NCBI GenBank assembly: GCA_032249735.1
Contig: JAVVHA010000012.1
Coordinates: forward strand, 6,346-70,345
Direction of reading: 5' to 3'
Length of the DNA stretch: 64,000 nt
From: Dehalococcoidia bacterium
GTDB taxonomy: Bacteria; Chloroflexota; Dehalococcoidia; SM23-28-2; HRBIN24
Part shown: positions 1 to 64,000 of the stretch, piece after piece
How the letters are laid out: every line of letters begins with the position of its first letter
How positions within the stretch are numbered: position 1 is the first letter of the stretch
Position numbers and translations under genes: made by a program
Notes under the pieces: model-generated
Told to the model about the DNA's origin: nothing
What the model saw: the letters and a program-made list of their open reading frames with translations, nothing else
The model's database searches: none

Positions 1-4
1 AAAG

Positions 5-340
5 GTGACCCGTGCCGACAGCGGCGAGCCGGTGACGGGCGCGGAGGGCACCCTGAAGGTGGAGCTGACCACCATGGACGGGAGAGAGCGGCGGGAGGTG
101 CTCCTTCTGCCCGTGCCCGATAGGCCAGGCATCTACACCAGCGAGCCCTTCATCATTAGCCAGCCCAAGGCATATGCCTGGCACATCTTCGGGCAGATAA
201 GGGGGGAGTCAGTGGAGACAGTCCTGCACACAGACCCGGTGGAGGACCCATCCTCTCTCCAGTTCCCATCTGGCGGCGGGCCCTTTGGCAGCGAGGGCCC
301 GGGCCTAGTACTTCCCCTCAGCGCCGTGGCCCTCGCCTAG
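5..340 (+). CDS. Hypothetical protein, probably the 3' part of a gene that begins upstream of the window
   Basis: The frame is open from base 2 with no upstream stop inside the window, and the first start is a GTG at 5. No recognisable family. A Gly/Pro-rich C-terminus. Confidence 0.3.
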   Translation: MTRADSGEPVTGAEGTLKVELTTMDGRERREVLLLPVPDRPGIYTSEPFIISQPKAYAWHIFGQIRGESVETVLHTDPVEDPSSLQFPSGGGPFGSEGPGLVLPLSAVALA

Positions 341-426
341 GGCCTCCTGGGCGCTGGCAGCGGCATCTATGCTCTCCTTTCCAGGAGACGAGGCGCCTGA
401 GGGAGCGAGGCCAGGGGGAAGGGCTT

Positions 427-455
427 TTGACCGGCGCAGGAGCCCATGCTAAAAT
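427..455 (+). promoter_or_regulatory. Sigma70-like promoter for the pur operon (TTGACC, 17 nt spacer, TAAAAT)
   Basis: TTGACC at 427-432 and TAAAAT at 450-455 with an exact 17-nt spacer, about 75 nt upstream of the purF start. Confidence 0.4.
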
Positions 456-528
456 GAGGACGCCTGGGAGAGGGCGAGGCTTGAGGGCGCCTGGGGAGGT
501 ATTTGGCCGGCCTTAGGGGGTCTTCTCC

Positions 529-2010
529 GTGTCCTCCCACGGTTCGCGCATGAAGGAGTCTGGCTTAAGGGAAAAGTGCGGGGTATTCGGCATCTACGCC
601 CCTGGTGAGGACGTGGCCAGGCTCACCTTTTATGGCATCTATGCCCTGCAGCACCGAGGCCAGGAGTCGGCGGGCATTGCCACTGGCGACGGGCAGCGCA
701 TCCACGTGCGCACAGGCATGGGCCTCGTATCCCAGGTATTCGATGAGGAGGACTTGCGCCACCTGCGGGGGCATGTGGCCATCGGACACACCAGGTATTC
801 CACCACTGGCTCTTCCCTGCCGCAGAACGCCCAGCCCATCTTGGTGGAAGGCCCCAACGGGCCGGTAGCCGTAGCCCATAATGGCAACCTGGTGAACGCG
901 GAGGCCCTACGTTACTCCCTGGAGGAGATGGGGGTACAGTTCCGCACCTCTACCGACACGGAGGTGATAGCCCATCTGCTGGCCAGCGCCCCAGGCCCCA
1001 CCTGGCGGGAGCGCATCGCTGCCGTCATGCGCGTCCTCAAGGGGGCCTACTCCTTGGCCGTCCTCACCCCCACCAGCCTCATAGCCATGCGCGACCCATG
1101 GGGCATCCGGCCCCTCTGCCTGGGTCGTCTCAATGGCGGATATGTGGTGGCCTCCGAGACCTGCGCCCTCGATCACTTGGGGGCGGAGCTCATACGGGAG
1201 TTGGGGCCCGGCGAGGCCATGGTGGTGGACGAGGAAGGCATGGAGGTGTTCCAGGCCGCCCCCATCGAGCGCCCCTCCCTGTGCGTATTCGAGTTCATCT
1301 ACTTTGCCCGCCCCGACTCGGTCCTCAGGGGCCAGCTGCTTTACCCGGTGCGCATGGCCATGGGGCGCGAGCTGGCGCGGGAACATCCGGTGGAGGCCGA
1401 TCTGGTCATTGGCGTGCCCGACTCGGCCATCCCCGCTGCCATCGGCTACTCCCATGAGTCGGGCATCCCCTATGCCGAGGGTCTGGTGAAGAACCGCTAT
1501 GTGGGCCGCACCTTCATCCAGCCCCACCAGCGTCTACGGGAGATGGGCGTGTACCTCAAGTTCAATCCCCTACGGGAGGTCATCGCTGGCAAACGGCTGG
1601 TGGTAGTGGACGACTCCATAGTGCGGGGTACCACCACCCCCAAGGTGGTGGAGATGTTGCGCCGGGCGGGGGCCAGGGAGGTCCACATGCGCATCTGCTC
1701 CCCACCCATCCGCCACCCTTGTCCCTTCGGCATTGATATGGCCACCCGGTGGGAGCTTATCGCCAACGAGAAGACGGTGGAGGAGATACGCCGCCACATC
1801 GGCGCCGACTCTCTGGGCTACCTGTCCATCGATGGCCTTATGCGGGCCATAGGCCAAAGCCGGGACACCTTCTGCACGGCCTGCTTCACCGGCGATTATC
1901 CCCTGCCCGTGCAGCTACAGATGGACAAGCTGGTCTTTGAGCGTCCCAGCCCTGGAGGCCGGCACCAGCCCGCGCTGACCGCCTGGAGCTGGGAGCGGGA
2001 CCGTCGCTAG
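529..2010 (+). CDS. purF: Amidophosphoribosyltransferase (glutamine PRPP amidotransferase)
   Basis: N-terminal CGVFGIY catalytic Cys motif, GIYALQHRGQESAGIA, and a PRTase fold with full-length similarity to PurF. Confidence 0.95.
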   Translation: MSSHGSRMKESGLREKCGVFGIYAPGEDVARLTFYGIYALQHRGQESAGIATGDGQRIHVRTGMGLVSQVFDEEDLRHLRGHVAIGHTRYSTTGSSLPQNAQPILVEGPNGPVAVAHNGNLVNAEALRYSLEEMGVQFRTSTDTEVIAHLLASAPGPTWRERIAAVMRVLKGAYSLAVLTPTSLIAMRDPWGIRPLCLGRLNGGYVVASETCALDHLGAELIRELGPGEAMVVDEEGMEVFQAAPIERPSLCVFEFIYFARPDSVLRGQLLYPVRMAMGRELAREHPVEADLVIGVPDSAIPAAIGYSHESGIPYAEGLVKNRYVGRTFIQPHQRLREMGVYLKFNPLREVIAGKRLVVVDDSIVRGTTTPKVVEMLRRAGAREVHMRICSPPIRHPCPFGIDMATRWELIANEKTVEEIRRHIGADSLGYLSIDGLMRAIGQSRDTFCTACFTGDYPLPVQLQMDKLVFERPSPGGRHQPALTAWSWERDRR

Positions 2011-2013
2011 GCC

Positions 2014-3024
2014 ATGCCAGAGGAGATGACCTACGCCCGCGCCGGGGTGGACCTGGACGCTGCCCAGCGCCTCAAGTCGCGGTTGGCCGAGCTAGTGCGC
2101 TTCACCCGCACCCCTCAGGTCCTGGCTGATGTGGGACCCTTCGCCGGCCTCTTCCGTGTGGACGGTTTCCAAGAGCCGGTGCTGGTGGCCACCTGCGATG
2201 GCGTGGGCACCAAGGCGCGCATCGCCTCCCTCCTGGGGGCATACCAGGCCATAGGCCGCGACCTAGTGGCCCTCAACGTCAACGACCTCCTCACCAGCGG
2301 CGCCCGTCCTTTGTTCTTTCTGGACTACATCGCCTCCCACCGCCTGGGGGAGGAGGCCATACTGGCCCTGGTGGAGGGGATGGTCCAGATGTGCCAGGAG
2401 GTGGGCTGCGCCCTGCTGGGAGGGGAGACGGCCGAGATGCCCGACATCTACCGTCCTGGCGACTTCGACCTGGCCGGCTTTGCCGTGGGAGTGGTGGAGC
2501 GGCAGGAGTTGATAGATGGCTCCCGCATCGCCCCTGGCGATGTGCTCTTGGGACTCCCCTCCGAGGGCCTCCACACCAACGGCTACTCCCTGGTGCGACG
2601 CGTCTTCCGAGTGGGCATGGGCGAGGACCCAGCGGCCGAGAGGGGCCGCCTAGAGGAGTACGTGCCTGAGCTGGGACGCACCCTGGGCGAGGAGCTGCTG
2701 CGCCCCCATCGCTGCTACTACCGGGAGGTGATGGCGGTACGGGGCCTGGTGAAGGGCATCGCCCACATCACGGGCGGAGGCATCGAGGCCAACGTGGCGC
2801 GGGTGCTACCGCCAGGGGTGCGGGCGGAGATCCATTGGGGGTCATGGGAGGTGCCTCCCATCTTCCATCTGCTGCAAGCGCGGGGCCACATCCCCCCCGA
2901 GGAGATGCGCCGCGTCTTCAACATGGGCATCGGCATGGTGCTGGTGGTGAGCGAAGCGAAAGCACAGCAGGTGTTATCCTCTATCCAGGCCATCGAGCAC
3001 ATGGGATATGTTGTGGCCGAGTGA
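2014..3024 (+). CDS. purM: Phosphoribosylformylglycinamidine cyclo-ligase (AIR synthetase)
   Basis: PurM-type AIRS N- and C-domains (DAGVDLDA, GGETAEMP), starting 4 nt after the purF stop. Confidence 0.95.
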   Translation: MPEEMTYARAGVDLDAAQRLKSRLAELVRFTRTPQVLADVGPFAGLFRVDGFQEPVLVATCDGVGTKARIASLLGAYQAIGRDLVALNVNDLLTSGARPLFFLDYIASHRLGEEAILALVEGMVQMCQEVGCALLGGETAEMPDIYRPGDFDLAGFAVGVVERQELIDGSRIAPGDVLLGLPSEGLHTNGYSLVRRVFRVGMGEDPAAERGRLEEYVPELGRTLGEELLRPHRCYYREVMAVRGLVKGIAHITGGGIEANVARVLPPGVRAEIHWGSWEVPPIFHLLQARGHIPPEEMRRVFNMGIGMVLVVSEAKAQQVLSSIQAIEHMGYVVAE

Positions 3025-3101
3025 GACAGGGATGAAACCCAGCGGAAGATTGACACCTACACGGAAACGTGTAAGCTTGGGGACAAAAAGAAATAAGGCC
3101 C

Positions 3102-3581
3102 ATGGCAGTACAGGTCGTTCATGAGAGAAGGCGTCTGGGGGTCACAAGCAATCATCCTGTGCAGGCGGTATGCCAGGCTTATCGGGGGCACCCGGTTAGG
3201 AGACGCCCCATCGTCATCGACCTCTATCTCAAATCTCACAACGGAGACGAATGGTTCTTTGAGATGAAAAGCCCGAAGCGAAATGAGGATCAGGCAGTCG
3301 GGGCAGTCAGGAAGATGCTCATGGTTCATGGGGTTAGGGGTGCTGGTCCGCCTGCTGTGCAGACATATTACGCAATGGCTTACAACCCTTACGGAGACGA
3401 CCGTAGCGCCTACGCCGAGAGCATAGCGAAGAAATGCCTCGACTGCGACACCATGGTGCTCATGGGTAAAAAGTTCTGGGACCTAATAGGTGGCCCAGGC
3501 ACATACGAGGAGGTGTTGGGGCTTTACAGACAAGTCGGGCGGGAATTCAAAGATGAAGTCCGGGTGAGGTTAGTCTCATGA
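3102..3581 (+). CDS. Hypothetical protein with a PD-(D/E)xK-like motif, compositionally atypical (GC about 52-54% against about 66% in the flanks)
   Basis: 159-aa ORF. The motif VIDLY...WFFEMK fits a hydrophobic strand followed by D...ExK. The stop overlaps the purH start (ATGA). A possible own promoter at 3048-3076 (TTGACA, 16 nt, TAAGCT). Confidence 0.55.
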   Translation: MAVQVVHERRRLGVTSNHPVQAVCQAYRGHPVRRRPIVIDLYLKSHNGDEWFFEMKSPKRNEDQAVGAVRKMLMVHGVRGAGPPAVQTYYAMAYNPYGDDRSAYAESIAKKCLDCDTMVLMGKKFWDLIGGPGTYEEVLGLYRQVGREFKDEVRVRLVS

Positions 3582-5122
3582 TCGCCCTCATATCTGTGTC
3601 TGATAAGAGGGGGGTGAAGGAGCTGGCCTTGGGGCTGGCGGAGCTGGGCTTCGATATCTACTCCACCGGGGGCACCCAGCGTTACCTCCTGGAAACGGGC
3701 CTCCCCGTCCACTCCATCTCCTCCCTCACAGGGTTCCCGGAGATCCTGGATGGGCGGGTCAAGACCCTCCACCCCTTCGTGCATGCCGGCATCCTGGCCC
3801 GCCGCGAACGCCCAGAGCATATGGAGGAGCTGCAACGCAGCCAGATCCCCACCATTGACCTCGTCTGCGTCAACCTCTACCCCTTTGCTGAGACAGTGGC
3901 CCGTCCACACCGCCTGGAGGAGGCCCTGGAGCAGATAGACATTGGCGGCCCTACCCTTCTGCGGGCAGCGGCCAAAAACTTCCCCTCGGTCATCGTCCTT
4001 TCGGACCCCGACGACTATGAGCCGGTGCTGGAGATGTTGCGGGAGGGGGAGGTGCCCATGGCCGTGCGCCGCCGTCTGGCGGCCAAAGCCTTCCAGCACG
4101 TGGCCGCCTACGACTCCATCATCGCCCAGTACCTGCGCGAGGAGGAAGAGCTCTTCCCCCTCCAGCTCACCGTGGCCCTGGAGAAGGTGCAGGACCTGCG
4201 CTACGGCGAGAACCCCCACCAGAGGGCCGCCCTCTACCGCCTGCTGACCCCGGGCCCTGGCACGGGGATGGCCACGGCCCGCCAGCTCCACGGTCGGGAG
4301 CTATCCTATAACAACATCATGGATGCCGATGCCGCCTGGCAGGCGGTGTGCGATTTCCAAGAGCCCACGGTGGTCATCGTGAAGCACGCCAACCCCTGCG
4401 GCCTCGCCTCCCGTCCCCACTTGGCGGAGGCCTTCCAGCTGGCCTTCCAGGGCGACCCCATCTCCGCCTTCGGAGGCATCGTGGCCGTAAATCGCCCTGT
4501 AGACCTGGCCCTGGCCCAGGCCATAAGGGAGGCCCGCCACCCCACCAGCGGCCAGAGGCTCTTCCTGGAGGTCATTATCGCCCCCGAGTATGAGGCGGAG
4601 GCCCTGCTCCTCCTAAAGAAGAGCCCTAACCTGCGCATCCTCCAGGTGAGCTCGCCCCCTGCCGATCACCTGACCTATCGCCACGTCTCGGGGGGCCTTT
4701 TAGTCCAGGAGCCCGACCGCTACCCGGACCATCAGCTGGAGATGAAGGTGGTCACCAAAAGGGCCCCCTCACCCCAGGAGATGGAAGATCTCCTCTTCGC
4801 CTGGAAGGCCTGCAAACACGTCAAGTCCAACGCCATCGTGGTGGCCAAGGACAAGGCCCTTTTGGGCATGGGAGCTGGCCAGCCCAACCGCGTCCAGAGC
4901 GTGCGCCTGGCTACCGAGGGAGCGGGGCCGCGAGCCCAAGGGGCGGTCCTGGCATCCGACGCCTTCTTCCCCTTCCCCGACTCGGTGGAGGAGGCGGCCA
5001 GGGCAGGCATCACCGCCATCGTGCAGCCCGGGGGATCGGTGCGGGACGAGGAGGTGATCAGGGCCGCCGACCACCATGGCCTGGCCATGGTCTTCACCGG
5101 GGTCCGCCACTTCCGTCACTAG
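3578..5122 (+). CDS. purH: Bifunctional AICAR transformylase / IMP cyclohydrolase
   Basis: MGS-like N-domain (ISVSDKRG...STGGT) plus an AICARFT domain, at full length. Confidence 0.95.
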   Translation: MIALISVSDKRGVKELALGLAELGFDIYSTGGTQRYLLETGLPVHSISSLTGFPEILDGRVKTLHPFVHAGILARRERPEHMEELQRSQIPTIDLVCVNLYPFAETVARPHRLEEALEQIDIGGPTLLRAAAKNFPSVIVLSDPDDYEPVLEMLREGEVPMAVRRRLAAKAFQHVAAYDSIIAQYLREEEELFPLQLTVALEKVQDLRYGENPHQRAALYRLLTPGPGTGMATARQLHGRELSYNNIMDADAAWQAVCDFQEPTVVIVKHANPCGLASRPHLAEAFQLAFQGDPISAFGGIVAVNRPVDLALAQAIREARHPTSGQRLFLEVIIAPEYEAEALLLLKKSPNLRILQVSSPPADHLTYRHVSGGLLVQEPDRYPDHQLEMKVVTKRAPSPQEMEDLLFAWKACKHVKSNAIVVAKDKALLGMGAGQPNRVQSVRLATEGAGPRAQGAVLASDAFFPFPDSVEEAARAGITAIVQPGGSVRDEEVIRAADHHGLAMVFTGVRHFRH

Positions 5123-5132
5123 GGGGCAGGAC

Positions 5133-5885
5133 ATGGTCTCCGTGGATGTAGTCGTCCCTGTCTACAACGAGGAGCAGGACCTGCCCCGCAACATCCCTAT
5201 TCTACACTCCTTCCTTTCGTCGCCTGTCTTTCCCTATGCCTGGCGCATCGTTATCGCCGACAACGCCAGCACCGACGCCACCCCCCAGGTGGCCCAGGAG
5301 CTGGCGCAAAGCCTCTCCGGCGTTGAGTACCTGCGCATCGAGCAGAAGGGCCGAGGCATCGCCCTGCGCACCGCCTGGGGCCGCTCCCAGGCCGACATCG
5401 TGAGCTATATGGACGTAGACCTGTCCACCGACCTCTCGGCCTTCCCCTCTCTGATAAAGGCGGTGGCCGAAGAGGGCTATCATCTGGCCATCGGCACCCG
5501 GCTGGCCCGCGGCGCCCAGGTGAAGCGCTCCTTACGTCGCACCTTCCTCTCCCGCGCCTATATGCTCATCCTCAAGGCTACCCTTCACGTCCACTTCAGC
5601 GATGCTCAATGTGGGTTCAAGGCCCTGCAGCGCCTGGTGGCCCAACGTCTTCTCCCCCTTACCAAGGACGTGGGCTGGTTCTTCGACACCGAGCTTCTGG
5701 TGCTGGCCGAGCGGGCCGGTTACCGCATCGCCCAGATCCCCGTGCGCTGGCACGAGGACCCCGACTCCCGTGTGCGCATCCTGCCCACGGTGGCCCAGGA
5801 CCTGCGGGGCATCTGGCGCCTGCTGCGAGAGCGCCCCTGGCAAGCCCTAGCTGTCGAGGGGTCCCGGCCGCCCGCAGTCAGGTAG
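5133..5885 (+). CDS. Family 2 glycosyltransferase (dolichol-phosphate mannosyltransferase-like)
   Basis: VSVDVVVPVYNEE, ADNASTDAT, and a DxD-type GT2 fold. The ATG at 5133 follows a GGGGG RBS right after the purH stop. The gene sits inside the pur operon. Confidence 0.85.
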   Translation: MVSVDVVVPVYNEEQDLPRNIPILHSFLSSPVFPYAWRIVIADNASTDATPQVAQELAQSLSGVEYLRIEQKGRGIALRTAWGRSQADIVSYMDVDLSTDLSAFPSLIKAVAEEGYHLAIGTRLARGAQVKRSLRRTFLSRAYMLILKATLHVHFSDAQCGFKALQRLVAQRLLPLTKDVGWFFDTELLVLAERAGYRIAQIPVRWHEDPDSRVRILPTVAQDLRGIWRLLRERPWQALAVEGSRPPAVR

Positions 5886-5928
5886 GGCTTCTCCCCTCTG
5901 CCTTCTTCCTCTATCATCAAGTGGGGGC

Positions 5929-7221
5929 ATGATCGAGCGTTATACACGGCCCCAGATGGGCCGCATCTGGTCGCAGGAGAACAAGCTCCGCAAGTGGCTA
6001 CAGGTGGAGGTGGCCGTGGCTGAGGCGTGGGCGGAGCTAGGGCGCATACCGCCCGCCGCTTTGGAGGCCATACGCCGGGCCACCTACGACCTGGAGCGTT
6101 GGCGCCTCTACGAGCAGGAGATGCACCACGACTTCAACGCCTTCCTACGCACCGTGGCCGATTCCCTCCCACCAGAGGCGGCCAGCTACCTCCACCTGGG
6201 CCTCACCTCCTACGACGTGGAGGATACGGCCCTCAGCCTCATGATCCAGGAGGCAGCCCAACTCCTGGTGGAGGACGTGGACCAACTGCGAGAGGCCATC
6301 GCCCAAAGGGCACGGGAACACAAATACACAGTGATGGCCGGGCGCACCCACGGGGTGCACGCCGAACCCACCACCTTCGGCCTCAAGCTAGCCCTTTGGT
6401 GGGACGACCTGGGACGCCACCGCCAGCGCCTCCTGCAAGCCAAGGAGGAGATGGCGGTGGGCAAGATATCGGGGCCCGTGGGCACCCACGCCACCGTCCC
6501 CCCGGAGGTGGAGGAGAAGGTGTGCGCCCGCCTAGGCCTCCGCCCCGCCCCCACCTCGGACCAGGTTCTCTCCCGCGACCGCCACGCCTACTTCTTGGCC
6601 ACCATCGCCCTCACAGGCGCCAGCCTCGAGCGCTTCGCCACCGAGGTGCGACACCTGCAGCGCACAGAGGTGCGGGAAGTGGAGGAGCCCTTCGTCTCGG
6701 GGCAGACGGGCTCCAGCGCCATGCCCCACAAGCGCAACCCCGAGAAGTGCGAGCGCATCTGCGGCCTGGCCCGCCTCCTGCGTGGCTACGCCTTGGCCGT
6801 CACGGAGAACATCGCCCTCTGGCACGAGAGGGACATCTCCCACTCCTCCGTGGAACGGGTGGCCCTGCCCGACGCCTGCATTGTGCTAGACTATATGCTG
6901 GACCTCTTCACCCAGGTGGTACAAGGGATGCGCGTCTATCCGGAGCGGATGAAGGCCAACCTGGACATCACCTGCGGCCTCATCTTCTCCCAGCGTGTCC
7001 TCCTGGCTCTCATGGAGAAGGGTCTCCCCCGCCCCATGGCCTACGAGGTCGTCCAGCGCAACGCCATGCGGGCTTGGGAACAAGGCCTTTCCTTCCGCCA
7101 GCTCCTGGGCCAAGACCCGCAGGTCTCCTCCCTCCTGAGCCCCCAGCAGCTGGATGCCCTCTTCGACCTCCAGTACTATTTGCGCTATGTGGACCAAGTC
7201 TTCACGAGGGTGGGCCTGTGA
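5929..7221 (+). CDS. purB: Adenylosuccinate lyase
   Basis: MIERYTRPQMGRIW N-terminus and the fumarate-lyase signature (GSSAMPHKRNP). Confidence 0.95.
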   Translation: MIERYTRPQMGRIWSQENKLRKWLQVEVAVAEAWAELGRIPPAALEAIRRATYDLERWRLYEQEMHHDFNAFLRTVADSLPPEAASYLHLGLTSYDVEDTALSLMIQEAAQLLVEDVDQLREAIAQRAREHKYTVMAGRTHGVHAEPTTFGLKLALWWDDLGRHRQRLLQAKEEMAVGKISGPVGTHATVPPEVEEKVCARLGLRPAPTSDQVLSRDRHAYFLATIALTGASLERFATEVRHLQRTEVREVEEPFVSGQTGSSAMPHKRNPEKCERICGLARLLRGYALAVTENIALWHERDISHSSVERVALPDACIVLDYMLDLFTQVVQGMRVYPERMKANLDITCGLIFSQRVLLALMEKGLPRPMAYEVVQRNAMRAWEQGLSFRQLLGQDPQVSSLLSPQQLDALFDLQYYLRYVDQVFTRVGL

Positions 7222-8117
7222 AAGAGGTGTTACTGGAGAGCCACCTAAACTTGCCCCTCTACCGGCGGGGCAAGGTGCGCGATACCTACGACTTAGGGGA
7301 TCGCCTGCTGATGGTGACCACAGACCGTATCTCCGCCTATGATGTGGTGCTGCCTACAGGCATCCCTGGTCGAGGCCTTGTCCTCACCCAGCTCTCTGCC
7401 TTCTGGTTCCAGCTCACGGGGGACGTGGTCCCCAACCACTTCCTGTACCTGGTGGAGGGGCCCGAGGCCGAGGCTCTGGGCCTTCCCAGGGAGATGGTCG
7501 GGCGGGCCATGGTGGTGCGCAAGGCCCGGCGGCTGGACGTGGAGTGCATCGTGCGCGGCTATCTCACGGGCTCCGCGTGGCAGGAGTATCGCGAGCGGGG
7601 TACTGTCTGGGGCCACAAGCTCCCAGAGGGTCTGGTGGAGTCCCAGGAGCTGCCTGAGCCCCTCTTCACCCCCACCACCAAGGCGGAGACAGATCACGAC
7701 CGCCCCTTGACCTTTCGGGAGATGGCCAACATGGTGGGTGAGGAGGCAGCTCACATCATGCGTGTGCGCAGCCTCGCCCTCTACGGCTACGCTCGCCAAT
7801 ACGCTCGGGAGCGGGGCATCATCATCGCCGACACCAAATTCGAGTTTGGGTGGGTGGACGACGAGCTGGTGGTGATAGATGAGCTCCTCACCCCTGATTC
7901 CAGCCGTTTCTGGCTGGTGGAGGATTATCGCCCAGGCGGCCCCCAGCACAGCTACGACAAACAGCTGGTGCGCGACTACCTGGACAGCATGGGCTGGGAC
8001 CGCCGCCCTCCGGCCCCTCCCCTGCCGCCAGAGGTGGTGGCCGAGACGGCCCATAGGTACTTGGAGGTGTTCCAGCGGCTCACCGGGCAGGAGCTGCTGA
8101 TACCAGCATCGGAGTGA
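7218..8117 (+). CDS. purC: Phosphoribosylaminoimidazole-succinocarboxamide synthase (SAICAR synthetase)
   Basis: GTG at 7218 overlaps the purB stop (GTGA). LYRGKVRDTYDL, MVTTDRISAYDV, and IIADTKFEFG. The longer annotated frame upstream, from 6027, is a GC-frame artefact. Confidence 0.9.
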   Translation: MKEVLLESHLNLPLYRRGKVRDTYDLGDRLLMVTTDRISAYDVVLPTGIPGRGLVLTQLSAFWFQLTGDVVPNHFLYLVEGPEAEALGLPREMVGRAMVVRKARRLDVECIVRGYLTGSAWQEYRERGTVWGHKLPEGLVESQELPEPLFTPTTKAETDHDRPLTFREMANMVGEEAAHIMRVRSLALYGYARQYARERGIIIADTKFEFGWVDDELVVIDELLTPDSSRFWLVEDYRPGGPQHSYDKQLVRDYLDSMGWDRRPPAPPLPPEVVAETAHRYLEVFQRLTGQELLIPASE

Positions 8118-8374
8118 TGCCTAGGTTCCTAGCCCGCGTCTACATCACCCTCAAGCCAGGGGTGAACGACCCCCAAGGGCTCACCATACGCCACGCCCTT
8201 CACCAGCTTGGGTACACCGCCGTGGCCTCTGTGCGGGCCGGCAAGTATCTGGAGATCTGGATGGAGGCGGCTGACCATCAGGAGGCCACCAAACAGGTGG
8301 AGGAGATGTGCCACCGCCTCCTGGCCAACCCCGTCATCGAGACCTTTCGCCTCCAAGTGGAGGAGACCTCATAG
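8114..8374 (+). CDS. purS: FGAM synthase PurS subunit
   Basis: 86 aa, with ARVYITLKPGVNDPQG. The ATGA overlaps purC. Confidence 0.9.
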   Translation: MMPRFLARVYITLKPGVNDPQGLTIRHALHQLGYTAVASVRAGKYLEIWMEAADHQEATKQVEEMCHRLLANPVIETFRLQVEETS

Positions 8375-9070
8375 CGCCTCCTTGAAGAGGCGCAACACGC
8401 GGGTCCAGGCGTCCTGGGCGGCGCGGGGGTTGTAGACGTCGGGACGGGTGTCGTTGAAGAAGGCGTGCTGGGTCCCGGGGTATACGTGGATCTCGAACTG
8501 CTTGCCGTACCTCTCTAGGGCAGCCCTCAGCTCCTCCGCCCGCCGCGCCGGCTCCACCCACGGGTCGTTCTCGGCGTAGATGGCCAAGACAGGCCCCCTT
8601 ATGTTCTGCACCCGGTCGATGGGCTCGGGGTTGACACCGTAGAAGGGGGCCACAGCGCGGATATGGGGGCTCTCGCAAGCCAGCTCCAGGGCCAGCCCAC
8701 CCCCCATGCAGAAGCCGATGGCCCCAATGCCCCGGCCCTGAATATAAGGCTGAGAGGCCAAGAAGGCGGCGGCGGCCACCAGCTCCCTTACCGCCTTCCT
8801 CATGTCCAGGGAGGTCATGAGGCGCTCCGCCTCCCCAGGGTCGGCGGTCACCCGGCCGTGGTAGAGGTCCGGGGCCAGGGCGGCGAACCCCTCAGAAGCG
8901 AAACGGCGACATACATCTTTGATGTGCTCATCCAGGCCCCACCACTCCTGCACGACGATGACGCCCGGCAGGGGGCCAGGGCCCTCCGGACGCGCCAGAA
9001 AGCCCGTGGCTCTCTCCCCATCGACAGGGAAGCTGACCATCTCCGTCACCACCTGAGTCATAGGCTCCAC
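8369..9070 (-). CDS. Dienelactone hydrolase family protein (carboxymethylenebutenolidase-like)
   Basis: An alpha/beta hydrolase with VIVVQEWWGLDEHIKD and GFCMGG (nucleophile elbow). Confidence 0.85.
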   Translation of the reverse strand: MEPMTQVVTEMVSFPVDGERATGFLARPEGPGPLPGVIVVQEWWGLDEHIKDVCRRFASEGFAALAPDLYHGRVTADPGEAERLMTSLDMRKAVRELVAAAAFLASQPYIQGRGIGAIGFCMGGGLALELACESPHIRAVAPFYGVNPEPIDRVQNIRGPVLAIYAENDPWVEPARRAEELRAALERYGKQFEIHVYPGTQHAFFNDTRPDVYNPRAAQDAWTRVLRLFKEAL

Positions 9071-9076
9071 CTCCTT

Positions 9077-9667
9077 TCACAGGGTTCCTTTGGTAGTGGG
9101 TATCTCGCCTCCTAAGCGGGGTTCGGGACGGGTGGCCTGACGCAGCGCCAGGGCCAGGGCCTTGAAGATGGCCTCGGCACGATGATGGTCGTTCTCGCCC
9201 GAGAGGAGGCGCGCGTGTAAGTTGAGACGTCCGCCCTGGGCCAGGGCCTGCAGGAGGTGACCTATGAGCTCCGTGGGCAAGGAGCCCAACATATCCCTCC
9301 TGAAGGCGGCCTCCACGTGAGCCCAAGGCCTCCCTCCCAGGTCCACCGCCACCAGGGCTAGGGCATCGTCCATGGGGACCAACGCATGTCCGAAGCGGAC
9401 GATACCCCGCCTCTCCCCCAGAGCCTCATCGAGAGCGTGGCCCAAGGCCAGCCCCACGTCTTCCACCAGGTGATGCGCCTCCCGCTCTAGGTCGCCGCTC
9501 GCCTCCACGACCAAATCAAATAGCGCGTGGCGGGCCAGCTGCTCCAGCAGATGGTCCAGCATGCCGATGCCCGTGCGCACCTGATAACGCCCCTGCCCGT
9601 CCAGGTCCACCTCCACCGCCACCTGCGTCTCTGAGGTCTGGCGCTGGTAGCGACCGCGCCTCTCCAT
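9077..9667 (-). CDS. hisB: Imidazoleglycerol-phosphate dehydratase
   Basis: RQTSETQVAVEVDLDG, IGMLDHLLEQLARH, and the HHLVEDVG motifs. The ATG at 9667 has a GGAG RBS. The ORF-track start at 9814 is upstream read-through inside the hisC 3' end. Confidence 0.9.
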   Translation of the reverse strand: MERRGRYQRQTSETQVAVEVDLDGQGRYQVRTGIGMLDHLLEQLARHALFDLVVEASGDLEREAHHLVEDVGLALGHALDEALGERRGIVRFGHALVPMDDALALVAVDLGGRPWAHVEAAFRRDMLGSLPTELIGHLLQALAQGGRLNLHARLLSGENDHHRAEAIFKALALALRQATRPEPRLGGEIPTTKGTL

Positions 9668-9678
9668 TCCACCACTCC

Positions 9679-10782
9679 TTAACTCAGGCGCTGAACAGCA
9701 GCCAGCAGCCTTTCGGTGTCCATGGGGCGGCCGGCGGAGATGCGCAGGTGGTGACGCAACGAAGGATGCGCGTAGCAGCGTACCAGCACCCCCGTACGTC
9801 GCAACTCCTGCCACACCTCCCGCGCATCCCTCCCCATCACCCGACAGAGGAGGAAGTTGGCCTGGGAAGGGTACACTTCTAGCCAGGGGATGGAGGAGAG
9901 GCCTTGGGCCATCCTCTCCCTCTCGGCCACGATGGCCCTTATGCGCTCCTGTAGCACCCCCAAGTCCTCCAAGGAAGCAAGGGCGGCTACCTGGGCGGCT
10001 ACATTGACGTTATATGGCATCTTGGCCTTCAGCACAAGGGCGGCCATCTCCTTGGCCATGATGCCGTAGCCGATGCGCAGCCCGGCCAGGCCGGCCCATT
10101 TGCTAAAGGTACGCAGCACCACCAGGTTCTCCCTCTCCACGGCCAAGGGGTAGAAGGTGTGGCGGCGGCCTGGCCACTCCTGCTCGGCGAACTCCACATA
10201 GGCCTCGTCCACCACTACCAGGGCGCCGGTGGCCAGCAAGGCCTCCAGCTCTTCCCTCTGCACCAGGTTGCCCGTGGGGTTGTTAGGGGAGGCCAAGAAG
10301 CATACCGCCTCCGCCCCACGAAGAGCGCGGGCCATGGCTTCCACATCTAGGGAGAAGTCAGGGCGACGGGCCACCTCCACCACCTCCCCGCCATACAGAC
10401 GGGCCAAGAACCCGTACATGCCAAAGGTAGGCTGGGCCACCACCACCCGCCGCCCCGGCCCCACCCACAGCCGGCAGATGACGTCTAAGAGGTCATCGGA
10501 CCCCGCGCCACAGACGATGTGCCCTTCGTCCACCCCCAGGCCATGGGCCAAGGCCCGCCTCAGCTCCCGCTGCCAAGGGTCGGGGTAAAGGTGGGCCGTG
10601 GACAGGCCAATTAGGGCTGCCATGGCCTTAGGGGATGGGCCGTACGGGTTCTCGTTGCCGTCCAGTTTGGCCAGCATGTCTGGGGCAATGCCCAGCTCCC
10701 TGGCCACCACCTCTGGAGGGTCGATGGGCTCGTATCCCTCCATCTCGGCGATGTAAGGGCGGGCCAAGGGGAAGGAGGCCAT
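9679..10782 (-). CDS. hisC: Histidinol-phosphate aminotransferase
   Basis: A class II aminotransferase with LDGNENPYGPSP and a PLP-Lys region (FSKWAGLAGLRIGY). Confidence 0.9.
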   Translation of the reverse strand: MASFPLARPYIAEMEGYEPIDPPEVVARELGIAPDMLAKLDGNENPYGPSPKAMAALIGLSTAHLYPDPWQRELRRALAHGLGVDEGHIVCGAGSDDLLDVICRLWVGPGRRVVVAQPTFGMYGFLARLYGGEVVEVARRPDFSLDVEAMARALRGAEAVCFLASPNNPTGNLVQREELEALLATGALVVVDEAYVEFAEQEWPGRRHTFYPLAVERENLVVLRTFSKWAGLAGLRIGYGIMAKEMAALVLKAKMPYNVNVAAQVAALASLEDLGVLQERIRAIVAERERMAQGLSSIPWLEVYPSQANFLLCRVMGRDAREVWQELRRTGVLVRCYAHPSLRHHLRISAGRPMDTERLLAAVQRLS

Positions 10783-10783
10783 C

Positions 10784-12112
10784 TCAAGCCTTCCTCACCC
10801 TGCGGGCCTCCACGGCCGCGGCATGGCCCGTGAGGCCCTCGGCCCTGGCGATGGCCGCAGCCAGGGGGGCCAGCTCCCCCGCCTCCTCCCGCGTTATGTC
10901 GACATATGTGATGACCTTCAGAAAGTCCCAGACCCCCAAGGGAGAGGAGAAGCGAGCGCTGCCCCCGGTGGGCAGGACGTGGCTGGGCCCTACCACATAG
11001 TCGCCCAGGGACTCAGCAGCCGCCGGCCCGAGGAAAACACATCCCACGTTCCGCACCAGGGGTAGGAGGGCTCGTGGCTCCCGCACATGCAGGCAGAGGT
11101 GCTCCGGGGCCAGGGCGTTGGCCAACTCCATAGCCTCCCGCAGATCCGACAGCGCCACCATGGCCCCCCTGGCAGCCAGGGCCCGCTGGGCCACCTCCCG
11201 GCGGGCCAGACGCGGCAGGCCCCATTCCAGATGCTTTTGCACCGCATCCAGCAGCCCCTCCTGGGTGACTATGAGGACCACCGTGGCCAGCTCGTCGTGC
11301 TCGGCGCCGGCCAGCATGTCGACGGCCAACAGGGCGGGGTCAGCCCCATCATCGGCCACTATCACCGTCTCCGAGGGCCCGAAGATGCCATCGATGCCCA
11401 CTTGGCCGAAGAGGAGCCGCTTGGCAGTGGCCACGAAGATGTTGCCAGGGCCACAGATCTTGTCCACCGGTGGTACGGTGGCGGTGCCATAGGCCAGGGC
11501 GGCGATGCCCTGCACGCCACCGGCGCGGAAGACGCGGGACACCCCAGCTAGGCGGGCCGCCACCAGCTTCTCGGGCGCCACTCGCCCGTCGGGGCGGGCG
11601 GGGGTGGCCATCACCACCTCCCCCACCCCGGCCACGCGGGCGGGGATGGCCGTCATGAGCACAGTAGACGGATAGGAGACGACGCTGCCCGGCACATAGA
11701 TGCCCACCCTCTCCAACGGCCGCACCACCTGGCCTGCTCCATCGCCTTGGAAAGCCCGCTGGGCGTTCTCCAACTGGCGACGGTGGAAGGCCTCCACCCG
11801 ACGCGCCGCCTCCTGCAAGGCCTCCCGCAGAGGGATGGGCACTTCCTCCCACGCCCGGAGGATCTCCTCCTCCGTCACTACCAGAGGGGCATCGAGGGGT
11901 AGGCCGTCCAACAGGTGGTTATAGCGGGCCACGGCCTCGTCGCCTTGGGCCCGCACATCGGCCAGGATATATGCCACCACCTCCTGCACCGATAGGTCTG
12001 CCCCGAAGACCTCCCGCACTTTCTCCCGCACGTGGGGAGGCAGCTCCTCCTCGGGCGGAGGACGGCCCAGGAGCCAACGACGCGCTTCCTCCAGTCCTTT
12101 GAGCACTAGCAC
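10784..12112 (-). CDS. hisD: Histidinol dehydrogenase
   Basis: ICGPGNIFVATAKR, GPSETVIVADDGADPA, and AEHDELA, at full length. Confidence 0.95.
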   Translation of the reverse strand: MLVLKGLEEARRWLLGRPPPEEELPPHVREKVREVFGADLSVQEVVAYILADVRAQGDEAVARYNHLLDGLPLDAPLVVTEEEILRAWEEVPIPLREALQEAARRVEAFHRRQLENAQRAFQGDGAGQVVRPLERVGIYVPGSVVSYPSTVLMTAIPARVAGVGEVVMATPARPDGRVAPEKLVAARLAGVSRVFRAGGVQGIAALAYGTATVPPVDKICGPGNIFVATAKRLLFGQVGIDGIFGPSETVIVADDGADPALLAVDMLAGAEHDELATVVLIVTQEGLLDAVQKHLEWGLPRLARREVAQRALAARGAMVALSDLREAMELANALAPEHLCLHVREPRALLPLVRNVGCVFLGPAAAESLGDYVVGPSHVLPTGGSARFSSPLGVWDFLKVITYVDITREEAGELAPLAAAIARAEGLTGHAAAVEARRVRKA

Positions 12113-12858
12113 AGGTAAGCCCTCACTGCCTCCATCCCTTTCTCCACCGATGTCTCCAGGAAGAAGCGTATGCGTTCAGGGGTGAGATAGCGCACCGCCT
12201 CCTCCACCAGTTGGGGCAGGGTCTTGACGAACTGGGCGAAGGCCTCGGGTGTCTCGATGCCCGCCTCCTCCAGATAGCGACTGGCGATGAAGCGAAAACG
12301 TTCCCATTCCGGCGGCCTGCTGGCTACCCGCAGGGTGATCTCCCGCCAGCGGGACATGGTCTCGGCGTCCACAAAACCCAGGTCGATGCCCATGTCTGCC
12401 CGGGCCAGCTCTGATACGATATGGGCTACCAGCTCTGGGTCCCGCCTCCCCTCCCGGTCCATAGAGAACTGGACGGCCCGGTCTAGGATGTTGGCCCAGC
12501 AGTCGCCGCCTAGGGGCGAGCGCTCGCCGAAAAAGGGCCTGTATATCTGAGTTATCCATATCTCGTCCATGACCAAGTGAGTTATATAGCCAGCTACAAA
12601 GGCTGCCATATGAGGCGGGATGGCGTGGGCGTCCGCCAGATGGGGCTGGGCGCGCAAGAACTCGGCCACCCCGTCCTGATGGCCGAAGTTGGTCAGATCG
12701 AAGAAATGGGTCACCTTCCGGTCCCACCGAGTGAGGACCCGTATATCGGGGGTAGTGGAGCCCAGGTAGAGGGCACCGCGGTGACCATCCAGAATGGGAT
12801 GTCGCAGCCTATCACCTATCTCCTTGGCCACTACTGTGTGCAGGCCCAGGGGAGGCAC
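12106..12858 (-). CDS. Uncharacterised metal-dependent hydrolase-like protein (resembles the Zn-dependent PLC / S1-P1 nuclease superfamily)
   Basis: 250 aa with no signal peptide. The N-terminus GLHTVVAKEIGDRL is like the GxHxxVA start of P1/PLC-type enzymes, with several His/Asp pairs (ITHLVMDE). It overlaps the hisD start by 7 nt and sits inside the his operon. Confidence 0.5.
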   Translation of the reverse strand: MPPLGLHTVVAKEIGDRLRHPILDGHRGALYLGSTTPDIRVLTRWDRKVTHFFDLTNFGHQDGVAEFLRAQPHLADAHAIPPHMAAFVAGYITHLVMDEIWITQIYRPFFGERSPLGGDCWANILDRAVQFSMDREGRRDPELVAHIVSELARADMGIDLGFVDAETMSRWREITLRVASRPPEWERFRFIASRYLEEAGIETPEAFAQFVKTLPQLVEEAVRYLTPERIRFFLETSVEKGMEAVRAYLC

Positions 12859-12872
12859 CCTATCACCTCACG

Positions 12873-14279
12873 TTAGATTGTAGCAGAGCCTGCCACGGCC
12901 ACCGGCCGCAGCGAGTCCAGGAGCAAGCGCAAAAGCTCGCCGCGCCTCCCTGTGGGGGTGTGCCGCCCCACCACCACACAGGTGGTGGAGCGGAAGAGCA
13001 CGTCGATGGCCTTCAAACGGTTCTCGGCTAGGGTGCGGCCTGTCTCCGTCCCCTCGATGAGGAGATCGGCGTCCTCCGGCACAAACCCCTCTGAGGCACC
13101 CGCCGTGGGTATGACCCTGTACCGCCAGAGATGGCGACTCCGGGCATAATGGTCAGCGATGGCCACGAACTCGGAAGCGATGCGCACCAGTGGCCGCCCC
13201 TCCCGACGCCAAAAGGATATGGCTTCCTCCATGGTCTCCACTGGCAAGTCCACGCTCACTACAGCGCTCATGTTAAAGGCCCCTTTGCCCAGGTCCAGGG
13301 CCACGGCCACCGGGCTGGACGGGAACCGATAGATATGCTCAAGGAAGCAGTCGCGCCCAGTGAAGGCCAGATCGAAGGCACCCAGGGCCACCATCTGGGG
13401 CATATCCTGCGGGCGGATGACCTTGGCCTCGATGCCGTCCCATGGCCCAAGGGGTCTCCTTTCCCCCTCAGCATACCCGGGGAAAGAGAGCCCCGCCTCG
13501 GCTAGGGCCCCCAGGACATGAGGCTTTTGGTGGCCATCGGGGAGGGCCACCCGCAACACCTCCCGCTCCCGAGCAGGGGGACGCGGCCTCAGACCTAGCC
13601 CTCCCAGGGAAGCCGGTAACCTCATCCCTGGCACGGACGAAAGCCCCAAAGAGGCCAGGGCCGACAGCACCCAGCCCATGTCCAAGGCCTTGATCGCCTG
13701 ACGATGGGCGATGACCACAGGCGGCCCCTCCAGCACAGCTAGCAGGGGCACAAGCCCCCTCTTGACTACCTCTTCCTCGTGGCTGGCCAAGGCCAGGGCC
13801 AGGTCGGCGTCCTCAGGTGGGTAGGCCTCGGCGCTCCCCCAGACGGGGATGATGCGGTATCGGGGCAAGCGCAGGGCCAAGGCCAAGGCCTCCGCCAGAT
13901 GGGGGAACTCGGTGACGATGCGGGGCTCTGCCAAGCGGGAGAGGTCCGCCAGCGTCTGGGCCGTTGAGGGGGCGGCCATCAGAAAGAGGGTGGGGCCCGC
14001 CAAGGGAAGGGACCCCAGCTTCACCACCCCCTGCCGAGGGTTGCGGGCCAAGAACTCTTCCACCCACGCCGCCCCGCAGATACCCACATGGTACTGCCCT
14101 AAAGCGATCTGGACGGGTATATCCCGCTCTCGAAAGACCCTCACCCGGGCCCGCCCGTCCAGGGACAGACGATATGACCGCGAGCCTTCGCCGTAGCCAG
14201 GTACATCCAGGCCCACCTGGGACAGGAGCTGGGAGATGGGACGGCGCAGCTCCCCCGCTGGCAAGGCTATCTTTATCAC
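12873..14279 (-). CDS. hisG: ATP phosphoribosyltransferase, short-form type with an internal tandem duplication (two HisG catalytic-type repeats)
   Basis: Residues 1-215 and 250-468 are clear repeats (IKIALPAG/LRVALPDG; LLSQVGLDVPGY/ALAEAGLSFPGY; VFRERDIPVQIALG/VIRPQDMPQMVALG). The second repeat keeps the HisG motifs (AFDLAFTGRDCFLE). The first is degenerate. Confidence 0.85.
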   Translation of the reverse strand: MIKIALPAGELRRPISQLLSQVGLDVPGYGEGSRSYRLSLDGRARVRVFRERDIPVQIALGQYHVGICGAAWVEEFLARNPRQGVVKLGSLPLAGPTLFLMAAPSTAQTLADLSRLAEPRIVTEFPHLAEALALALRLPRYRIIPVWGSAEAYPPEDADLALALASHEEEVVKRGLVPLLAVLEGPPVVIAHRQAIKALDMGWVLSALASLGLSSVPGMRLPASLGGLGLRPRPPAREREVLRVALPDGHQKPHVLGALAEAGLSFPGYAEGERRPLGPWDGIEAKVIRPQDMPQMVALGAFDLAFTGRDCFLEHIYRFPSSPVAVALDLGKGAFNMSAVVSVDLPVETMEEAISFWRREGRPLVRIASEFVAIADHYARSRHLWRYRVIPTAGASEGFVPEDADLLIEGTETGRTLAENRLKAIDVLFRSTTCVVVGRHTPTGRRGELLRLLLDSLRPVAVAGSATI

Positions 14280-15505
14280 TTCTCGGCGCCTCCCGACAAA
14301 ACGGTCAAGGCCTCATCCACGCTCCCCACCTGCTGACCGGCCGACGCCCCAGCGCCAAAGGCCACCATGCCCTGGGGTCCCACCAGCAGACGGGGCCCTC
14401 CCCAAGAGACGCCGCGGGCCAGGGCCACCTGGGCAGGCAAACCTCTCTCCCGTAGGGCGGAGGCGGCTTGAAAGGCCGCAGCTACGGTAGTTGCTGCCCC
14501 ATCGGCCGGTTCCACCCAAACCGTGGCTGCTGCCACAGGAGGCCTGGTGACCAACGGCAGAAGGCGCCCCATGTACAGGGCGAAGCCGGAGGCGGGGACC
14601 TGGCGGCCACACAGCACCTCCACCAGGGCGTCGTAGCGACCGCCTCCCCCCACCACCACATCCCCCACCAAGAGCTGGAACACGGGGCCCGTATAGTACT
14701 CGAAATTGCGGACCATGGCCCCCGTCACCGTCGGCACCAGGCCCAGAGCCTCCAGGGTCTCAGCCAAGGCCTCCAGCTCGTCTAGGGGACGGGCGACCTC
14801 CGGTAAGGCCTGGGCGAAGGCTGCCCGCAGGTTGCGCACGTAGTTGGCCCCTTGCCCCTCCTCCCTCAGCAAGAGGTCCACCGCGGGCCCCAAGTCAGGG
14901 ATGCGACCTCGCAGTTGGGCCAGGGCCTCCTGCTCCCCGTCCAGTATGGCGTCGTATAGACGGAGCTGCTCCCCGGCGCTGAGGCCTGTCCTTTCCAGGA
15001 CCGCCCGCACAAGGCCCGGATGGGAGAGGCGCACCCCCAGGGCGCCCAGCCCCAGCCGGGCTAGCACCTCCCGGCCCAGAAGCACCAGCTCCACGTCCCC
15101 CAGGGGCTGCGTATCGCCCAGCAGCTCCACCCCACACTGCCACTCCTCCCTCTCCCCCTCCGTGAAGCGGAAGACGTTCTGTACGTAGAAGAGCTTGGCC
15201 AGCGGCGCTCCCATCATATGCTCGATGTAAAGACGGGCCACGGGTATGGTGCTATCGGGGCGCAGTACAACCCTCTCCCCGCTCCAGCCGTCCCAGTCCA
15301 GGAAGGAGTAGACTCGGCCCAACATCTGGGCGGAGAGGGTGCCGGCGGCGGTGAACAGAAAGAGGTGTTCAATGGTGGGGGTCCGCACCTCCTGGTAACC
15401 CCACTCACGACAGGTGAGGCGAAACACCTCCTCTACTTGCCGGAAGCGCTCCATCTCCTCCGGCAAGAGGTCGTGCATGCCTGGGCAGCGCAACGGCTCT
15501 TCCAT
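14276..15505 (-). CDS. hisZ: ATP phosphoribosyltransferase regulatory subunit (HisRS paralogue)
   Basis: Class II aaRS-like core (PGMHDLLPEEMERF, TPTIEHLFLF). The start is set at Met23 (15505) to leave about 90 nt for the divergent promoter region. The ORF track extends to 15571. Confidence 0.8.
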   Translation of the reverse strand: MEEPLRCPGMHDLLPEEMERFRQVEEVFRLTCREWGYQEVRTPTIEHLFLFTAAGTLSAQMLGRVYSFLDWDGWSGERVVLRPDSTIPVARLYIEHMMGAPLAKLFYVQNVFRFTEGEREEWQCGVELLGDTQPLGDVELVLLGREVLARLGLGALGVRLSHPGLVRAVLERTGLSAGEQLRLYDAILDGEQEALAQLRGRIPDLGPAVDLLLREEGQGANYVRNLRAAFAQALPEVARPLDELEALAETLEALGLVPTVTGAMVRNFEYYTGPVFQLLVGDVVVGGGGRYDALVEVLCGRQVPASGFALYMGRLLPLVTRPPVAAATVWVEPADGAATTVAAAFQAASALRERGLPAQVALARGVSWGGPRLLVGPQGMVAFGAGASAGQQVGSVDEALTVLSGGAEK

Positions 15506-15597
15506 AGGGCTGCAGACGAGGGACAAGAACATTCTAATGCCCTCGCCCATTAGGGGCAAAAGGGAGGCCATATAATGGAGGCTGAGGCCATCTCTTC

Positions 15598-16944
15598 ATG
15601 CGCTGGGCGTTGGCATACGGGCGTCCCCGGGGGGTTTACCTCTGGCCCATCCTTCTGGCCCTCCTTTTGGCCGCCTGCGCCGGGCCTGATGCCCCTCCCG
15701 GGGCCGTGCACGTCCTTCAAGCGCAGGGGCAGGTGGGGCCAGTGATGGCCCGCTACATCGGTCGCGGCCTTGGCCATGCCGAGGCCAAGGGGGCCGGGGC
15801 AGCAGTGATCCTCCTGGACACCCCCGGAGGCCTCTCCTCCTCCATGGACGACATCGTCAAACGCATCATGGGAGCCAAGGTGCCAGTGGTGGTATACGTG
15901 TGGCCGCCAGGGGGCCGAGCCGCTTCCGCTGGCACCTTCATCGTCATGGCCAGCCACGTGGCGGCCATGGCCCCGGGCACCAGCATCGGTGCCGCCACCC
16001 CTGTGGCCATAGGGGGCGAGGACCTAGGCGAGACCCTCCAGGACAAGGCCACCAACGACGCCGCCGCCCGCATCCGGGACATCGCCCGCCTCAGGGGCCG
16101 CAACGCCAACTGGGCGGAGGCGGCGGTGCGTCAGGCGGCCTCCGCTGGCGCCCAGGACGCCCTGCAGCTAGGGGTGGTGGAACATGTGGCCCCCGACCTG
16201 GCTACCCTACTGAAGGAGGTGGATGGCAAGCGCGTCACCTTGCAGGACGGTCGGGTGGTGGAGCTGCGCACCGCCTCCGCGCCCATAACCTTCAATAGAA
16301 TAAGCCCCGTAGAGCGCTTCCTAGACCTCATCGGCGATCCCAACATCTCCCTGCTCCTTTTGAGCTTAGGGGCGTTGGCCCTCCTTTATGAGATAGTCAA
16401 TCCAGGGGCCATATTTCCAGGAGTCTTCGGCCTTATCGCCATTATCCTGGGGTTCTTCGCCCTTAGCGTCATCCCCTTCAGCTGGGCGGGGCTGGCCCTC
16501 GTCCTGGTGGGCATCGCCCTTCTGGTGTTGGAGGTGTTCGTCACTAGCCACGGCATCTTGGGGGTGGGAGGAGTGGTGGCCCTCATCTTGGGGGCCATGT
16601 TCCTCACCCCTGGCAACCCCCGCTTCGCCGGCCCCAGCTTGGAGGTGAACCGCTGGCTGGCCTATGGCCTGGCTGCTGGGATGGGGCTATTTTTTGCCAC
16701 CATCGTGGTAAACGTGGTGCGCGCCCGGCGTCGTCCCGCCCTGATGGGCCCGGACACCATAATAGGGGAGAAGGGGGTGGCCAGGTCGCCCCTCAACCCC
16801 AGAGGGTTCGTGATGATAAAGGGGGAGTACTGGCAGGCAGAGACGGAGGAAGGGGAGGTGCAGCCGGGAGAGGAGGTCATCGTCGTGGGGCGTGAAGGGT
16901 TGCGTCTGAAGGTGAGGAAGCGACAAGGAGGTGAGGAAAAATGA
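15598..16944 (+). CDS. NfeD-like membrane-bound ClpP-class serine protease with a C-terminal OB-fold domain
   Basis: Signal/TM N-terminus, ClpP-like core ([20 protein letters not shown]), multiple TM helices, and a C-terminal OB domain. An ATGA overlap with the SPFH gene. Confidence 0.85.
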
Positions 16945-17747
16945 CCCAACGAGAGGCCGGGGCCCGCATAGCCGATTGGCTAGCCCGTGTGCTGACCATC
17001 CTGGGCTATGTCCTGGCCATCCCCCTTTTCTGGATGGCCATCCGCATCGTGCAGGAGTACGAGAGGGGGGTTATATTCCGCCTGGGTCGCTTGGTAGGGG
17101 CCAGGGGCCCAGGCCTATTCTTCATCCTCCCCTTCGTCGAGAGGATGGTGAAAGTGGACCTGCGGGTGGTGACCATGGACGTTCCCCGCCAGGAGGCCAT
17201 CACCCGCGACAACGTCACCGTCAAGGTAGATGCCGTCATCTACTTCCGCGTAGTGAACCCCGAGGACGCGGTGGTGAAGGTGGCCGATTACATCCGGGCC
17301 ACCTCGCTTATCTCCCAGACCACCCTGCGTAACGTCATCGGCCAGTCGGAGCTGGACGAGCTCCTATCGCGGCGGGAGCAGGTGAACATGCGGCTGCAGC
17401 AGATCATCGACGAGGCCACCGAACCTTGGGGAGTGAAGGTGACGGCGGTGGAGGTGCGGGACGTCATCCTCGCTCCCGAGATGGTGCGGGCCATCGCCCG
17501 CCAGGCGGAGGCGGAGCGAGAGCGACGGGCCAAGGTCATCAACGCTGAGGGCGAGTTCCAGGCCGCCCAACGCCTGGCCGAGGCCGCCCAGGTCATGGCC
17601 CAGAACCCCATCACCGTGCAGCTCCGCTTCCTGCAAACCCTCTCGGAGATCTCCACCGAGCGCAACAGCACCATAGTCTTTCCCATCCCCATCGACCTCA
17701 TCCAGGCCTTTGTCGACCGGACACGGGGAGGGCCAAGGGGCAGCTAG
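16941..17747 (+). CDS. SPFH / band 7 (stomatin-like) protein
   Basis: [34 protein letters not shown], a coiled-coil [10 protein letters not shown] region, and a TM anchor. A classic partner of NfeD. Confidence 0.9.
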
Positions 17748-18517
17748 CCACGCAGGGTGACATCACCGGCTTCGACGGCCACCAGGGTGCCGTCGGGGCG
17801 GCGCACCAGCAGGTGGCCTTGGGTATCCACGTCCTCGGCCAGCCCCTCTATCACTTCCTGGCCCCGGGAAACCCGCACCTGCTGCCCTAGGGTGATGAGC
17901 CGCTCCCGCCACCGCCGCCACACCTCCTCTGGCGATGCGCCCTCCAAGAGGGCCTCCAGATGGTTAAGGATGGCAGCGAGAACCTCCTCCCTGGCCACCT
18001 CCCGCCCCAGCTCGTGCCGCAGACTGGTGGCCACCTCGGCCAGCTCGGGGAAGCTGGCTATATCCATGTTCACGTTGACCCCGATGCCCACCAAGGAGTA
18101 GAGCACCTCATCACCCCTTATCTCCGTCTCGATGAGGACGCCGGCCACCTTCCGCCTCCCGAGCCAGACATCGTTGGGCCACTTTATGCCCGCCCGCAGG
18201 GGGGTTGTCTCCTCCAACGCCCGGGCCACGGCCAGGGGGGCCGCCATGGCCAGCTGGGCCACTTGGGTCCTTGGGGGGCGGAGCACCACCGTCAGATAGA
18301 GGTTCTGGCCGGGCGGCGAGACCCACGACCGGCCCAAGCGCCCCCGGCCGGCTGTCTGCTCGTCGGCCACCACTACCGTGCCGGGAGGGGCACCAGCCTC
18401 CGCCTCCCGTCGGGCCGCGTCCTGCGTGGAGGAGGTGATGGTGCAGTATATGAGGGAGCGACCAAGCCAGCGGGTGGTGAGGCGCTCCTGCAAATGGGGC
18501 AAATGGAGCCAGGTCAT
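17744..18517 (-). CDS. birA: Biotin--[acetyl-CoA-carboxylase] ligase (group I, no HTH domain)
   Basis: [43 protein letters not shown] (the BirA GRGRxGR motif). Confidence 0.85.
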
Positions 18518-18518
18518 A

Positions 18519-20033
18519 TCATACCCCCTTCATGCGACGCAGGAAGGCGCGGGCCACCTCCCGGTCGTCACACGGGTAGGAAGAGGAGCCAGCGTAGACA
18601 TGGGTCTCGTGCCCTTTGCCCGCCAGAACCACCACATCCCCCTCCCCAGCCATGCTCAGGGCATGGGCAATGGCCTGGCGGCGGTCCGGCACCACCAGGT
18701 AGTCGCGCCCCTCCTCCCGCCCCGCCTCCTGCAGGCCAGCCACTATCTCCTGGAATATGGACTCTCGCTCCTCATCGTAAGGGTTGTCGTCGGTGACGAT
18801 GACGTAGTCCGCCATCTGGCCAGCGATGCGCCCCATAGGCCGGCGGCGATGGCGGTCTCGCCCCCCAATACAGCCGAACACGAGGACGACCCTGCCCCGC
18901 GCGCTCTGGCGGGCCAAGGCGAGCAGGCGGGCCAGGGCCTGGGGGGCGTGAGCATAATCCACCACCACCGGGAAAGGCTGCCCTTCGTCCACCAGCTCCA
19001 GACGCCCGGGAGCTCCCCGCCAAGAAGCCAGGCCCTGTGCCACCACCGGCAGGGGAAGGCCCATGGCCAGGGCGGTGGCCGTCCCCGCCAGGGCCCCCAT
19101 CACCCCCGCTTCCCCCGGGACGGCCACCTCTACCTCCGTTTCCCCCCAAGGTGTGCGGAGATGGAAGGCCACCCCCCAACCCCGAGGTCGCACGTCCAGA
19201 GCCCGCACCTGGGCCCCTGGGCCCAGGCCATAGGTCAGCACCTCGGCTTGGGTGAGGGAGCGGAAGTAGGACCAACTGGGGTCATCGGCGTTGAGGATGG
19301 CCCACTTCCCCACGCCCTTGCTGGGGGCCTCGTCCAGCAGGGAGAAGAGACGGCCCTTGGCGGCGCGATAAGCTTCCCAGGAGCCATGGAAGTCCAAGTG
19401 ATCCTCCCCCAGATGGGTCATGACCGCCACGTCGAAGTAGGCGTCCTCCACACGGCGGAGGGCTAGCCCATGGGATGTGCACTCTACCACAGCATATCGG
19501 CACCCATGAGCCACCATGGCTGCTAGGGCCGCCTGCAGCTCGGGGGCCTCAGGGGTGGTACGGCCCTCCCAACCCTCCAGGCCAAGGCCCACATCCATCC
19601 CTGCCGTGCCCATGAGCCCCACCTGGTGGCCGTCATATCGTAAGAGGTGAGCAATAAGGTGAACCAGGCTCGTCTTCCCATCGGTTCCCGTCACGCCGAT
19701 GACGGTAAGCCTCATAGCGGGGAAGCCGTGGAAGGCGGCCGCCAACCGGGAGAGAGCTGCGCGGGCATCCTCCACCACTAAGGTGGGCACCCCGTCCTCG
19801 CGCAGCCCCTCCACCCACTGAGGGTGGTCGGCCTGGACCGCCACAGCGGCCGCCCCCCTCTCCAAGGCCTGGGGGATGAAGAGGTGGCCGTCCCACCGCA
19901 GGCCGGGGACGGCCACGAACAACTCCCCTGCCCTTATGCGCCGGGAATCGTAAGCGATGCCTGTGACCGTCACATCGGGGCCCTGGAAACGGGCGCCGGG
20001 GACATGGGCAGCTAGGGAGCGCAAGGAGAGCAT
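18519..20033 (-). CDS. murE: UDP-N-acetylmuramoyl-L-alanyl-D-glutamate--2,6-diaminopimelate ligase
   Basis: Mur ligase (VIGVTGTDGKTS P-loop, DYAHAP, C-terminal domain). The GGAGG RBS lies directly after the rnpB 3' end. Confidence 0.95.
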   Translation of the reverse strand: MLSLRSLAAHVPGARFQGPDVTVTGIAYDSRRIRAGELFVAVPGLRWDGHLFIPQALERGAAAVAVQADHPQWVEGLREDGVPTLVVEDARAALSRLAAAFHGFPAMRLTVIGVTGTDGKTSLVHLIAHLLRYDGHQVGLMGTAGMDVGLGLEGWEGRTTPEAPELQAALAAMVAHGCRYAVVECTSHGLALRRVEDAYFDVAVMTHLGEDHLDFHGSWEAYRAAKGRLFSLLDEAPSKGVGKWAILNADDPSWSYFRSLTQAEVLTYGLGPGAQVRALDVRPRGWGVAFHLRTPWGETEVEVAVPGEAGVMGALAGTATALAMGLPLPVVAQGLASWRGAPGRLELVDEGQPFPVVVDYAHAPQALARLLALARQSARGRVVLVFGCIGGRDRHRRRPMGRIAGQMADYVIVTDDNPYDEERESIFQEIVAGLQEAGREEGRDYLVVPDRRQAIAHALSMAGEGDVVVLAGKGHETHVYAGSSSYPCDDREVARAFLRRMKGV

Positions 20034-20054
20034 GTCCCAAGGCCTCCAAGTGGG

Positions 20055-20440
20055 GGGGCAGTGGGCCTATAAGCCGGGTTCTGTAGTCGCCCCCTAAGGG
20101 GCGACCGGTGGTCATCAATCTGGGCCTCCCCTTACGGAGAGGCTCAAGCGGCCTACCCGAGGGCATCGGGCCGGGCATCCCTAGGCCCCAAAAGGGGCTC
20201 GCCCTCCTATTTGGCCTTGCTCCGCGTGGGGTTTGGCCAGCCGGCAGGTCGCCCTGCCGCTGGTGGGCTCTTACCCCACCTTTTCACCCTTACCGCCGGA
20301 ATCCCGGCGGCGGTATGGTTTCTGTGCCACTTTCCGCGGGTCGCCCCGCCTGGGCGTTACCCAGCACGCTGCCCGGTGGAGCCCGGACTTTCCTCCCCCC
20401 GCTCACAGGCGGGGGGCGACCACCCGGCCCACTGTGCCCC
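20055..20440 (-). ncRNA. rnpB: RNase P RNA, bacterial type A
   Basis: Reverse complement contains GGAGGAAAGUCCGGGCUCC (P4 5' strand), AGGGUGAAAAGGUGGGGUAAGAGCCCACC, GUGGCACAGAAACCAUACC, and ACAGAACCCGGCUUAUAGG (P4 3' strand). P1 pairs CAGUGGGCC with GGCCCACUG, for a length of about 386 nt. An extended -10 TGTAAAAT at 20455-20462. Confidence 0.9.
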
Positions 20441-20506
20441 CGCCACCTATCATCATTTTACAGCGCCAGCGTTGCCCGAAGACGCGCCCCAAACCCAAGG
20501 CCATTA

Positions 20507-20920
20507 TCAGGGGACACTCGTGCCGGCCTGAGAGCTAGTGGCCACTAGCTCTTGGAAGAAACGGACGATGTCGCCCTCGGGGCTTCCTGCCCTAAACACC
20601 CCCTTCACACCCATGGCCCGTAGCCAGGCCTCGTCCTCCTCGCTGAGCACACCTCCACCCACCACCACCGGGATGGCCAGGCCCTCCTCCTCTAGCCTCC
20701 TCAAGAGCTGGGGCACATAGGTGCGGAACTCCCAGGAATAACAGCTGATGCCTATGGCCTGCACGCCTTCCTCCAAGGCCGCCCTCACGATGGAATCGGG
20801 GGTCTGAAAGCGTCCCAGATAGACCACCTCGAAGCCGGCATCGCGAAGGACGCGGGACACGGTGAGGGCGCCCACCTCATGCTGGTCCATGCCCAGGAGC
20901 GATATGAGGACCTTGGCCAT
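20507..20920 (-). CDS. Methylmalonyl-CoA mutase small (cobalamin-binding) subunit
   Basis: A B12-binding Rossmann domain (LGMDQHEVGALTVSRVLRDAGFEVVYLG). Confidence 0.85.
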   Translation of the reverse strand: MAKVLISLLGMDQHEVGALTVSRVLRDAGFEVVYLGRFQTPDSIVRAALEEGVQAIGISCYSWEFRTYVPQLLRRLEEEGLAIPVVVGGGVLSEEDEAWLRAMGVKGVFRAGSPEGDIVRFFQELVATSSQAGTSVP

Positions 20921-20929
20921 GGCCTCCTC

Positions 20930-22537
20930 CTAGAGCGCCAAGAGCCTCTCCTCCAGAGGGCTGTAGGGCGCCTGATACGCCGTTCGCACCGCCCCAGCGA
21001 TCTCCCCCATGGTGGCCCCTACCTTAAGGGCCTCCATGATGGGGAAGACCAGGTTGGCCGAGGGCTCACGCGCCGTGGAGGCGACATGGGCCAGGGCGGC
21101 GCGCACCTTCGCCTGGTCGCGTCGACGGCGTAGCTCCCGCACCTTCTCTATCTGTTCCTGCGCCACCTCGAACCTCGTCTCCGCCAGGTCGCGCAACAAG
21201 GTATCCTCCTCGGGAGGCATCACCAGGACGTTCACACCCACCACCTTCTTAATGCCGGTCCGGAGGGCCTCATGGCGGCGAGAAATGGCCCTGTGGAATA
21301 CGCTGGCGAAGTAGCCCGTCCGGGCCAGCTCCAGCACGTCCCCCTTGGCCTCAATGTCTCTCACCAGCGCTAGCACCCGCTCCTCCAGTTCGTTAGTAAG
21401 GGTTTCCACGTAGTACGACCCCCCCAAGGGGTCTGCCACTCGCGTCACCCCCGTCTCGTAGGCGATGATCTGGAGGGTCCTGAGGGCCACGGTGGCCGCC
21501 TCCAAGGTGGGGACGCGGAAGGGCTCATCGAAGGCGCATACCTCCACCGCCTGGCAGCCACCCAGCACGGCCGCCAGGGCCTCATAGGCGCCCCGCACGA
21601 TGTTGTTGGGGAGCTGGCTGGCTGTGAGGGATATGCCCGAGGTGTGCACCGTTATGGTCAGGCGCCACGACCGGGGGTCCTGGGCACCGAACTCGTCTCG
21701 CATCATGCGGGCCCAGATGCGGCGCAGGGCACGGTACTTGGCGATCTCCTCGAAGAAGTCCATGCGCGCCGTCAGGAGGAAGGCTATGCGATGCCCAAAG
21801 CTGTCGATGGGCACCCCTCTTGATAGGAGGGCCCGTATGATGGCTCGGGCCTCCACCAGCGCTAGGGCCAGCTCCTCCACAGCGTTCAGCCCCACCTCGC
21901 TTATGTAATAGGCGTCCTCCACGAAGGCATGGAAGTTGGGCAGTCGCTGGGCTGAGAACTCGATGGCGTCCACCGCCAGGCGCATCCTCATCTCCACAGG
22001 GTGGCCGGTGGCATAGGAGCAGTCCTCACAGTAGAGGGGCACCACGATGGTAGAGCCCCGCACAGCATCGGTAGGCGTCCCCCTCTCCTCCGCCAGGCAG
22101 GTCAGGGCCGCCACCACGAAGGGAGCGGGCGCCGACCAGGAGAGGGAGACAGCGTCCAGAGGTATCCCCTCCAGCAGCTCGCGGTAATCGTCCAGGCAGC
22201 AGAGGGGCACGCCCTGCGTCCCCACGCTGGCAGCGGCCAGGGGATGGTCGGAGTCCAGCCAGCTCATGGTGGGGCTATCGCCGATGACGTCGATGCCCGT
22301 CTGCCCCGCCGCCAGGAGTTTGCGCAGACGCACATTGGTCTGCCGCGGCGTCCCCTCTCCAGCCAGCACGCGCATGATCCAAGGCCGGCGGCGAAACATC
22401 TCGGGATGAATGCCGCGGGTGTAGGGATAACTGCCGCTGTCACCCAAGTGAACATCGTAATCCAGGGACGCCACATCCTCCGGTCTGTATATGCGCTTGA
22501 GGGGAATGCCAGAGTCCGTAGTCACCTCATCAGACAT
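20930..22537 (-). CDS. Methylmalonyl-CoA mutase large (catalytic TIM-barrel) subunit
   Basis: YRPEDVASLDYDVHLGDSGSYPYTRGIHPEMFRRRPWIMR and further MCM N-domain motifs. The ATG at 22537 has a GGAGG RBS. The ORF-track start at 22696 is read-through. Confidence 0.9.
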   Translation of the reverse strand: MSDEVTTDSGIPLKRIYRPEDVASLDYDVHLGDSGSYPYTRGIHPEMFRRRPWIMRVLAGEGTPRQTNVRLRKLLAAGQTGIDVIGDSPTMSWLDSDHPLAAASVGTQGVPLCCLDDYRELLEGIPLDAVSLSWSAPAPFVVAALTCLAEERGTPTDAVRGSTIVVPLYCEDCSYATGHPVEMRMRLAVDAIEFSAQRLPNFHAFVEDAYYISEVGLNAVEELALALVEARAIIRALLSRGVPIDSFGHRIAFLLTARMDFFEEIAKYRALRRIWARMMRDEFGAQDPRSWRLTITVHTSGISLTASQLPNNIVRGAYEALAAVLGGCQAVEVCAFDEPFRVPTLEAATVALRTLQIIAYETGVTRVADPLGGSYYVETLTNELEERVLALVRDIEAKGDVLELARTGYFASVFHRAISRRHEALRTGIKKVVGVNVLVMPPEEDTLLRDLAETRFEVAQEQIEKVRELRRRRDQAKVRAALAHVASTAREPSANLVFPIMEALKVGATMGEIAGAVRTAYQAPYSPLEERLLAL

Positions 22538-22823
22538 GGCGCAAGCCTCCTCTGCCCTTTCCCCCTTGGGAGCCTTACACAGTCGGAATGCCGCTGCCCT
22601 TCCATAGGGGCGTCCCTGAGCCTGGCGCGTCAAGAGGGGAAAGCACCACAAGTGGGGAAAAGCACCATGGACCGCGAAGGAGATAACCCATACCAAATAT
22701 GGGAAGAACGACTTTAGTAGGCGTTTTTGACATCTTATTGACAGGCCGGGCCGTCTTGTGGGAGTCTAAAAGTAGGAGAGGCCTCTTCGATTAGTAGGGG
22801 GGCGGGCTGCGAGGAGGAGTGTC

Positions 22824-23909
22824 ATGGGTAAAGGTAAGGGTCAGGGTAAGGTGGAACGGGCAGCAGCAGCATCGGCAAGCGTAAGGCCTCCCCGGGTGAT
22901 ACGACCTCCGGAGAACCCCATCATCGCTCCCAGGACCGATAACCCTTGGGAGTGGTACGCCACCTTCAACCCGGCGGCCCTGTACGATGAAGGCCGTGTC
23001 CACCTGTTGTACCGCGCCATCGGCGCCGGAAACGTATCCGTCCTCGGCTACGCCAGCTCCACCGACGGCATCCACATCGAGGAGCGTCTGGACGACCCAG
23101 CCTATGTGCCGACCCAGCCCTTCGAGATCACCCCTCCTGCTCCTCACACGGAGCGCCAGCGGTGGTACCGCCGGGCCTACATATCGGGCGGCGGCTGGGG
23201 CGGGGCCGAGGACCCCCGTCTGACCATGATTGGCGACCGCATCTACATGACCTACGTGGCCTTCAACGGCTTCGACCCGCCACGGGTGGCCCTCACTTCC
23301 ATATGCCGCCAGGACTTCCTGGCCCGGCGGTGGAACTGGGCCCCTTCCCGCGTCATCTCCCCCCCTGGGGTGGTGGACAAGAACGCCTGCATCCTCCCCG
23401 AAAAGATAGGGGGTAAGTATGTCATCTTCCATCGCATCTTCCCGGACATCCTCATCGACTTCGTGGACAGCCTGGAGTTCGCCGAGGGCCAATATCTGCG
23501 AGGGCAGTATGCCATAAGCCCTCGGCCGGGGCGGTGGGACAGCCGCAAGGTAGGAGCTGGCGCGCCACCCATCAGAACGCCCGAAGGGTGGCTCCTCATC
23601 TACCATGCGGTGGACGACAGGGATGACTCCTGTTATCTCGTAGGGGCCATGCTCCTAGAGCTGGATGACCCCACCAAGGTTATCAGCCGGACCGACGAGC
23701 CCATCATGCGGCCTCAATACTCCTACGAGAACGAAGGACACAAATCCGGAGTGGTCTACCCGTGTGGGGCTGTGCTCATGGGCCGAGACCTGCTAATATA
23801 CTACGGAGGAGCAGACAAGTTCGTTTGCGTGGCCCGAGTGGATGTGCAGGCCTTGCTGGACTACTTACGGGCCTGTCGGCCACGCAGAAGTATAGCTAGC
23901 GCAGCGTAG
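22824..23909 (+). CDS. GH130-family glycoside phosphorylase-like protein (beta-mannoside phosphorylase family, PF04041-like)
   Basis: NPIIAPRTDNPWEWYATFNPAAL, RVHLLYRAIG, and SVLGYASSTDGIHIE are typical of the GH130 5-bladed propeller. A Lys/Gly-rich N-terminus. Confidence 0.8.
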   Translation: MGKGKGQGKVERAAAASASVRPPRVIRPPENPIIAPRTDNPWEWYATFNPAALYDEGRVHLLYRAIGAGNVSVLGYASSTDGIHIEERLDDPAYVPTQPFEITPPAPHTERQRWYRRAYISGGGWGGAEDPRLTMIGDRIYMTYVAFNGFDPPRVALTSICRQDFLARRWNWAPSRVISPPGVVDKNACILPEKIGGKYVIFHRIFPDILIDFVDSLEFAEGQYLRGQYAISPRPGRWDSRKVGAGAPPIRTPEGWLLIYHAVDDRDDSCYLVGAMLLELDDPTKVISRTDEPIMRPQYSYENEGHKSGVVYPCGAVLMGRDLLIYYGGADKFVCVARVDVQALLDYLRACRPRRSIASAA

Positions 23910-25855
23910 TGAGGGTCGAGCGGCTCGCCGGCAACCCGGTGCTGAAGCCAGTCCCTGAGCAAGAGTGGGAGGGGCTTGCCACCTTCAATGGCTGCGTTGT
24001 CCGGGATGGGAACCTGTTCCGCATGGTCTATCGGGCCATGTCCCATCCCAAGGAGCACCTGGGCCACCATCTGCCCATCTCCACCATTGGCTACGCCGAG
24101 AGCGAGGACGGGGTCCACTTCTATGGACGCCGGCAGCTCATCCGCCCTGAGTACGAGTGGGAGTGCTTCGGGTGTGAGGACCCTCGGGCTACCCGCCTCG
24201 AGGGCAAGTATTACATCTTCTATACTGCCCTCTCGGCCTACCCCTTCCGCCCCCAGGGGATCCGCGTAGGGCTGGCCATCACCAGGGACTTTGTCCAACT
24301 GGAGGAGAAGCACCTGGTGACACCCTTCAACGCCAAGGCCATGGCCCTGTTCCCAGAGCGCATAGGTGGCAAGCTGGCAGCGGTGCTCACCGCTAATACC
24401 GATATGCCCCCTGCCAAGATCTCCCTGGCCTTCTTCGACGAGGAATCGGACATTTGGGACCAAGAACGGTGGGCCCGCTGGTACGAGTCCCTGGACGACC
24501 ACGTGTTGCCTCTCATGCGCTCCCACCTGGACCAGGTGGAGGTAGGGGCACCGCCGCTAGCACTGGAAGAAGGCTGGCTTTTGATTTTCAGCTACATCAA
24601 GGACTACCAGTTGGGAAGCAGCCGTGTCTTCGGCATTGAGGCGGTGCTGCTGGACCGGGCGGATCCTTTCCGCATACTGGGCCGCACGCGGGAGCCCATC
24701 CTAGTGCCTGAGGCCTATTATGAGCGCATCGGCCATGTGATGGATGTGGTGTTCCCCAGTGGGGCAGTGGTGGTGGACGACCACCTGCTCATCTACTACG
24801 GGGCCGCCGATACCACGGTGGCCGTGGCCAGGGTGGAGCTCCAGGAGCTCCTAGACGCCATGAAGCCACCCTCCTTCTTCATCCCCCACCGTCCCACCCA
24901 TGAGAGGCACAAGCTCTACCGGTACGAGGGAAACCCCATCCTCTACCCCCGCCCCGAGCTGGGGTGGGAGGCCAAGGCCGTCTTCAACCCGGGCGTAGTG
25001 GTGGCCAACGGGCGGGTGCACATGCTCTACCGCGCCCTCTCCCATGACAACACCTCCGTCCTGGGCTATGCCTCCAGCGCCGATGGCGTCCACTTCGACG
25101 ACCGGCCCAACAGGCCTGCCTACGTGCCCCGGGAGGATTTTGAGAAGAAAGCCTCGCCCGACGTCCCCTCAGGGTGTGAGGACCCCCGCCTCACCCTGAT
25201 GGATGGCATGGTACATATGACGTATACCGCCTTCAACGGCTACGACGCCCAAGTGGCCTACACCCGCATCAGCCTTGAGGACTTCCTCGCCAAACGGTGG
25301 AACTGGTCCAAGCCGATAGTGATCTCGGCCCCCAAGATATGGGACAAGAACGCCGCCCTGCTGCCCGCCCGTATCGGTGGGAAGCTCTTTGTCTTCCACC
25401 GCCTCAGCCTGGGCATCTGGGTAGACTGGCTGGACGCCATGGAGGAGGCGCAGGAGCGGTGGCTCGGAGGCAAGGTCATCATCACCCCGCGACCGGGCAT
25501 GTGGGACAACGCCAAGGTGGGCATCGCCGCTCCCCCCGTGGAGACAGAACACGGCTGGCTTATGCTCTACCACGGCATCCAAGAGCCAGGGACCATCTAT
25601 CGGGTGGGGGCCGCACTGCTGGACAGGGATGACCCCACACGGGTCCTGGTGCGGAGCCGGGACCCCATCCTTGAGCCGGAGATGGAGTGGGAGCGCCGCG
25701 GCCTGGTGCCCAACGTGGTCTTCCCCTGCGGCGTAGCCCTGTTGGGTGAGGACCTGTATGTGTACTATGGTGGGGCCGACAGGGTGATAGGCGTTGCTGC
25801 CGTCAAGCTCCAGGATCTCCTGGACGAGCTGCTACGCCAGGCGCGCCAAGTGTAG
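23909..25855 (+). CDS. Protein with two tandem GH130-like domains
   Basis: Repeat 1 is NPVLKPVPEQEWEGLATFNGCVV...MVYRAMS. Repeat 2 is NPILYPRPELGWEAKAVFNPGVV...MLYRALSHDNTSVLGYASSADGVHFD. A GTG start overlaps the previous stop (TAGTG). Confidence 0.8.
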   Translation: MRVERLAGNPVLKPVPEQEWEGLATFNGCVVRDGNLFRMVYRAMSHPKEHLGHHLPISTIGYAESEDGVHFYGRRQLIRPEYEWECFGCEDPRATRLEGKYYIFYTALSAYPFRPQGIRVGLAITRDFVQLEEKHLVTPFNAKAMALFPERIGGKLAAVLTANTDMPPAKISLAFFDEESDIWDQERWARWYESLDDHVLPLMRSHLDQVEVGAPPLALEEGWLLIFSYIKDYQLGSSRVFGIEAVLLDRADPFRILGRTREPILVPEAYYERIGHVMDVVFPSGAVVVDDHLLIYYGAADTTVAVARVELQELLDAMKPPSFFIPHRPTHERHKLYRYEGNPILYPRPELGWEAKAVFNPGVVVANGRVHMLYRALSHDNTSVLGYASSADGVHFDDRPNRPAYVPREDFEKKASPDVPSGCEDPRLTLMDGMVHMTYTAFNGYDAQVAYTRISLEDFLAKRWNWSKPIVISAPKIWDKNAALLPARIGGKLFVFHRLSLGIWVDWLDAMEEAQERWLGGKVIITPRPGMWDNAKVGIAAPPVETEHGWLMLYHGIQEPGTIYRVGAALLDRDDPTRVLVRSRDPILEPEMEWERRGLVPNVVFPCGVALLGEDLYVYYGGADRVIGVAAVKLQDLLDELLRQARQV

Positions 25856-25902
25856 TTCCCTTTCCCCCAGCAGGGACCAGGCCACCGATATAACGTGAGG
25901 CT

Positions 25903-26658
25903 TTAGCGGAAGAGGTCGCGCTCGGCCGGGCGCACCATGTCAGTAGCCCGGCCGGGGCCCGGGAGGTAGCGAAAGCCACGGATAAGGGCCACCGGCACCC
26001 TCTCCAGCTTACCCATCACCAGCTCAGCAGCCGCTGCCAGCTCATCCGCCACGGCCATGTTGGTCACCCGCAGCACATATCCATAGGGGTCCGTCTGCCC
26101 CACGTAGTTTTGGAACGGTGACATGCCGGCCACCCCCACGGCCACGTTGACATGCCCCTCCCGCCAGGGACGGCCGAAGGTGTCACTTATGATGACCGCC
26201 ACCTCTACCCCTGCCACCTCCCGGAGGCGACGGCGGATGGTCTCCGCCGAGGCGTCAGGGTCCAAGGGCAGGAGGGAGACATACCCCTCGCCGGCCACGT
26301 TGGAGGTATCGATGCCAGCATTGGCGCATACGAACCCATGCCTCGTCTCGGTGATGAGGACGCCCCGCTCCGCCCGCACGATACGCCGGCTCTCCCGCAA
26401 CACCAGCTCCACCAACCGAGGGTCCTTGTCCAGGCGAGCGGCCAGCTGGCGCGCCTCAGGCGATGGCTCCACCTGGGCCAAGGCCACCACCCGACCCTCG
26501 GCCTTGGAGACCACCTTCTGGGTCACCACCACTACGTCCCCGTCCTGAAGCTCTGTCCCCTGGGCATGGGCGGCCTGGGCGATGAGAAGGCCCAAGTCGT
26601 CCCCCTCCCTTATCTCCCCCATACCGGCGATGCCGATGATGCGCACTTCGGGAGCCAT
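25903..26658 (-). CDS. cofE: Coenzyme F420-0:L-glutamate ligase
   Basis: About 250 aa with VCANAGIDTSNV and the characteristic CofE/FbiB N-domain layout. Confidence 0.85.
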   Translation of the reverse strand: MAPEVRIIGIAGMGEIREGDDLGLLIAQAAHAQGTELQDGDVVVVTQKVVSKAEGRVVALAQVEPSPEARQLAARLDKDPRLVELVLRESRRIVRAERGVLITETRHGFVCANAGIDTSNVAGEGYVSLLPLDPDASAETIRRRLREVAGVEVAVIISDTFGRPWREGHVNVAVGVAGMSPFQNYVGQTDPYGYVLRVTNMAVADELAAAAELVMGKLERVPVALIRGFRYLPGPGRATDMVRPAERDLFR

Positions 26659-26659
26659 G

Positions 26660-27310
26660 TTAGATGCCTACGATGCGCACGCCCGTGCGGGCCTTATAGA
26701 TGCGGTTGAGGTTCAGCAAGAGAGCTGTCCACTCCTCCAAGTAGCGGGAGTTGGCCAGGATGCCAGCATCTACGGCCCTCACATACTCGATCTTCTCCGC
26801 CAGCTCCATCACCTGCCTCTTGGCCGAGCGGTCGTCGGAACAGATGAGGATATCCCCTTGCATGGGCTTCTCCACCGTCTGAAGGAGGTGGGCATCCAGG
26901 TGATGGAAGCCGCTCACCACCCGCGATTTGGGCAAAAGCTTCTGGGCCTGCTGAGCCGCCGAACCTTCAGGCACATCTATGGCCCGCACCCCTCTCTTGC
27001 TGAACTCCAAAGGAACCACTACATCCACCACTATCTTGTCCTCCAGGAGGGAGGCCAGGGATGCTACCGTGTCCCGGTGTCCCTCATATGGCACCGTGAT
27101 GAACACTATCTCCCCCTCCCTTGCCGCCTCAGCGTTGAGGAGGCCACGCACCTTGGCCTGAGGGACCTTCTCCCGCACCGTCTCCGCCGCCTGCAGAGCC
27201 CTTTCCTCGGAGCGGGAGCCGATGATCACCTCCTCCCCGGCCTTGGCAAAGCGCATAGCCAGCCCCAAACCCTCGGGTCCCGTCCCTCCTATGAAAGCGA
27301 TGACGGCCAT
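26660..27310 (-). CDS. F420-dependent NADP(H) oxidoreductase (Fno/Npd family)
   Basis: MAVIAFIGGTGPEGLGLAMRFAKAGEEVIIGSRS, a classic Fno N-terminus. The ATG at 27310 has a GGAGG RBS. Confidence 0.85.
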   Translation of the reverse strand: MAVIAFIGGTGPEGLGLAMRFAKAGEEVIIGSRSEERALQAAETVREKVPQAKVRGLLNAEAAREGEIVFITVPYEGHRDTVASLASLLEDKIVVDVVVPLEFSKRGVRAIDVPEGSAAQQAQKLLPKSRVVSGFHHLDAHLLQTVEKPMQGDILICSDDRSAKRQVMELAEKIEYVRAVDAGILANSRYLEEWTALLLNLNRIYKARTGVRIVGI

Positions 27311-27361
27311 CCACACTCCTCCTTCGGCGTTAGAGTCCTCAAGCCGTATTATGGCACTGAG

Positions 27362-28543
27362 ATGGCACTGCCCACCAGGATAAGCAGAAGGGGCCTCGCT
27401 GCCCTGGCCCATGCCCTCCTGCTGGTCTCCCTGGCCACCCTAGCGGCCTGGGGCGGCCTGGTGCTAGAGAAGCGCCTTCGCTCCTCTGACCCCATAGAGC
27501 GCATCGCATCCCCCTTCCGCCACGACACGGTGTCGTGGGAGGTGCACGCCTTTCTGACCAAGGCGGCGGCCAAGTTGGGGCGGATCCTGCCCAACCAAGA
27601 AGACCATGAGGAGCTTTTACGCCGGTTCTACACCCTCTCAGCCCGCCTCGCCCGCTCCAACGACCCCTCCCTCCTGCAGGAGCACCAACGCCTCCGCAAC
27701 CGAGTGGAGACCATCCTGGAGGGGCGCATCACCCGTCTTCTAAAGGAGGAGGGTATCACCTTCCGCCCTCCCCTGTTCGACCACTGGGAGCTGGTATTCC
27801 CCCCGGTGGCTGTTGACCTGGCCTCGCCCCCTACAGTGCTGGTGGTCTCCCCGAGGGAGGCCATAAGGCTGGAGCGGGCCATCCTCCTAGCTCCAGGCAT
27901 GGACATACCCCTTAGAGAGGCTATGGAAAGGGATGTGGACGCCACGGGCGTCTCCTCACTAGTGGTGAGCGTCGGGGGGATGGCCACCTACCCCAGCACA
28001 GTGGCCCCCCTCACCTCCTACTCTGCTACGGTGGAGACGGCCATCCACGAATGGGTCCACCACTACCTGGCCCTCTTCCCTCTGGGCCGCCACTACTTCC
28101 ATAGCCCTGAGATGCGAACCATCAACGAGACTGTGGCCGACATGGTGGCCAAGGAGCTGACAGCCAAGTTCACTCAGAGATGGCCTGCCCCCATCCAGGA
28201 GGTACCGCCTTCACCTCCCCCAGCGCAGCTGATCCACCGACTCCGCGCCCTGCGCCAGCAGGTGGAGGCCCTGCTGGCCAGGGGCGATGTGCCGAGGGCG
28301 GAACGGTTGATGGAGGAAGAGCGGGAGAGGTTGGCAAAGGAGGGGTTTTACTTTCGCAAGATCAACCAGGCCTTCTTCGCCTTCTATGGCCTATATGCTG
28401 AGAGCCCCGCATCCATCAGTCCCATCGGCGACAAGCTTAAGGCCTTGCGCAGGAGGGCTGGCTCCCTCCGGAGCTTCCTGGAGCTGGTGTCGGGGATCAC
28501 TAGCGAGGCGGAGCTGGACATGATGCTGGCCTCATCAAACTAG
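27362..28543 (+). CDS. Membrane-anchored hypothetical protein with an HExxH motif (putative zinc metallopeptidase-like)
   Basis: N-terminal TM helix (LAALAHALLLVSLATLAAW), AIHEWVHHYL (HExxH), and a C-terminal coiled coil. The real start is the second copy of a direct ATGGCACTGA repeat. Confidence 0.55.
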   Translation: MALPTRISRRGLAALAHALLLVSLATLAAWGGLVLEKRLRSSDPIERIASPFRHDTVSWEVHAFLTKAAAKLGRILPNQEDHEELLRRFYTLSARLARSNDPSLLQEHQRLRNRVETILEGRITRLLKEEGITFRPPLFDHWELVFPPVAVDLASPPTVLVVSPREAIRLERAILLAPGMDIPLREAMERDVDATGVSSLVVSVGGMATYPSTVAPLTSYSATVETAIHEWVHHYLALFPLGRHYFHSPEMRTINETVADMVAKELTAKFTQRWPAPIQEVPPSPPPAQLIHRLRALRQQVEALLARGDVPRAERLMEEERERLAKEGFYFRKINQAFFAFYGLYAESPASISPIGDKLKALRRRAGSLRSFLELVSGITSEAELDMMLASSN

Positions 28544-30729
28544 CGGCGGGCCTCCCCGAGGGAGACAGGCACCTCCACCACCTGTACGCGCAGCTGCTTC
28601 TCCAGATAGGGGCGCAGGCGGAGGGCGGTCTGGTTATGCAGGAGGCCCTCCCACCAGTGCCGGATGCGCAGCCTGGGCAGGAGCACCACCACCTGGCCAC
28701 CGTCCCGGCACATGTACTCCAGGCAGGCCAGCATGGGCGTCACAAAGGCCCTATAGGGGGACTCGATGATGACTAGAGGGATATCAGGTAGCAGCCTCTC
28801 CCACCGCTGGCGCAGGCGCTGGGCCTCCTCGGGCTGGTCGGTGACGTGGACAGCGGTGATCCGCCCTCCCCACTCCCTGGCCAAGCGCACCGCCGCCAGG
28901 GCCACCCGGTTTATATCTTCCACAGGGATGACGAAGTGTCGCACCACACCCCCAGGCGAGAGGGGCACGCTGGCAGGGGCCCCTAGGGCCGCCACCTCCT
29001 CGTCCGTAACCTTCACCTGCTCCTCAAACCACTGATAATGACGCCGGATGAGCTGGAAGAGGACGATGAGGATCCCCATGAGGAGCAAGCTGATCCACGC
29101 CCCATGAACAAGCTTGGAGACCACCACGATGACCGCCACCACGCCCGTGGTAGCCGCTCCCACCCCATTTATGAGCATACTGAAGCGCCAGCCTGGTTCC
29201 CGCAGCCGCCACCACCTGCGCACCATCCCCGTCTGGGAAAGGGTGAAGGACACAAAGACGCCCACAGCATAGAGGGGGATGAGGCGGGTGACGCGCGCAT
29301 CGAAGACCACCAGCAACAGGGACGCCGCAACGGCCAGGGCTACGATGCCGTTGGTGAAGGCCAGACGGTCCCCCTTGAAGGTGAACTGACGTGGCATGTG
29401 GCCATCGCCGGCCAGTATGGCCGAGACACGGGGGAAGTCGGCGAAGGAGGTGTTGGCGGCCATGAACAACACCGTGGCCGTGGCCGCCTGGTAAATGTAG
29501 TACAGGGGGTTATCCCCCAAAACCTCTCGCCCCAGCTGGGATACCAGCGTATCCTCCTCGCGAGGCACCAGGCCGTAGCGGCTGGCCAGGAAAGTGATGC
29601 CAAAGAAAAGATAGGCCAGGATCACACCCATCCACGCCGCGGTGGTACGGGCATTCTCGGCCTCGGGCGGCTTGAACGCCGGCACGCCATCGGCCATGGC
29701 CTCAATGCCTGTGAGGGCGGTGCTGCCCGAGGAGAAGGCCCTTAGCACAAGTAGCACCCCCAGCGCTTCATGAGCCGTAACGGGCTCCCGTAGGGGCGCC
29801 GCCTCCCATAGGGTGCCAGGTGCCATGCCCAGGGCCACCTTCGCCAGCCCCATAGCCACCACACCACCCATGGACAAGATGAAGAAATAGGTGGGAATAG
29901 AGAAGATGGTCCCCGATTCCCTTACGCCCCGCAGATGGCCCCAGGCGAAAAGGACCACCACAGCCACGGACATGGGCACGCGCCACGTCAGAAGGCCAGG
30001 GACAGCCGAGGTGATGGCCGCCACCCCCGCCGCCACGCTCACCGCCACCGTCAGGGTATAGTCCACCAGGAGGGCGGCCGCCGCCACCAGGCCTGGCAAC
30101 TTCCCCAGGTTCTCCTTCGCTACTCTGTAAGCTCCACCACCCTGGGGATAGGCTTTGATGGTCTGACGGTACGATGTAACCACTACGGCCATAAGGGCCA
30201 CGATGGCGGCGGCGATGGGCAGGGACAAACGCATGGCGCCCGCCCCCGCTGCCGCCAAGACGATGAGGATCTCCTCCGTGGCATATGCCGAGCTGGAGAG
30301 TGCATCGGACGAGAAGACGGCCAGGGCCTTTATCTTGCTCAGCCGCTCGTGGATGGCCTGGGAGGTGGCGAAGGGGCTGCCGATGAGGACCCGCCTTAGG
30401 CCTGCCCAGTATCGGCCCAGGGCGTCCCTGGGCAGGCTCCCTAGGGGAGTGGCCGCCAAGTGGCGAGGACCTACCTTGGTGAGCATCTGGCGGCGGGGCA
30501 CGATGCGAAGGTAGGGCGTGCGGGAGGTGGTGCCATAGCGGACCTCTCGCACCTCGATGTCCGCCTCCGGGCTCAATGCCCCTCTCTCCTGACGAGGCAC
30601 CACTATCCGCGTGTGGACCTCAGATGGTGGCGCCGGCGGCGCCTTGGGCTCCTGGGGCTCCTCCCTAACGCCCGGTCTTCTCACCCGAACGAAGGAAGGG
30701 CCGCGATCCCTCCGCTGCGACGTGGACAT
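28540..30729 (-). CDS. APC-superfamily transporter (KimA-like) with a C-terminal USP-like cytoplasmic domain
   Basis: RLSKIKALAVFSSDALSSSAYATEEIL and 12 TM segments typical of the APC/KimA family. The C-terminal roughly 150 aa are a USP-like alpha/beta domain. A roughly 100-aa Arg/Pro-rich N-terminal extension means the start is uncertain. Confidence 0.75.
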   Translation of the reverse strand: MSTSQRRDRGPSFVRVRRPGVREEPQEPKAPPAPPSEVHTRIVVPRQERGALSPEADIEVREVRYGTTSRTPYLRIVPRRQMLTKVGPRHLAATPLGSLPRDALGRYWAGLRRVLIGSPFATSQAIHERLSKIKALAVFSSDALSSSAYATEEILIVLAAAGAGAMRLSLPIAAAIVALMAVVVTSYRQTIKAYPQGGGAYRVAKENLGKLPGLVAAAALLVDYTLTVAVSVAAGVAAITSAVPGLLTWRVPMSVAVVVLFAWGHLRGVRESGTIFSIPTYFFILSMGGVVAMGLAKVALGMAPGTLWEAAPLREPVTAHEALGVLLVLRAFSSGSTALTGIEAMADGVPAFKPPEAENARTTAAWMGVILAYLFFGITFLASRYGLVPREEDTLVSQLGREVLGDNPLYYIYQAATATVLFMAANTSFADFPRVSAILAGDGHMPRQFTFKGDRLAFTNGIVALAVAASLLLVVFDARVTRLIPLYAVGVFVSFTLSQTGMVRRWWRLREPGWRFSMLINGVGAATTGVVAVIVVVSKLVHGAWISLLLMGILIVLFQLIRRHYQWFEEQVKVTDEEVAALGAPASVPLSPGGVVRHFVIPVEDINRVALAAVRLAREWGGRITAVHVTDQPEEAQRLRQRWERLLPDIPLVIIESPYRAFVTPMLACLEYMCRDGGQVVVLLPRLRIRHWWEGLLHNQTALRLRPYLEKQLRVQVVEVPVSLGEARR

Positions 30730-30789
30730 GGACGCGAAGCCTTCATCCCCAAAGATAAAAGCTTAGCATCCCACCGTAACCCATGCCAC

Positions 30790-33174
30790 TCAGCCAGGGG
30801 TGGGCGTGGGAGTGGGGGTGGGCGTGGGCGTAAGTGTGGGAGTGGCCGTGGGCGTGGGTGTGCGTGTGGGTGTGGGAGTGGGTGTGGGCGTGGGGCTGGG
30901 AAGGGGTGAAGGGCTGGGCATGGGAGTGGGGGTGGGGGTCACCTCGGGCGGCGCCCCTCCAGTGGGGGATGGACATATCCCCCCCTTGCTCACAGGGACC
31001 CTGGCGGCAAATACCTCCTGCCTGCCCTGACACTCGGCGAAAACGACATCGCCCGGCACGCGGAAGGAACGGGGCGGCAGGCCTAGGTAGTTGTGCGCCT
31101 TCTCCATGAAAGCCCGCCAGATGGGCCCCGCCCCCGCGAAGCTGAAAGCCCCTTGGGCCATGGGTGTGCCATCGGCGTTGCCCATCCATACCCCCACCGC
31201 CAGGTCAGGGGTGTAACCCATCACCACGTTGTCCTGGAAACGGTCCTGGGTGCCCGTCTTGCTGGCTGCCGGCCGGTCGATGGTGAGCCCCGACCAATGG
31301 ATGGCGTCCTTATAGAGGATGTCGGTGATCATGTAGGCGAAGGCAGGCCGTATCACCTGCTCGCTGCGCGGCTCGTGGGTGTATAGCACCCTCCCCTCCC
31401 CGTCCTCGATGCGCAGGACGGCCGCTGGATCCAAGGTGCGGAACCCACTGGGCAGATTCTCCACAGTGGGCATCCCCACCATGAGGCCGTTATTGGCCAG
31501 GGTGGCAAAGGCGAAGGTCATGTCCAGAAGCTTCACCTCGCAAGCTCCCAGGGTGACCACCGGCCCGCAGTTCTCGTTCACCCTCTCCTTGGTGAGGCCC
31601 CGACACTGCTCATAGCCCAGGCAAGTGAGGCCCATAGTGATGGCAGTGCGGACGACGGCTTCGTCGCCCATGGCCAGGACCGTGCGCACAGCCGCCGTGT
31701 TCACCGACTCCGCCAAGGCCTTGCGCACCGTGATGCGCCCCTGATACTTGAAGTCCCAGTTCTGGACAGTGTGGCCGCCGATGGTAAGGGGGGCATCTTC
31801 GACGACGGTAGAGGGGACCCATCCCCGTGAGAAGGCAGTAAGATATGTGAAGACTTTCATGGCCGAGCCGTGGGACCTGGGGGAGACGGCGATGTTCACG
31901 TTGCCATCGATGTCATCCCGGAAGTAGTCGCGGGAGCCCACCATGGCCAATATCTCCCCCGTCTGAGGGACGATGGCCACCACAGCAGCGTTGTGCCCGC
32001 CGTAGCACTCCTCCCGGGAGGCCCTGCGCCCCAGGCGCGTACACCATACTTCGGCCGCCAGCTCCTCGTTGACCACCCGCTCACCGAGACGCTGTAGCCC
32101 CAGGTCCAGGGTGGTGACGATGCGCAGCCCCCCCTTGTAGACCACCTCATCGCAGCTGATGCCCTTGGGGGGCTTGAACATCCCCTTCTTGCACATCTTC
32201 ACCACCTGCTCCTGAGCGAAGAAAACGAAGTGGGGGGCCTCGATGGGGAACTGGCCGGGCTTTATCTGCACCGACTGACGCTTGGCGGCCTCGATCTCCT
32301 GAGGGGTGATGACCACACCCCTTTGCTGAAGGGGCGGGAGCTGATTGACCTCGTCCAGGTGCTTCAGCATGAGATCTAGGACCTGCTGGCGGCGGGCCTC
32401 GGCTCGCTCCCGGTTCTCGGCATTCGTGGGGGAATAGAGGGCAGGCGACTGGGGTATGCCGGCCAAAAGGGCCGCCTCGGCCAGGGTGAGGTCGCGGGCC
32501 GACTTGCCAAAATAGCGCTGGGCGGCCGCCTCCACCCCATAGGCGTTGTTGCCGTAGAAGACCTGGTTCAGGTACCACTCTAGGATCTGGTCATCGTCGT
32601 AGAGGCGCTTCATCTCCAGGGCCAGCACTATCTCCTTTAGCTTGCGTTGAACCTTCCTCTCAAACCTCTCCTCCTCGCTGATGTAGAGATTACGCACTAG
32701 CTGCTGAGTAAGGGAGCTGCCGCCACTCCCTTTGAGGAACCCTGGCCCGAAGGGGGTAAAGTTCTCCAGGAAGGCCCTGGCCAGGCCGCGGAAGTTGACC
32801 CCAGGATTGTGGTAGAAGCTGGCGTCCTCCACAGCGATGGTGGCAGCGATCATGTAGGGCGAGATGTCCGAGAGAGGCACCGGGTCGTGGAGGCCTAGCA
32901 GGGGGTCCACCGCTTGGTACAAGAACTGGCCGTTGCGGTCGTAGAAGGTGCTGCCCTGCCACGACCTCTGGGCGATAATGGCCGTGGGAGGCACCAGATC
33001 ATCGGCATAGAGCTGGTATATGGCATAGGCTGCCCCCGCCCCTCCGGCGGCCATGAGGACCCCCACCAGCAGGAGCAAAGCCAAAACCGCCCCTAGCTTG
33101 GCCTTGCTAGCCCCCTGGCGATGGCCCACCGCCCGCCGCTGCCGCCACCGCCGTACCTGCACTCCCCGCCTCAT
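30790..33174 (-). CDS. Class A penicillin-binding protein (bifunctional transglycosylase/transpeptidase) with a C-terminal Pro/Thr-rich repeat
   Basis: GT51 motifs (EDASFYHNPGVNFRGL, GGSSLTQQL), a transpeptidase domain, a TM anchor, and a C-terminal (TP)n tail. Confidence 0.9.
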   Translation of the reverse strand: MRRGVQVRRWRQRRAVGHRQGASKAKLGAVLALLLLVGVLMAAGGAGAAYAIYQLYADDLVPPTAIIAQRSWQGSTFYDRNGQFLYQAVDPLLGLHDPVPLSDISPYMIAATIAVEDASFYHNPGVNFRGLARAFLENFTPFGPGFLKGSGGSSLTQQLVRNLYISEEERFERKVQRKLKEIVLALEMKRLYDDDQILEWYLNQVFYGNNAYGVEAAAQRYFGKSARDLTLAEAALLAGIPQSPALYSPTNAENRERAEARRQQVLDLMLKHLDEVNQLPPLQQRGVVITPQEIEAAKRQSVQIKPGQFPIEAPHFVFFAQEQVVKMCKKGMFKPPKGISCDEVVYKGGLRIVTTLDLGLQRLGERVVNEELAAEVWCTRLGRRASREECYGGHNAAVVAIVPQTGEILAMVGSRDYFRDDIDGNVNIAVSPRSHGSAMKVFTYLTAFSRGWVPSTVVEDAPLTIGGHTVQNWDFKYQGRITVRKALAESVNTAAVRTVLAMGDEAVVRTAITMGLTCLGYEQCRGLTKERVNENCGPVVTLGACEVKLLDMTFAFATLANNGLMVGMPTVENLPSGFRTLDPAAVLRIEDGEGRVLYTHEPRSEQVIRPAFAYMITDILYKDAIHWSGLTIDRPAASKTGTQDRFQDNVVMGYTPDLAVGVWMGNADGTPMAQGAFSFAGAGPIWRAFMEKAHNYLGLPPRSFRVPGDVVFAECQGRQEVFAARVPVSKGGICPSPTGGAPPEVTPTPTPMPSPSPLPSPTPTPTPTPTRTPTPTATPTLTPTPTPTPTPTPG
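30795..30945. repeat. Degenerate GTGGGN hexanucleotide tandem repeat encoding the PBP (Thr-Pro)n linker
   Basis: Plus-strand gggtgggcgtgggagtggg... runs on for about 150 bp. Confidence 0.7.
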
Positions 33175-33920
33175 GCCGTCCTCTTAAGGATAACGAAGTG
33201 GGAGAGCCCCAAGATGCGCAGGGGGGTGGCCTCTAGGGCCTGCAGGCGCCGCAACGCCCTCCCCACAACCCCCCACCGGGCGATAGCGTGGTCGAAGCCG
33301 GGGAACACCTGGGTATGCACCACCACCTGCACATTGAGGTCGCGCCACAGGCGTCTCAAGGAGCTGGTGGTATAGGCCCGGGCGTGAGGGACCAGGTGGC
33401 GCCGCAACCCGTCGGGCAGATAATTCACCAGAGGTATGTTGCCAAAGATATAGCGCCGCCCTAAATAGACGCCGTGCGTCTCAAAGGGATATAACCGGTT
33501 GGGGGTGAAGATGACGATGTGCCCTCCGGGCACCACCACCCGCCAACACTCCCGCAGGGTGGCGGCATCGTCCTGGACGTGCTCCAGCACCTCGTGCAAA
33601 AGGACCACATGGAAGACCTCGTCCTTGAAGGGGAGGTGCTCACCCACGGCCAGCGCCAGCCCGTCCACCTTCTTGGCCCCCGCTCGCACCCGCTGGGCAT
33701 CCACGTCCACTCCCCAGACGTAGGGGGAGAGGAGGCGCAGACGCCGCACAAAGGCGCCGATGCCACACCCCACGTCCAGGATGCGCCTGCCAGCCAGGGG
33801 CACATAACGCAGCACCATCCGCAGGCGGCGCTCCAGCCCTGCCGTCCATATGTAGCTGGGGTGCCCAAGGGAGGTGCACCACATCTCCTGGCCCCAAGCT
33901 CCTCTCGCTCTAGCCTTCAT
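33171..33920 (-). CDS. Class I SAM-dependent methyltransferase (type 11)
   Basis: ILDVGCGIGAF (motif I), VLLHEVLEHV, and PGGHIVIF. An ATGA overlap with the PBP gene. Confidence 0.8.
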   Translation of the reverse strand: MKARARGAWGQEMWCTSLGHPSYIWTAGLERRLRMVLRYVPLAGRRILDVGCGIGAFVRRLRLLSPYVWGVDVDAQRVRAGAKKVDGLALAVGEHLPFKDEVFHVVLLHEVLEHVQDDAATLRECWRVVVPGGHIVIFTPNRLYPFETHGVYLGRRYIFGNIPLVNYLPDGLRRHLVPHARAYTTSSLRRLWRDLNVQVVVHTQVFPGFDHAIARWGVVGRALRRLQALEATPLRILGLSHFVILKRTA

Positions 33921-33977
33921 GGGGTCTGCACCCTATAATAGACCCCGCCTACCCTATCGTCAGCCAAGGGGGGAGCC

Positions 33978-34268
33978 ATGCCCCTGAGCCGTGAGGAAGT
34001 GCAGCATCTGGCCCTCCTGGTACGCCTGGGCCTTAGTGAGGAGGAGGTGGAGACCTTCCGTCATCAGCTGTCGCAGGTGCTGGATCACTTCCGCATCCTT
34101 CAGGAGCTGGACACCACGGACGTGCCGCCCACAGCCCACGTCCTGCCCCTCACCAACGTCATGCGCGACGATGTCCCTGCCCCTTCCCTGCCGGTGGAGG
34201 AGGTACTGGCCAACGCCCCCCAACGGGAGGGGGATTATTTCCGCGTGCGGGCCGTCCTCGAGGAGTGA
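33978..34268 (+). CDS. gatC: Asp-tRNA(Asn)/Glu-tRNA(Gln) amidotransferase subunit C
   Basis: 96 aa, with [21 protein letters not shown]. Confidence 0.9.
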
Positions 34269-34271
34269 GGC

Positions 34272-35735
34272 GTGAGCGAGCCCCTCTACGCCCTCACCAT
34301 CCATGAGGCTGCTGAGCTATTGCGCCGCCGAGAGATCACCTCCCTGGAGCTCACTGAATCTGTTTTGCACCGTATCCAGGAGACGGAGCCCCATCTCAAT
34401 GCTTTTATCACTATCACCGCCGACCTAGCCCTGGCCCAGGCACGCCAAGCTGATGAGCGGCTAGAGCGGGGCGAGGCCCATCCCCTGACAGGGGTGCCAG
34501 CGGCCATCAAGGACATCATCTGCACTAAGGGCGTCCGCACCACCTGCGGCTCCCATATGCTGGAGAACTACATCCCCCCATATGACGCCACAGCCATAGA
34601 GAGGCTGCGCCGGGTGGGTATGGTCATGGTGGGCAAGACCAACATGGACGAGTTCGCCATGGGCTCCTCGGGGGAGAACTCGGCCTTCGGGCCCACCCAT
34701 AACCCCTGGGACCTGGAGCGGGTCCCCGGCGGCTCTTCCTCCGGCTCGGCGGCGGCGGTGGCCGCCCAGCAGTGCATCTACTCCCTAGGCAGCGATACAG
34801 GCGGCAGCATCCGCCAACCGGCGGCCCTGTGCGGCGTGGTGGGGTTCAAGCCCACCTACGGACGTGTCTCCCGTTATGGGCTGGTGGCCTTCGCCTCCTC
34901 CCTAGACCAGATCGGCCCCATCACGAAAGATGTGCGGGACGCCGCCCTGGTCCTAGGGGTCATCGCTGGCCATGACCCCCTCGACTCCACCTCCGCCCCC
35001 GTGGCAGTCCCTGACTACACCGCGGCCCTGGTCCCTGACCTTAAGGGGGTCCGTGTGGGAGTGCCCAAGGAGTACCTGGGTGAGGGACTAGATAAAGGAT
35101 CGCGGGAGGCCGTCATGGCGGCCATAGGCGTCTTGCAGGAGCTGGGGGCGGAGGTAGACTGGGAGGTCTCCCTTCCTACCACCCCTTATGCCCTGGCCTG
35201 CTACTATATCATCGCCCCCAGCGAGGCCTCGGCCAACCTGGCCCGATACGACGGGGTCAAGTACGGTTTCTCTTACACCGAGGGCGCCTCCATGTGGGAG
35301 AATATGGAAAAGACACGTCAGTACGGGTTCGGCATGGAGGTGAAGCGGCGCATCATGCTGGGGGCCTATGCCCTCTCCGCCGGCTACTACGATGCCTACT
35401 ATCTGAAGGCCCTCAGGGTGCGGACCCTCATCTGCCGTGAATTTGAGGCCGCCTTCCAAAGCCATGACGTGCTGGTGACCCCCGTCTCCCCCACCCCAGC
35501 CTTCCGCCTGGGGGAGAAGGTTCACGACCCCCTGCAGATGTATCTGAGCGATATCTTCACCATCCCCATCAACATCGCCGGGCTGCCGGCCATCTCTGTG
35601 CCCTGTGGGTTCAGCCAGGGCCTGCCTGTGGGGCTGCAGATCATCGGCCGCCCCTTTGAGGAGGCCACCGTCCTGCGGGTAGCCTACGCCTACGAGCAGG
35701 CCACCCCCTGGCACAACAGGAGGCCTCCCCTATGA
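34272..35735 (+). CDS. gatA: Asp-tRNA(Asn)/Glu-tRNA(Gln) amidotransferase subunit A
   Basis: Amidase signature ([22 protein letters not shown]). Confidence 0.95.
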
Positions 35736-36220
35736 GCGCATCGGGCCTGGGCAAGGTGGTGGCCGTCTGCCTGAGCCCCCACCCGGGCATACCCAAATAC
35801 CCACAGGAGCGGGTGACGGTGGGGCCCTGGGGCATCGTGGGCGATTATCACGCCCGTCCCCACACCGTACACCCGCGCTGGGACGGAACGCGTCCCAACC
35901 GACGGCAGGTCAGCATCGTCGCTCGGGAAGTATACGCGGAGCTGGAGAGGGCCCTGGGCATAAAGGTGCCTCCTGGGGGTTTCGCCGAAAACGTATTGGT
36001 GCAAGGCCTGGGCGACCTCTCCCACCTCCAGCCCGGCCAGCGCTTGCTCTTTTCCTCCGGTGTCGTGCTGGAGGTCACAGCCCAGAACATCCCCTGCAAG
36101 AACCTCGCCGTCTACCATCCCCAGGTCCCCAAGCTAGTCTACGGCCGGCGGGGGGTGGTGGCGGTGGTCGTGACCACGGGCACCATCTCCCCTGGCGACC
36201 TGGTGAGGATAGGGCCATGA
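35732..36220 (+). CDS. MOSC domain-containing protein
   Basis: A YiiM-like beta-barrel with a conserved Cys (NIPCKNL). ATGA-coupled to gatA. Confidence 0.75.
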
Positions 36221-36453
36221 GGGGGGAGCAGGTAAAGGTGGAGGCCTACGCCGGTGCCTTCTACCCCGAGGAGCCACGACGCGTCCGCTGGCAAGGACGT
36301 TGGCACCAGGTGCGGGAGATACTCCGCCGCTGGCAGGAACCCGGAGGCCGGTGCTTCGTTGTCGTCCTGGAGGGTGACATTAGGGCCCTCCTTTGCTACT
36401 ATCGAGACATCGATGGATGGGAGATAGCTCTTCCCGCAGGAGGAAGGAGTTGA
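36217..36453 (+). CDS. Small hypothetical protein
   Basis: 78 aa, ATGA-coupled to the MOSC gene. No recognisable family. Confidence 0.35.
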   Translation: MRGEQVKVEAYAGAFYPEEPRRVRWQGRWHQVREILRRWQEPGGRCFVVVLEGDIRALLCYYRDIDGWEIALPAGGRS

Positions 36454-37631
36454 GCGAGGGAGCGGTAGCATCGGGGCGTGACTTCATATCCCACCGGGTG
36501 CGATCCATCCCCGCCTCGGGCATCCGCCGCTTCTTCGACCTCATCGCCAGCATGGATGGCGTCATCTCCCTGGGAGTGGGGGAGCCGGACTTTGTCACTC
36601 CTGCCCCTTTCGCCCAGGCCGCCTTTCGAGCAGTACAGGCTGGCCATACCCACTACACGTCCAACTACGGGCTCTTGGCCCTGCGCCAGGCGGTGGCCCG
36701 GCACCTGGAGCGGCTATACGGCGTGCGCTATGACCCTGAGACGGAGATCATCATCACGGTGGGGGTCAGCGAGGGGCTCCTGCTGGCAGCCCACGCTGTG
36801 CTAGACCCAGGCGACGAGCTCCTGTGCCCCGACCCTTACTACGTGGCCTATCGCCCCATCTGTCTGCTGACGGGGTCCACCTTCGTGCCCGTGCCCACCA
36901 CCCCTGAGCTGGAGTTCCGCTTACAGCCCCAGGAACTGGAGGCGCGCATCACCCCTCGCTCCAAGGCTCTGCTTCTGGGCTACCCCGCCAACCCTACCGG
37001 CGCCCAGATGACCAGGGCAGACCTGGAGGCCATCGCTGCGGTGGTGGCCCGCCACGACCTGCTAGTCATCTCCGACGAGATCTACGACCGCCTGAGCTAC
37101 GATATCCCCCACACCTGCTTTGCTTCCCTGCCAGGGATGAAGGAGCGCACCATCCTTCTGGGAGGATTCTCCAAGGCCTATGCCCTCACCGGCTGGCGGG
37201 TGGGATGGGCCTGCGCCCCCGCTCCCATCCTGGAGGCCATGATGAAGGTGCACCAGCACATCATCATGTCCGCCCCCACTCCTAGCCAGTACGCCGCCCT
37301 GGCCGCCCTGGAGGAGGGAGAGGAGGAGTGCCGGCGCATGGTGGAGGACTTCGACCGGCGACGCCAACTGGTGATACAGGGGTTACAGGACCTGGGTCTC
37401 CCCTTCTCCCCTCCCAGGGGGGCCTTCTATGTCTTCCCCAGCGTGCGGTCGACGGGCCTGGACGACCTGGAGTTCGCTGAGCGGCTCCTGAGGGAGGAGA
37501 AAGTGGCCGTGATACCTGGCTCCGCCTTTGGGGAAGGGGGGCGGGGCCACGTGCGCATCTGCTATGCCGCACCCAGGCACCACATAGAAGAGGCCTTGGA
37601 GCGCATAAGGCGCTTTCTAAGCCGTATTTAG
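36450..37631 (+). CDS. Class I/II PLP-dependent aminotransferase (aspartate aminotransferase-like)
   Basis: IPASGIRRFFDL, GVGEPDFVTP, and a PLP-Lys region (GGFSKAYALTGWRVGWA). A TTG at 36450 with a GGAGG RBS is preferred over the ATG at 36414. Confidence 0.8.
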   Translation: MSEGAVASGRDFISHRVRSIPASGIRRFFDLIASMDGVISLGVGEPDFVTPAPFAQAAFRAVQAGHTHYTSNYGLLALRQAVARHLERLYGVRYDPETEIIITVGVSEGLLLAAHAVLDPGDELLCPDPYYVAYRPICLLTGSTFVPVPTTPELEFRLQPQELEARITPRSKALLLGYPANPTGAQMTRADLEAIAAVVARHDLLVISDEIYDRLSYDIPHTCFASLPGMKERTILLGGFSKAYALTGWRVGWACAPAPILEAMMKVHQHIIMSAPTPSQYAALAALEEGEEECRRMVEDFDRRRQLVIQGLQDLGLPFSPPRGAFYVFPSVRSTGLDDLEFAERLLREEKVAVIPGSAFGEGGRGHVRICYAAPRHHIEEALERIRRFLSRI

Positions 37632-38446
37632 AGCCCTTGCCCTTGGGCATGCTCGAGGAAGTCGTGCACCGCCTGGGGCGCCCCAGCCACCACCCTATTG
37701 GTGGCCAAGGTAGCAGGCCTCCCATCCCAGTCCACCACCAGCCCTCCAGCCTCCTCCACTAGGAGGATACCCGCTGCCACATCCCACGGCTTCAGGTTAC
37801 AGTGCACGTATAGGTCCAGCCTTCCGCAGGCAGCATAGGCCAGCCCCAGGGCCGCCGAGCCCAAAAGGCGAATGCCCAACATGTGAGGCCACATGGCCAC
37901 CACCCGCCGCAAGAGGCGGCCCGCCAACTCATCGTCGTAGCCCAGGTCAAGGCCCACCAGCGACCGCGCCACGGAGGGGGCATCGCTGACCCTTAGGGAC
38001 CCGCCGTTGAGCATGGCCCCTCCCCCGCGCAAGGCCACGAACTCCTCCCCCAAAAGGGGGTCAAAGGTGAGGGCCAGAACAGGCTCTCCCTGCCGGCAGA
38101 GGGCCAGGCTAAAGCAGAAGTGGGGAATGGCGCGAGAGAAGTTGTGGGTGCCGTCCAAAGGGTCCACCACCCAGGACCACGCATCGTCCTGCTGGGGGGG
38201 CGATGCTGCCGTCTCCTCCGAGATGACCCGGTGATGAGGGAACTCGGCGCGAAGGATCGCCACCACTTCCCGCTCCACATCCACATCGGCCTGGGTGACG
38301 AAGTCGCGGCGCCCCTTGGCCTGCACCTGGTGCCGGCCCCCGAACCTCTGACGGAGGAGCTCGCCGGCGCAACGAGCACATGCCCTAGCCACCGCCAGGG
38401 CATCCTGGCCGCTCTCGCCCCTGGGGAGGTCTATGTGGGGAGCCAT
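37628..38446 (-). CDS. Inositol monophosphatase family protein (possible histidinol-phosphatase or SuhB)
   Basis: WVVDPLDGTHNF and further IMPase motifs. Confidence 0.85.
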   Translation of the reverse strand: MAPHIDLPRGESGQDALAVARACARCAGELLRQRFGGRHQVQAKGRRDFVTQADVDVEREVVAILRAEFPHHRVISEETAASPPQQDDAWSWVVDPLDGTHNFSRAIPHFCFSLALCRQGEPVLALTFDPLLGEEFVALRGGGAMLNGGSLRVSDAPSVARSLVGLDLGYDDELAGRLLRRVVAMWPHMLGIRLLGSAALGLAYAACGRLDLYVHCNLKPWDVAAGILLVEEAGGLVVDWDGRPATLATNRVVAGAPQAVHDFLEHAQGQGL

Positions 38447-38447
38447 C

Positions 38448-40148
38448 TCACATGCGGTCAGGGGCGGACATGCCCATAAGGCGGAGAGTGCGGGCCAGCA
38501 CCACCTTGGCCGCCTTCACCAGCTTGAGGCGCGCCAGGGACAAGGCTACATCCTCCGAGACCACGCGGCACCGCTCGTAGAAATCGTGGAAGGCCGTGGC
38601 CAGGTCCAGGGCATAGTAGGGCAGGACATGGGGCTCCAGCTTGCGAGCCACGTATTCCACCGTCTCCGGCAGGCGCACCAGCTGCCGGATGAGGGCCAGC
38701 TCCGCCTCCTCCCTCAACAGGCCCACATCGCCGTGGGAGCCGTCCAGGCCTCGCTCAGCGGCATGGGCCAGAATGCCAGCCATACGGGCATGGGCATATT
38801 GCACATAGTATACGGGGTTATCCATCGATTGCCTCTTGGCCAGCTCCAGATCGAATTCCACGTGGGACTGGGGGGCGCGGGAGAGGAAGAAGAACCGCGC
38901 AGCATCGGCCCCCACCTCCTCCACCACCTCCCGCAGGGTGATGACCTCCCCGGCACGCTTGGACACCCGCACCTCTTGTCCGCCGCGCTTCAGGGTCACC
39001 AGCTGATGGATGATAATGATAAGGCGGTCGGGGTCGATGCCCAGGGCGGCCACCGCCGCCTTCATGCGGGGCACGTGCCCCTGGTGGTCTGCCCCCCAGA
39101 CGTCCACCACCCGCTTAAACCCCCGCTCCAAGAACTTGTGGTAGTGATAGGCGATGTCGGAGGCGAAGTAGGTGGGCTTGCCGTTGGAGCGTACCAAAAC
39201 GTTGTCCTTGTCCTCCCCCAGGGCAGAGGAGACGAACCAGATGGCGCCCTCCTTCTCGGCCACAAATCCCTGCTGGCGTAGTATCTCCATGGCCTTCTGA
39301 AAGGTCTCCGGGTAGAGGCTGCGCTCGCTGAACCAGGAGTCGTACTCCACGCCCATGAGGGCCAGGTCGTCACGGATGCGAGCCAGCATCTTCCGGATGC
39401 CTATCTCGTGAATCTCTGGGGGGTAGGGCCCCTCGGCGCCCAGAAAGCGGTCGCCCCACTCCTGCCTTATCTCCTCAGCCAACTCCCAGACGTAGGAGGC
39501 GGTGTAGGCACCCGGAGGCACCTCCACCTCCTCCCCGAAGAGCTGACGGTAACGGGCGTAGAGGGTGGTGGCGAAGCTCTCCGTCTGGGTGCCGGCATCG
39601 TTGATATAGTACTCCTTCTCCACTTGGTAGCCGGCGGTCGCCAGCACGCGAGCCAGGGCATCACCGATGGCCAGGCCACGGCCTGCGCCCACCGTCAAGG
39701 GGCCCGTAGGGTTGGCGGAGACGAACTCCACCTGCACCTTCTCCCCACACCCCATGGCCACGGACCCGAATCCCTCCCCCTCGGCCAATATCTGATCCAC
39801 CTGGGAGGCCAGCCATTCAGGGGCCAGGGAGAAGTTGATGAACCCAGGGGGGGCCACCTCCACCATCCCTACCATGGTGCTGGGAGGCAAGTGTTCGGCG
39901 ATGACTTGGGCCACCTCCATGGGGGGCATGCGCACTGCCCGCGCCAGACGCAGGGCTATGTTGGAAGCGTAGTCGCCGTGCTCCTGGCGCTGGGGACGCT
40001 CCACTGTGGCCTGGGGGAGGGCCACTGGCGGTATGCGCCCCACCTCCTGGGCCCGCCGCACCGCCTCCTGCACCAAGGACTCGATCTCCCACCTGACCAC
40101 GAGGGACATCGCTCCATCAATTTTAAGGCGGCCAAGCCCATATGGCAT
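38448..40148 (-). CDS. argS: Arginine--tRNA ligase
   Basis: Class I aaRS HIGH-type region and a DALR anticodon-binding domain, at full length. Confidence 0.9.
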   Translation of the reverse strand: MPYGLGRLKIDGAMSLVVRWEIESLVQEAVRRAQEVGRIPPVALPQATVERPQRQEHGDYASNIALRLARAVRMPPMEVAQVIAEHLPPSTMVGMVEVAPPGFINFSLAPEWLASQVDQILAEGEGFGSVAMGCGEKVQVEFVSANPTGPLTVGAGRGLAIGDALARVLATAGYQVEKEYYINDAGTQTESFATTLYARYRQLFGEEVEVPPGAYTASYVWELAEEIRQEWGDRFLGAEGPYPPEIHEIGIRKMLARIRDDLALMGVEYDSWFSERSLYPETFQKAMEILRQQGFVAEKEGAIWFVSSALGEDKDNVLVRSNGKPTYFASDIAYHYHKFLERGFKRVVDVWGADHQGHVPRMKAAVAALGIDPDRLIIIIHQLVTLKRGGQEVRVSKRAGEVITLREVVEEVGADAARFFFLSRAPQSHVEFDLELAKRQSMDNPVYYVQYAHARMAGILAHAAERGLDGSHGDVGLLREEAELALIRQLVRLPETVEYVARKLEPHVLPYYALDLATAFHDFYERCRVVSEDVALSLARLKLVKAAKVVLARTLRLMGMSAPDRM

Positions 40149-40152
40149 CCGT

Positions 40153-42645
40153 TTAGCTTACCTCGGCCGTCACCCGCTCCTGCAGGGCCCGCAGCCGCTG
40201 GGCCAACACCTGATGCTGGGGGGCCTTGAGCTCCGGATCCTCCTCCAGGATGCGCCACGCCTCCTGCCTGGCCAGCTCGATGAGCTCGACATCGGTGATG
40301 TTGGCCACTTTCAGGTCTGGGAAGCCCGACTGGCGCACCCCGAAGTACTCGCCGGGCCCGCGCAGGCGCAGGTCCTCCTCCGCCAGCCGGAAGCCATCGT
40401 GCACCGTCTCCACGATGCGCAGCCGCTCCTGCGCCTCCTCGGAGGGGTTCTCGGAGAGAAGGAGGCAATAGGGCTGATAGTGGGACCGGCGAACGCGCCC
40501 CCGTAGCTGATGGAGCTGGGCTAGCCCGAACCGGTCGGCCCCCTCGATGAGGATGACGGTGGCGTTGGGCACGTCCACCCCTACCTCCACCACGGTGGTA
40601 GTCACCAGGATGTCCAGCTCACCGTCCCGGAAGCGGCGCATAGCCTCGTCCCGTTCCCTGGCCGACATACGCCCGTGCATGAGGCCAAGGCGTAGGTCGG
40701 GGAAGACGTCCCGGGACAGCCGCTCGTACTCTGCCTCTGCTGCCCGTGCCGCCACCACCTCCGACTCCTCGATGAGAGGACACACGATATAGGCTTGTCG
40801 CCCCTGGCCCACCTGGCGGCGGATGAAGTCGTAGGCCAGGTGCCGCTGATGGGGGCGCAGGACGTAGGTCTTGACGGGGGGCCGCCCGGGGGGCATCTCG
40901 TCCAGGACAGTAACGTCCAAATCGCCATATATGGTGAGGGCCAGGGTGCGGGGGATGGGGGTGGCGGTCATGACCAGGACGTGGGGCGCCCGCCCCTTCT
41001 CCCTCAAGGCGGCCCGTTGCACCACTCCGAACCGGTGCTGCTCATCGATGACAGCTATGCCCAGTCGAGGGAACCGCACCCCCTCCTGGATGAGGGCATG
41101 GGTGCCCACCACTATGTCCACCTCGCCATGGGCGATGGCCCTCTGCACCGCCGCCTTCTCCGCGGGGCGTAGGCTGCCCATGAGAAGGGCCATGCGCAGA
41201 GGGCGCCCCAGGAAGGGAGGTTCCATCACCACATAGCCCGGCCCCTCCAGGGAGAACCAGGGCCCCTCCCCTGCCTGGTCCCCTAGGAGGCGGCGCAGGG
41301 TGCGGAAATGCTGTTCAGCCAGGATCTCCGTGGGGGCCATGATGGCCCCCTGCCAGCCCGACCAGGCGGCAGCCAGGAGGGCGGTGGCCGCCACCACCGT
41401 CTTGCCGCTGCCCACATCCCCCTCCAAGAGGCGGCTCATGGGCACATCCCGCGAAAGGTCCTGCAGCACCTGGGCTATGGCCCGCCGCTGCGCGCCAGTG
41501 AGGGTGAAGGGGAGGGACGCTATAAACCCTTCCAATACCTCTTGAGGCAGGACCAGGGCAGGGGCCTTGGCTCCCTCCTGCCATGCCTTCTTACGCCTCA
41601 CCACCCCTAGCTCGATGACCAGCAGCTCCTCCAGGGCAAAGCGGCGGCGGGCCCTTTGGGCCATCTCCCGCGTATCGGGGAAGTGGATCTGGCGCAGGGC
41701 TTCGGCCACCGGCGGCAGGCCCAAGCGCTGACGCAGCTCGGGGGGCAAGGCCTCGGGCATCTGGTGGGCAGAGAGCTCCAGGGCCTGCCACACCAGCCGG
41801 CGCAACAGCCGCTGGGGCAGACCCTCGGTGCTGGGGTAAACAGGCACCAGGCGACGGGTGTTGAGAGACTCGGCGTCCAGGGGCTCCCACTCCGGGTTCT
41901 CCATCTGGCGCCGTCCACGGAAGACGGACACCCGGCCGGAGAAGGCCACCCGCATGCCCGTCCGCAGCTGGCGGGCCACGTGTGTCTGGCCCCACCAGAT
42001 GAGCCGCATGGTCCCTGTCTCGTCCCCCACGATGGCCTCGGTGGCCTTGCGTCGGCCTATGGCGGTCTCGCCGGCGCTCCAAACAGTAGCGATGACCGTC
42101 TGCTCCTCCCCCGTCACCAGCTGGCTTATGGGACGCACAGCCGCATAGTCATGGTAGCGGTGAGGGAAGTGGTAGAGGAGGTCGCCCACCGTTACGATGC
42201 CCAGCCGCCCCAGCTTGTGCGCATGGCCCCTGTTCACCCCGCGCAGCTGTGTCACAGGCGACGATGGGACGACGGCCCTGGCTTCCTCACGTTGGCGGCG
42301 GTGACGTTGCGGCTGAGGGGAACGGAGTGCTTGCAGGAGGGCCTCCACCACCCTGCGCCTCTGAATGGGGTGTAAGGCCGCGTAGCCGCCGGGGGGTAGG
42401 GAGCCCACCACCTGTAACAGCCGGTGGCCATCGGGCAGGGGGTTCTGCAGGAGAAAACGGCGCAGATAGGCGTCCAGGCCGCCCACCACGGCGGTATCCA
42501 AAAACCCCTTGGCCTTCTCCAGCTCCAGGACCCGCCGCAGCTGACCTATGGCCTCTTGCAAGGCCCTACTCTTCCCCCTCCAGACAGCCCACCCCGATGA
42601 CACCAGGGCCGGCATGAGTCCCCACCACAGGGCCGATGCGGACAA
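40153..42645 (-). CDS. recG: ATP-dependent DNA helicase RecG
   Basis: Wedge domain, helicase motifs (GDVGSGKT, DEQHRFG), and a TRG motif. The N-terminal roughly 80 nt overlap the degV 3' end, so the true start is probably downstream of 42645. Confidence 0.9.
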   Translation of the reverse strand: MSASALWWGLMPALVSSGWAVWRGKSRALQEAIGQLRRVLELEKAKGFLDTAVVGGLDAYLRRFLLQNPLPDGHRLLQVVGSLPPGGYAALHPIQRRRVVEALLQALRSPQPQRHRRQREEARAVVPSSPVTQLRGVNRGHAHKLGRLGIVTVGDLLYHFPHRYHDYAAVRPISQLVTGEEQTVIATVWSAGETAIGRRKATEAIVGDETGTMRLIWWGQTHVARQLRTGMRVAFSGRVSVFRGRRQMENPEWEPLDAESLNTRRLVPVYPSTEGLPQRLLRRLVWQALELSAHQMPEALPPELRQRLGLPPVAEALRQIHFPDTREMAQRARRRFALEELLVIELGVVRRKKAWQEGAKAPALVLPQEVLEGFIASLPFTLTGAQRRAIAQVLQDLSRDVPMSRLLEGDVGSGKTVVAATALLAAAWSGWQGAIMAPTEILAEQHFRTLRRLLGDQAGEGPWFSLEGPGYVVMEPPFLGRPLRMALLMGSLRPAEKAAVQRAIAHGEVDIVVGTHALIQEGVRFPRLGIAVIDEQHRFGVVQRAALREKGRAPHVLVMTATPIPRTLALTIYGDLDVTVLDEMPPGRPPVKTYVLRPHQRHLAYDFIRRQVGQGRQAYIVCPLIEESEVVAARAAEAEYERLSRDVFPDLRLGLMHGRMSARERDEAMRRFRDGELDILVTTTVVEVGVDVPNATVILIEGADRFGLAQLHQLRGRVRRSHYQPYCLLLSENPSEEAQERLRIVETVHDGFRLAEEDLRLRGPGEYFGVRQSGFPDLKVANITDVELIELARQEAWRILEEDPELKAPQHQVLAQRLRALQERVTAEVS

Positions 42646-43411
42646 GGTATGTGCGGGCGTGGGGCACGGCAGCCCGCATCCGCTCTAGCAAGGCCTCCGC
42701 CTCCTCCCGCTCTGTGGAGTAGCCCACCCCCATCTCCTGGATACGGGGCGAGGCCAAGATGAGTTGCAGCATGCGCTCCAAGGCCTGGGAGCGCGTCCGC
42801 ACCCTGGCCTCGGGGTGTAGCTCCCCATCCCGCACGCTCAGGATGGGCTTCACCTGCAACAGGGCCCCTAGAAGGGCCCTGGCCCTGCCGATGCGCCCGC
42901 CACGCCTGAGGTACTCCAAGGTGTCCAGCATGACCAAGATGCGTACCCGCTCCACGCACCGGCGGGCGATGGCCACCACCTGCTCCAGCCCTGCCCCCGC
43001 CTGCGCTGCCCGCGCCGCTGCCAACACGATGAAACCCATGCCCATGGAGACGTTGAGGGAGTCCACCACCTCGATGCGTGCCCCCTTCGCCTGCAGGGCA
43101 GCCGCCGCCTGGCAGGCGTTATTGTAGGTGGCCGATAGCTTGGAAGAGATGTGGATGGATACCACCTCATCCGTCTCCCTCAGGACCTCCTCATAGGCGC
43201 GGAGGAAATCCCCCACCGAGGGCGCAGAGGTGGTGGGCAGCTCCCTGCCCTCCTTCAGCAGCCGGTAGAAGGTGTCGTGGTCCATGTCCACCCCCTCGCG
43301 ATAGGCACGGTCGCCGAAGATGACGCTCAGAGGCACCACGGTGATCCCCAGCTCCTGTGCCAGCTCGCGGGGAATGTCGGCTGTGCTGTCCGTGACCACC
43401 TTGACCGCCAA
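42566..43411 (-). CDS. DegV family fatty-acid-binding protein
   Basis: KVVTDSTADIP, followed by the EDD-fold motifs. Confidence 0.85.
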   Translation of the reverse strand: MAVKVVTDSTADIPRELAQELGITVVPLSVIFGDRAYREGVDMDHDTFYRLLKEGRELPTTSAPSVGDFLRAYEEVLRETDEVVSIHISSKLSATYNNACQAAAALQAKGARIEVVDSLNVSMGMGFIVLAAARAAQAGAGLEQVVAIARRCVERVRILVMLDTLEYLRRGGRIGRARALLGALLQVKPILSVRDGELHPEARVRTRSQALERMLQLILASPRIQEMGVGYSTEREEAEALLERMRAAVPHARTYLVRIGPVVGTHAGPGVIGVGCLEGEE

Positions 43412-43497
43412 GGCACACCCCCTACAGAAGGCACCGGTGGCCTAATGGCCTTGTGGCCAGTATATCACGCCCTTCCTGGGGGCCACCAAGGGGGTGC

Positions 43498-44448
43498 TTA
43501 CCACCATACCTTCCCCTCCACCTCCTCCGGCTGCAGGGCCTCCTGCCCTTTGGTCCAGAGGCCGGTGGAGAGGTACTTCCAGCCGCCGTCAGCGAACAAG
43601 CAGACGATATTGCCCCGTTGCAGCCTCTCCGCCACCCGCAGGGCGGTGCGCAGGACGGCACCGGAGGAGATGCCGGCAAATATCCCCTCCCGGTCCATCA
43701 GCTCCTTGGTCATGGCAAAGGAAGTGCGGGAGTCCACCACGATGCGTCCGTCCAGCACCGACTCGTCCAACACTGGCGGGATAAACCCTTCCTCCAGGCT
43801 GCGCAGCCCCTGCACGAGGTCGCCAGGATGGGGCACGGTGGCGATGACCTTCACCTTAGGGTTGTGCTCCTTGAGCCGCCGCCCCACACCCGTGAGGGTG
43901 CCGCCGGTCCCCAGCCCCGCCACAAACACGTCCACCTCCGGCAGGTCGCGGATGATCTCCACGGCGGTGGTCTCGTAATGGGCGCGGGGGTTGTTGGGGT
44001 TGCCGTATTGGTAGGGCATGTAGTAGCGCTGGGGGTCCTCCTCCACCATGCGCTGGGCAAGGGCGATGGCGTCGTTGGTGGAGCGGGCCCCCCGGGCATA
44101 CACCACCTCGGCGCCGAAGGAGCGGATGAGCTGTTCCCTCTCAGGGGTCACGTTATCGGGCAGGACGCACACCACCCGATAGCCCTTGACGCGGCCCACC
44201 ATGGCCAGGCTTATGCCCGTATTGCCACTGGTGGGCTCCAGAATGATCTTCTCCGGCGTCAGCGCGCCCGACTCCTCGGCAGCCCGGATCATGTAGAGAG
44301 CGATGCGGTCCTTAAGGCTGCCGCTGGGGTTCTGCCCCTCCAACTTGGCGAAGATGCGCACCCCAGGCTTGGGCTGGAACCGCCGCAGCTCCACCAGGGG
44401 AGTGTTACCGATGCACTCCAAGATGTTGGCATAGACCCTCCCCCCCAT
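43498..44448 (-). CDS. cysM: Cysteine synthase B-type PLP enzyme (CysM-like sulfhydrylase)
   Basis: IGNTPLVEL, SGSLKDR (PLP Lys), and TSGNTGISLA. The ATG at 44448 is preferred. The longer ORF-track start at 44496 would overlap the CysO-like stop. Confidence 0.85.
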   Translation of the reverse strand: MGGRVYANILECIGNTPLVELRRFQPKPGVRIFAKLEGQNPSGSLKDRIALYMIRAAEESGALTPEKIILEPTSGNTGISLAMVGRVKGYRVVCVLPDNVTPEREQLIRSFGAEVVYARGARSTNDAIALAQRMVEEDPQRYYMPYQYGNPNNPRAHYETTAVEIIRDLPEVDVFVAGLGTGGTLTGVGRRLKEHNPKVKVIATVPHPGDLVQGLRSLEEGFIPPVLDESVLDGRIVVDSRTSFAMTKELMDREGIFAGISSGAVLRTALRVAERLQRGNIVCLFADGGWKYLSTGLWTKGQEALQPEEVEGKVWW

Positions 44449-44482
44449 GGCCCGCCTCTTCCCGCTTACGGGCTGCGGCCTC

Positions 44483-44767
44483 TTAACCCCCAACATCTCC
44501 TCCTGCCAGGGCAGGGAGGATGGAGATCACGTCCCCATCCTGCACCGGCGTGTCCAGCTGCTGGAGAAAACGCACGTCTTCATCATTGAGATAGATGTTC
44601 ACGAACCGGTGCAGGCGGCCATTGTCCAAGACGCTGGCCTTGATGCCGGGGAACATCTCGTCCAGGCGGTCCAAGACCTCGCCGATGGTGGCTCCCTCCA
44701 CCTGCACGGAGCGCCTTCCCCCGGCCAGCCTTTGCAGGTTCGCCGTGAGCCTCACCTCTATCGCCAT
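44483..44767 (-). CDS. CysO/MoaD/ThiS-type sulfur-carrier protein with a C-terminal GG followed by a 4-residue extension (…ILPALAGG-DVGG)
   Basis: 94 aa. A beta-grasp pattern like M. tuberculosis CysO (RLAGG..., FVNIYLNDEDVRFLQ, ILPALAGG). The ATG at 44767 has a GGGG RBS. Confidence 0.8.
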   Translation of the reverse strand: MAIEVRLTANLQRLAGGRRSVQVEGATIGEVLDRLDEMFPGIKASVLDNGRLHRFVNIYLNDEDVRFLQQLDTPVQDGDVISILPALAGGDVGG

Positions 44768-44814
44768 TGCCAGCCCCTTTCCATTATATTGCGCAGTCCT
44801 TTCTGCGCATATCT

Positions 44815-45903
44815 TCACTCGTGCCTCCCTGGGAAGGGGGCACCGCAAAAGCCTTCGTAATCGATGAGCTGAGTGATGGTGGGCTCATCGCCACACAGGG
44901 GGCATGCGGGATCCCGCCGCAGCTTGACTACCCGGAACTCGCCCGCCAGGGCATCGTAGAGGAGGAGGCGCCCCACCATGGGCTCGCCGATGCCCAGGAT
45001 GAGCTTTATGGTCTCCACCGCCTGTAGGGAGCCGATGACACCTGTGAGGGCGCCCAGGACGCCCGCCTCAGCACAGCTGGGCACCGCCCCTGGCGGGGGA
45101 GGTGAGGGGAAGAGGCAACGGTAGCAGCCCCGGCCGGGCATGAACACCGTCATCTGGGCGTCGAACATGAGGATGGAGGCGTCCACCAGGGGCTTGCCGG
45201 CGAAGTAACAGGCATCGTTGACCAGGTAGCGGGTGGTGAAGTTGTCGGCCCCGTTCACCACCACGTCATACTGGGGGATGATGTCCATGGCGTTGTCGGA
45301 GGTGAGGGGGCCATCGTGGATGACCACGTTGACGTCCGGATTGTAGGAGAGGATGGTCTCCCTGGCCGACTCCGTCTTGGGGCGCCCTACGTCGTCGTTC
45401 TGATGGAGGATCTGGCGCTGGAGGTTGGAGAGGTCCACCACATCGAAGTCCACGATGCCGATGGTGCCCACGCCGGCCAGGGCCAAGTAGAGGGCGGCGG
45501 GGGAGCCCAGGCCTCCCGCTCCTACCACCAGCACCTTAGCCGCCAGGAGCTTGCGCTGGCCCACCGGGCCCACCTGGGGCATGATGATGTGGCGCGAGTA
45601 GCGCAGCACCTGCTCTGGGGTCAGCACCTGGCCACCGGCGATGGCCGGGATGATGGCCACCTCGTCGCCGTCCTGCACCGGTGTCTCCGGCCCCTGCAGG
45701 GTGTGGATCTCTTGATTGTTGAGGTAGACGTTGATGTGGGCGGGGATATGCCGCTGCTGGTCGAAGATCATGTTGGCCAGGGCGGGGAAGTGACGTGCCA
45801 GGTCCTCTAGGATCTCCCGCACCGTCCTGCCTTGGGCCTGCACATAGACCTGGTTGCCCGTAAGCCTTCGGAAGGGCGTCGGTATGTAGACGGTCACGCT
45901 CAC
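44815..45903 (-). CDS. E1-like adenylyltransferase (MoeB/ThiF/MoeZ family) with an N-terminal fused CysO-like beta-grasp domain; no rhodanese domain
   Basis: The N-terminal 91 aa (VTVYIPTPFRRLTGNQ...VAIIPAIAGG) are a CysO paralogue, followed directly by the E1 Rossmann fold (VLVVGAGGLGSPAALYLALAGVG, crossover-loop Cys in SCAEAGVLG) and a C-terminal CPLCG Zn motif. A GTG start with an AGGAGGAGG RBS. Confidence 0.85.
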   Translation of the reverse strand: MSVTVYIPTPFRRLTGNQVYVQAQGRTVREILEDLARHFPALANMIFDQQRHIPAHINVYLNNQEIHTLQGPETPVQDGDEVAIIPAIAGGQVLTPEQVLRYSRHIIMPQVGPVGQRKLLAAKVLVVGAGGLGSPAALYLALAGVGTIGIVDFDVVDLSNLQRQILHQNDDVGRPKTESARETILSYNPDVNVVIHDGPLTSDNAMDIIPQYDVVVNGADNFTTRYLVNDACYFAGKPLVDASILMFDAQMTVFMPGRGCYRCLFPSPPPPGAVPSCAEAGVLGALTGVIGSLQAVETIKLILGIGEPMVGRLLLYDALAGEFRVVKLRRDPACPLCGDEPTITQLIDYEGFCGAPFPGRHE

Positions 45904-45918
45904 GCTTTTCCTCCTCCT

Positions 45919-46839
45919 TTACTCCAAGAAGCTGTAACGCTCGCCGGTGTCCGGCAGGATGGTCACCACCCGCTTGCCCCGGCCCATCCGCTTGGCCACT
46001 TTGATGGCTGCCACCACATTGGCCCCCGATGATATGCCCACCAGGAGCCCCTCCTCACGGGCCAGACGGCGGGCCATGGCCATGGCCTCTTCGTCCCCCA
46101 CGCCGATGACCTCGTCGATGATGCGCCGGTTGAGGACGCCAGGGACGAAGCTGGCGCCTATGCCCTGGATGGCATGGGGGCCTGGTCTGCCCCCTTGCAA
46201 GACGGGCGAGCGGGAGGGCTCCACTGCCACCACCAAGATGTTGGGGTTGTGCTGCTTTAGGACCTCGCCAACGCCGGTGATGGTGCCGCCCGTGCCCACC
46301 CCAGCCACGAAGGCGTCCAGCCGCCCCTCCGTGGCCTCCAAGATCTCCTGGGCGGTGGTGCGACGGTGGATCTCGGGGTTGGCGGGGTTCTCGAACTGCT
46401 GGGGCATGAAGTAGTCGGGGTTGTTGCGCACCAGCTCCTCAGCGGCGTAGACCGCCCCCGTCATCCCCTCTAGGGCCGGGGTGAGGACCACCTCCGCCCC
46501 GAATCGGGCCAGGAGGTCGCGACGGGCCAGGCTCATGTCTTCGGGCATGGTGACGATGAGGCGGTACCCCTTCACAGCCGCCACCATGGCCAGGCCGATG
46601 CCCGTGTTACCGCTGGTGGGTTCCACGATGGTAGCCCCTGGCTTGAGGATGCCCCGTCGCTCGGCGTCCTCGATCATGGAGAGGGCGATGCGATCCTTGA
46701 CGGAGCCAGCGGGGTTGAGGGACTCCAGCTTAGCCACGATCTCTGCCGCCCCATTGGGCACCACGCGGTTGAGGCGCACCATGGGCGTGTCGCCTATAAG
46801 GTCGAGGACGCTGTCCACGATCCTAGCGCGCCTGGCCAT
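45919..46839 (-). CDS. cysK: Cysteine synthase A (O-acetylserine sulfhydrylase)
   Basis: [26 protein letters not shown], and [10 protein letters not shown]. Confidence 0.9.
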
Positions 46840-46847
46840 GCTCGCCC

Positions 46848-47291
46848 CTAGATAACGTACCTATCGGCCCGCACCGCCCGCTGCCGGTCCTTGGCGGCCA
46901 GCTCGGCTATGGTCACCCGGTCCAGCACTTGCATAATGGCTCGCTGGACCTCCTCCCACATCTCCCGCTGGGCACAGCCGCCGGCGCGGCTGCACTCGGA
47001 GGCCTCCTCCAGACACTCCACCGGTATGAGCTCTCCCTCGAGGGCCCTTATGACGTCGCTCACCCTTATCTCGTTGGGGTGGCGGGCCAGGGCATGCCCC
47101 CCCTGCGGGCCCCGCACGCTGCGCACCAGCCCAGCCCGCCGCAGCATGGCCAAAAGCTGCTCCAGATAAGACTCAGGGATGTTCTGGCGAGCGGCGATCT
47201 CAGCGCTCTGGGTGAGCCGTCCTTCCCCATACCGGTGGGCCAGCTCGATGAGGGCGCGGATGCCGTAGTCCCCCTTGCTCGATATGCGCAT
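46848..47291 (-). CDS. Rrf2-family transcriptional regulator (CymR/IscR-like)
   Basis: [18 protein letters not shown], wHTH, and C-terminal Cys residues (CSRAGGC). The ATG is at 47291. Confidence 0.85.
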
Positions 47292-47363
47292 GCATCCCAC
47301 CAAGAAAGTGGAGTGGTTTCATCAACAATACTAGCATGGGCCATGTGTGGGGGCAAGGGGCCG

Positions 47364-47627
47364 CTAAGGCGCCGGGCGGGTGGGTGGCAGACCTAGGCGA
47401 GCGGCCAGCTCCCCGTTGGTGGGCTCCACTAGATAGTCTCCTTCGGGGAACACCACCACCGGTATGATGAAGCGGCCCCCATTGACCTGAAGGACGTACT
47501 GCCTGGCCTCCTGGTCGGCCTCCACGTCCAGCCAGCGGAAGGGTACGCCCCAGTCGGTGAGGAACTGCTTGGCGCGACGGCAGTCGGGGCACCAGTTGGC
47601 CCCATAGACGTATACGATGCCAGTCAC
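47364..47627 (-). CDS. Glutaredoxin-like small redox protein (CPDC motif)
   Basis: [20 protein letters not shown], a thioredoxin-fold N-terminus. The GTG start overlaps the upstream stop (GTGA). Confidence 0.7.
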
Positions 47628-47905
47628 GCCCCGCCTCCCGCCACAGCGGGCACGATGCTTACCTCATCACCTGGCTTGAGGACGGTATCCAGACCTTGGA
47701 GGAAGCGCACGTCCTCGCCGTTGACGTATACGTTGACGAAGCGGCGCAACTGGCCCGCCTCGTCCACAAGCCGCTCCTTGAGGCCCGGGAACCGGGCCTC
47801 AAGGGCCTCGATGCAGTCCTTGAGGCGGGAGCCCTCGGCGGTCACCACCTCCTGGCCACCGGTGAGGCGGCGCAAGGGGGCTGGGATGCGTACCTTCACG
47901 CTCAT
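47624..47905 (-). CDS. CysO/MoaD/ThiS-type sulfur-carrier protein, C-terminus …[10 protein letters not shown]
   Basis: [31 protein letters not shown], and IVPAVAGG closely mirror M. tuberculosis CysO. Two extra residues follow the Gly-Gly. Confidence 0.85.
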
Positions 47906-47917
47906 GTTCGCGGCACC

Positions 47918-48160
47918 TCAACCCTCCATGATGTCACCGGGCACGGGGTCCACCCTCACCCCCTGCTCCTCCACCCACCTTATCCCACGCTCGATCTCCT
48001 CCATATCCCCCTCCAGCTCGAGGACGACCCATCCCTGGGTCTCGGTGACGTCGGCGCGGCGGATGTTGGTTACCACGTTGAAGTTCTTACCCAGGCGCCA
48101 AATGATGGGCTCCTGCACTAGCTGAGGGGGGAAGGTGAATTTGACCCGCTGTTTGGCCAC
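47918..48160 (-). CDS. Stand-alone NIL-domain protein (MetN C-terminal-like substrate-binding domain)
   Basis: An 80-aa beta-alpha-beta-beta-alpha-beta pattern (VKFTFPPQLVQEPIIWRLGKNFNVVTNIRRADVTETQGWVVLELEGDMEEIERGIRWVEEQGVRVD). The GTG at 48160 lies 11 nt after the thrC-like stop. The ORF-track TTG at 48223 would overlap upstream. Confidence 0.6.
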   Translation of the reverse strand: MAKQRVKFTFPPQLVQEPIIWRLGKNFNVVTNIRRADVTETQGWVVLELEGDMEEIERGIRWVEEQGVRVDPVPGDIMEG

Positions 48161-48170
48161 GTTACCACCC

Positions 48171-49421
48171 CTACCCTTTGCTGGCCATGAGGGCTTCCTG
48201 ACGACGGGCCATAGCCTCCTCAAAGGAGGCGATGGTGGGCATTACCACCACGGGCTCAGGCAGGACGCCCTCTACGGCCTCCCGCGTCTTAAGGCCGGCC
48301 CCTGTGATGAATGCTACCACCGTCTCGTCCGGGGCGAAAGAGCCTGCCTGGGCCAGACGCTTGAGGGCAGCCACCACCACCCCCCCAGCCGTCTCAGCGA
48401 ATATCCCTTCTGTCTCGGCCAGGAGCCGCATCCCCTCCACGATCTCATCGTCGGACACGGCCACCCCATAGCCACCGCTCTCGTTGAGGACGCGCAGGGC
48501 GTAATAGCCGTCGGCGGGGTTGCCAATGGCCAACGATTTGGCGATGGTGTTGGGGCGCTGGGGTCGGATATCGTAGCTCTTGCGCTCCCAGGCCTCCACC
48601 ACCGGTGAGCAGCCCAAGGCCTGAGCGGCCGTCATGCGCGGTGGCCGCCACTCCACCAGGCCCAGCCAGGCCAGCTCCTTCATGCCCTTGTAGATCTTGG
48701 TGAACAGGGAGCCGCTGGCCACCGGCACCACGCAGTGATGGGGGATGCGCCAGCCCAGCTGCTCGCACACCTCGTAGCCCAGGGTCTTGGAGCCTTCAGC
48801 GTAATAGGGGCGGACGTTGATGTTAACGAAGGCCCATGGGTACCTCTCGGCCAGCTCGCTGCACAGGCGGTTGACATCATCATAGGACCCCTTCACGGCC
48901 ACCAGGGTGGGGCCATAGATGGCCGAGCCCACCACCTTGCCCACCTCCAGGTCGGCGGGGATGAAGACTAGAGCCCGCAGCCCAGCGCGGGCGGCATGAG
49001 CGGCTACGGAGTTAGCCAGGTTGCCAGTGGAGGCACAGGCCAAGGTATCGAAGCCGAACTCCCGGGCCTTGGTGGCCGCCACCGATACCACCCGGTCTTT
49101 GAAGGACCAGGTGGGGTTTACGCAATCGTTCTTAATATAGAGGTGGCGCAGCCCCAGGGCCTTGCCCAGACGGGGAGCAGGCAACAGAGGGGTGAAGCCA
49201 GCGCCGATGTCCACCGGCTCCCCTTCCACCGGCAATAGTTCGCGATAGCGCCAGATGGTGTAAGGCCCCCCCTCGATGCGGCGACGAGATATGTGCCTGC
49301 GTAGGGCCTCGTAATCGTAAGTCACTTCCAGGGGTCCGAAGCAGAACTCGCACACATATATGGGCTCCAGCGGGTACAGGCGCCCACACTCGCGACACCT
49401 CAGACTTTTGGCGAAGGACAT
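48171..49421 (-). CDS. Threonine-synthase-family PLP enzyme with an N-terminal Zn-ribbon (candidate homocysteine-forming MetM-like enzyme)
   Basis: CRECG...CEFC ribbon, SFKDR (PLP Lys), and ASTGNLANSVAAHAARAG. The ATG at 49421 has a GGAGGG RBS and lies 20 nt downstream of the riboswitch terminator. Confidence 0.85.
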   Translation of the reverse strand: MSFAKSLRCRECGRLYPLEPIYVCEFCFGPLEVTYDYEALRRHISRRRIEGGPYTIWRYRELLPVEGEPVDIGAGFTPLLPAPRLGKALGLRHLYIKNDCVNPTWSFKDRVVSVAATKAREFGFDTLACASTGNLANSVAAHAARAGLRALVFIPADLEVGKVVGSAIYGPTLVAVKGSYDDVNRLCSELAERYPWAFVNINVRPYYAEGSKTLGYEVCEQLGWRIPHHCVVPVASGSLFTKIYKGMKELAWLGLVEWRPPRMTAAQALGCSPVVEAWERKSYDIRPQRPNTIAKSLAIGNPADGYYALRVLNESGGYGVAVSDDEIVEGMRLLAETEGIFAETAGGVVVAALKRLAQAGSFAPDETVVAFITGAGLKTREAVEGVLPEPVVVMPTIASFEEAMARRQEALMASKG

Positions 49422-49442
49422 GCCCAGCCCTCCTGCTCTCCC

Positions 49443-49476
49443 AAAATACAACTTATGCGGCCCCCCCCGGGGCCGC
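49443..49476 (-). terminator. Intrinsic terminator forming the riboswitch expression platform
   Basis: Minus-strand GCGGCCCC-GGGG-GGGGCCGC hairpin followed by AUAAGUUGUAUUUUGG. Confidence 0.6.
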
Positions 49477-49571
49477 CTCGCCTTCGGTCCCCCGCCACAT
49501 CCCGCGCGCCGGCGCCCATTGCAATAAAGGAGGCCCCTTCCACTAGAGGGAAGAGGCCATATCCAGGCCAG

Positions 49572-49716
49572 CTCCCCCTTATCGTCCCCCACCTCAAGGC
49601 GGGGACGGCGTTGGCACCGCTGCACGGGCTCGGCTCAGGACCTGAAGCCCTGGCCTGACCCCGGCCGGTTGCCGGGCTTCACAGGGCCGTTCCCTCCACC
49701 TCTCTGGATAAGAGGG
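49572..49716 (-). promoter_or_regulatory. SAM-I (S-box) riboswitch aptamer
   Basis: Minus-strand CUCUUAUCCAGAGAGGUGGAGGGAACGGCCCUGUGAAGCCCGGCAACC...GGUGCCAACGCCGUCC...GAUAAGGGGGAG matches the S-box consensus (UCUUAUCnAGAG.GGnGGAGGGAnnGGCCC.AUGAAnCCCnGCAACC...GGUGCnAA...GAUAAG), with P1 closed by CUCUUAUC/GAUAAGGG. Confidence 0.85.
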
Positions 49717-49743
49717 GCCGTATTCGGTTGTCAGGGCTTTATC

Positions 49744-51060
49744 CTAGCATGCCCCCCACTGTGTGTCAACGGGCCGCGGGGCCCCCTCGCGCCCCCTTGG
49801 CAGAACTACCACGAAGGTGGCACCCCGCCCCAGCTGGCTCTCTGCCCAGATGCGGCCGCCGTGGGCCTCCACTATGGCCTTAGCGATGGCCAGCCCCAGC
49901 CCCGCCCCTCCATCCTCATCGCGGCGGCGGGCGCGGTCGGCCCGATAGAAGCGGTCGAAGATGCGGGGCAGGTCCTGGGGGTCGATGCCCACCCCTGTAT
50001 CGGCCACCTCCAGACGGGCCCTATCGCCATCGGCGGCGGCCCTCACCTCCACCCTGCCTCCCGCGGGGGTGAATTTGATGGCGTTGTCCAACAGGATGAA
50101 CAGAAGCTCCCGCAGGCGGGTGGCATCGCCCCACAGGGGGACGGCGCCCGGGGCCACCACCTCTCCTTGCAGGCCCTTCTCCTGAAGGCGGGGCGAGAGC
50201 TGACGCACGGCGTCCCGAGCCAACTGGGCCAAGTCCACCTCCTCCCTGTGCAGGGGAAGACGGCCAGCGTCGGCCCGAGCCAGGGTCAGCAGCTGGGACA
50301 CGAGGCGGGCCAGTCGCTCGCTCTCGCCGATGATATCCTCCACCTCCTGCCGGTGAGCCGAGATAGGCTCCTCGGGGTGACGTTGGAGGATCTCGGCGCT
50401 GGCCCTGATGAGGGAGAGGGGGGTCCGGAGTTCATGGGAGGCATCGGCCATGAAGGTCCGCTGGCGCTCCATAGCCTCTTTGATGGGACGGAGGGCCCGC
50501 CCGGCCAAGAAATAGCCCCCGCCTACCGACAGGAGGATGGCACCTACCCCTCCTGCCAGCAGAATCACCAGGAGGTTGTGCAGGGCAGATAGCTCAGGCT
50601 CGAGGCTCCGTCCCACCAGTAGCACCAGCCCAGGGCCCATCCCCACGGGCCGCAGATAGATACGCACCTCCTCCCCATCGTGCGACTGGACGGTCAGGAG
50701 CTTGGGCCCCCTTGCTAACACCTCCTGCGTATCCTGGGACGGGGGGAGAATGGTGGGGTCCAAGTTGCGGCTGGCGGCCAGGAGCTGCCCATGGGGCCCT
50801 AACAGGGCATACATATATGCGTAGGACCCCTCCTCTGGCCCCACCTGAACATCCCCTATGGCCTGCTGCCTCTCCAGGAGGCGTAGACGGGCATTGAGGA
50901 GGGGCAGCTCCCGTTCCGCCCGCGTGCGCAGCTCGTCGTCCACGTTCCCCAGCACCATGTGACGGACCGTGAGGTACACGGCTAGGCCCAATAGGGTCAG
51001 GGCCACCGCCAGGACTGCCGCAAACCAAAGGGCGAGGCGCCAGCGAGCGGACGCGAACAC
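49744..51060 (-). CDS. Two-component sensor histidine kinase (TM, HAMP, HisKA, HATPase)
   Basis: Two TM helices, ASHELRTPLSLI (H-box), and N, G1 and G2 boxes. Confidence 0.9.
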   Translation of the reverse strand: MFASARWRLALWFAAVLAVALTLLGLAVYLTVRHMVLGNVDDELRTRAERELPLLNARLRLLERQQAIGDVQVGPEEGSYAYMYALLGPHGQLLAASRNLDPTILPPSQDTQEVLARGPKLLTVQSHDGEEVRIYLRPVGMGPGLVLLVGRSLEPELSALHNLLVILLAGGVGAILLSVGGGYFLAGRALRPIKEAMERQRTFMADASHELRTPLSLIRASAEILQRHPEEPISAHRQEVEDIIGESERLARLVSQLLTLARADAGRLPLHREEVDLAQLARDAVRQLSPRLQEKGLQGEVVAPGAVPLWGDATRLRELLFILLDNAIKFTPAGGRVEVRAAADGDRARLEVADTGVGIDPQDLPRIFDRFYRADRARRRDEDGGAGLGLAIAKAIVEAHGGRIWAESQLGRGATFVVVLPRGREGAPRPVDTQWGAC

Positions 51061-51063
51061 TTC

Positions 51064-51735
51064 CTACTCCGATATCATGTAGCCATGGCCCCGCACAGTA
51101 TGGATGAGGGGCCTCTGGTGACCCTTGTCCACCTTGCGCCGTAGGTAGGCGATGTATACATCCACCAAGTTGGAGTCGGGGGCGAAATCGTATCCCCACA
51201 CGTGATCCAGGATCTGGGTGCGGGTGAGGACGCGGCCTGCGTTACGCATAAGCAGCTCCAAGAGGGCAAACTCCTTAGGGGAGAGCTCGATCTCGCGGCC
51301 CCCACGCCAGGCCCGGCGCCGCTGCAGGTCCAGCACCAAGTCCCCCACCTGGAGCCGATGGGGCTCCCGCGGCTGGACGCGACGGCGGGAGAGAGCCCGC
51401 AGACGGGCCAGCAGCTCCTGGAATGCAAAAGGCTTGGCAAGGTAGTCGTCGGCGCCGGCGTCCAGGCCCCGCACCTTGTCCTCCACGCTGTCCAGGGCGG
51501 TGAGCATGAGGACAGGGGTGTCCACCTTGGCCCGACGCAAGGCCTGGCACACCTCCACCCCGTTCATCTCCGGAAGCAATATGTCCAGCACGATGACATC
51601 GAAATCCCCTTCCAAGGCCAGGCGGAGGCCTTCCAGGCCATCGTAAGCTACCTCCACCCGGTGCCCCTCCTCCTCCAGGACACGGCGCACCAGCTGGACC
51701 AGGCGCCGCTCGTCCTCTACCAAGAGGACCTTCAC
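51064..51735 (-). CDS. OmpR-family response regulator
   Basis: REC domain (VLLVEDE...DVIVLDILLP) and a winged-helix output domain. Confidence 0.9.
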   Translation of the reverse strand: MKVLLVEDERRLVQLVRRVLEEEGHRVEVAYDGLEGLRLALEGDFDVIVLDILLPEMNGVEVCQALRRAKVDTPVLMLTALDSVEDKVRGLDAGADDYLAKPFAFQELLARLRALSRRRVQPREPHRLQVGDLVLDLQRRRAWRGGREIELSPKEFALLELLMRNAGRVLTRTQILDHVWGYDFAPDSNLVDVYIAYLRRKVDKGHQRPLIHTVRGHGYMISE

Positions 51736-51879
51736 GACTTCATTGTACGTCTATCACATTAAAGCTCCATGAGAGGTCTCGGGCATGGATATTGGGGGAC
51801 TCTGAGGGGCCATTAATCCTCTTTTAATGTGGAGCCCCTAACATAGGAGCTGGAAGGAAAACTGCAAGGAGGTGGAGAC

Positions 51880-52524
51880 ATGAGGAGATGGCTGCTCATC
51901 ATAGCCTTGGTGGTGGGGCTGGCTTTAGGCACCCTGGGTGGGGCCTTGGTGGCCACGGCCCAGGACCAGGGGAATGCCTCCCCCTTCAGCTTCGCCGAGA
52001 GCTTCCTGGACAAGCTGGCCCAGCGGCTGGGCATCGGCCGTGACCAACTGGAGCAAGCCATGAGGGACGCAGCCAACGATACGGTGAACGAGGCCCTGAG
52101 CCGTGGGGTCATAACCGAGGACCAGGCCCAACGGCTGCGACAGCGCATCCAGGAGACGGCCCCCCGCTTCCCCTGGGGCCCCAAGGGCTGGCATAAGGGT
52201 CCCTGGGGACACAAGTGGGGCGCCGGCCTCATCGTCCAGGCGGCTGCCGATGTCCTAGGGATGACCCCTGAGGACGTGGTGGCCCAGCTGCGGGACGGCA
52301 AGAGCCTGGCCCAGGTGGCCCAGGAGAAGGGGATGTCGGTGGAGAGCTTCAGGGCCCAACTCCTGGAGAAGGTGGGCCAGCTCATCGCCCAGCGGGCCGA
52401 CCAGCTGCGCCAGCAGATCGAGCAGAACATCGACGACATCATCAACGCCCAGGGCTTCCCACCGTGCCCTTGGCAGCCTGTTAAGCCCAGTGGGGGGAGC
52501 CAGTCCACTGCCACCCAGGCATAG
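51880..52524 (+). CDS. Secreted hypothetical protein
   Basis: A signal peptide, then an Ala/Gln-rich helical protein with KGWHKGPWGHKWG. Divergent from the two-component system. Confidence 0.5.
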   Translation: MRRWLLIIALVVGLALGTLGGALVATAQDQGNASPFSFAESFLDKLAQRLGIGRDQLEQAMRDAANDTVNEALSRGVITEDQAQRLRQRIQETAPRFPWGPKGWHKGPWGHKWGAGLIVQAAADVLGMTPEDVVAQLRDGKSLAQVAQEKGMSVESFRAQLLEKVGQLIAQRADQLRQQIEQNIDDIINAQGFPPCPWQPVKPSGGSQSTATQA

Positions 52525-52602
52525 CGGCCCGAGGCCCTATACTAAGGGGGAGAGCAGGGTGTGCCCTCCCCCTGTTTACTATCGTCAAGGGGGTCTTGAG
52601 AG

Positions 52603-53310
52603 ATGAGAAGGCTAGTAGTGGCTCTAGGAATAGCTGTGCTGGTGGTGGGCGGGGCCGTGGGTGGGGGCATCGCCTATTTCGTATCCCGCAGCGACGAGCC
52701 CGAGCTGGTGACGGAGGCCCCACCCCTTCCTAGCCCCGTGGCCACAGTGGCGCCAAGGGGCGAGGTCCTCCACCTGGTGGTGGTGCCAGAGGAGTCGGAG
52801 GCCAGTTATATAGCGCGGGAGAAACTGGCCCGCCTGCCCGTATCCACAGAGGCAGTGGGCAAGACCAAGGCCATAACGGGCGACATCTACCTCACCCGCC
52901 AGGGGCTGGCACCCCAGCCGCCATCAGTGCTGAGGGTGGACCTGCGCACCCTACAGAGCGATGAGCCCCGAAGGGACAATTACGTGCGCAATAACACCTT
53001 GGAGGCCGATAGGTACCCCTATGCTGAGTTCATCATAGAGGAGATCGTCGGCTTCCCTCTCGACTACCGAGAGGGGGAAGAGGCGGCAGTGACCCTCAAA
53101 GGCACCATGACCATCCACGGCGTCTCCCGACCCTTCAGCTTCGATGTGCGGGCCCGCTATGGAGGCGGCGTCCTCACAGGGGTAGCCCACGCCACCTTCC
53201 GGCTTACCGACTTCGGGCTCTCTCCTCCCAACATCGCAGGCATAGTCACGGTGGAGGACGAGATGCGACTACAGGTGGTGCTGACGGCCCGCCTACAGAC
53301 AGGGTCTTAG
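52603..53310 (+). CDS. YceI-like family protein (membrane-anchored)
   Basis: N-terminal TM and a YceI-like core (LRTLQSDEPRRDNYVRNNTLEADRYPYAEF). Confidence 0.7.
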   Translation: MRRLVVALGIAVLVVGGAVGGGIAYFVSRSDEPELVTEAPPLPSPVATVAPRGEVLHLVVVPEESEASYIAREKLARLPVSTEAVGKTKAITGDIYLTRQGLAPQPPSVLRVDLRTLQSDEPRRDNYVRNNTLEADRYPYAEFIIEEIVGFPLDYREGEEAAVTLKGTMTIHGVSRPFSFDVRARYGGGVLTGVAHATFRLTDFGLSPPNIAGIVTVEDEMRLQVVLTARLQTGS

Positions 53311-53978
53311 TACTTGGAGACGTTCATCTCCTCGATGCGGCCCTCCACCAGGTAGACCACACGCTCGCATATGTTGGTGGCCCGGTCGGCGATGCGCTCC
53401 AGGTTGTGGGCCACCCAGGTGAGCCACGTGGCCCGCTGGATGGTGCGGGGGTCCTGGAGCATAAAGGTCAGGAGCTCCCGGTATACCTGGTCGTATAGGG
53501 CGTCCACCTCGTCGTCGCGGTCGCAGATGGCACGGGCAGCCTGTGGGTCGCGGCGGCGGAAGGAGTCCACCGCGTCCCGCAGCATCCCCGTGGCCACCTG
53601 GGCCATACGCGGGATGTCGATATAAGGCTTGAGGGGGGGCTCATCGGCCAGGAGGATGGCCAGTTTGGCGATGCCCTCAGCATGGTCCCCCATGCGCTCC
53701 AGATCGACGATGATGTAGAGGACGGAGATGATGGTGCGTAGGTCACTGGCCATGGGCTGCTGCGTGGCGATGATCTCCAAGCACCGCTCCTCAATGGCGT
53801 ACCGCTTCTGGTTGACCTTCAGGTCATCCATGATGATTTGGTGGGCCAGCTCCTTGTCCCTCTGGATGAGAGCGCGGATGGCCCCCTCTATGGCCCCAGC
53901 CACCATCTCCGCCAGAACCACCATCTCCTCCTGGATCTCTAAAAGCTCTTGCTCGAGAAGCTTGCGTGTCATGGCCAT
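53307..53978 (-). CDS. phoU: Phosphate signalling complex protein PhoU
   Basis: Two PhoU repeats (DLERMGDHAEGIAK, LERIADRATNICE). The ATG at 53978 has a GGGGGG RBS. Confidence 0.85.
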   Translation of the reverse strand: MAMTRKLLEQELLEIQEEMVVLAEMVAGAIEGAIRALIQRDKELAHQIIMDDLKVNQKRYAIEERCLEIIATQQPMASDLRTIISVLYIIVDLERMGDHAEGIAKLAILLADEPPLKPYIDIPRMAQVATGMLRDAVDSFRRRDPQAARAICDRDDEVDALYDQVYRELLTFMLQDPRTIQRATWLTWVAHNLERIADRATNICERVVYLVEGRIEEMNVSKY

Positions 53979-54082
53979 TCCCCCCTTTTCCCAACCACAG
54001 TCCTGTAACGGAGTAGTAATATTGTCAAGTTTTCCGCCCCGCCTGTCAAGGCCCTCCGGGGAGGGGGCGATGGCAGGCTCCT

Positions 54083-55039
54083 TCACCCTAAGGAGCTAGC
54101 CCTCATCTCCCGCAAGCGGGGGGCCACCTCTGTGGCCAGCAACCGCAGATGGTCCCACAGCTCCTCCGGCCGGCAGATGGGGGAGAGCACCAGGTGCTCC
54201 GCCCCCGCTTCCAGGAAGCGGCCCAGCATGGCCGCACACTCCTCGGGGGGGCCGCAAGGGACACAGTGGCGAATGGCCTCTCGTAAGGGACGGTTGTAAA
54301 ACCCCTCCAGGTAGGTGGTAGCCAAGGCCTCCCCTTCCTCCCGTGTGCGGGCCAGCGCGATGAACACGAACAGGGCGGGGACGATGGCCTCCGCGTCCCG
54401 GCCAGCCTCCATGGCGTGGCGACGCACCTGTAAAAGGGCCTCCCGGTACCGTTGCGGGGAGAACATCCAGGGCAAAAACCCGTCCCCCATATGACCAGCG
54501 CGGCGCATGGCTGCTGGGGCGCGGCCCCCCACCCAGATGGGCGGCCCGCCGGGTCGGGCCGGCGACGGCTGGAGACGGAATGACTCCAGCCTGTACCCTG
54601 GGCCCGCATGTGTCACTTCCTCCCCTCGCCACAGACGGCGCAGCACCGTGATGGCGTCGTCTGCCCTTTTACCCCTCTCCCTGAGGGGGACGCCACAGGC
54701 TGCCAGTTCCCAGGGGAACTCGCCCCCCACGCCCACCCCCAGGATGAGCCTTCCCTCAGAGAGAAGGTCCACCGTGGCAGCCTCTTTGGCCACCATGGCC
54801 GGCGGCCTCAGGGGCAGGATGACGACGCCCGCCCCCAGGAGGACCCGTCGGGTGACAGCCGCCAGGGCAGCCAACACCGTGAAGGCATCGAAGACGGCCC
54901 CATAACGGGGGACGTACAGATGGTCGCCCGTCCACAAGGAATCGAACCCCAACTCCTCCAGCTGGGGCAGACGCTCCCGCTCCCGCAAGAGCCGATCGAG
55001 GAAGAAGAAGAGGTTGACACCCACCTGCACGCCAGGCAC
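54083..55039 (-). CDS. LLM-class (luciferase-like) flavin/F420-dependent oxidoreductase
   Basis: A TIM-barrel LLM signature (GFDSLWTGDHL, RLILGVGVGG). Confidence 0.8.
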   Translation of the reverse strand: MPGVQVGVNLFFFLDRLLRERERLPQLEELGFDSLWTGDHLYVPRYGAVFDAFTVLAALAAVTRRVLLGAGVVILPLRPPAMVAKEAATVDLLSEGRLILGVGVGGEFPWELAACGVPLRERGKRADDAITVLRRLWRGEEVTHAGPGYRLESFRLQPSPARPGGPPIWVGGRAPAAMRRAGHMGDGFLPWMFSPQRYREALLQVRRHAMEAGRDAEAIVPALFVFIALARTREEGEALATTYLEGFYNRPLREAIRHCVPCGPPEECAAMLGRFLEAGAEHLVLSPICRPEELWDHLRLLATEVAPRLREMRASSLG

Positions 55040-55045
55040 ACTGCC

Positions 55046-55927
55046 CTACCCATTGCCCTCTTGGGACCCTTGCAGGGCCCGTCGCCATGCCTCCACCTCT
55101 GCCCGCCGGATACGCCAGAACTGGGGCCGCCTCTTCTCCAGGAAGGCCTGGGGGCCTTCCCGCGCCTCCCCTCGCTCGAAGAAGTCGTGGTGGAGCCAGT
55201 TGACGATGGTGCCCAACTGAGGCATGGTGTCCAGCTCCCAGTCGAAGGAGGCCTTAAGCACCTCCAGACAGCTGGGGGAGAGGGAGAGGAGCTCCTCGCA
55301 CCAACGGTCCACCTCCTCCTCCAGCCTCTCCAGGGGGACGACGCGGTTCACCAGCCCCATGGCCAGGGCCTGGCTGGCGTCGTAACGGCGGCAGAGCATC
55401 CACATCTCGCGGGCCCGCTTGGCCCCCACCACCCGTACCAGATAGGGCATGATATAGCCATCGGCGGGGCTGGCCACGCGGGGGCCGTTCTGGCCGAAGA
55501 TGGCGTTGTCGGCAGCGATGGTAAAGTCGCAACAATAGGCCAAATGGTTGCTGCCGCCGATGCAGTACCCTTTGACCATGGCGATGACCGGCTTGCGGCA
55601 CATGCGCACCAGCCGGTTGGGAGCATAGCGCCAGTAGAACTGTTCCCTCAGACCCCACTGCTCCCACTCCACGTCCCCGCCCACGCCGAAGTGGTCACCA
55701 ACGCCACTCAGCACCACCACGCCGATCATGGGGTCGTGGCTGGCGTCGTAGAAGGCGCGGAACATCTCATCCATGGTGTGGGCGGTGAAGGCGTTGAGGC
55801 GGTGGGGGCGGTTTACCAGGACCCTGGCTACTCCCCCCTCCAACTCGGTGTGGAACTTCTTTTCATAGATGATGTCGGTGAAGTCCATCCCCTCACCGGT
55901 CACCCTTTGCCATTCCGTCCAGCCCAT
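55046..55927 (-). CDS. Crotonase-fold enzyme of the MenB (1,4-dihydroxy-2-naphthoyl-CoA synthase) / BadI subfamily
   Basis: VLVNRPHRLNAF and GYCIGGSNHLAYCCDFTIAADNAIFGQNGPRVASPADG resemble the MenB active-site region. Confidence 0.7.
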   Translation of the reverse strand: MGWTEWQRVTGEGMDFTDIIYEKKFHTELEGGVARVLVNRPHRLNAFTAHTMDEMFRAFYDASHDPMIGVVVLSGVGDHFGVGGDVEWEQWGLREQFYWRYAPNRLVRMCRKPVIAMVKGYCIGGSNHLAYCCDFTIAADNAIFGQNGPRVASPADGYIMPYLVRVVGAKRAREMWMLCRRYDASQALAMGLVNRVVPLERLEEEVDRWCEELLSLSPSCLEVLKASFDWELDTMPQLGTIVNWLHHDFFERGEAREGPQAFLEKRRPQFWRIRRAEVEAWRRALQGSQEGNG

Positions 55928-55940
55928 GCTCGCACCTCCA

Positions 55941-56363
55941 TCAAAGGCTTCCTATGATACGCGTGGGCCCCTGTAGCCAGCCGAGAAGCATCTCCTCCGT
56001 GGCCAACTCAAGCCCCCTCATCTCCGGCATCCCCAGCAGGCGGCTCCAGATGGGACAGGCGTAGAGGGCCACCCCCTCTTGCTGAGCCTGTTGCAGGAGG
56101 GACCGCACGTCCACCTGGCGCCCTTCCCCCCTGCCCATGATGGGCAGGCCCAAATCGCGGGCAGCATCGGCCAGGCGCCACCTGGTCTCCTGGCCCTGTA
56201 GCTCCACGGGCCAGCGGAAGAAGCCATCGGCCACTGCCTTTAACGCCTCCTGGGTGAAGAGAACCCCCACCTTCTGGCCGGAGCGCCTAGCGGCCATGGC
56301 CGCTAGGAGAGTCCCCATTAGTGAGCTGGCCACGGCATCGCGACATATGAACAACAGGTCCAT
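55941..56363 (-). CDS. Hypothetical protein, possibly DsrE/DsrF-like
   Basis: 140 aa with an MDLLFICRD N-terminus. A weak resemblance only. Confidence 0.4.
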   Translation of the reverse strand: MDLLFICRDAVASSLMGTLLAAMAARRSGQKVGVLFTQEALKAVADGFFRWPVELQGQETRWRLADAARDLGLPIMGRGEGRQVDVRSLLQQAQQEGVALYACPIWSRLLGMPEMRGLELATEEMLLGWLQGPTRIIGSL

Positions 56364-56373
56364 AGCTCCCTCC

Positions 56374-57552
56374 TCAGTAGGAACGTGGTAGGCCTAAGTG
56401 GTGCTCAGCGATATAGTTCAGGATCATCTCCCGCGATACAGGGGCGGTGCGGAAGAGACGAACCAGGGGCCAGATGGTGATGACATCGGCCTCGCCTGTG
56501 AAGCCTGCGCCACCATGTACTTGGATGGCCGTGTCCACTGCCCGGATGGCCGCCTCGGCCGCTGCATATTTGGCCATATTGGCATATATGCCCACCGTGC
56601 GGCGGTCCACGCCGGCGTCGAAGAGGCGGGCAGCGTGACGGGCCATAAGCCCTGCCAGCTCCAGCTCGGTGGCGACCATGGCCAGGGGATGGGCCAGCCC
56701 CTGGTGGGCACCGATGGGGACGTTGAACACCACGCGGCGGCGGGCATAATCCACGGCCTTGGCCAGCGCATATCGACCGAGCCCCACAGCCATGGCCGCC
56801 ACCGTGATCCGCTCTGGGTTGAGGGCATCGAAGAGCACGTCCAGGCCCTTGCTCTCCTCCCCCACCAGGGCGGAGGCCGGCACCGTGACCCTGTCCAGGA
56901 ACACCTGGAACTGGCGCTCCGTGATGAGGATGCGGGTATCCATGGCCACCGCCTGCAGACCCTCGGCCTTGGTCCCGACGATGAACATCCCCATCCCCTG
57001 CCTCTTGTCCGCCACCTCCTCACGGGGGGAGGTCCTGGCCACCACGAGCATGTGGTCGGCATGGTCTACCCCGCTGATGAAGACCTTCTGGCCGCTGATG
57101 ACGAAGGAATCGCCTTCCCGCCGCGCTAGGGTGCGGATGTTGAAGGAGTTGCTGCCGGCATCGGGCTCGGTGATGGCAAAGCAGAAGCGGGACTCCCCCC
57201 GCAGGAGGGCAGGGAAGTGGGTGGCCTTCTGCTGCGGCGTGCCATGGCGGGCCAACACGAGATGGGCCATGGCCGTGCTGAGCACCAGCATGAACAGAGG
57301 TAGCCCATCTGCGCTCAGCTCCTCGATGAGGGCAGCCAAAAGCTCCAGATGGCAGCCAGCGCCCCCATACTCCTCAGGTATGGTGAGGCCCAGGTAGCCC
57401 CCCTGGGCCAAGTCCTGCCACAGCTCCTCCGGCGCCTCCCCATGCTGGGCCTTCTCCAGCCAGTAGGCGCGCCCATAACGACGGGCCAGGGCCCGGGCCG
57501 CCGCCCGCACCTGTGCCACCTCTTCCCGCTCATCGGGCCTCTGCATCTTCAT
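56374..57552 (-). CDS. Acyl-CoA dehydrogenase
   Basis: ACAD N-terminal, middle and C-terminal domains (FCFAITEPDAGSN, catalytic region IYEGT-like). The ATG is at 57552. Confidence 0.85.
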   Translation of the reverse strand: MKMQRPDEREEVAQVRAAARALARRYGRAYWLEKAQHGEAPEELWQDLAQGGYLGLTIPEEYGGAGCHLELLAALIEELSADGLPLFMLVLSTAMAHLVLARHGTPQQKATHFPALLRGESRFCFAITEPDAGSNSFNIRTLARREGDSFVISGQKVFISGVDHADHMLVVARTSPREEVADKRQGMGMFIVGTKAEGLQAVAMDTRILITERQFQVFLDRVTVPASALVGEESKGLDVLFDALNPERITVAAMAVGLGRYALAKAVDYARRRVVFNVPIGAHQGLAHPLAMVATELELAGLMARHAARLFDAGVDRRTVGIYANMAKYAAAEAAIRAVDTAIQVHGGAGFTGEADVITIWPLVRLFRTAPVSREMILNYIAEHHLGLPRSY

Positions 57553-57958
57553 CCCCGTTATCGATAGGTGTGAACTGTGGGACGGACACCTCGCCTCGCC
57601 TCTCAAAGGTCACCTGAACGGCCATGTCGATGTGGACGCGCGCTGGCTCCACCCCCACTATGTTGGCCATGAGGCGAGGGCCCTCTTCTAGCTCCACAAT
57701 GGCCAGGGCGTAAGGCGCCCGCCTTTGGAAGAAGTGCGAAGGGGCCTGATGGACCACGGTGAAGCTATAGACCCGTCCCCGCCCGGAGCATGCGATCCAT
57801 TCCAGCTGGCTGGCCCAACACCTTGGGCACCATCGACGGGGGGGCAGGAAGATGTAGCCACACCCTTGACACCGCTGGGCCACCAGACGCCCCCGGCGCG
57901 CCGCCTCCCAAAAGGGGCCCGCTACCCCTTCCTGGTTAGGTACCGGCGCCCCTGTCAC
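57530..57958 (-). CDS. Zn-ribbon/OB-fold protein (DUF35 family), thiolase partner
   Basis: CQGCGYIFLPPRRWCPRC plus an OB fold. Confidence 0.75.
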   Translation of the reverse strand: MTGAPVPNQEGVAGPFWEAARRGRLVAQRCQGCGYIFLPPRRWCPRCWASQLEWIACSGRGRVYSFTVVHQAPSHFFQRRAPYALAIVELEEGPRLMANIVGVEPARVHIDMAVQVTFERRGEVSVPQFTPIDNGDEDAEAR

Positions 57959-59127
57959 CGCCTCCTCCCTAGGATGAGGGTGCTGTGTTCAGCCATCATG
58001 CCGCCATAGGTATGCACCAGCACCACCTCGGCCTCCGGCACTTGCCTTGCCCCAGCCCTCCCCATCACCTGTAATGCGCCTTCTACGATCATGGAGAGGC
58101 CTGAGGCGTCCCCCGTATGGCCGTAGGAGAGGAGGCCACCATACGTGTTGACAGGCAAAGGGCCGCCGGGCGAGCAGTGGCCTTGGGCGAAGAGCCTGCC
58201 CCCCTCCCCACGCCGCGCCAGCCCTGCCTCCTCCAGCAGGATAATGGGGCAAATGGTGAAGGCGTCGTAAAGCTCGGCCACCCTTATGTCACTAGGCCCC
58301 AGCCCCGCACGGGCATAGGCCTGCTCTATCGACCACCGAGCGCCCGCGGTGGCCAGCTCGGGGGCCCAGGTGACGTAGCCGTGGCTATGGAACTCCCCCC
58401 ACCCGAGGATATGGGCCGGCCTGGGGTTTATCTCCATCGCCACGTCGTCGCGCGCCACCACTAATGCCCCGCCTCCCTCGCACGGGACAGAGCAGTCCAG
58501 GAGGTGGAAGGGCTCAGCTATGGGCCGGGAAGCGAGGACGTCGTCCACGCTCAAGGGGCCGGCCCCTCGCATGAGGGCATGGGGATGAAGCATGGCCCAC
58601 TGGCGGGCAGCCACAGCCACCGCGGCCATCTCCTGAGGGGTAGTGCCCCGCTCATGCATGAACCTGCGCGCGATTAACGCATAGAGAGGCACGATGTACG
58701 CCCCATAAATGTACTCGAAGTGAGGATGGCTCACCATGCGCGCCATGGCATCGGCCCCGCCTCGGCTCACGCTGGGGAACTTGCCAGCCCCCAGGCAAAG
58801 CACCGCCGATGCCACCCCTTCCTCTATGGCCCAGCAGGCCCTTTGCACCATTATCGCATAGGTGGCCCCACCGGCATTGACCGTCTCGGCGAAGGTGGGA
58901 CGCAATCCCAGGGCGTGGGCCAGCCGCTCGTGGGTGAAGATGTCTGTCTCCTCCCCCCTTGCCATGCCCGCCGGGGCGCACAAGAGGCCATCTATCATGC
59001 GGGGACTGAGGTGCCATTCTCGCAAGAGGAGGGATACCGCTTCCTCATACAGGTCCAACACCGTCATATGGGGATACCGCCCCGGCGGGAGTTCGCTGGC
59101 GGCGGCGATGGCCACCCCCCTGGGCAT
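57955..59127 (-). CDS. Thiolase-like protein (SCP-x / lipid-transfer type acyl-CoA C-acyltransferase)
   Basis: A thiolase fold with the N-terminal Cys region and a C-terminal GHTGDASG-like motif. Confidence 0.85.
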   Translation of the reverse strand: MPRGVAIAAASELPPGRYPHMTVLDLYEEAVSLLLREWHLSPRMIDGLLCAPAGMARGEETDIFTHERLAHALGLRPTFAETVNAGGATYAIMVQRACWAIEEGVASAVLCLGAGKFPSVSRGGADAMARMVSHPHFEYIYGAYIVPLYALIARRFMHERGTTPQEMAAVAVAARQWAMLHPHALMRGAGPLSVDDVLASRPIAEPFHLLDCSVPCEGGGALVVARDDVAMEINPRPAHILGWGEFHSHGYVTWAPELATAGARWSIEQAYARAGLGPSDIRVAELYDAFTICPIILLEEAGLARRGEGGRLFAQGHCSPGGPLPVNTYGGLLSYGHTGDASGLSMIVEGALQVMGRAGARQVPEAEVVLVHTYGGMMAEHSTLILGRRR

Positions 59128-59133
59128 GGGCCC

Positions 59134-59403
59134 TCACTCCTCGATGCCCTTGAGAAAGCGCTGGGTGAAGGTGGGGCGCCTGAGCTGGTAGTTGTATAAG
59201 CATTTGGAGCAGGGCTTGTAGCCCTCCGCCATGGCCTGCTGCAGCTTATCGGGCTGGAAGCCCACCGCCCGCCCCGAGCGCACCAGCTCCCAGATGCCAC
59301 ACCCCTCGGGGGTGGGGTCCTCATGAAACACATCGTGCACTGTCATAGTAGTAGGGTCGCCGATGTAGTGGCGGCCCCGCACCGACTCGATAGGCACAGC
59401 CAT
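59134..59403 (-). CDS. Small hypothetical Cys-containing protein
   Basis: 89 aa with CGIW...CSKC. No recognisable family. Confidence 0.35.
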   Translation of the reverse strand: MAVPIESVRGRHYIGDPTTMTVHDVFHEDPTPEGCGIWELVRSGRAVGFQPDKLQQAMAEGYKPCSKCLYNYQLRRPTFTQRFLKGIEE

Positions 59404-59406
59404 GGC

Positions 59407-60507
59407 CTAAGACACCCCCCTGTGGGCCTCATGGAACACAGGCACCACCTCTTTCCCGAAGAGCTCGATGGAGCGCCGCACCTCGGGCAGGGGTATGCCC
59501 CGCACCTGCATCAGGCACAGCATCCTGTCCACCCCTAGCGCCTCGTAACGCTTGAGGGCGTCGATGCACCTATCAGGGCTCCCCACCACGATGGAGTTGT
59601 GCTCCCGCAGGTAGTCGAAAACCTCACGCGTGCGCCCCTCCAGGGCAGCAAGGAAGGCCCGCTCCTTCTCCCGCAGCACTTGCCAGCCCGCCCCCTTGGT
59701 GTGGGCCAGGAACAGCTTGTAACTGGAGAGGATGTACCAGCCGAAGGCCTCCAGGGCCGCCTCCTCTGCCTCCTGGTCGCTGGGGGCGCAGAAGACCATG
59801 GTGAAGGCCCCCACCTGGTCATTGATGAACTCCCCCACCGGCCGCGCCTGGGCCAGATGCTCGCGGTAGGCCCGCATGTTGGTGGCGAACTCCTCCATCT
59901 CCATGACGAAGGAGAAGCCCAAAGCCCCGATGCCGTTGAGACCAGCCAGACGCCATGACTCGGGGCTGGTGCAGGCCAGCCAGATGGGCGGGTGAGGCTG
60001 CTGGATAGGCTTAGGGATCACATGCCGCTCGGGGATGCGGAAGAAGCGCCCTTCGTATGAGAAGGGCTCGTCCCGCCACATCTTGGGGATGATGGACAGG
60101 GCCTCCTGCCACATGGCCCGCGACTCCTCTGGGGCGATATCGAACCCCAGCTGCTCATAGGCCGAAGAGCGCCCCGTGCCGAACTCCACCCTGCCCCCCG
60201 ACAGGATGTCGAGGGTGGCGATGCGTTCGGCCACCCTTATGGGATGGTTGAAGGGGTATGGCAAAAGCACCACCCCGTGGCCCAGGCGGATCCGCTCGGT
60301 GCGCTGGGAGAGGGCCCCCAGGATCACCTCTGGTGCCGAGGAGTGGGCGAACTCCACCAGGAAGTGGTGCTCCACAAACCAGGCCGTGTGGTAGCCCAAC
60401 TGGTCGGCCAGCTCCACCTGCCTGAGCACCTCCTCAAACAGCTCCCGTTGATGGAGCCGGTCGAAGGGACGGTCCGTCTCCACCTCGTAGAGCAAGTCTA
60501 TCTTCAT
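59407..60507 (-). CDS. LLM-class flavin/F420-dependent oxidoreductase
   Basis: GYHTAWFVEHHF, VEFGTGRSS, and the LLM TIM-barrel. Confidence 0.8.
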   Translation of the reverse strand: MKIDLLYEVETDRPFDRLHQRELFEEVLRQVELADQLGYHTAWFVEHHFLVEFAHSSAPEVILGALSQRTERIRLGHGVVLLPYPFNHPIRVAERIATLDILSGGRVEFGTGRSSAYEQLGFDIAPEESRAMWQEALSIIPKMWRDEPFSYEGRFFRIPERHVIPKPIQQPHPPIWLACTSPESWRLAGLNGIGALGFSFVMEMEEFATNMRAYREHLAQARPVGEFINDQVGAFTMVFCAPSDQEAEEAALEAFGWYILSSYKLFLAHTKGAGWQVLREKERAFLAALEGRTREVFDYLREHNSIVVGSPDRCIDALKRYEALGVDRMLCLMQVRGIPLPEVRRSIELFGKEVVPVFHEAHRGVS

Positions 60508-60724
60508 ACCGCTCCTCCATCCGCTAATTATGGGGCTCCTTCTAGATCACAGCCAGTATAGCAGATCGCGTTCACCGGTCAAGGACACCCCTATGGCAAG
60601 CCGTCGGCAGCAGGCCCGTCCATCGCCAGGGCCGCGCACATACGGGCCGAAATGGCCCGACTCGCGTGGGAGCCTCACCCCTCCCCGTGAGGTTGTTTGA
60701 AGAGTTGGGGTTGGCGGCGATAGA

Positions 60725-61560
60725 TTGATATCGTCAAGAGGCACTGGTGGGGCAGGTGGTAGGGTCATGGGCCGGTCCGAGCTGCCCTTGGCCAGGCTGG
60801 TGGAGGTAGGAGAAGCCTTCTGTGCCCAGCGCCCACAGCCCCGTGGGCGGGGCCGTCGCCCCACGTATAGCGAGGGGCTGGTGCTGGCCCTGTGGACGCT
60901 GGGGCAGCTGCATGGCCTCTCCTGGCGCAAGCTTTAGTCCATCTCCCGCCGGCTCCTGCCCCAGGCGCCCGAACCAGCACCATCCACTGCCGGGTGCGGC
61001 GCATACCCCAAAAGAGGTAGCAGGAGCTGGGCCACCTGCTGGCCCAGCAAGCCTTGGGCGGGGAGCGCCTGGAGCTGGTGCTGGCTGATGGCACCGGCTT
61101 TGGCTTCGGGCTGCCCTACTGGGCCTGCTGGCGGCGTGGGGAGGAGCTGAGGCGGCTGCCCTCCCACGTGAAGGGGGTAGTGGTGGTAGGGGGAGCTTCT
61201 AGGCAAGCGGGTGCTCCTGGGCCCCTCCCTGGGCCCTCCCTACAGCGACGAGCGGCGGCTGGCGGAGCGGTGGCCGCAGTGGCAAGGGAGCAAGGGTTGG
61301 GGTGAGGGCCTCTGGTTCGTGGCCGATGCCCTCTACGGCATGGGCAGGGAGGTGCTCTCCCAGGTGCGCCGCCTGGGCTGGCGGGCGGTGGTGGCGGTGG
61401 GGGAAGGGGTGTGGCGAGGGGTGAAGAGGGAGGAGAAGCAGTGGGCCCAGAGGCCCTGGCAGAAGCACCGGGACATCTACCGGCGCCGCTACCTGGTGGA
61501 GTCGTGGCTGCACAGCGCTCTCTTTTCGACCGAGTGTGATGCCCTGTTGGGCGAACCGGT
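60725..61560 (+). mobile_element. Frameshifted IS4/IS5-type DDE transposase pseudogene
   Basis: N-terminal HTH-like RGRGRRPTYSEGLVLALWTLGQLHGLSWRKL, LVLADGTGFG (first D), FVADALYGMG (second D), and YRRRYLVESWLHSALF (E region) are spread across three reading frames. Confidence 0.5.
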
Positions 61561-61606
61561 GCCCATTTCCCCTTTGCTGCTCCTAAAGGCAAGGACAGCG
61601 AGAGGT

Positions 61607-61879
61607 CTATCGGCCCATCATGCGGCCCTCCATCATGCCATCACCCATCATGCTTGCCATCATTCCTGCCATCATGTCGCGCATCATCTGGTCCATCACC
61701 GGCTGCATTTCCTTCATGTGCTCTGCGCAGAGCCAGAGCAATTCGTCCAGGGCTGCCCCTTGCGCCCTATTCAGCGAACCCGGTTGTAGAGACGGTTGAG
61801 AAGCGAGCTTCACCTGCTGAGTCGGAGATATCGTGTCTCTGGCAGCTGTTGCACGAGAGGAGCCACCGTCATCTGCCAA
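61607..61879 (-). CDS. Met-rich small protein (MxxMM repeats), possible Cu(I)-binding
   Basis: C-terminus MDQMMRDMMAGMMASMMGDGMMEGRMMGR. The same DNA on the plus strand encodes HHxxxHH repeats as a read-through tail of the transposase frame, so the coding strand is ambiguous. Confidence 0.35.
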   Translation of the reverse strand: MADDGGSSRATAARDTISPTQQVKLASQPSLQPGSLNRAQGAALDELLWLCAEHMKEMQPVMDQMMRDMMAGMMASMMGDGMMEGRMMGR

Positions 61880-61957
61880 GAAAGCCCAGGCGCCGTACGC
61901 GGCTAGCAGTAAAAGAACTACGGCCCCCTGTAACAGCCACGGCTCTTAGGGTGAATC

Positions 61958-62356
61958 TTATGTCTGGTCCTCCTCTGATGACCGCGCAGCGACTATGAGC
62001 GGCTCTTTTTCAGAACTCACGCGCACATCCGTCGGGACGCTCCCGTCGGCACTAGCCTGGACCTGTGCTCTGAGAGCCTGAAGCTCTCGCTCCAAGCGAG
62101 CCACTTTCTCCCTCAGCTTGCCCTCTTCAGCTTGGGCTACTGGCTGCTGGTGCTGCTCCGCGTGGCCGCCCATGCAGCTCATCGAAAGCCCTTTCTTCTT
62201 GCCGGTGGCGCGAGCCCATAGCCAGACGCCGACACCCATGCTGGCCATCATCAGCGGGCACGCGAGAACCGACAGCGCTAGGGGTATAAACGGCAGCAGG
62301 TTGTCCATGGCGTCCTCCACCATTGATGGGCCGAAAAGGATCTTACTCCGATACAA
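61958..62356 (-). CDS. Small membrane protein with a CPLMM...MGGH motif (resembles the DUF2933-like proteins of metal-resistance loci)
   Basis: TM helix LLPFIPLALSVLACPLMMASMGVGVWLW, then SCMGGHAEQH and a coiled coil. The family assignment is from memory only. Confidence 0.4.
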   Translation of the reverse strand: MYRSKILFGPSMVEDAMDNLLPFIPLALSVLACPLMMASMGVGVWLWARATGKKKGLSMSCMGGHAEQHQQPVAQAEEGKLREKVARLERELQALRAQVQASADGSVPTDVRVSSEKEPLIVAARSSEEDQT

Positions 62357-62393
62357 CGTGTACCGTCAACTCGTCGGGGGCTTGTCTTGCAAA

Positions 62394-63330
62394 TCAGTAG
62401 CTGCAGCGGGCGGGTGGAGGGCTAAAGGGCCAGGGTCGTAACAAGCCCATTAAAAGGCGCAGCAGCGGCAAGACCCCTGACCACGGCCTCCAGGTAGGCC
62501 CGCTTCTGGGCCATGGAGGGGAGCATCTCCTGGAGGTAGCCACCGGCGAGCCTGGTCTTAATGGCCCCGGAGACGCCCGCCACCACCCCCCGCAACTGGT
62601 AGAGGGAGGGATGGAAGTGCCTCCTGCCCAAGAGCCGCCTCTCCTCCCTCGGCCCCCCTTGAGGGGGATGTGCGCCACAAGCCCCTTCTGGGCCGCCAGT
62701 CGCCGCAGGGAGATGGCATCGAAGCCGGCGTCGGCAAGGAGTTGGCCTCGGGCCCTTACTCCTGCCAGAGCCAGGAGCCTCAGGCGGACATCCGAGGCGT
62801 AGGCAGGGCCCACCGCCACCCCCTCCAGGACCAGGAGCCTCCCTCGCCGGTAATAGCGCACCAGGCAGAGGAGGCGGCTGTGGCCCCGCACCTGCCTCTG
62901 CTCACACCCCCGCCGCCACCTGAGCCGCTGCCCCTTGCTACGGTGGGCCAGCCCCGTGTTGTCCATGAGCAGCAGCGCCTCCTCCCGGGTGAGGAGGGGC
63001 TGGAGCCGCTCCCTGAGCCTCTCCAAAAGGCCCCAAAGCTCCTCCCCTACCCCCTTGGCCAAGCGGTGGAGGGACTTTCAAGCAGGGGCAAGGACCGGTC
63101 AGGGAAGAGCTCCCGGTAAAGCGCCACGGTGTGGCGGTAAGAGGAGGGCCCGATACAGGTCCCAGCCGTAGACCCAGGGGTGGCCCCGCTGGCGCTGTGG
63201 CCCCCGCCCCCGGTAATGGGCCTCGGCCAGCTGGAGACAGGCCAGAAACGCCTGCCGTAGCCTACCACTACCTTTCGCCATGGCATACGAAGCCTATCTC
63301 CAGCCCTTTTACAAGGCAAGCCCAGCTGGT
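62394..63330 (-). mobile_element. Second DDE transposase remnant, in inverted orientation relative to the 60.7 kb copy
   Basis: LLLMDNTGLAH and LLADAGFDAISL (DDE D1 and D2). The C-terminus is truncated, and the upstream portion is broken across frames. Confidence 0.45.
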
Positions 63331-63370
63331 GTTGGCTTACATCGCTGCTTGGCGTTATAATGTAAGCGCC

Positions 63371-63607
63371 ATGGGCAGGACCCAGATAATACTCACCGAC
63401 GAGCAGCTGGCGGCGCTGCGTCGCCTGGCAGCCGAGCAAGGGGTCTCTCTCGCTGAGATGGTGCGGCGGGCGGTGGCCCGCTACCTCGAGTGTGGGCAGG
63501 GTGGCAAGGGTCGGGCGCGGCAGCGCGCCCTATCGGTGGTCGGTCGCTTCGCCTCCGGCTGCGGCGACGTCGCCGCCGAGCACGACCGTTATCTGGCCGA
63601 GGGCTGA
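63371..63607 (+). CDS. Ribbon-helix-helix (CopG/VapB-like) antitoxin
   Basis: QIILTDEQLAALRRLAAEQGVSLAEMVRRAV. A TATAAT at 63356-63361 sits inside the near-palindrome GGCGTTATAATGTAAGCGCC. Confidence 0.75.
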   Translation: MGRTQIILTDEQLAALRRLAAEQGVSLAEMVRRAVARYLECGQGGKGRARQRALSVVGRFASGCGDVAAEHDRYLAEG

Positions 63608-63608
63608 G

Positions 63609-64000
63609 TTGGCCATCTTCGTGGACACCTCCGGCCTCTACGCCGTTCTCGACCGGGACGACCACTGGCATACAGCCGCAGCCGCGACCTGGCGGCAGCT
63701 CATGGAGGGGGAGGAGCCGCTGGTCACCCACAACTACGTGCTGGTGGAGACGCTGGCGCTGACGCAGCGGCGGCTGGGCATGGCGGCCGTGCGAGCGGTA
63801 GTGGAGGAGGTCATCCCCGTGCTGGAGGTGGCCTTCGTCGACGAGCGCCTGCATGAGCTGGCGCTGGCCTCTCTCGTGGCCGCTGGGCAGAGGCAGCTGA
63901 GCCTGGTGGACTGGACCAGCTTCCTGTTCATGCGGCGGGAGGGCATCGAGGTGGCCTTTGCTGTGGACCAGGACTTCGTGGCCCAGGGCTTCAGAGTGAC
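63609..64000 (+). CDS. PIN-domain toxin (VapC-like), truncated by the window end
   Basis: A TTG start 1 nt after the antitoxin stop, with IFVDTSGLYAVLDRDD and downstream acidic residues. No stop before the window end. Confidence 0.7.
   Translation, partial: MAIFVDTSGLYAVLDRDDHWHTAAAATWRQLMEGEEPLVTHNYVLVETLALTQRRLGMAAVRAVVEEVIPVLEVAFVDERLHELALASLVAAGQRQLSLVDWTSFLFMRREGIEVAFAVDQDFVAQGFRV

What the first reader, a model, noticed from the sequence alone, without database searches (positions are those of the whole stretch)
3025..3581. Compositionally foreign PD-(D/E)xK-like ORF inserted into the purine operon and translationally coupled to purH
A 159-codon ORF at about 52-54% GC lies between purM and purH (both about 67% GC), with an ATGA overlap onto purH. 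It possibly has its own TTGACA-16-TAAGCT promoter. The VIDLY...WFFEMK pattern fits the PD-(D/E)xK nuclease motif. No methyltransferase partner is adjacent, so a solitary restriction-endonuclease-like or repair/nicking nuclease riding inside an essential biosynthetic operon is unusual. It could equally be a horizontally acquired replacement for the missing purN position.
Basis: seen in the sequence. Interest (0 to 1): 0.6.

Follow-up and report, generated by a model that had tools for sequence, protein, structure and literature searches.

The report
Dead remnant of a restriction-modification cassette
The odd low-GC gene between purM and purH is real, but it is the leftover of a restriction-modification gene pair: one deletion removed almost all of the methylase gene and the front half of the nuclease gene, so it is an ordinary decaying relic, not a working solitary nuclease.

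Summary
There is a 159-codon ORF at 3102-3581 with 54% GC against 65-67% around it, the deepest GC dip in the 64 kb. Its stop overlaps the purH start (ATGA), and it carries a D...ExK motif.

The ORF matches the TdeIII family of type II restriction endonucleases (PF09520, E=1e-30), but only profile positions 121-242 of 242. Family members are 267-282 aa.

In the relative "bacterium HR24", the same purM-purH gap holds a complete cassette: a promoter-like site, a 400-aa type II methyltransferase and a 252-aa TdeIII-type endonuclease whose stop overlaps purH.

In the window:
- Codons 1-19 are the methyltransferase's first 19 codons.
- Codons 20-159 are endonuclease codons 113-252.
- The ORF is therefore an in-frame M'-'R fusion left by a deletion of about 1.5 kb.

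It lacks helix α1 and strand β1 of the nuclease core and 11 of 28 family-invariant residues. Three of the 17 invariant residues it retains have been replaced. It evolves at about ω=1, against 0-0.47 in the flanking genes. A close relative (L091) has an even shorter copy with two frameshifts and a premature stop.

It is not a purN substitute. Interest is low.

The parts
2014..3024 (+). purM (AIR synthase), the upstream flank of the relic
   Evidence: Pfam AIRS and AIRS_C domains. GC 0.670. 78% identical to HR24 purM at the syntenic position.
3050..3077 (+). Promoter-like TTGACA-16-TAAGCT, inherited from the R-M cassette, with a weakened -10 hexamer
   Evidence: Homologous to TTGACA-16-TAGAAT directly upstream of the methyltransferase gene in HR24 (L001 4332-4359), with 37 of 45 positions identical in the BLAST segment. 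The window's -10 hexamer matches the consensus at only 3 of 6 positions and the scanner does not call it. The -35 hexamer is lost in L091.
3058..3073 (.). Palindrome TACACG-GAAA-CGTGTA between the two hexamers; function unknown
   Evidence: Present at the same place in HR24, L004, L085 and L091, and nowhere else in the window or in 85 other loci. The seventh arm pair is C/G in HR24 and T/A in L091. It was not found upstream of other TdeIII-type cassettes.
3102..3158 (+). Codons 1-19 of the ORF, which are the first 19 codons of the lost type II methyltransferase gene
   Evidence: MAVQVVHERRRLGVTSNHP against HR24 MTase VTTQVIYTRRRLGITGNPP, in the same register from the start codon. Ungapped BLOSUM62 score is 57, and 0 of 200,000 shuffles reach it. 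The best register in the whole MTase is position 2 (DNA).
3159..3581 (+). Codons 20-159 plus the stop, which are codons 113-252 of a TdeIII-family type II restriction endonuclease gene. Carries D40 (3219-3221), E54 (3261-3263) and K56 (3267-3269).
   Evidence: PF09520 E=1.2e-30, profile positions 121-242 of 242. PADLOC REase_II E=1.3e-30, positions 153-272 of 274. 78% nt and 74% aa identity to the HR24 REase 3' part, ungapped.
3566..3581 (+). purH ribosome-binding region inside the relic's last codons: GAGG at 3566-3569, purH ATG at 3578-3580, relic stop at 3579-3581
   Evidence: GAGGTTAG(T/C)CTCATGATCGC is shared by the window and L091. In HR24 the stretch reads GACATTAGCCTCATGATCGC, so GAGG itself is not present there. 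In L091 the relic ORF stops 12 nt before the ATG, but this stretch is kept.
3578..5122 (+). purH (AICAR transformylase / IMP cyclohydrolase), the downstream flank
   Evidence: Pfam MGS and AICARFT_IMPCHas domains, E=1.7e-121. GC 0.661.

Best explanation
The ORF is the relic of a TdeIII-family type II restriction-modification cassette (promoter, methyltransferase gene, endonuclease gene) that sits between purM and purH in this Chloroflexota/Dehalococcoidia lineage.

In the window's lineage, one deletion of about 1.5 kb removed the methyltransferase gene from codon 20 onward, the M-R spacer and endonuclease codons 1-112. It joined the two stumps in frame. The result is a chimeric 159-codon ORF that keeps the cassette's promoter-like site, the methyltransferase start codon and the endonuclease's 3' end, whose last codons hold the purH ribosome-binding site and overlap the purH start.

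Shown:
- the homology of both parts;
- the shared genomic position;
- the loss of the N-terminal half, including α1 and β1 of the nuclease core;
- neutral-like evolution;
- further decay in a sister lineage.

Inferred:
- The product is not an active nuclease. Losing the methylase and the nuclease front half in one step is what made losing the methylase survivable.
- The 3' end persists because purH expression signals lie in it.
- The frame is still open only because the relic is young.
For: 1. Partial family match. PF09520 is matched only over profile positions 121-242 of 242. The 120 best family members are 267-282 aa.

2. Intact cassette at the same place. In HR24 (L001) the order is purF-purM-[400-aa MTase]-[252-aa REase]-purH-GT2, and the REase stop overlaps the purH start. 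PADLOC scores are MTase_II 6.8e-88 and REase_II 2.3e-55. The same M-R pair lies next to purH in L094 and next to purM in L095. M-R pairs also occur elsewhere, in L086, L089 and L090.

3. Fusion anatomy. The upstream 45 nt are homologous to the region upstream of the HR24 MTase. Codons 1-19 are MTase codons 1-19 (0 of 200,000 shuffles reach the score). Codons 20-159 are REase codons 113-252. The deleted stretch is 1526 nt in HR24 coordinates.

4. Polarity of the change. More distant relatives have purM directly next to purH, or have purN between them, and show no M or R homologue.

5. Structure. The AlphaFold2 model of the HR24 enzyme is confident (pLDDT 90.7, pTM 0.88) and shows an α-β-β-β-α-β core: H46-68, E74-86, E124-137 carrying D133, E143-148 carrying E147 (K149 follows directly), H155-172 and E179-185. 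The best PDB matches are EcoO109I (probability 0.97-0.98), followed by Can2, Card1, NucS and RecB-type nucleases. The window ORF starts at residue 113, so α1 and β1 are absent.

6. Conserved residues. 11 of the 28 family-invariant residues lie in the deleted part. Three of the 17 retained ones are replaced: P60R, Y112C and E124K.

7. Selection.
- Window against L004: 4 non-synonymous and 1 synonymous change plus a 3-nt indel, ω about 1.1. The flanking genes give ω between 0 and 0.47 (GT2 0, purF 0.03, purH 0.07, purB 0.26, purM 0.47). Fisher p=0.03.
- Window against L091: all-site divergence of the relic is 0.171. The flanks have pS 0.18-0.24 and pN 0.012-0.036.
- Changes on the window's own branch fall 4:4:5 across codon positions, against 7:8:23 on the stem/HR24 branch.
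- Population variants hit positions that are invariant in the 17-sequence alignment A1 (K59Q, H76R, A92T) and include a 5-aa duplication.

8. Sister lineage. L091 (purF 98% and purH 96% identical) keeps only REase codons from about 179 to 252, with a -1 and a +1 frameshift and a TAG 12 nt before the purH ATG.

9. Fold of the relic alone. AlphaFold2 on the 159-aa product gives pLDDT 39.5.
Against: - The frame is open in all 16 full-length variants seen in public metagenomes. It keeps an ATG, an AAGG four bases upstream and the ATGA overlap, so it may well be translated.
- The D...ExK residues themselves are intact.
- The selection tests rest on few substitutions: 5 in the window-L004 comparison and 13 on the window branch.
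- The low-confidence AlphaFold2 run used a 17-sequence alignment, against 123 sequences for the full-length model, so the two runs are not strictly comparable.
- Only 64 kb of the genome was available. A cognate methyltransferase or a second, intact copy elsewhere cannot be excluded.
- I cannot tell whether L091's shorter remnant is a second deletion nested in the first or an independent one.
Confidence: 0.86

Rival explanations
1. The peptide sequence is irrelevant, but the ORF is kept open because ribosomes translating it deliver purH initiation through the ATGA overlap. On this view it works as an upstream coupling ORF for an essential gene.
For: The ATGA overlap is inherited and is shared by HR24, L094, the window, L004 and L085. 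The only indel between the window and L004 is 3 nt long and lies right before the stop, so the frame is preserved. All full-length population variants are open.
Against: In L091 the relic has two frameshifts and stops 12 nt before the purH ATG, yet purH is intact and 96% identical. purH has its own GAGG 8 nt upstream of the ATG. A simulation gives a 0.3-0.5 chance that the frame stays open by chance after 20-35 substitutions, which is about the number expected on the window branch.
Confidence: 0.08
2. One reading: a solitary, active PD-(D/E)xK nuclease (restriction-like, nicking or repair) riding in the purine operon without a methyltransferase.
For: Significant match to a restriction endonuclease family. 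D40, E54 and K56 are intact. NCBI names the identical protein 'TdeIII family type II restriction endonuclease'.
Against: The N-terminal 112 residues are missing, including core α1 and β1 and the invariant motifs KPFHE and FERSFSTxLGTTFEE. The N-terminus is methyltransferase-derived. ω is about 1 and invariant residues have been replaced. The sister copy is a plain pseudogene. Other apparent 'short forms' in the databases turned out to be disrupted full-length genes, not a natural short family.
Confidence: 0.04
3. A horizontally acquired functional replacement for purN at the purN position of the operon.
For: Several relatives carry purN exactly between purM and purH (L015, L021, L024, L028, L034, L048). 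No purN homologue is found in the 64-kb window.
Against: The ORF has no similarity to PurN. Its only family match is a restriction endonuclease. The nearest insert-free relatives also lack purN at this site and have purM next to purH (L005, L007, L010, L013, L037). HR24 has the full R-M cassette there and no purN.
Confidence: 0.01

Closest known systems
TdeIII-family type II restriction endonucleases (Pfam PF09520; founding member TdeIII/TDE0911 of Treponema denticola, with its methyltransferase M.TdeIII)
   Same: Clear sequence homology over the C-terminal half (107 bits against a cut-off of 27.2) and the same D...ExK residues. The ancestral cassette has the usual M-then-R gene order. TdeIII is an experimentally used restriction barrier in T. 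denticola (PMC12878829). A TdeIII-like R-M pair has moved horizontally into Helicobacter pylori (PMC3467074).
   Different: Only profile positions 121-242 of 242 are present. The N-terminus is a methyltransferase stump, no cognate methyltransferase is present, and the sequence shows relaxed constraint.
EcoO109I and other PD-(D/E)xK nucleases (structural neighbours of the full-length HR24 homologue)
   Same: The full-length relative's model has the α-β-β-β-α-β core. It finds EcoO109I (1wte, 1wtd) as best PDB match at probability 0.97-0.98, followed by Can2, Card1, NucS/EndoMS and RecB-type nucleases.
   Different: The Foldseek scores are weak (E about 6e-3, TM 0.27-0.32) and there is no sequence-level PDB match. 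The window ORF keeps only β2-β3-α2-β4 of that core.
Degenerate or remnant R-M genes (truncated, frameshifted or orphaned R genes, common in bacterial genomes)
   Same: The nuclease was inactivated together with loss of the methylase. Further decay is seen in a sister lineage (L091). Similar disrupted TdeIII-family genes occur in other metagenomes (L092 has an in-frame stop, L093 a frameshift).
   Different: Here one deletion made an in-frame M'-'R chimera that reuses the methylase gene's start. The relic is wedged inside an essential biosynthetic operon, with the next gene's initiation region inside it.

Membership tests
TdeIII-family type II restriction endonuclease (PF09520) | Significant match to the family profile | tested here: met
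   107.4 bits, E=1.2e-30, cut-off 27.2. PADLOC REase_II E=1.3e-30.
TdeIII-family type II restriction endonuclease (PF09520) | Full-length domain (about 250-280 aa), including the N-terminal invariant motifs KPFHE and FERSFSTxLGTTFEE | tested here: not met
   Only profile positions 121-242 of 242 are matched. The 120 best family members are 267-282 aa. 11 of the 28 invariant residues lie in the missing part.
TdeIII-family type II restriction endonuclease (PF09520) | Catalytic D...(D/E)xK residues | tested here: met
   D40, E54 and K56 align with D133, E147 and K149 of the HR24 enzyme. D and E are invariant and K is at least 90% conserved in 123 sequences.
PD-(D/E)xK nuclease fold | Complete α-β-β-β-α-β core | tested here: not met
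   The full-length homologue's model has the core (pLDDT 90.7) and matches PD-(D/E)xK nucleases in the PDB. The window ORF begins after α1 (H46-68) and β1 (E74-86). Its own model has pLDDT 39.5.
Type II restriction-modification system | Endonuclease gene paired with a cognate methyltransferase gene | tested here: not met
   Only 19 codons of the M gene remain. There is no other homologue of that M gene in the 64-kb window. The pair is intact in HR24, L094, L095, L086, L089 and L090. The rest of the genome could not be searched.
Type II restriction-modification system | Sequence-specific cleavage and protective methylation | not testable with these tools
   Needs enzyme assays and methylome data. 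The GGNCC observed/expected ratio of 0.86 is inconclusive.
Gene remnant / pseudogene | Truncated relative to functional homologues, relaxed selection, and disruption in close relatives | tested here: met
   Truncation. ω about 1.1 against 0-0.47 in the flanks; relic divergence 0.171, close to flank pS. Flat codon-position spectrum on the window branch. L091 copy frameshifted and shorter. The substitution counts are small.
PurN (GAR transformylase) | Homology to the formyltransferase family | tested here: not met
   No Pfam or NCBIfam match other than the endonuclease family. PurN proteins taken from relatives' purM-purH gaps give no tblastn hit in the window.

The most novel reading that the evidence does not exclude
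The interesting object may be the ancestral arrangement rather than the relic. A type II R-M cassette has lived inside the purine operon, between purM and purH, across lineages whose purH proteins are only 75-81% identical (HR24, L094, L095 and the window clade).

Its endonuclease was under purifying selection (ω 0.13 between the window and HR24 over the shared 140 codons). Its stop codon overlaps the purH start.

Embedding the downstream essential gene's initiation region in the nuclease gene could be a way for a selfish R-M module to obtain transcription and resist clean excision. The window and L091 would then show the only deletions that are tolerated, namely those that spare the last few dozen bases.
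Probability: 0.2. Interest if true: 0.45.

Novelty: new member of a known kind. Interest (0 to 1): 0.2.

Why it matters
The significance is mostly for annotation. The identical protein is deposited as 'TdeIII family type II restriction endonuclease', yet it is a chimeric, truncated relic. It should not be counted as a defence gene or as an orphan nuclease.

It is also a tidy natural example of how an addictive R-M module can be lost. One deletion takes out the methylase and disables the nuclease at once. The outer limit of the deletion appears to be set by the expression signals of the neighbouring essential gene.

The recurrent presence of this cassette inside the pur operon of a Chloroflexota clade is a small curiosity for people who study R-M mobility and persistence.

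Tried and rejected
- **PDB sequence searches.** Searches with the ORF and with the family profile found nothing meaningful.
- **NCBIfam.** It has no model for either the ORF or the full-length enzyme.
- **A natural short-form family.** The representative-library search listed several 150-165 aa hits beginning at about the same point as the window ORF. I considered a natural C-terminal-half family. The two I could inspect are disrupted full-length genes: L092 has full-length homology in one frame with an in-frame stop, and L093 has a frameshift. I rejected the idea.
- **The palindrome as a cassette operator.** TACACG-N4-CGTGTA occurs only in this purM-cassette junction clade (HR24/L001-L003, L004, L085, L091). 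No comparable inverted repeat of at least 10 nt was found upstream of the methyltransferase genes in L086 and L090; that search's length threshold was too strict to detect the 6-7-nt arms even in the window and in HR24 itself. Its role remains unexplained.
- **Known RNA families.** Rfam finds none in 2900-3700.
- **Recognition-site avoidance.** GGNCC observed/expected is 0.86 in the window and 0.79 in HR24; GANTC is 0.98 and 0.86. This is too weak to infer specificity. That TdeIII cuts GGNCC is my recollection of the Pfam/REBASE entry and was not verified here.
- **Other methyltransferases.** An N6/N4 motif scan, [DNST]PP[YFWH], of long window ORFs hit only spurious off-frame ORFs. m5C methyltransferases were not screened.
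- **Genome-collection scan.** The scan with purH did not return the window's own genome or HR24. The best hit was 64% identical, so the insert-free comparison genomes are fairly distant.

Full report
**1. Observation**

The ORF is real. It runs from 3102 to 3581 on the + strand, starts with ATG and has 159 codons plus a stop.

- It is 54.4% GC and the 77-nt spacer before it is 49.4%. purM is 67.0%, purH is 66.1% and the whole window is 65.4%.
- GC3 is 0.62, against 0.84 and 0.86 in purM and purH.
- The region is the deepest compositional dip in the 64 kb. It is the only place where 480-nt windows fall below 56% GC. The minimum of 53.8% lies 4.4 SD below the mean.
- The stop TGA (3579-3581) overlaps the purH ATG (3578-3580).
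- TTGACA (3050-3055), a 16-nt spacer and TAAGCT (3072-3077) are present. The -10 hexamer matches the consensus at only 3 of 6 positions and the consensus scanner does not report a promoter here.
- The flanking genes are purM and purH by Pfam.

**2. Family**

The product matches Pfam PF09520 (type II restriction endonuclease, TdeIII) at E=1.2e-30. The match covers only profile positions 121-242 of 242. PADLOC REase_II behaves the same way, matching positions 153-272 of 274.

The identical protein is in NCBI as a MAG Dehalococcoidia protein (MDT7944082.1) named 'TdeIII family type II restriction endonuclease'. Homologues are uniformly longer: the 120 best profile hits are 267-282 aa. In the alignment the window protein covers only the C-terminal part.

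**3. The intact state in a relative**

The closest full-length homologue is P0003 (252 aa, 74% identical), from 'bacterium HR24' (GCA_002898715.1). It lies at exactly the same genomic place:

- The order is purF - purM - methyltransferase (400 aa) - endonuclease (252 aa) - purH - GT2.
- purF is 85%, purM 78% and purH 81% identical to the window's proteins.
- PADLOC scores are MTase_II 6.8e-88 and REase_II 2.3e-55.
- The endonuclease stop overlaps the purH start in the same ATGA arrangement.
- The cassette is compositionally foreign there too: M 59% GC and R 50%, against 68-70% in the flanks.

The same M-R pair sits at the pur junction in two further metagenomic lineages:

- L094 has X-M-R-purH, again with a 4-nt overlap onto purH.
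- L095 has purM-M-R-X.

M-R pairs of this family also occur in unrelated contexts, in L086, L089 and L090. More distant Chloroflexota either have purM directly followed by purH (L005, L007, L008, L010, L013, L037, L038) or have purN between them. None has an M or R homologue there.

**4. Anatomy of the window ORF**

A base-by-base comparison with HR24 shows three parts.

- **Upstream region.** Window 3043-3087 is homologous to the stretch directly upstream of the HR24 methyltransferase gene. That stretch includes TTGACA-16-TAGAAT and an embedded palindrome.
- **Codons 1-19.** MAVQVVHERRRLGVTSNHP corresponds, in the same register from the start codon, to methyltransferase codons 1-19, VTTQVIYTRRRLGITGNPP. 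The BLOSUM62 score is 57. None of 200,000 shuffles reaches it, and it is the best register anywhere in the M or R proteins.
- **Codons 20-159.** These are endonuclease codons 113-252, ungapped, at 78% nt and 74% aa identity.

The ORF is therefore an in-frame M'-'R chimera. It was produced by deleting about 1526 nt (HR24 coordinates) that spanned most of M, the M-R spacer and the first 112 codons of R.

The direction of change is not in doubt. Two complete genes of widespread families cannot plausibly arise by inserting DNA into a fusion.

**5. What was lost**

An AlphaFold2 model of the HR24 enzyme, built on a 123-sequence alignment, is confident (pLDDT 90.7, pTM 0.88). It shows:

- H46-68 (α1, carrying the invariant FER..FEE residues);
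- E74-86 (β1);
- two helices;
- E124-137 (β2, carrying D133);
- E143-148 (β3, carrying E147; K149 follows directly);
- H155-172 (α2);
- E179-185 (β4).

This is the classical PD-(D/E)xK core. Foldseek against the PDB puts EcoO109I first (probability 0.97-0.98), followed by Can2, Card1, NucS/EndoMS and RecB-type nucleases. The scores are weak (E about 6e-3) but the hits are consistent.

The window ORF starts at residue 113. It lacks α1, β1 and 11 of the 28 residues that are invariant across 123 family members. Of the 17 invariant residues it retains, three are replaced: P60R, Y112C and E124K.

AlphaFold2 on the 159-aa product gives pLDDT 39.5. That run used a shallower alignment, so the comparison is only indicative.

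**6. Evolutionary behaviour**

*Window against L004* (same relic, 0.76% overall divergence):

- The relic has 4 non-synonymous changes, 1 synonymous change and a 3-nt indel, giving ω of about 1.1.
- The flanking genes give ω of 0 (GT2), 0.03 (purF), 0.07 (purH), 0.26 (purB) and 0.47 (purM).
- Fisher p=0.03.

*Window against L091* (purF 98%, purH 96% identical):

- The relic differs at 17.1% of all sites.
- That equals the flanks' synonymous divergence (pS 0.18-0.24) and not their non-synonymous divergence (pN 0.012-0.036).

*Branch-specific changes*, with HR24 as outgroup:

- Changes on the window branch are 8 non-synonymous and 5 synonymous, spread 4:4:5 over codon positions.
- The stem/HR24 branch shows 7:8:23, the signature of purifying selection.

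*Window against HR24* over the whole 140 codons gives ω=0.13. The nuclease was therefore functional for most of its history.

*Population variants.* Eighteen protein variants at 96% identity or more exist in public data. They carry changes at positions that are invariant in the 17-sequence alignment A1, namely K59Q, H76R and A92T, and one has a 5-residue duplication.

*L091* is an unambiguous pseudogene. Only codons from about 179 to 252 remain, with a -1 and a +1 frameshift and a TAG 12 nt before the purH ATG. The -35 hexamer is gone.

*The open frame.* A simulation shows that an open 159-codon frame survives 20-35 random substitutions with probability 0.3-0.5. The intact frame in the window needs no selective explanation.

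**7. Why the 3' end persists (inference)**

The stretch GAGGTTAG(T/C)CTCATGATCGC is kept in the window and L091, and its TTAGCCTCATGATCGC portion is also kept in HR24, where GACA replaces GAGG. It contains a GAGG 8 nt before the purH ATG. Deletions reaching further would remove purH's initiation region.

Translational coupling through the ATGA overlap is possible but not required. L091 terminates the relic upstream and still has an intact purH.

**8. Alternatives**

- **An active solitary nuclease** is very unlikely, for the reasons in sections 5 and 6.
- **A natural short form of the family** was considered, because the representative library lists several 150-165 aa hits. The two I could inspect are disrupted full-length genes.
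- **A purN replacement** is excluded at the level of homology.
- **A sequence-independent role as a coupling ORF for purH** cannot be excluded, but L091 argues against it.

**9. Verdict**

This is a real, foreign, restriction-endonuclease-derived ORF, but it is a dead one. It is the chimeric stump of a type II R-M cassette that is intact at the same site in relatives. It is ordinary in kind (R-M decay) and neat in detail: an in-frame M'-'R fusion bounded by an essential gene's start.

The mildly interesting residue is that this cassette has resided inside the pur operon across fairly divergent lineages.

Noticed in passing
window 3058-3073; L001 4340-4355; L091 4958-4973: A palindrome, TACACG-N4-CGTGTA, lies between the -35 and -10 hexamers of the cassette's promoter-like site. 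It is conserved in HR24, the window clade and L091, even though the L091 -35 hexamer is lost. The seventh arm pair changes on both sides (C/G in HR24, T/A in L091). It could be an operator or an RNA hairpin. It is absent from the other 85 loci held at that point.
   Followed up: partly
L091 4926-5224 (Ga0197143_1000065): A close relative carries a second, shorter relic of the same cassette: endonuclease codons from about 179 to 252, with two frameshifts and a premature TAG. Whether this deletion is nested in the window's deletion or independent was not resolved.
   Followed up: partly
L094 223-660; L095 2637-2888; L006 5561-5944: A conserved ORF of about 145 aa with no Pfam match (MPxYRVYY...CPLCGG(E/S)GEV) also occupies the purM-purH gap in some relatives. 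It lies before the R-M cassette in L094 and after it in L095. Other relatives have purN there. The junction appears to be a variable cargo site.
   Followed up: partly
L001 4332-4337: In HR24 the purM stop codon TGA lies inside the cassette's TTGACA -35 hexamer, so the cassette abuts purM with no spacer.
   Followed up: no
whole window and L001: GATC is strongly under-represented: observed/expected is 0.48 in the window and 0.56 in the HR24 locus. Other 4-5-mer palindromes are near 1. This hints at a past or present GATC-specific restriction system.
   Followed up: no
window 427-455 (+): The best promoter-like site in the first 8 kb is TTGACC-17-TAAAAT with an upstream TG. It lies just before purF (529) and is a likely operon promoter for purF-purM-relic-purH.
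   Followed up: no
window 20054-20435 (-) and 49576-49714 (-): Bacterial RNase P RNA class A (294 bits) and a SAM riboswitch (74 bits) were found by the Rfam gathering-threshold scan.
   Followed up: no
window about 61500-62500: This is the second-lowest GC stretch of the window (0.597 per 1 kb). It holds small ORFs, including a Met-rich one (61607-61879, - strand) and a 132-aa membrane/coiled-coil-like ORF (61958-62356, - strand).
   Followed up: no
L092 937-1734; L093 104-646: Other TdeIII-family endonuclease genes in metagenomes are also disrupted, one by an in-frame stop and one by a frameshift. Gene callers report them as 'proteins' of about 156 aa, which inflates apparent short forms in protein databases.
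   Followed up: yes

What the first reader, a model, noticed from the sequence alone, without database searches (positions are those of the whole stretch)
12873..15505. Internally duplicated HisG (degenerate repeat plus catalytic repeat) alongside HisZ
The 468-aa HisG consists of two full short-form HisG repeats in tandem. The N-terminal copy has lost the GxDLGITG-type catalytic motif (HVGICG), while the C-terminal copy keeps it. The HisZ regulatory subunit is still encoded immediately upstream. A covalently linked pseudo-catalytic plus catalytic HisG pair would be a new architectural variant of ATP-PRT hetero-octamers.
Basis: seen in the sequence. Interest (0 to 1): 0.55.

Follow-up and report, generated by a model that had tools for sequence, protein, structure and literature searches.

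The report
Tandem dead-plus-active HisG with HisZ
The first enzyme of histidine synthesis is encoded here as one chain made of a degenerate HisG copy fused to a catalytic-looking copy, next to its regulator HisZ. This real, widespread form in Chloroflexota appears undescribed and probably works as a built-in dimer with one active site.

Summary
ORF 12873..14279 (-) encodes 468 aa made of two full short-form HisG modules. Each matches TIGR00070 almost end to end (81 and 102 bits, cutoff 75.75), and the halves are 30% identical (E 4e-20). hisZ lies directly upstream with a GTGA start/stop overlap.

It is not an artefact. 79 of 80 fetched species genomes, out of 175 matching, carry the same uninterrupted 460-496 aa ORF in the order hisZ-hisGG-(250-aa ORF)-hisD-hisC. 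The window's own protein recurs in independent assemblies.

The degeneration is complementary:
- The N module has lost the PRPP P-loop and its acidic residues. It keeps, in 91/91 sequences, the Ser-Arg that matches P. arcticus HisGS Arg56, which acts across the dimer interface.
- The C module keeps the P-loop, but Lys-Gly-Arg has become an invariant Asp-Gly-His.

The same N-type and C-type pair also exists as two adjacent genes, in Ca. Sumerlaeota and in a syntenic Chloroflexi-like locus. The window gene is therefore a fusion of an older paralogue pair.

Best reading: an intramolecular pseudo-dimer with one composite active site, assembling as HisZ4:HisGG2. This is inferred, not shown. It is a new variant of a known kind, and I found no literature on it.

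The parts
12873..14279 (-). hisGG: one gene for a 468-aa tandem HisG (N-type module, linker, C-type module, tail)
   Evidence: Single ORF. Two HisG matches. Full-length orthologues of 460-496 aa in 79 of 80 genome loci. It is the only HisG-like ORF in the 64-kb window.
13665..14279 (-). N-type module (aa 1-205): degenerate HisG, predicted unable to bind PRPP
   Evidence: TIGR00070 at 81 bits, model positions 1-176 of 183. It has the same order of secondary-structure elements as the C module in the AF2 model. 20 of its positions are invariant in 120 sequences, so it is under selection. Coordinates checked.
14250..14258 (-). N module Ala-Gly-Glu (aa 8-10), in place of the canonical Lys-Gly-Arg (Pa K30-G31-R32)
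   Evidence: In fused N modules the Lys column is A/T/R/G and the Arg column is D/Q/E (79 sequences). Split-gene N-types keep Lys in 11/12 but rarely keep Arg.
14178..14183 (-). N module Ser33-Arg34, aligned with P. arcticus HisGS Ser55-Arg56 (the Arg that acts in trans across the dimer interface)
   Evidence: Arg is present in 79/79 fused and 12/12 split N-types, and Ser in 77/79 fused N-types. The role of Arg56 is taken from PMC9734150. The numbering is confirmed by the R56A entry 7z6r.
14073..14099 (-).
   Evidence: The family consensus is GNYDLGIC(S/G). The Asp is kept in at least 90% of orthologues, so His64 is specific to this window.
13770..13802 (-). N module remnant of the PRPP P-loop (aa 160-170, LALALASHEEE)
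   Evidence: The columns matching Pa D176, D179, T180, G181 and T183 are unconserved, and three of them are deleted in 13 of 79 fused N modules. N187 is also lost.
13560..13664 (-). Linker (aa 206-240), probably the former gene boundary
   Evidence: Lowest conservation in the protein (mean top-residue frequency 0.39, against 0.64 and 0.70 in the modules). pLDDT falls to 68-77 at aa 221-240. Split-gene relatives have a stop codon and a spacer at this point.
12945..13559 (-). C-type module (aa 241-445): the presumed catalytic HisG
   Evidence: TIGR00070 at 102 bits, model positions 1-182 of 183. It is the only half that hits solved HisG by sequence (T. maritima 1usy/1o63, E 1e-12). 46 positions are invariant.
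13530..13538 (-). C module Asp248-Gly249-His250, replacing the canonical Lys-Gly-Arg (Pa R32 becomes His)
   Evidence: D-G-H in 79/79 fused and 5/5 split C-types. Canonical sequences have K-G-R in 4/4.
13452..13460 (-). C module Arg274-Arg275-Pro276, in the loop that holds Ser-Arg in canonical HisGS
   Evidence: R275 is invariant; R274 and P276 are at least 90% conserved. The exact Ser-Arg register is not kept. Its role is unknown.
13032..13055 (-). C module PRPP P-loop, E409-G-T-E-T-G-R-T416
   Evidence: Glu at Pa D176 in 84/84. E/Q/D at D179. Thr at T180 in 83/84, Gly at G181 in 84/84, T/S at T183 in 84/84, Asn at N187 in 83/84.
12873..12944 (-). C-terminal helix and tail (aa 446-468) plus the stop codon
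   Evidence: Helix 444-460 in the AF2 model; the last residues have low confidence. Poorly conserved.
14276..15505 (-). hisZ: regulatory subunit, a HisRS paralogue (409 aa from Met at 15505; the longest ORF starts at 15571)
   Evidence: Pfam tRNA-synt_His at 4.9e-53, with no anticodon-binding domain called. Best NCBIfam match is hisZ TIGR00443, but below its cutoff. The motif-2 loop reads FRFTEGEREEWQCG rather than the R-P-Q-x-G-R-x-R of true HisRS, as seen in L082_S. It lies upstream of hisGG in all 79 loci that have flank.
14276..14294 (-). hisZ/hisGG junction: GGGAGG (14289-14294), 9-nt spacer, and a GTG start overlapping the hisZ TGA (GTGA, 14276-14279)
   Evidence: Read directly from the sequence. 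It suggests translational coupling (inference).

Best explanation
hisGG encodes the catalytic component of a short-form, HisZ-dependent ATP phosphoribosyltransferase. In this enzyme the usual HisGS homodimer has been replaced by two diverged paralogous modules joined in one chain.

The C-type module keeps the PRPP-binding loop and the same-subunit substrate-binding residues, and it carries the single active site. The N-type module can no longer bind PRPP. It is retained as the obligatory dimer partner. It provides the dimer interface and HisZ contact surfaces. It also provides, in trans, the strictly conserved Arg34, the equivalent of P. arcticus Arg56, which stabilises the pyrophosphate leaving group in the partner's site. 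This Arg should matter even more here, because the C module's own Arg32 equivalent is a His.

With HisZ the expected assembly is four HisZ plus two HisGG chains. That is a pseudo-octamer with two active sites instead of four, activated by HisZ and feedback-inhibited by histidine through HisZ.

Evolutionary path: an ancestral 'PPEDAD-type' HisGS was duplicated. The copies degenerated in complementary ways into N-type and C-type subunits, still found as separate genes in some lineages. The adjacent genes then fused in a Dehalococcoidia-class Chloroflexota lineage.

Shown here: the architecture, its conservation, the motif pattern, the split-gene relatives and the confident compact fold. Inferred: catalytic status of each module, pseudo-dimer geometry, trans-Arg function and stoichiometry.
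For: Two complete HisG modules.

A real, conserved gene:
- 175 species genomes match, and 79 of the 80 fetched have an uninterrupted ORF.
- The same protein is seen in NCBI, JGI, ENA and Logan assemblies.
- More than 120 clusters at 90% identity are all 463-495 aa long.
- hisZ is always adjacent upstream, and hisD-hisC-hisB lie downstream.
- It is the only HisG ORF in the window.

Complementary degeneration:
- Residues that act within the same subunit (Pa R73, E163, D176, D179, T180, G181, T183, N187) are kept in C-types and lost or relaxed in N-types.
- The trans residue R56 is kept in 91/91 N-types, while the Ser-Arg register is lost in C-types.

From PMC9734150: Arg56 reaches across the dimer interface into the partner's active site, and at least one of R32 and R56 is needed for full activity. 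C-types have His at the R32 position in 84/84.

The N module is under purifying selection, with 20 invariant positions.

AF2 gives pLDDT 91.5 and pTM 0.86 for the whole chain, which implies a fixed arrangement of the two modules. Foldseek matches HisG structures (5m8h_E, TMt 0.86).

Split-gene N-type/C-type pairs beside hisZ show the same motif pattern. In an NJ tree the N-types and the C-types each form one group, whether fused or split.
Against: - There are no biochemical data.
- The C module lacks both Lys30 and Arg32 (it has Asp-Gly-His), so it is not a canonical active site and its activity is assumed from operon context.
- The C module keeps an invariant Arg275 in the loop that holds Arg56 in canonical HisGS. 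A purely dead N-site would not obviously require this.
- Split N-types keep Lys30 in 11/12, which is unexplained.
- Bootstrap support for the N and C clades is modest (33 and 54 of 100).
- I could not check whole genomes for a second, canonical hisG.
Confidence: 0.65

Rival explanations
1. The N-type module is not merely a scaffold. Its vestigial cleft has been repurposed as a ligand-binding regulatory site, for example for a nucleotide such as AMP/ADP/ATP, for histidine or for PRATP. On this view HisGG carries its own allosteric domain in addition to HisZ.
For: The N module keeps many invariant polar or aromatic residues around the former cleft: R34, Y36, R47, R50, D53, Q57, Y63, R137, R142, Y153, E156. 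The C module keeps an invariant Arg275 in the loop that would point into the N-site. Split N-types keep Lys30 in 11/12.
Against: No ligand evidence exists. Conserved residues can be explained by fold, interface and the trans-Arg role. HisZ, the usual histidine sensor, is retained in every locus. Pa R73 and E163 equivalents are relaxed in N-types.
Confidence: 0.2
2. Both modules are catalytically active ATP phosphoribosyltransferases, and the N module binds PRPP in a divergent way.
For: The N half still passes the TIGR00070 cutoff (81 against 75.75 bits) and keeps the overall fold.
Against: The P-loop T-G-x-T, both preceding acidic residues and Asn187 are absent. That stretch is unconserved, and part of it is deleted in 13 of 79 orthologues. 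An essential binding loop would not drift in this way.
Confidence: 0.04
3. HisGG, with its Asp-Gly-His active site, is not an ATP phosphoribosyltransferase. It catalyses a different phosphoribosyl transfer or has another role, and a canonical HisG is encoded elsewhere.
For: The invariant replacement of K-G-R by D-G-H in all C-types is a marked active-site change. Scores against HisG models are low for a true orthologue. Whole genomes could not be checked.
Against: The gene sits in a hisZ-hisGG-hisD-hisC-hisB operon in 80 loci. It is translationally coupled to hisZ. The PRPP loop is retained. R32A P. arcticus HisGS is largely rescued by HisZ, so loss of this Arg is tolerable in a HisZ-bound enzyme.
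Confidence: 0.06
4. Artefact: a frameshift, a lost stop codon or an assembly join fused two adjacent hisG paralogues in this assembly only.
For: Split two-gene versions do exist in other lineages. One long-read MAG (L079) has a broken frame.
Against: 79 of 80 species genomes, including complete chromosomes (CP070630.1, OY969584.1, OZ253555.1), have the intact fused ORF. The window's own 468-aa sequence recurs in many independent assemblies.
Confidence: 0.01

Closest known systems
Short-form ATP phosphoribosyltransferase, the HisGS-HisZ hetero-octamer (P. arcticus 5M8H/6FU2, A. baumannii 8OY0, L. lactis 1Z7M, T. maritima 1USY)
   Same: Both modules have the ~200-aa HisGS fold with no C-terminal regulatory domain. 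hisZ is adjacent and probably co-translated. The C module keeps the PRPP P-loop, and the N module keeps the trans-acting Ser-Arg. The known enzyme is built from head-to-tail HisGS dimers around a HisZ tetramer, with Arg56 crossing the dimer interface.
   Different: The known enzymes use a homodimer of identical subunits with two equivalent active sites. Here the two protomers are diverged paralogues (30% identity) joined in one chain. One has lost PRPP binding, and the other has Asp-Gly-His in place of Lys-Gly-Arg. Two active sites per holoenzyme are expected instead of four.
Split-gene N-type/C-type HisG pairs found here (Ca. Sumerlaeota GCA_016931135.1 locus L083; metagenome loci L081 and L082; Chloroflexi-like loci L085/L086)
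   Same: They show the same two paralogue types with the same diagnostic motifs, in the same order after hisZ. L085 shares the window's wider synteny: BirA, SPFH, NfeD | hisZ ... hisD hisC hisB ... purC.
   Different: They are two separate genes of 217-232 aa and roughly 230-240 aa (one C-type is called at 274 aa, probably with an over-extended start). The genes are overlapping, abutting or spaced by up to 167 nt. The N-types mostly keep Lys30. These are themselves undescribed, not a published family.
Long-form HisGL homohexamers (E. coli 1H3D, M. tuberculosis 1NH8, C. jejuni 4YB7)
   Same: The same catalytic core fold; Foldseek hits include 5ubi and 1h3d.
   Different: HisGL carries a C-terminal histidine-binding domain and needs no HisZ. 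No such domain is detected here, and hisZ is present.
Enzyme/pseudoenzyme paralogue pairs that form obligate heteromers, for example trypanosomatid AdoMetDC with its prozyme (from my own knowledge, not checked here)
   Same: The logic is the same: duplication of an oligomeric enzyme, death of one copy's active site, and retention of that copy as a required partner of the live copy.
   Different: Unrelated folds and pathways. Here the two copies are also covalently fused, and a third, separately evolved pseudoenzyme (HisZ, a dead HisRS) is part of the same complex.
Gene elongation in histidine biosynthesis (internal duplications of HisA and HisF; PMC7284861)
   Same: Tandem duplication and fusion of a his-pathway gene into a protein of two paralogous modules (one search gives the context).
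   Different: That paper does not discuss hisG elongation (one incidental mention). HisA and HisF duplicated half-barrels that make one domain, whereas here whole enzymes were duplicated.

Membership tests
HisG short form (HisGS; Pfam PF01634, NCBIfam TIGR00070) | Sequence match to the HisG catalytic-core profile above the curated threshold | tested here: met
   N half 81 bits and C half 102 bits, against a cutoff of 75.75; both matches are nearly full length. Pfam HisG at 142.9 bits in two stretches.
HisG short form (HisGS; Pfam PF01634, NCBIfam TIGR00070) | Two-domain HisG fold of about 200 aa without the C-terminal regulatory domain | tested here: met
   AF2 pLDDT 91.5, with the same order of secondary-structure elements in both halves. 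Foldseek gives TMt 0.83-0.88 to HisGS chains; the table does not say which half aligned. No HisG_C hit.
HisG short form (HisGS; Pfam PF01634, NCBIfam TIGR00070) | PRPP-binding P-loop (acidic residue, x2, D/E-[ST]-G-x-T-[LM]) and Asn187 (Pa numbering) | tested here: met
   This row is for the C module: E409-G-T-E-T-G-R-T-L...N420, conserved in 84/84 at the key columns.
HisG short form (HisGS; Pfam PF01634, NCBIfam TIGR00070) | The same P-loop, assessed in the N module | tested here: not met
   The N module reads LALALASHEEE. The columns are unconserved across 91 N-types, and three of them are deleted in 13 of 79 fused N modules. The N module is a HisG homologue but should not be filed as a functional ATP-PRT.
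HisG short form (HisGS; Pfam PF01634, NCBIfam TIGR00070) | Leaving-group arginines Arg32 (K-G-R) and Arg56 (S-R), reported as highly conserved in HisGS (PMC9734150) | tested here: inconclusive
   Neither module has both. The C module has His at R32 (84/84) and no Ser-Arg in register. The N module has Ser-Arg (91/91) but no R32. The pair together has one of the two arginines at the presumed composite site.
HisG short form (HisGS; Pfam PF01634, NCBIfam TIGR00070) | Catalyses ATP + PRPP to PRATP + PPi | not testable with these tools
   Only operon context supports it.
HisZ-dependent hetero-octameric ATP-PRT holoenzyme | A hisZ gene (a HisRS paralogue lacking aminoacylation motifs) encoded together with hisG | tested here: met
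   hisZ is directly upstream with a 4-nt overlap, in all 79 loci that have flank. The motif-2 loop is degenerate compared with the true HisRS of L082. The NCBIfam hisZ model is the best hit but falls below its cutoff (197 against 271.65 bits).
HisZ-dependent hetero-octameric ATP-PRT holoenzyme | Assembly of a HisZ tetramer flanked by two HisG dimers, with activation by HisZ and inhibition by histidine | not testable with these tools
   Inferred by analogy with 5M8H and 8OY0. No multimer prediction was available.
Long-form HisGL | A C-terminal histidine-binding regulatory domain (HisG_C) on the same chain | tested here: not met
   No such Pfam hit at E up to 1. The extra length of the protein is a second HisG core.

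The most novel reading that the evidence does not exclude
The N-type/C-type HisG pair is more than a crippled homodimer. The invariant Asp-Gly-His of the C module and the conserved vestigial cleft of the N module would together form a rebuilt catalytic and regulatory machine. For example, leaving-group stabilisation could be metal- or His-assisted, and the dead site could become a new allosteric nucleotide- or histidine-binding site that talks to HisZ. That would be a third mechanistic class of ATP-PRT beside HisGL and HisGS/HisZ.
Probability: 0.2. Interest if true: 0.75.

Novelty: new variant of a known kind. Interest (0 to 1): 0.55.

Why it matters
ATP-PRT is a textbook allosteric enzyme and an antibiotic target. 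Its short form is a model for how a remote regulatory protein (HisZ) tunes active-site electrostatics through Arg56 and Arg32.

This family is a natural experiment on that model. One protomer has been reduced to a donor of the trans-acting Arg and an interface. The other has lost its own Arg32. The whole is hard-wired as one chain. It offers a defined, asymmetric system for three questions: half-of-sites behaviour, trans-complementation, and how pseudoenzymes arise by complementary degeneration.

It also matters for annotation. Stand-alone N-type proteins are currently named 'ATP phosphoribosyltransferase', although they very probably cannot catalyse the reaction alone.

If the enzyme proves ordinary in kinetics, the finding is still a clean, phylum-wide case of duplication, subfunctionalisation and fusion in a core pathway.

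Tried and rejected
- Assembly or frameshift artefact: rejected.
- HisZ-HisGG triple fusion: this was suggested by long open frames upstream in some loci and by the 637-aa P0144. It is rejected. The hisZ and hisGG matches are in different frames, and P0144 contains an Arg/Pro-rich out-of-frame stretch typical of an over-extended ORF in high-GC DNA.
- A second HisG in the window: none.
- Recent DNA-level duplication: not pursued, because the halves are only 30% identical at protein level.
- Literature: five searches and three targeted reads found nothing on tandem, duplicated or heterodimeric HisG.
- Model coordinates are not exposed, so the inter-module geometry and the Arg34-to-P-loop distance could not be measured.
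- The first NJ/bootstrap script timed out and was redone with a faster distance. Support was only moderate.
Full report
OBSERVATION. The flagged interval holds two genes on the minus strand. ORF 12873..14279 encodes 468 aa. Pfam HisG (PF01634) matches it in two stretches. When the halves are scanned separately, aa 1-235 match NCBIfam TIGR00070 (hisG) over model positions 1-176 of 183 at 81 bits, and aa 236-468 match positions 1-182 at 102 bits. Both exceed the curated cutoff of 75.75. The two halves align to each other at 30% identity, E 4e-20. No C-terminal HisG regulatory domain is detected, so both are short-form modules.

The upstream ORF (14276..15571, most likely starting at the Met at 15505) is a histidyl-tRNA-synthetase paralogue. 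No anticodon-binding domain is called. Its motif-2 loop is degenerate when compared with a true HisRS seen in a related locus. Its best NCBIfam match is hisZ, though below that model's cutoff. Its TGA overlaps the GTG start of the tandem gene (GTGA), and a GGGAGG lies 9 nt upstream. Downstream on the same strand come a 250-aa ORF, then hisD, hisC and hisB.

NOT AN ARTEFACT. A search of 5.8 billion proteins returned more than 120 clusters. All are 463-495 aa, cover 93-100% of the query at 52-99% identity, and are named simply 'ATP phosphoribosyltransferase' from Dehalococcoidia or Chloroflexi MAGs. A scan of one genome per GTDB species found 175 genomes encoding a relative. Of the 80 fetched, 79 carry one uninterrupted ORF of 460-496 aa, including complete chromosomes. 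The exception (L079) is a frameshifted long-read MAG. The window's own cluster has 29 members from NCBI (MDT7944093.1), JGI, ENA and Logan assemblies. Synteny is almost invariant: hisZ - hisGG - 250-aa ORF - hisD - hisC. No other HisG-like ORF exists in the 64-kb window.

ANATOMY. I aligned 79 fused proteins and 17 split-gene proteins with solved HisGS sequences and with single-domain relatives, then read off the columns of functionally characterised P. arcticus HisGS residues. The numbering was verified with the R56A entry 7z6r.

In the C-type module, the residues that act within the same subunit are kept:
- Arg73 in 84/84.
- Glu163 in 84/84.
- Asp176 as Glu in 84/84.
- Asp179 as E/Q/D.
- Thr180 in 83/84, Gly181 in 84/84 and T/S at Thr183 in 84/84 (the PRPP P-loop; here E409-G-T-E-T-G-R-T416).
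- Asn187 in 83/84.

In the N-type module these same columns are lost or relaxed. The P-loop stretch (here LALALASHEEE) is unconserved, and three of its columns are deleted in 13 of 79 orthologues.

The reverse holds for Ser55-Arg56. The N-type keeps Arg in 91/91 and Ser in 77/79 of the fused N-types (here S33-R34). The C-type has lost that register, although it keeps a nearby invariant Arg275 in an R-R-P motif.

The Lys30-Gly31-Arg32 motif is Asp-Gly-His in 84/84 C-types (here D248-G249-H250). In fused N-types it is degenerate (here A-G-E). The N module nonetheless has 20 invariant positions in 120 sequences, so it is under purifying selection.

The N copy does, however, also lack the G-x-D that follows this motif in the C copy.

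WHAT THE LITERATURE SAYS ABOUT THOSE RESIDUES. Short-form ATP-PRT is a HisZ tetramer flanked by two head-to-tail HisGS homodimers, with two active sites in the crevice between the protomers. In the activated P. arcticus enzyme, Arg56 of one protomer crosses the dimer interface to bind the PRPP pyrophosphate in the other protomer's site. Arg32 and Arg56 both stabilise the leaving group. The single mutants are largely rescued by HisZ, but the R32A/R56A/K57A triple mutant, which lacks both arginines, is not (PMC9734150).

The pattern found here is what one expects if only one of the two sites of a dimer is kept. The live protomer (C-type) retains its own binding residues. The dead protomer (N-type) retains the residue it donates. 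Because the C-type has His instead of Arg32, the donated Arg should be the only guanidinium left at the site, which would make the N module indispensable. This is inference.

STRUCTURE. AlphaFold2 with 120 sequences gives mean pLDDT 91.5 and pTM 0.86 for the whole chain. Both halves show the same order of strands and helices, and confidence dips at the linker (aa 221-240). A pTM this high for a 468-aa two-module protein implies a confidently fixed arrangement of the two modules. Foldseek against the PDB returns HisG structures only at the top (P. arcticus 5m8h_E TMt 0.86; T. maritima 1usy_E 0.83). Coordinates are not exposed, so I could not check that the packing reproduces the HisGS dimer.

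SPLIT-GENE RELATIVES AND HISTORY. An exhaustive profile search with the N half found about 14 full-length tandem clusters at 50% identity. The order is always N-type then C-type. It also found stand-alone N-type proteins (213-240 aa) and stand-alone C-type proteins. Their contigs show adjacent genes:
- L081: (hisZ fragment) - N (232 aa) - C (237 aa).
- L082 and L083 (Ca. Sumerlaeota, GCA_016931135.1): hisZ - N (217 aa) - C (232 or 242 aa) - hisS.
- L085/L086: hisZ - N (225 aa) - C (274 aa) - hisD - hisC - hisB. These share the window's wider neighbourhood of BirA, SPFH and NfeD upstream and purC downstream.

Stand-alone N-types form a coherent family of 216-218 aa at 56-89% identity. Split N-types and C-types show the same diagnostic motifs as the fused modules. 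In an NJ tree, the N-types and the C-types each form one group whether fused or split, and together they are separated from single HisGS. The fused modules form one subclade within each group. Bootstrap support is modest, at 33, 54 and 33 of 100.

Both types share derived features that canonical HisGS lacks, namely a G-Y-x-E-G insertion and a P-E-D-A-D motif. The latter motif is also seen in a single-domain relative that still has both K-G-R and the P-loop (P0252).

The most economical history is duplication of such a HisGS, complementary degeneration, and then one fusion in a Dehalococcoidia-class lineage. The poorly conserved linker would be the former gene boundary.

MECHANISM, COMMITTED. 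HisGG is the catalytic partner of HisZ in ATP-PRT. It folds as an intramolecular pseudo-dimer with a single composite active site: the C-module P-loop plus the N-module Arg34. It assembles as HisZ4:HisGG2 and is activated, and inhibited by histidine, through HisZ. Confidence is about 0.65 for the mechanism as a whole and above 0.95 for the architecture.

Rivals:
- The N cleft has been repurposed as an allosteric site (0.2). It is suggested by the invariant Arg275 of the C module, by Lys30 retention in split N-types and by many conserved cleft residues.
- Both modules are active (0.04). This conflicts with the drifting P-loop region.
- The protein is not an ATP-PRT (0.06). The D-G-H change is striking, but the operon context and the known tolerance of R32A in HisZ-bound enzyme argue against it.
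- Artefact (0.01). Refuted.

COMPARISON AND NOVELTY. By profile and fold, both modules are HisG homologues. The C module passes the P-loop test, while the N module fails it and should not be called a functional ATP-PRT. Neither module alone has both leaving-group arginines. It is not a long-form HisG.

It works like a HisGS/HisZ enzyme but differs in three ways: a heteromeric and here covalently fused catalytic pair, half the number of active sites, and a remodelled K-G-R motif. Five full-text searches and three targeted reads found no description of tandem, duplicated or heterodimeric HisG. The papers on gene fusion and elongation in the his pathway do not cover hisG. Databases hold the proteins under the generic name only. 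I rate it a new variant of a known kind, interest 0.55. It is a neat, testable natural dissection of a well-studied allosteric enzyme, but the chemistry and pathway role are expected to be conventional.

Noticed in passing
window 12106..12858 (-): A 250-aa ORF sits between hisGG and hisD and is conserved at that position in 76 of 80 loci. It gives only a weak Pfam Zn_dep_PLPC hit (26.5 bits, against a cutoff of 26.8). The family has 864+ members, named 'hypothetical' or 'zinc dependent phospholipase C family'. Invariant or near-invariant His/Asp residues are H7, D38, H51, H94, D98, D126 and D134. AF2 gives a confident all-alpha model (pLDDT 90.9, pTM 0.90), with no Foldseek PDB match below E 0.6 and no PDB sequence hit. 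It is a candidate metal-dependent phosphoesterase and possibly the missing histidinol-phosphate phosphatase of this clade (inference only)..
   Followed up: partly
loci L081, L082, L083 (Ca. Sumerlaeota GCA_016931135.1), L085/L086: Two-gene versions of the same N-type/C-type HisG pair lie after hisZ. In L082 and L083 they are followed directly by a genuine hisS. The stand-alone N-type proteins are annotated as ATP phosphoribosyltransferase, although they lack the PRPP loop.
   Followed up: yes
P0252 (207 aa): A single-domain HisG that has the canonical K-G-R and the E-S-G-R-T-L P-loop, and also the P-P-E-D-A-D motif otherwise typical of the N/C-type pair. It scores equally on the N and C profiles (116 and 117 bits). 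It is probably close to the unduplicated ancestor type.
   Followed up: partly
window 15598..18517: An NfeD-like membrane protein (15598..16944, +), an SPFH/Band-7 protein (16941..17747, +) and a BirA-type biotin ligase (17744..18517, -) lie upstream of hisZ. The NfeD gene recurs beside hisZ in most fused loci, and all three genes recur in the split-gene locus L085.
   Followed up: no
window 14088..14090 (aa 64 of HisGG): His64 replaces an Asp that at least 90% of orthologous N modules keep in the G-N-Y-D-L-G-I-C motif.
   Followed up: yes
cluster of P0001: Several JGI gene calls for this same protein are 404 aa instead of 468 aa. They use an alternative start that cuts 64 aa off the N module, which could hide the tandem architecture in automated domain counts.
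   Followed up: no
window 8369..9814 (-): In the longest hisB ORF (9077..9814) the IGPD domain starts only at aa 81, and the ORF overlaps the end of hisC, so the true start is probably later. hisB is followed by a dienelactone-hydrolase-family gene (8369..9070) rather than by hisH/A/F.
   Followed up: no
locus L079 (MFD10007.bin.2.9, long-read MAG): This is the only one of the 80 loci where hisGG is broken into several frames (4 HSPs). It is most likely a sequencing indel or a pseudogene.
   Followed up: no

Follow-up and report, generated by a model that had tools for sequence, protein, structure and literature searches.

Within the 64-kb stretch of DNA analysed here (the window), five genes on the minus strand follow one another in the order rrf2, cysK, a fusion of a ubiquitin-like domain with an E1 domain (Ubl-E1), cysO and cysM. 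An earlier note on this DNA had described this arrangement as an operon, and all five genes were borne out by the list of open reading frames and by Pfam and NCBIfam profile searches; the end-points it gave, 43498 and 47291, are the cysM stop codon and the rrf2 ATG respectively. In the direction of transcription the features are:

47328 to 47356, minus strand: promoter of the rrf2 operon, with a -35 element TTGCCC (47356-47351), a 17-nt spacer and an extended -10 element TGcTAGTAT (47336-47328).
47305 to 47329, minus strand: candidate Rrf2 operator, a 25-bp box (ATTGTTGATGAAACCACTCCACTTT) of weak dyad symmetry that adjoins the -10 element.
46848 to 47291, minus strand: rrf2, a 147-aa Rrf2-family regulator (PF02082, E 6e-44) with a C-terminal R-Y-V-I tail.
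45919 to 46839, minus strand: cysK, coding for a 306-aa O-acetylserine sulfhydrylase A (TIGR01139, 457 bits; cutoff 351).
44815 to 45903, minus strand: Ubl-E1 fusion, 362 aa, with Pfam ThiS at residues 5-91 (E 6e-15) and ThiF at residues 102-335 (E 8e-84).
44483 to 44767, minus strand: cysO, a free ThiS/MoaD-family carrier of 94 aa (Pfam ThiS, E 4e-18), ending ALAGG followed by a DVGG extension.
43498 to 44448, minus strand: gene for a CysM-type cysteine synthase of 316 aa (a second possible ATG is at 44496); the protein has R216, a loop shortened by 7 residues and a C-terminal tail whose last residues are EGKVWW.

Of 80 related loci, 55 have the same five-gene order, nearly all of them in Chloroflexota genomes of the Dehalococcoidia class. 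This recurrence is far above chance, and the module is a genuine operon that has been kept across many Chloroflexota.

The two synthases belong to different types. The first, which the earlier note called a classical O-acetylserine sulfhydrylase, clears its family cutoff comfortably and carries a KIQGIG-type loop (AIQGIGASF) together with the TSGNTG and QQFEN motifs; it is a canonical CysK. The second just passes the general cysKM subfamily model (TIGR01136, 348 bits; cutoff 344), and its best matches among solved structures are M. tuberculosis CysM, aligned over the full length at 293 bits, compared with 247 for the best CysK. The difference in identity is marginal (48% to M. tuberculosis CysM and 44-45% to CysK enzymes), but the two CysM proteins have in common the 7-residue loop deletion, the equivalent of Arg220 and a C-terminal tail of approximately 18 residues, and none of 44 orthologs departs from R216, the Arg220 equivalent, or from the terminal WW. 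In M. tuberculosis CysM, Arg220 is reportedly the phosphoserine arginine (Agren et al. 2008). Inspection of the active-site loop, as the earlier note had advised, therefore separates the protein from ordinary CysK/CBS enzymes that lack this arginine, and its claim of a CysM-type enzyme stands. A 2022 review describes the M. tuberculosis type of CysM as restricted to actinobacteria.

The free carrier directly 5' of cysM, as in M. tuberculosis, also resembles the mycobacterial system, with best structural matches to CysO of A. orientalis (4e-23) and of M. tuberculosis (7.5e-20). Its orthologs share an invariant LPALAGG followed by 0-33 variable residues, a pattern that implies a processing peptidase. 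The contig covers the 1.5 kb downstream of cysM in 43 loci, and 24 of these encode there a JAMM protein with the motif HSHTxSxAYPSPTD; genes for sulfite reductase, PAPS/APS reductase and ATP sulfurylase adjoin the module in 25 loci. The 64-kb window and the flanks of the three closest relatives yielded no gene for a JAMM/Mec peptidase, a rhodanese, a cysteine desulfurase or sulfate reduction, so essential steps rely on genes elsewhere. O-acetylserine comes from cysE, and a truly parallel route from that substrate would require this gene.

One could argue instead that the genes for the Ubl, the E1 and the carrier belong to some other process of sulfur transfer or protein conjugation, such as molybdopterin or thiamine synthesis, tRNA thiolation or a SAMP/TtuB-like modification, and that CysM is an ordinary O-acetylserine sulfhydrylase B using sulfide or thiosulfate. 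All three Ubls of the window, the third being encoded upstream (below), do pass the NCBIfam SAMP1 cutoff, the E1 part resembles MoeB and UbaA on NCBIfam models, E1 orthologs of about 75% identity occur in other Dehalococcoidia outside any cysteine context, and CysM is only slightly less identical to CysK than to its mycobacterial counterpart. We nevertheless regard this as very improbable: the E. coli-type CysM models score far under their cutoffs (290 against 394, and 283 against 413), the diagnostic mycobacterial features do not vary, cysO directly precedes cysM as in M. tuberculosis, a Mec-like JAMM gene follows cysM in 24 relatives, and no molybdopterin, thiamine or tRNA-thiolation genes adjoin the module in the loci examined.

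Both domains of the fusion lie in a single unbroken frame: a ThiS/MoaD-like beta-grasp domain (nt 45903-45631) that ends with AIAGG at residues 87-91, a linker of just 2-3 residues, and an adenylating domain of the ThiF/MoeB/MoeZ type (nt 45600-44899). Pfam and NCBIfam profiles found no rhodanese domain in its 362 residues, and an AF2 model folds each of the two domains but has low confidence at their junction, so that it is uninformative about docking there. Both Pfam domains recur in the best-scoring 120 clusters listed, at identities of at least 76%, with the exception of one unaligned 462-aa ENA entry, and the in-frame fusion is present in 65 of 65 aligned full-length relatives; it is therefore not an assembly artefact. 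In these 65 the fused Ubl invariably contains IPA[ILM][AS]GG, after which the linker is hypervariable and 1-45 residues long. G90, G91, both CxxC pairs and C277 of the fusion are invariant. The earlier note had labelled this domain CysO, as it had the free gene. The fusion itself was upheld but that label was not, as the fused domain has diverged furthest among the three Ubls and is without the RFVN[IV]Y.N.EDVRF motif common to the free CysO, the upstream carrier and actinobacterial CysO proteins, such that the free gene appears the better candidate for CysO.

Whether the fused domain is ever released bears on its role. The invariant Gly-Gly, followed by sequence of variable composition and length as in the extensions of the free carriers, and the JAMM gene in the operons of many relatives, favour release; there is a precedent in MoaX, a MoaD-MoaE fusion of mycobacteria that reportedly has to be cleaved to be active (PMC4326299). 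Against this, the domain could be a permanent part of the E1, with only the two free carriers conveying sulfur, in which case it could gate the adenylation site as a pseudo-substrate, or serve as an adaptor that recruits CysM, MetM or a sulfurtransferase. Eukaryotic E1 ubiquitin-fold domains recruit E2s and offer an analogy for the latter. Among 65 species, Ubl and E1 were never found as split adjacent genes, the Ubl being either fused or, in related unfused E1s of about 75% identity, absent, so that the covalent link itself could be functional; the divergence of the domain and the shortness of its linker point the same way, and Iyer et al. (2006) concluded likewise for ThiF proteins that carry a ubiquitin-like domain at the N-terminus and occur together with free ThiS. 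The literature searched contained no experimental studies of Ubl-E1 fusions. On balance we favour release, while giving the permanent domain a substantial minority share of our confidence.

Control of the operon can be approached through rrf2, which does sit at the operon head as the earlier note had proposed, with an operator-like box over its own promoter. That promoter has 8 of 12 consensus matches, under the threshold of a generic promoter scan; its 'tg.Ta..AT' part is kept in an anchored alignment of relatives. The 25-bp box has a single match in the 64-kb window, where 0.01 would be expected by chance, and wherever its pattern was matched in relatives there was one copy, always upstream of rrf2. 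Its sequence is unlike the published CymR box. The note had suggested an operator search upstream of the neighbouring S-box operon too; the window scan found no box there. No terminator was found between the preceding glutaredoxin-like gene (grx) and rrf2, and read-through is thus possible.

The description of the regulator as CymR-like was only partly sustained. Its tail is of the CysK-docking type, for in Staphylococcus aureus the CymR C-terminus (...GYMFYI) has been reported to enter the active site of CysK, the KD being 25 nM, and the window's CysK retains the TSGNTG and QQFE residues named in that work. However, it reaches 130 bits on the NCBIfam CymR model, whose cutoff is 195, and it has three cysteines (Cys93, Cys100 and Cys106) that CymR lacks. 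These are spaced like the cluster ligands of Rrf2 proteins, are kept in about 50 of 65 orthologs and, together with the missed CymR cutoff and a best structural match to 4CIC (6e-36), the Fe-S-type Rrf2 regulator IscR of Thermincola potens, ahead of CymR 2Y75 (9e-29), would suit an autonomous sensor of the IscR/NsrR type that couples the supply of cysteine to Fe-S or redox status and has a tail unrelated to CysK. Such a sensor seems unlikely to us, since the tail is conserved more strictly than the cysteines, matches a type of peptide shown to bind CysK, and tracks the adjacent cysK: where cysK is adjacent, 61 of 61 loci have an R-Y-x-I-type tail, and where it is not, 3 of 4 lack one (Fisher p = 9e-5, uncorrected for shared ancestry), and 13 orthologs without the ligand set still have both the tail and the neighbouring gene. 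We prefer CysK-dependent control, to which the cysteines may contribute a second input.

Immediately upstream, on the same strand, lies the S-box operon:

49741 to 49769, minus strand: promoter of the S-box operon, with TTGACA and TAGGAT set 17 nt apart (10/12 consensus matches, TG before the -10).
49576 to 49714, minus strand: SAM-I (S-box) riboswitch aptamer (RF00162, 74.1 bits, E 3e-16; gathering score 44).
49532 to 49558, minus strand: expression-platform terminator hairpin, which follows the aptamer directly and consists of a 10-pair stem and then a T-rich run.
48171 to 49421, minus strand: ThrC-like PLP enzyme that begins with a zinc ribbon (PALP, E 1e-74; NF006050, 317 bits).
47918 to 48223, minus strand: free-standing NIL-domain protein, start codon uncertain (PF09383, E 6.5e-16).
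47624 to 47905, minus strand: MetO-like ThiS/MoaD-family carrier, 93 aa, ending AVAGG followed by GA (Pfam ThiS, E 2e-22).
47364 to 47627, minus strand: glutaredoxin/mycoredoxin-like protein with a CPDC motif (PF00462, E 1e-13; TIGR02200, 72 bits, below cutoff).

An S-box also precedes the orthologous gene in five of the related loci (L001, L005, L014, L035 and L061), and the position of the NIL gene is conserved in relatives. The carrier is 54% identical to M. tuberculosis CysO, and its orthologs have VPAVAGG and then 0-7 residues. The glutaredoxin-like gene is lineage-specific, with no tblastn match in any of the 80 related loci. The supercluster that the earlier note had drawn, with its putative link to homocysteine, is well served by these genes, in that Hasebe et al. 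(2024), as cited by GapMind (2026) and in PMC12172450, describe a thiocarboxylate route to homocysteine through MetM and MetO in Streptomyces albulus. There, metM is preceded by a SAM riboswitch and adjoined by a carrier gene, and the carrier requires C-terminal processing and an E1. By that description the present operon matches in its riboswitch, ThrC-like enzyme and adjacent ThiS-family carrier, which makes the enzyme a candidate homocysteine synthase of the MetM type; it differs in the NIL gene between enzyme and carrier, the glutaredoxin-like gene after the carrier and the supply of E1 from a neighbouring cysteine operon.

We propose, with fair though not complete confidence, a self-regulated cysteine operon with two routes to cysteine, an E1 shared with the methionine route, control by Rrf2 and CysK, and release of the fused Ubl. 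In the first route CysK would convert O-acetylserine and sulfide to cysteine. In the second, of the M. tuberculosis type, the extension past the CysO Gly-Gly would be trimmed and the exposed C-terminus adenylated by the E1 and converted to a thiocarboxylate, the sulfur probably coming from free sulfide or a separate sulfurtransferase because the E1 has no rhodanese domain. CysM would then condense O-phosphoserine with CysO-COSH, and cysteine would be freed by a JAMM (Mec-type) peptidase encoded elsewhere in the genome. As the S-box operon has no E1 of its own, this E1 most likely acts on the MetO-like carrier as well, from which the MetM homologue would make homocysteine using O-phosphohomoserine. 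Rrf2 would bind its own promoter at the 25-bp box, over the start of transcription, its Y-x-I tail probably docking in the CysK active site in the manner of CymR, with O-acetylserine relieving repression and the three cysteines perhaps supplying Fe-S or redox input. The fused Ubl would most likely be released at its Gly-Gly as a further carrier, or else stay uncleaved and docked on the E1 dimer.

Several known systems come close to this one. The M. tuberculosis mec+-cysO-cysM pathway, which works with MoeZR (Burns 2005; Agren 2008; O'Leary 2008; structures 3DKI and 3DWG), shares the distinctive CysM, the placement of cysO, a MoeZ-like adenylating domain and, in many relatives, the Mec-like JAMM gene by cysM. 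It differs from the present operon, in which the E1 is included, lacks a rhodanese domain and bears an N-terminal Ubl, cysK and the Rrf2 regulator are present, CysO has a 4-residue extension, no JAMM gene lies in the window and the host belongs to Chloroflexota. The CymR-CysK pair of Bacillus subtilis and S. aureus likewise couples an Rrf2-family regulator of cysteine genes, with an aromatic-x-Ile tail, to a CysK with peptide-contact motifs; here, unlike there, the regulator gene stands directly upstream of cysK in the operon that it presumably controls. In the HcyS/HcyD/HcyF/MetY system of Wolinella succinogenes and QbsE/QbsD of Pseudomonas, a JAMM peptidase removes the post-GG residues of the carrier, and such systems are associated with sulfite reductase and sulfate-assimilation genes, as are relatives of this module; the acceptor enzyme there is MetY, compared with CysM and the ThrC-like enzyme here, and we know of no fused Ubl-E1 among them. 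Fusions in the same Ubl-then-E1 order, with a co-occurring free ThiS-family gene, were described by Iyer, Burroughs and Aravind (2006), including one beside a cysteine synthase in Pelobacter propionicus; the present ones differ in belonging to a very strongly conserved family within a Chloroflexota CysO/CysM operon. The underlying pathway is thus already known, and the operon is a variant of it and no novel type of system, one that joins an ordinary cysteine synthase to a tuberculosis-type enzyme fed by a small sulfur-carrier protein.

The cysteine operon is encoded entirely on the minus strand, in a window whose G+C content is 64-68%; its five genes are separated by gaps of 8-45 nt, and no terminator-like sites were found between them. 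The coordinates and gene list that the earlier note had put forward for this module proved correct on inspection of open reading frames and of Pfam and NCBIfam matches.

Genes of the cysteine operon
47291-46848, minus strand: rrf2, 147 aa, Pfam Rrf2 (E 6e-44)
46839-45919, minus strand: cysK, 306 aa, TIGR01139 (457 bits, cutoff 351)
45903-44815, minus strand: Ubl-E1 fusion, 362 aa, with a ThiS/MoaD domain (Ubl, residues 5-91) and a ThiF/MoeB domain (E1, residues 102-335)
44767-44483, minus strand: cysO, 94 aa, free ThiS/MoaD-family carrier
44448-43498, minus strand: cysM-type gene, 316 aa, cysKM subfamily (TIGR01136, 348 bits, cutoff 344)

Start codons were reassigned to 44767 for cysO and 44448 for cysM, because the N-termini then agree with those seen in orthologs and in the M. 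tuberculosis enzyme. By passing the equivalog cutoff of TIGR01139, the operon CysK is identified as a canonical O-acetylserine sulfhydrylase A. Directly downstream of cysM, judging by eye from translations, lie DegV-like (42566-43411), RecG-like (40153-42645) and ArgS-like (38448-40148) open reading frames. Elsewhere the window contains a B12-binding-domain protein adjoining a 588-aa open reading frame (20507-22696), a MOSC-domain protein (35732-36220), and a cluster with a ChsH2-like OB-fold/zinc-ribbon protein and an acyl-CoA dehydrogenase (55941-59127).

A scan with one genome per species returned 80 related loci, nearly all from metagenome-assembled genomes of Chloroflexota (Dehalococcoidia-class), the nearest being JZ-1.bins.128 (L061, 90%), 'Bacterium HR24' (L035, 85%) and L001 (84%). 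The gene order Rrf2-CysK-Ubl.E1-CysO-CysM is conserved in 55 of the 80, and we found nothing specific in the literature describing this Chloroflexota operon. Four loci of a low-G+C Dehalococcoidia lineage (L071, L075, L077, L079) carry a reduced arrangement, Rrf2-E1-CysM, in which E1 is unfused and there is no cysK, fused Ubl or adjacent cysO. The Ubl-E1 fusion itself is genuine: among the 120 best-scoring clusters listed from a collection of 5.8 billion proteins (at least 76% identity), both Pfam domains are present with the sole exception of an unaligned 462-aa ENA entry, and this listing, together with 65 aligned full-length fused relatives, rules out a frameshift artefact as its origin. 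In one long-read genome (L066, 7062-9088) the CysK and E1 frames are fragmented, which may reflect indel errors or pseudogenes.

The CysM-type protein is a fold-type II PLP enzyme with a PALP domain (E 1e-72), and its Schiff-base lysine motif, SGSLKDR, corresponds to TGSIKDR in M. tuberculosis CysM. Its top three PDB matches are all M. tuberculosis CysM (3DKI, 3DWG and 3DWI; end-to-end alignment, 293 bits), against 247 bits for the best CysK in the PDB, and its scores with E. coli-type CysM models fall far under their cutoffs. When it is aligned with the CysM of M. tuberculosis and with two CysKs, that of the operon and one from Geobacillus, the substrate loop proves to be seven residues shorter than in CysK, a deletion held in common with the M. 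tuberculosis enzyme. The equivalent of Arg220 in that enzyme is R216 (GLRSLEEGF aligned to ALRNMDEGF), where CysK enzymes have GGxPGPHxIQGIG. Arg220 of M. tuberculosis CysM reportedly recognises the phosphate of phosphoserine. Finally, a C-terminal tail of about 18 residues (...EVEGKVWW, aligned to ...ALEGQLW) is missing from both CysK sequences; R216 and the terminal WW are each invariant in 44 of 44 CysM orthologs. Overall identity is 48% to M. tuberculosis CysM and 44-45% to CysK enzymes, and since this gap is small the assignment rests on the diagnostic features and genomic context. On these features the window CysM is of the M. tuberculosis type, as the earlier note had proposed; the outcome that the note named as refuting its idea, a protein that groups with ordinary CysK/CBS enzymes and lacks the arginine for phosphoserine, is contradicted by the loop deletion, R216 and the tail. 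Gene content and diagnostic residues are solid, and a preference for O-phosphoserine and CysO-thiocarboxylate (CysO-COSH), as in EC 2.5.1.113, is predicted from them.

Three ThiS/MoaD-type domains, each with a PF02597 match, occur inside 4.5 kb: the free CysO, the fused Ubl and a second free carrier, here called MetO-like, in the upstream S-box operon. Gly-Gly is followed by DVGG in cysO, by GA in the MetO-like carrier and by E1 itself in the fusion. The cysO gene lies immediately upstream of cysM, as it does in M. tuberculosis, and the best PDB matches of its product are actinobacterial CysO proteins (4N6E_B, 4e-23; 3DWG_C, 7.5e-20). At 36% identity to M. tuberculosis CysO, compared with 47% for free CysO and 54% for the MetO-like carrier, the fused Ubl is the most divergent of the three, and it is without the RFVN[IV]Y.N.EDVRF motif. 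Among orthologs of the free carriers the sequence through GG is invariant and is then followed by 0-33 unconserved residues, a combination that is the sequence signature of carriers that would be matured by a GG-specific peptidase.

The E1 adenylation domain (PF00899, E 8e-84) has invariant CxxC zinc motifs (C260/C263 and C334/C337) and an invariant cysteine, C277, in the conserved active-site region. The MoeZ model covers it only at model positions 5-275 of 392 (370 bits against a cutoff of 647), and the protein ends about 20 residues past the adenylation domain, from which it follows that the C-terminal rhodanese domain that defines MoeZ is absent. An E1 in which the rhodanese domain has been exchanged for an N-terminal Ubl is a new feature of the combination described here.

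All 65 aligned full-length fusions have a Ubl terminus IPA[ILM][AS]GG, then an unconserved linker of 1-45 residues, then an invariant E1 start, LTxEQVxRYSRHIIMPQVG. That GG is unchanging while the following sequence is free to vary, as in the free carriers, favours release by cleavage, and we would put cleavage of the fused Ubl at GG at close to even chances. The alternative is that the Ubl stays in place as a permanent domain of E1, which we consider possible though rather less probable. A permanent domain would suit the observation that the Ubl is never seen as a separate adjacent gene and that related unfused E1s (about 75% identity) are simply without it: no separate Ubl gene was found at L071, which is Rrf2-E1-CysM with no Ubl, or at L072, a stand-alone E1 in an unrelated context. 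It would also suit the argument of Iyer et al. 2006 that N-terminal Ub-like domains of ThiF proteins act differently from free ThiS. However, a permanent domain sits uneasily with hypervariable residues immediately beyond an invariant GG in every fusion, the pattern of the free carriers. If the Ubl is instead released, Ubl-E1 could be a bacterial polyprotein, in which a JAMM cut after GG would free an extra carrier and its own E1 in a 1:1 ratio, the E1 being activated by maturation. We advance this fuller reading tentatively, at slightly less than even chances, and liken it to the processing of ubiquitin precursors in eukaryotes and some archaea; a precedent for a cleaved fusion, reported in PMC4326299, is the mycobacterial MoaD-MoaE fusion MoaX.

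An AlphaFold2 model of the fusion (mean pLDDT 71.9) has both domains folded, but residues 87-109, comprising the GG, the linker and the first E1 helix, have pLDDT <50 and so the model is uninformative on docking or cleavage. We found no published work on processing or function of the Ubl-E1 fusion. Fusions 59-61% identical occur beside a CysK-like gene in three Bacillota metagenome-assembled genomes (L062, L064, L065), with a JAMM gene nearby in L062 and L065; the architecture is therefore not restricted to Chloroflexota.

A peptidase of this kind is frequent among the relatives. Of 43 loci with a contig long enough to cover the 1.5 kb downstream of cysM, 24 have a JAMM gene with the canonical HSHTxSxAYPSPTD motif in that stretch.

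Examples of Mec-like JAMM genes in related loci
L002, 5387-5815
L024, 10705-11136
L018, 10432-10842

A JAMM motif search in all six frames of the window gave two matches, neither fitting the motif, and Pfam identified no JAMM peptidase among ten small and medium open reading frames of the window. Nor did tblastn with the JAMM proteins of four relatives, sulfite reductase (Sir), CysH, Sat and a 373-aa protein of the relatives find any match in the window, L001, L035 or L061. By these searches the window and the loci of its three closest relatives are without a JAMM gene, yet their carriers keep post-GG extensions.

Genes for sulfite reductase, PAPS/APS reductase and ATP sulfurylase adjoin the module in 25 loci, and in about a dozen of these they lie between the S-box operon and rrf2. 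In L024 (1513-6531), L018 and about 23 other loci they are accompanied by the 373-aa protein, which has no Pfam match and a hydrophobic C-terminus; in both L024 and L018 the whole set sits between the S-box operon and rrf2. The presence of sulfate-reduction genes beside the module in relatives implies that its fuller form is a 12-14-gene operon array for sulfur assimilation. The lineage of the window, L001, L035 and L061 has a stripped-down version of the module, and in its genomes the peptidase and the sulfide supply must be encoded elsewhere.

Upstream of rrf2 lies the S-box operon, in which a SAM riboswitch precedes four genes. The first encodes a ThrC-like PLP enzyme whose N-terminus carries a zinc ribbon; it is followed by the genes for a free NIL-domain protein, for the second carrier and for a protein resembling glutaredoxin.

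Features of the S-box operon
49769-49741, minus strand: promoter, TTGACA-17-TAGGAT
49714-49576, minus strand: full-length SAM-I riboswitch RF00162 (74.1 bits against a gathering cutoff of 44.4, model positions 1-108)
49558-49532, minus strand: riboswitch terminator hairpin
47918-48223, minus strand: free-standing NIL-domain gene, between the ThrC-like and carrier genes
47624-47905, minus strand: MetO-like carrier
47364-47627, minus strand: glutaredoxin/mycoredoxin-like gene with a CPDC motif, overlapping the stop codon of the MetO-like carrier by 4 nt

The promoter falls within the final 26 nt, at the 3' end, of a histidine-kinase open reading frame (49744-51060, minus strand), itself preceded by an OmpR-type response regulator gene (51064-51735, minus strand). 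The riboswitch is kept in five of five relatives with the region in view, and the NIL gene keeps its position in all relatives with the operon in view; the NIL start codon is uncertain because the frame shares 52 nt with the ThrC-like gene. Elsewhere, NIL domains have been described in MetN and in the methanogen homocysteine system.

NCBIfam models label the ThrC-like protein threonine synthase. In Streptomyces albulus, O-phosphohomoserine is reported to be converted to homocysteine by a thiocarboxylate route (MetM, MetO, Mec, MoeZ), and metM lies behind a SAM riboswitch. The ThrC-family enzyme, SAM riboswitch and adjacent ThiS-family carrier are all matched here, a likeness of description and context. 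There is no E1 gene in the S-box operon, which presumably relies on the E1 of the cysteine operon, and no terminator was found between the two units. The glutaredoxin-like gene has no tblastn match at E <= 1 in the 80 related loci and is for that reason regarded as a lineage-specific insertion between both sulfur operons; its product may reduce disulfides or persulfides of E1 or the carriers.

The cysteine operon appears to be controlled separately. The rrf2 promoter (TTGCCC-17-TGcTAGTAT) has a 25-bp box, ATTGTTGAyGnAnTnnSTnnACwTT, directly abutting its -10 element, and this box is the top-conserved non-coding sequence in the aligned upstream regions of relatives. It has weak dyad symmetry around its centre, and the 64-kb window holds a single copy, where chance alone would give 0.01; relatives in which the pattern matched have one copy each, always upstream of rrf2. 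As a known RNA element it was rejected, Rfam at E <= 1 giving the SAM riboswitch only. The earlier note had suggested looking for an Rrf2 operator upstream of the S-box operon as well, but no copy of the box is present there even with three mismatches allowed, and this absence points to separate primary controls, with SAM governing the S-box operon and Rrf2 the cysteine operon.

The Rrf2 protein itself combines features of two regulator types. Its PDB match to 4CIC, which we take to be Thermincola potens IscR, is stronger (6e-36) than that to B. subtilis CymR (9e-29), placing it nearer to an Fe-S-type regulator, and it passes the Rrf2 superfamily model but does not reach the CymR equivalog NF047409 (130 bits against a cutoff of 195). 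Its cysteines, C93-x6-C100-x5-C106, clustered after the dimerisation helix, have the spacing of Rrf2 cluster ligands, and Cys93, Cys100 and Cys106 are kept in 49, 61 and 51 of 65 orthologs respectively. Thirteen of the 65 have His for Cys93 and a deletion removing Cys106, while keeping the R-Y-x-I tail and adjacent cysK, a pattern suggesting that the putative Fe-S ligands were lost, as in CymR, inside one orthologous group.

Rrf2 tails of the R-Y-x-I type are present wherever cysK directly follows (61 of 61 loci) and absent in three of the four Rrf2-E1-CysM loci without cysK (Fisher p = 9e-5, with related loci treated as independent). The tail of the window Rrf2, ...DRYVI, resembles the YMFYI of S. 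aureus CymR. According to a 2024 preprint, the peptide at the C-terminus of S. aureus CymR (...GYMFYI) enters the active site of CysK (KD 25 nM) in competition with O-acetylserine, and the tails of CysE bind likewise; the contact motifs that the preprint names, TSGNTG and QQFE, are retained in the operon CysK. The most economical inference is that a CymR-like complex of CysK and Rrf2 would act as repressor and that O-acetylserine would release it; Fe-S or redox status may be a further input to Rrf2. In mixing Fe-S-type cysteines with a CymR-like tail, Rrf2 looks intermediate, in evolutionary terms, between regulators of the IscR and CymR types.

Cysteine synthesis by the CysO-thiocarboxylate route has been regarded as an actinobacterial peculiarity and a tuberculosis drug target. 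The building blocks of the present system have all been described before: the M. tuberculosis CysO/CysM/Mec/MoeZ pathway, CymR-CysK control, the MetM/MetO route and the Ubl-ThiF architecture, the last catalogued in 2006 along with ThiS/E1/JAB/cysteine-synthase operons, one of them in Chloroflexus (Iyer et al. 2006). The novelty lies in how they are combined and where the combination occurs, namely an M. tuberculosis-type CysM system outside the actinobacteria, against a 2022 review that confined this CysM to them, its placement in one operon with CysK, and a regulator blending IscR-like and CymR-like features. Public annotations as MoeB, SAMP1 and threonine synthase obscure the pathway. The biochemistry, sulfur source, fate of the fused Ubl and regulatory mechanism proposed here are predictions. 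Dozens of Chloroflexota species appear to have the CysO route in the form of a compact, conserved operon, wired to classical CysK, to the MetM/MetO methionine route and, in relatives, to sulfate reduction, which suggests that Chloroflexota generally use protein-bound sulfide to make sulfur amino acids.
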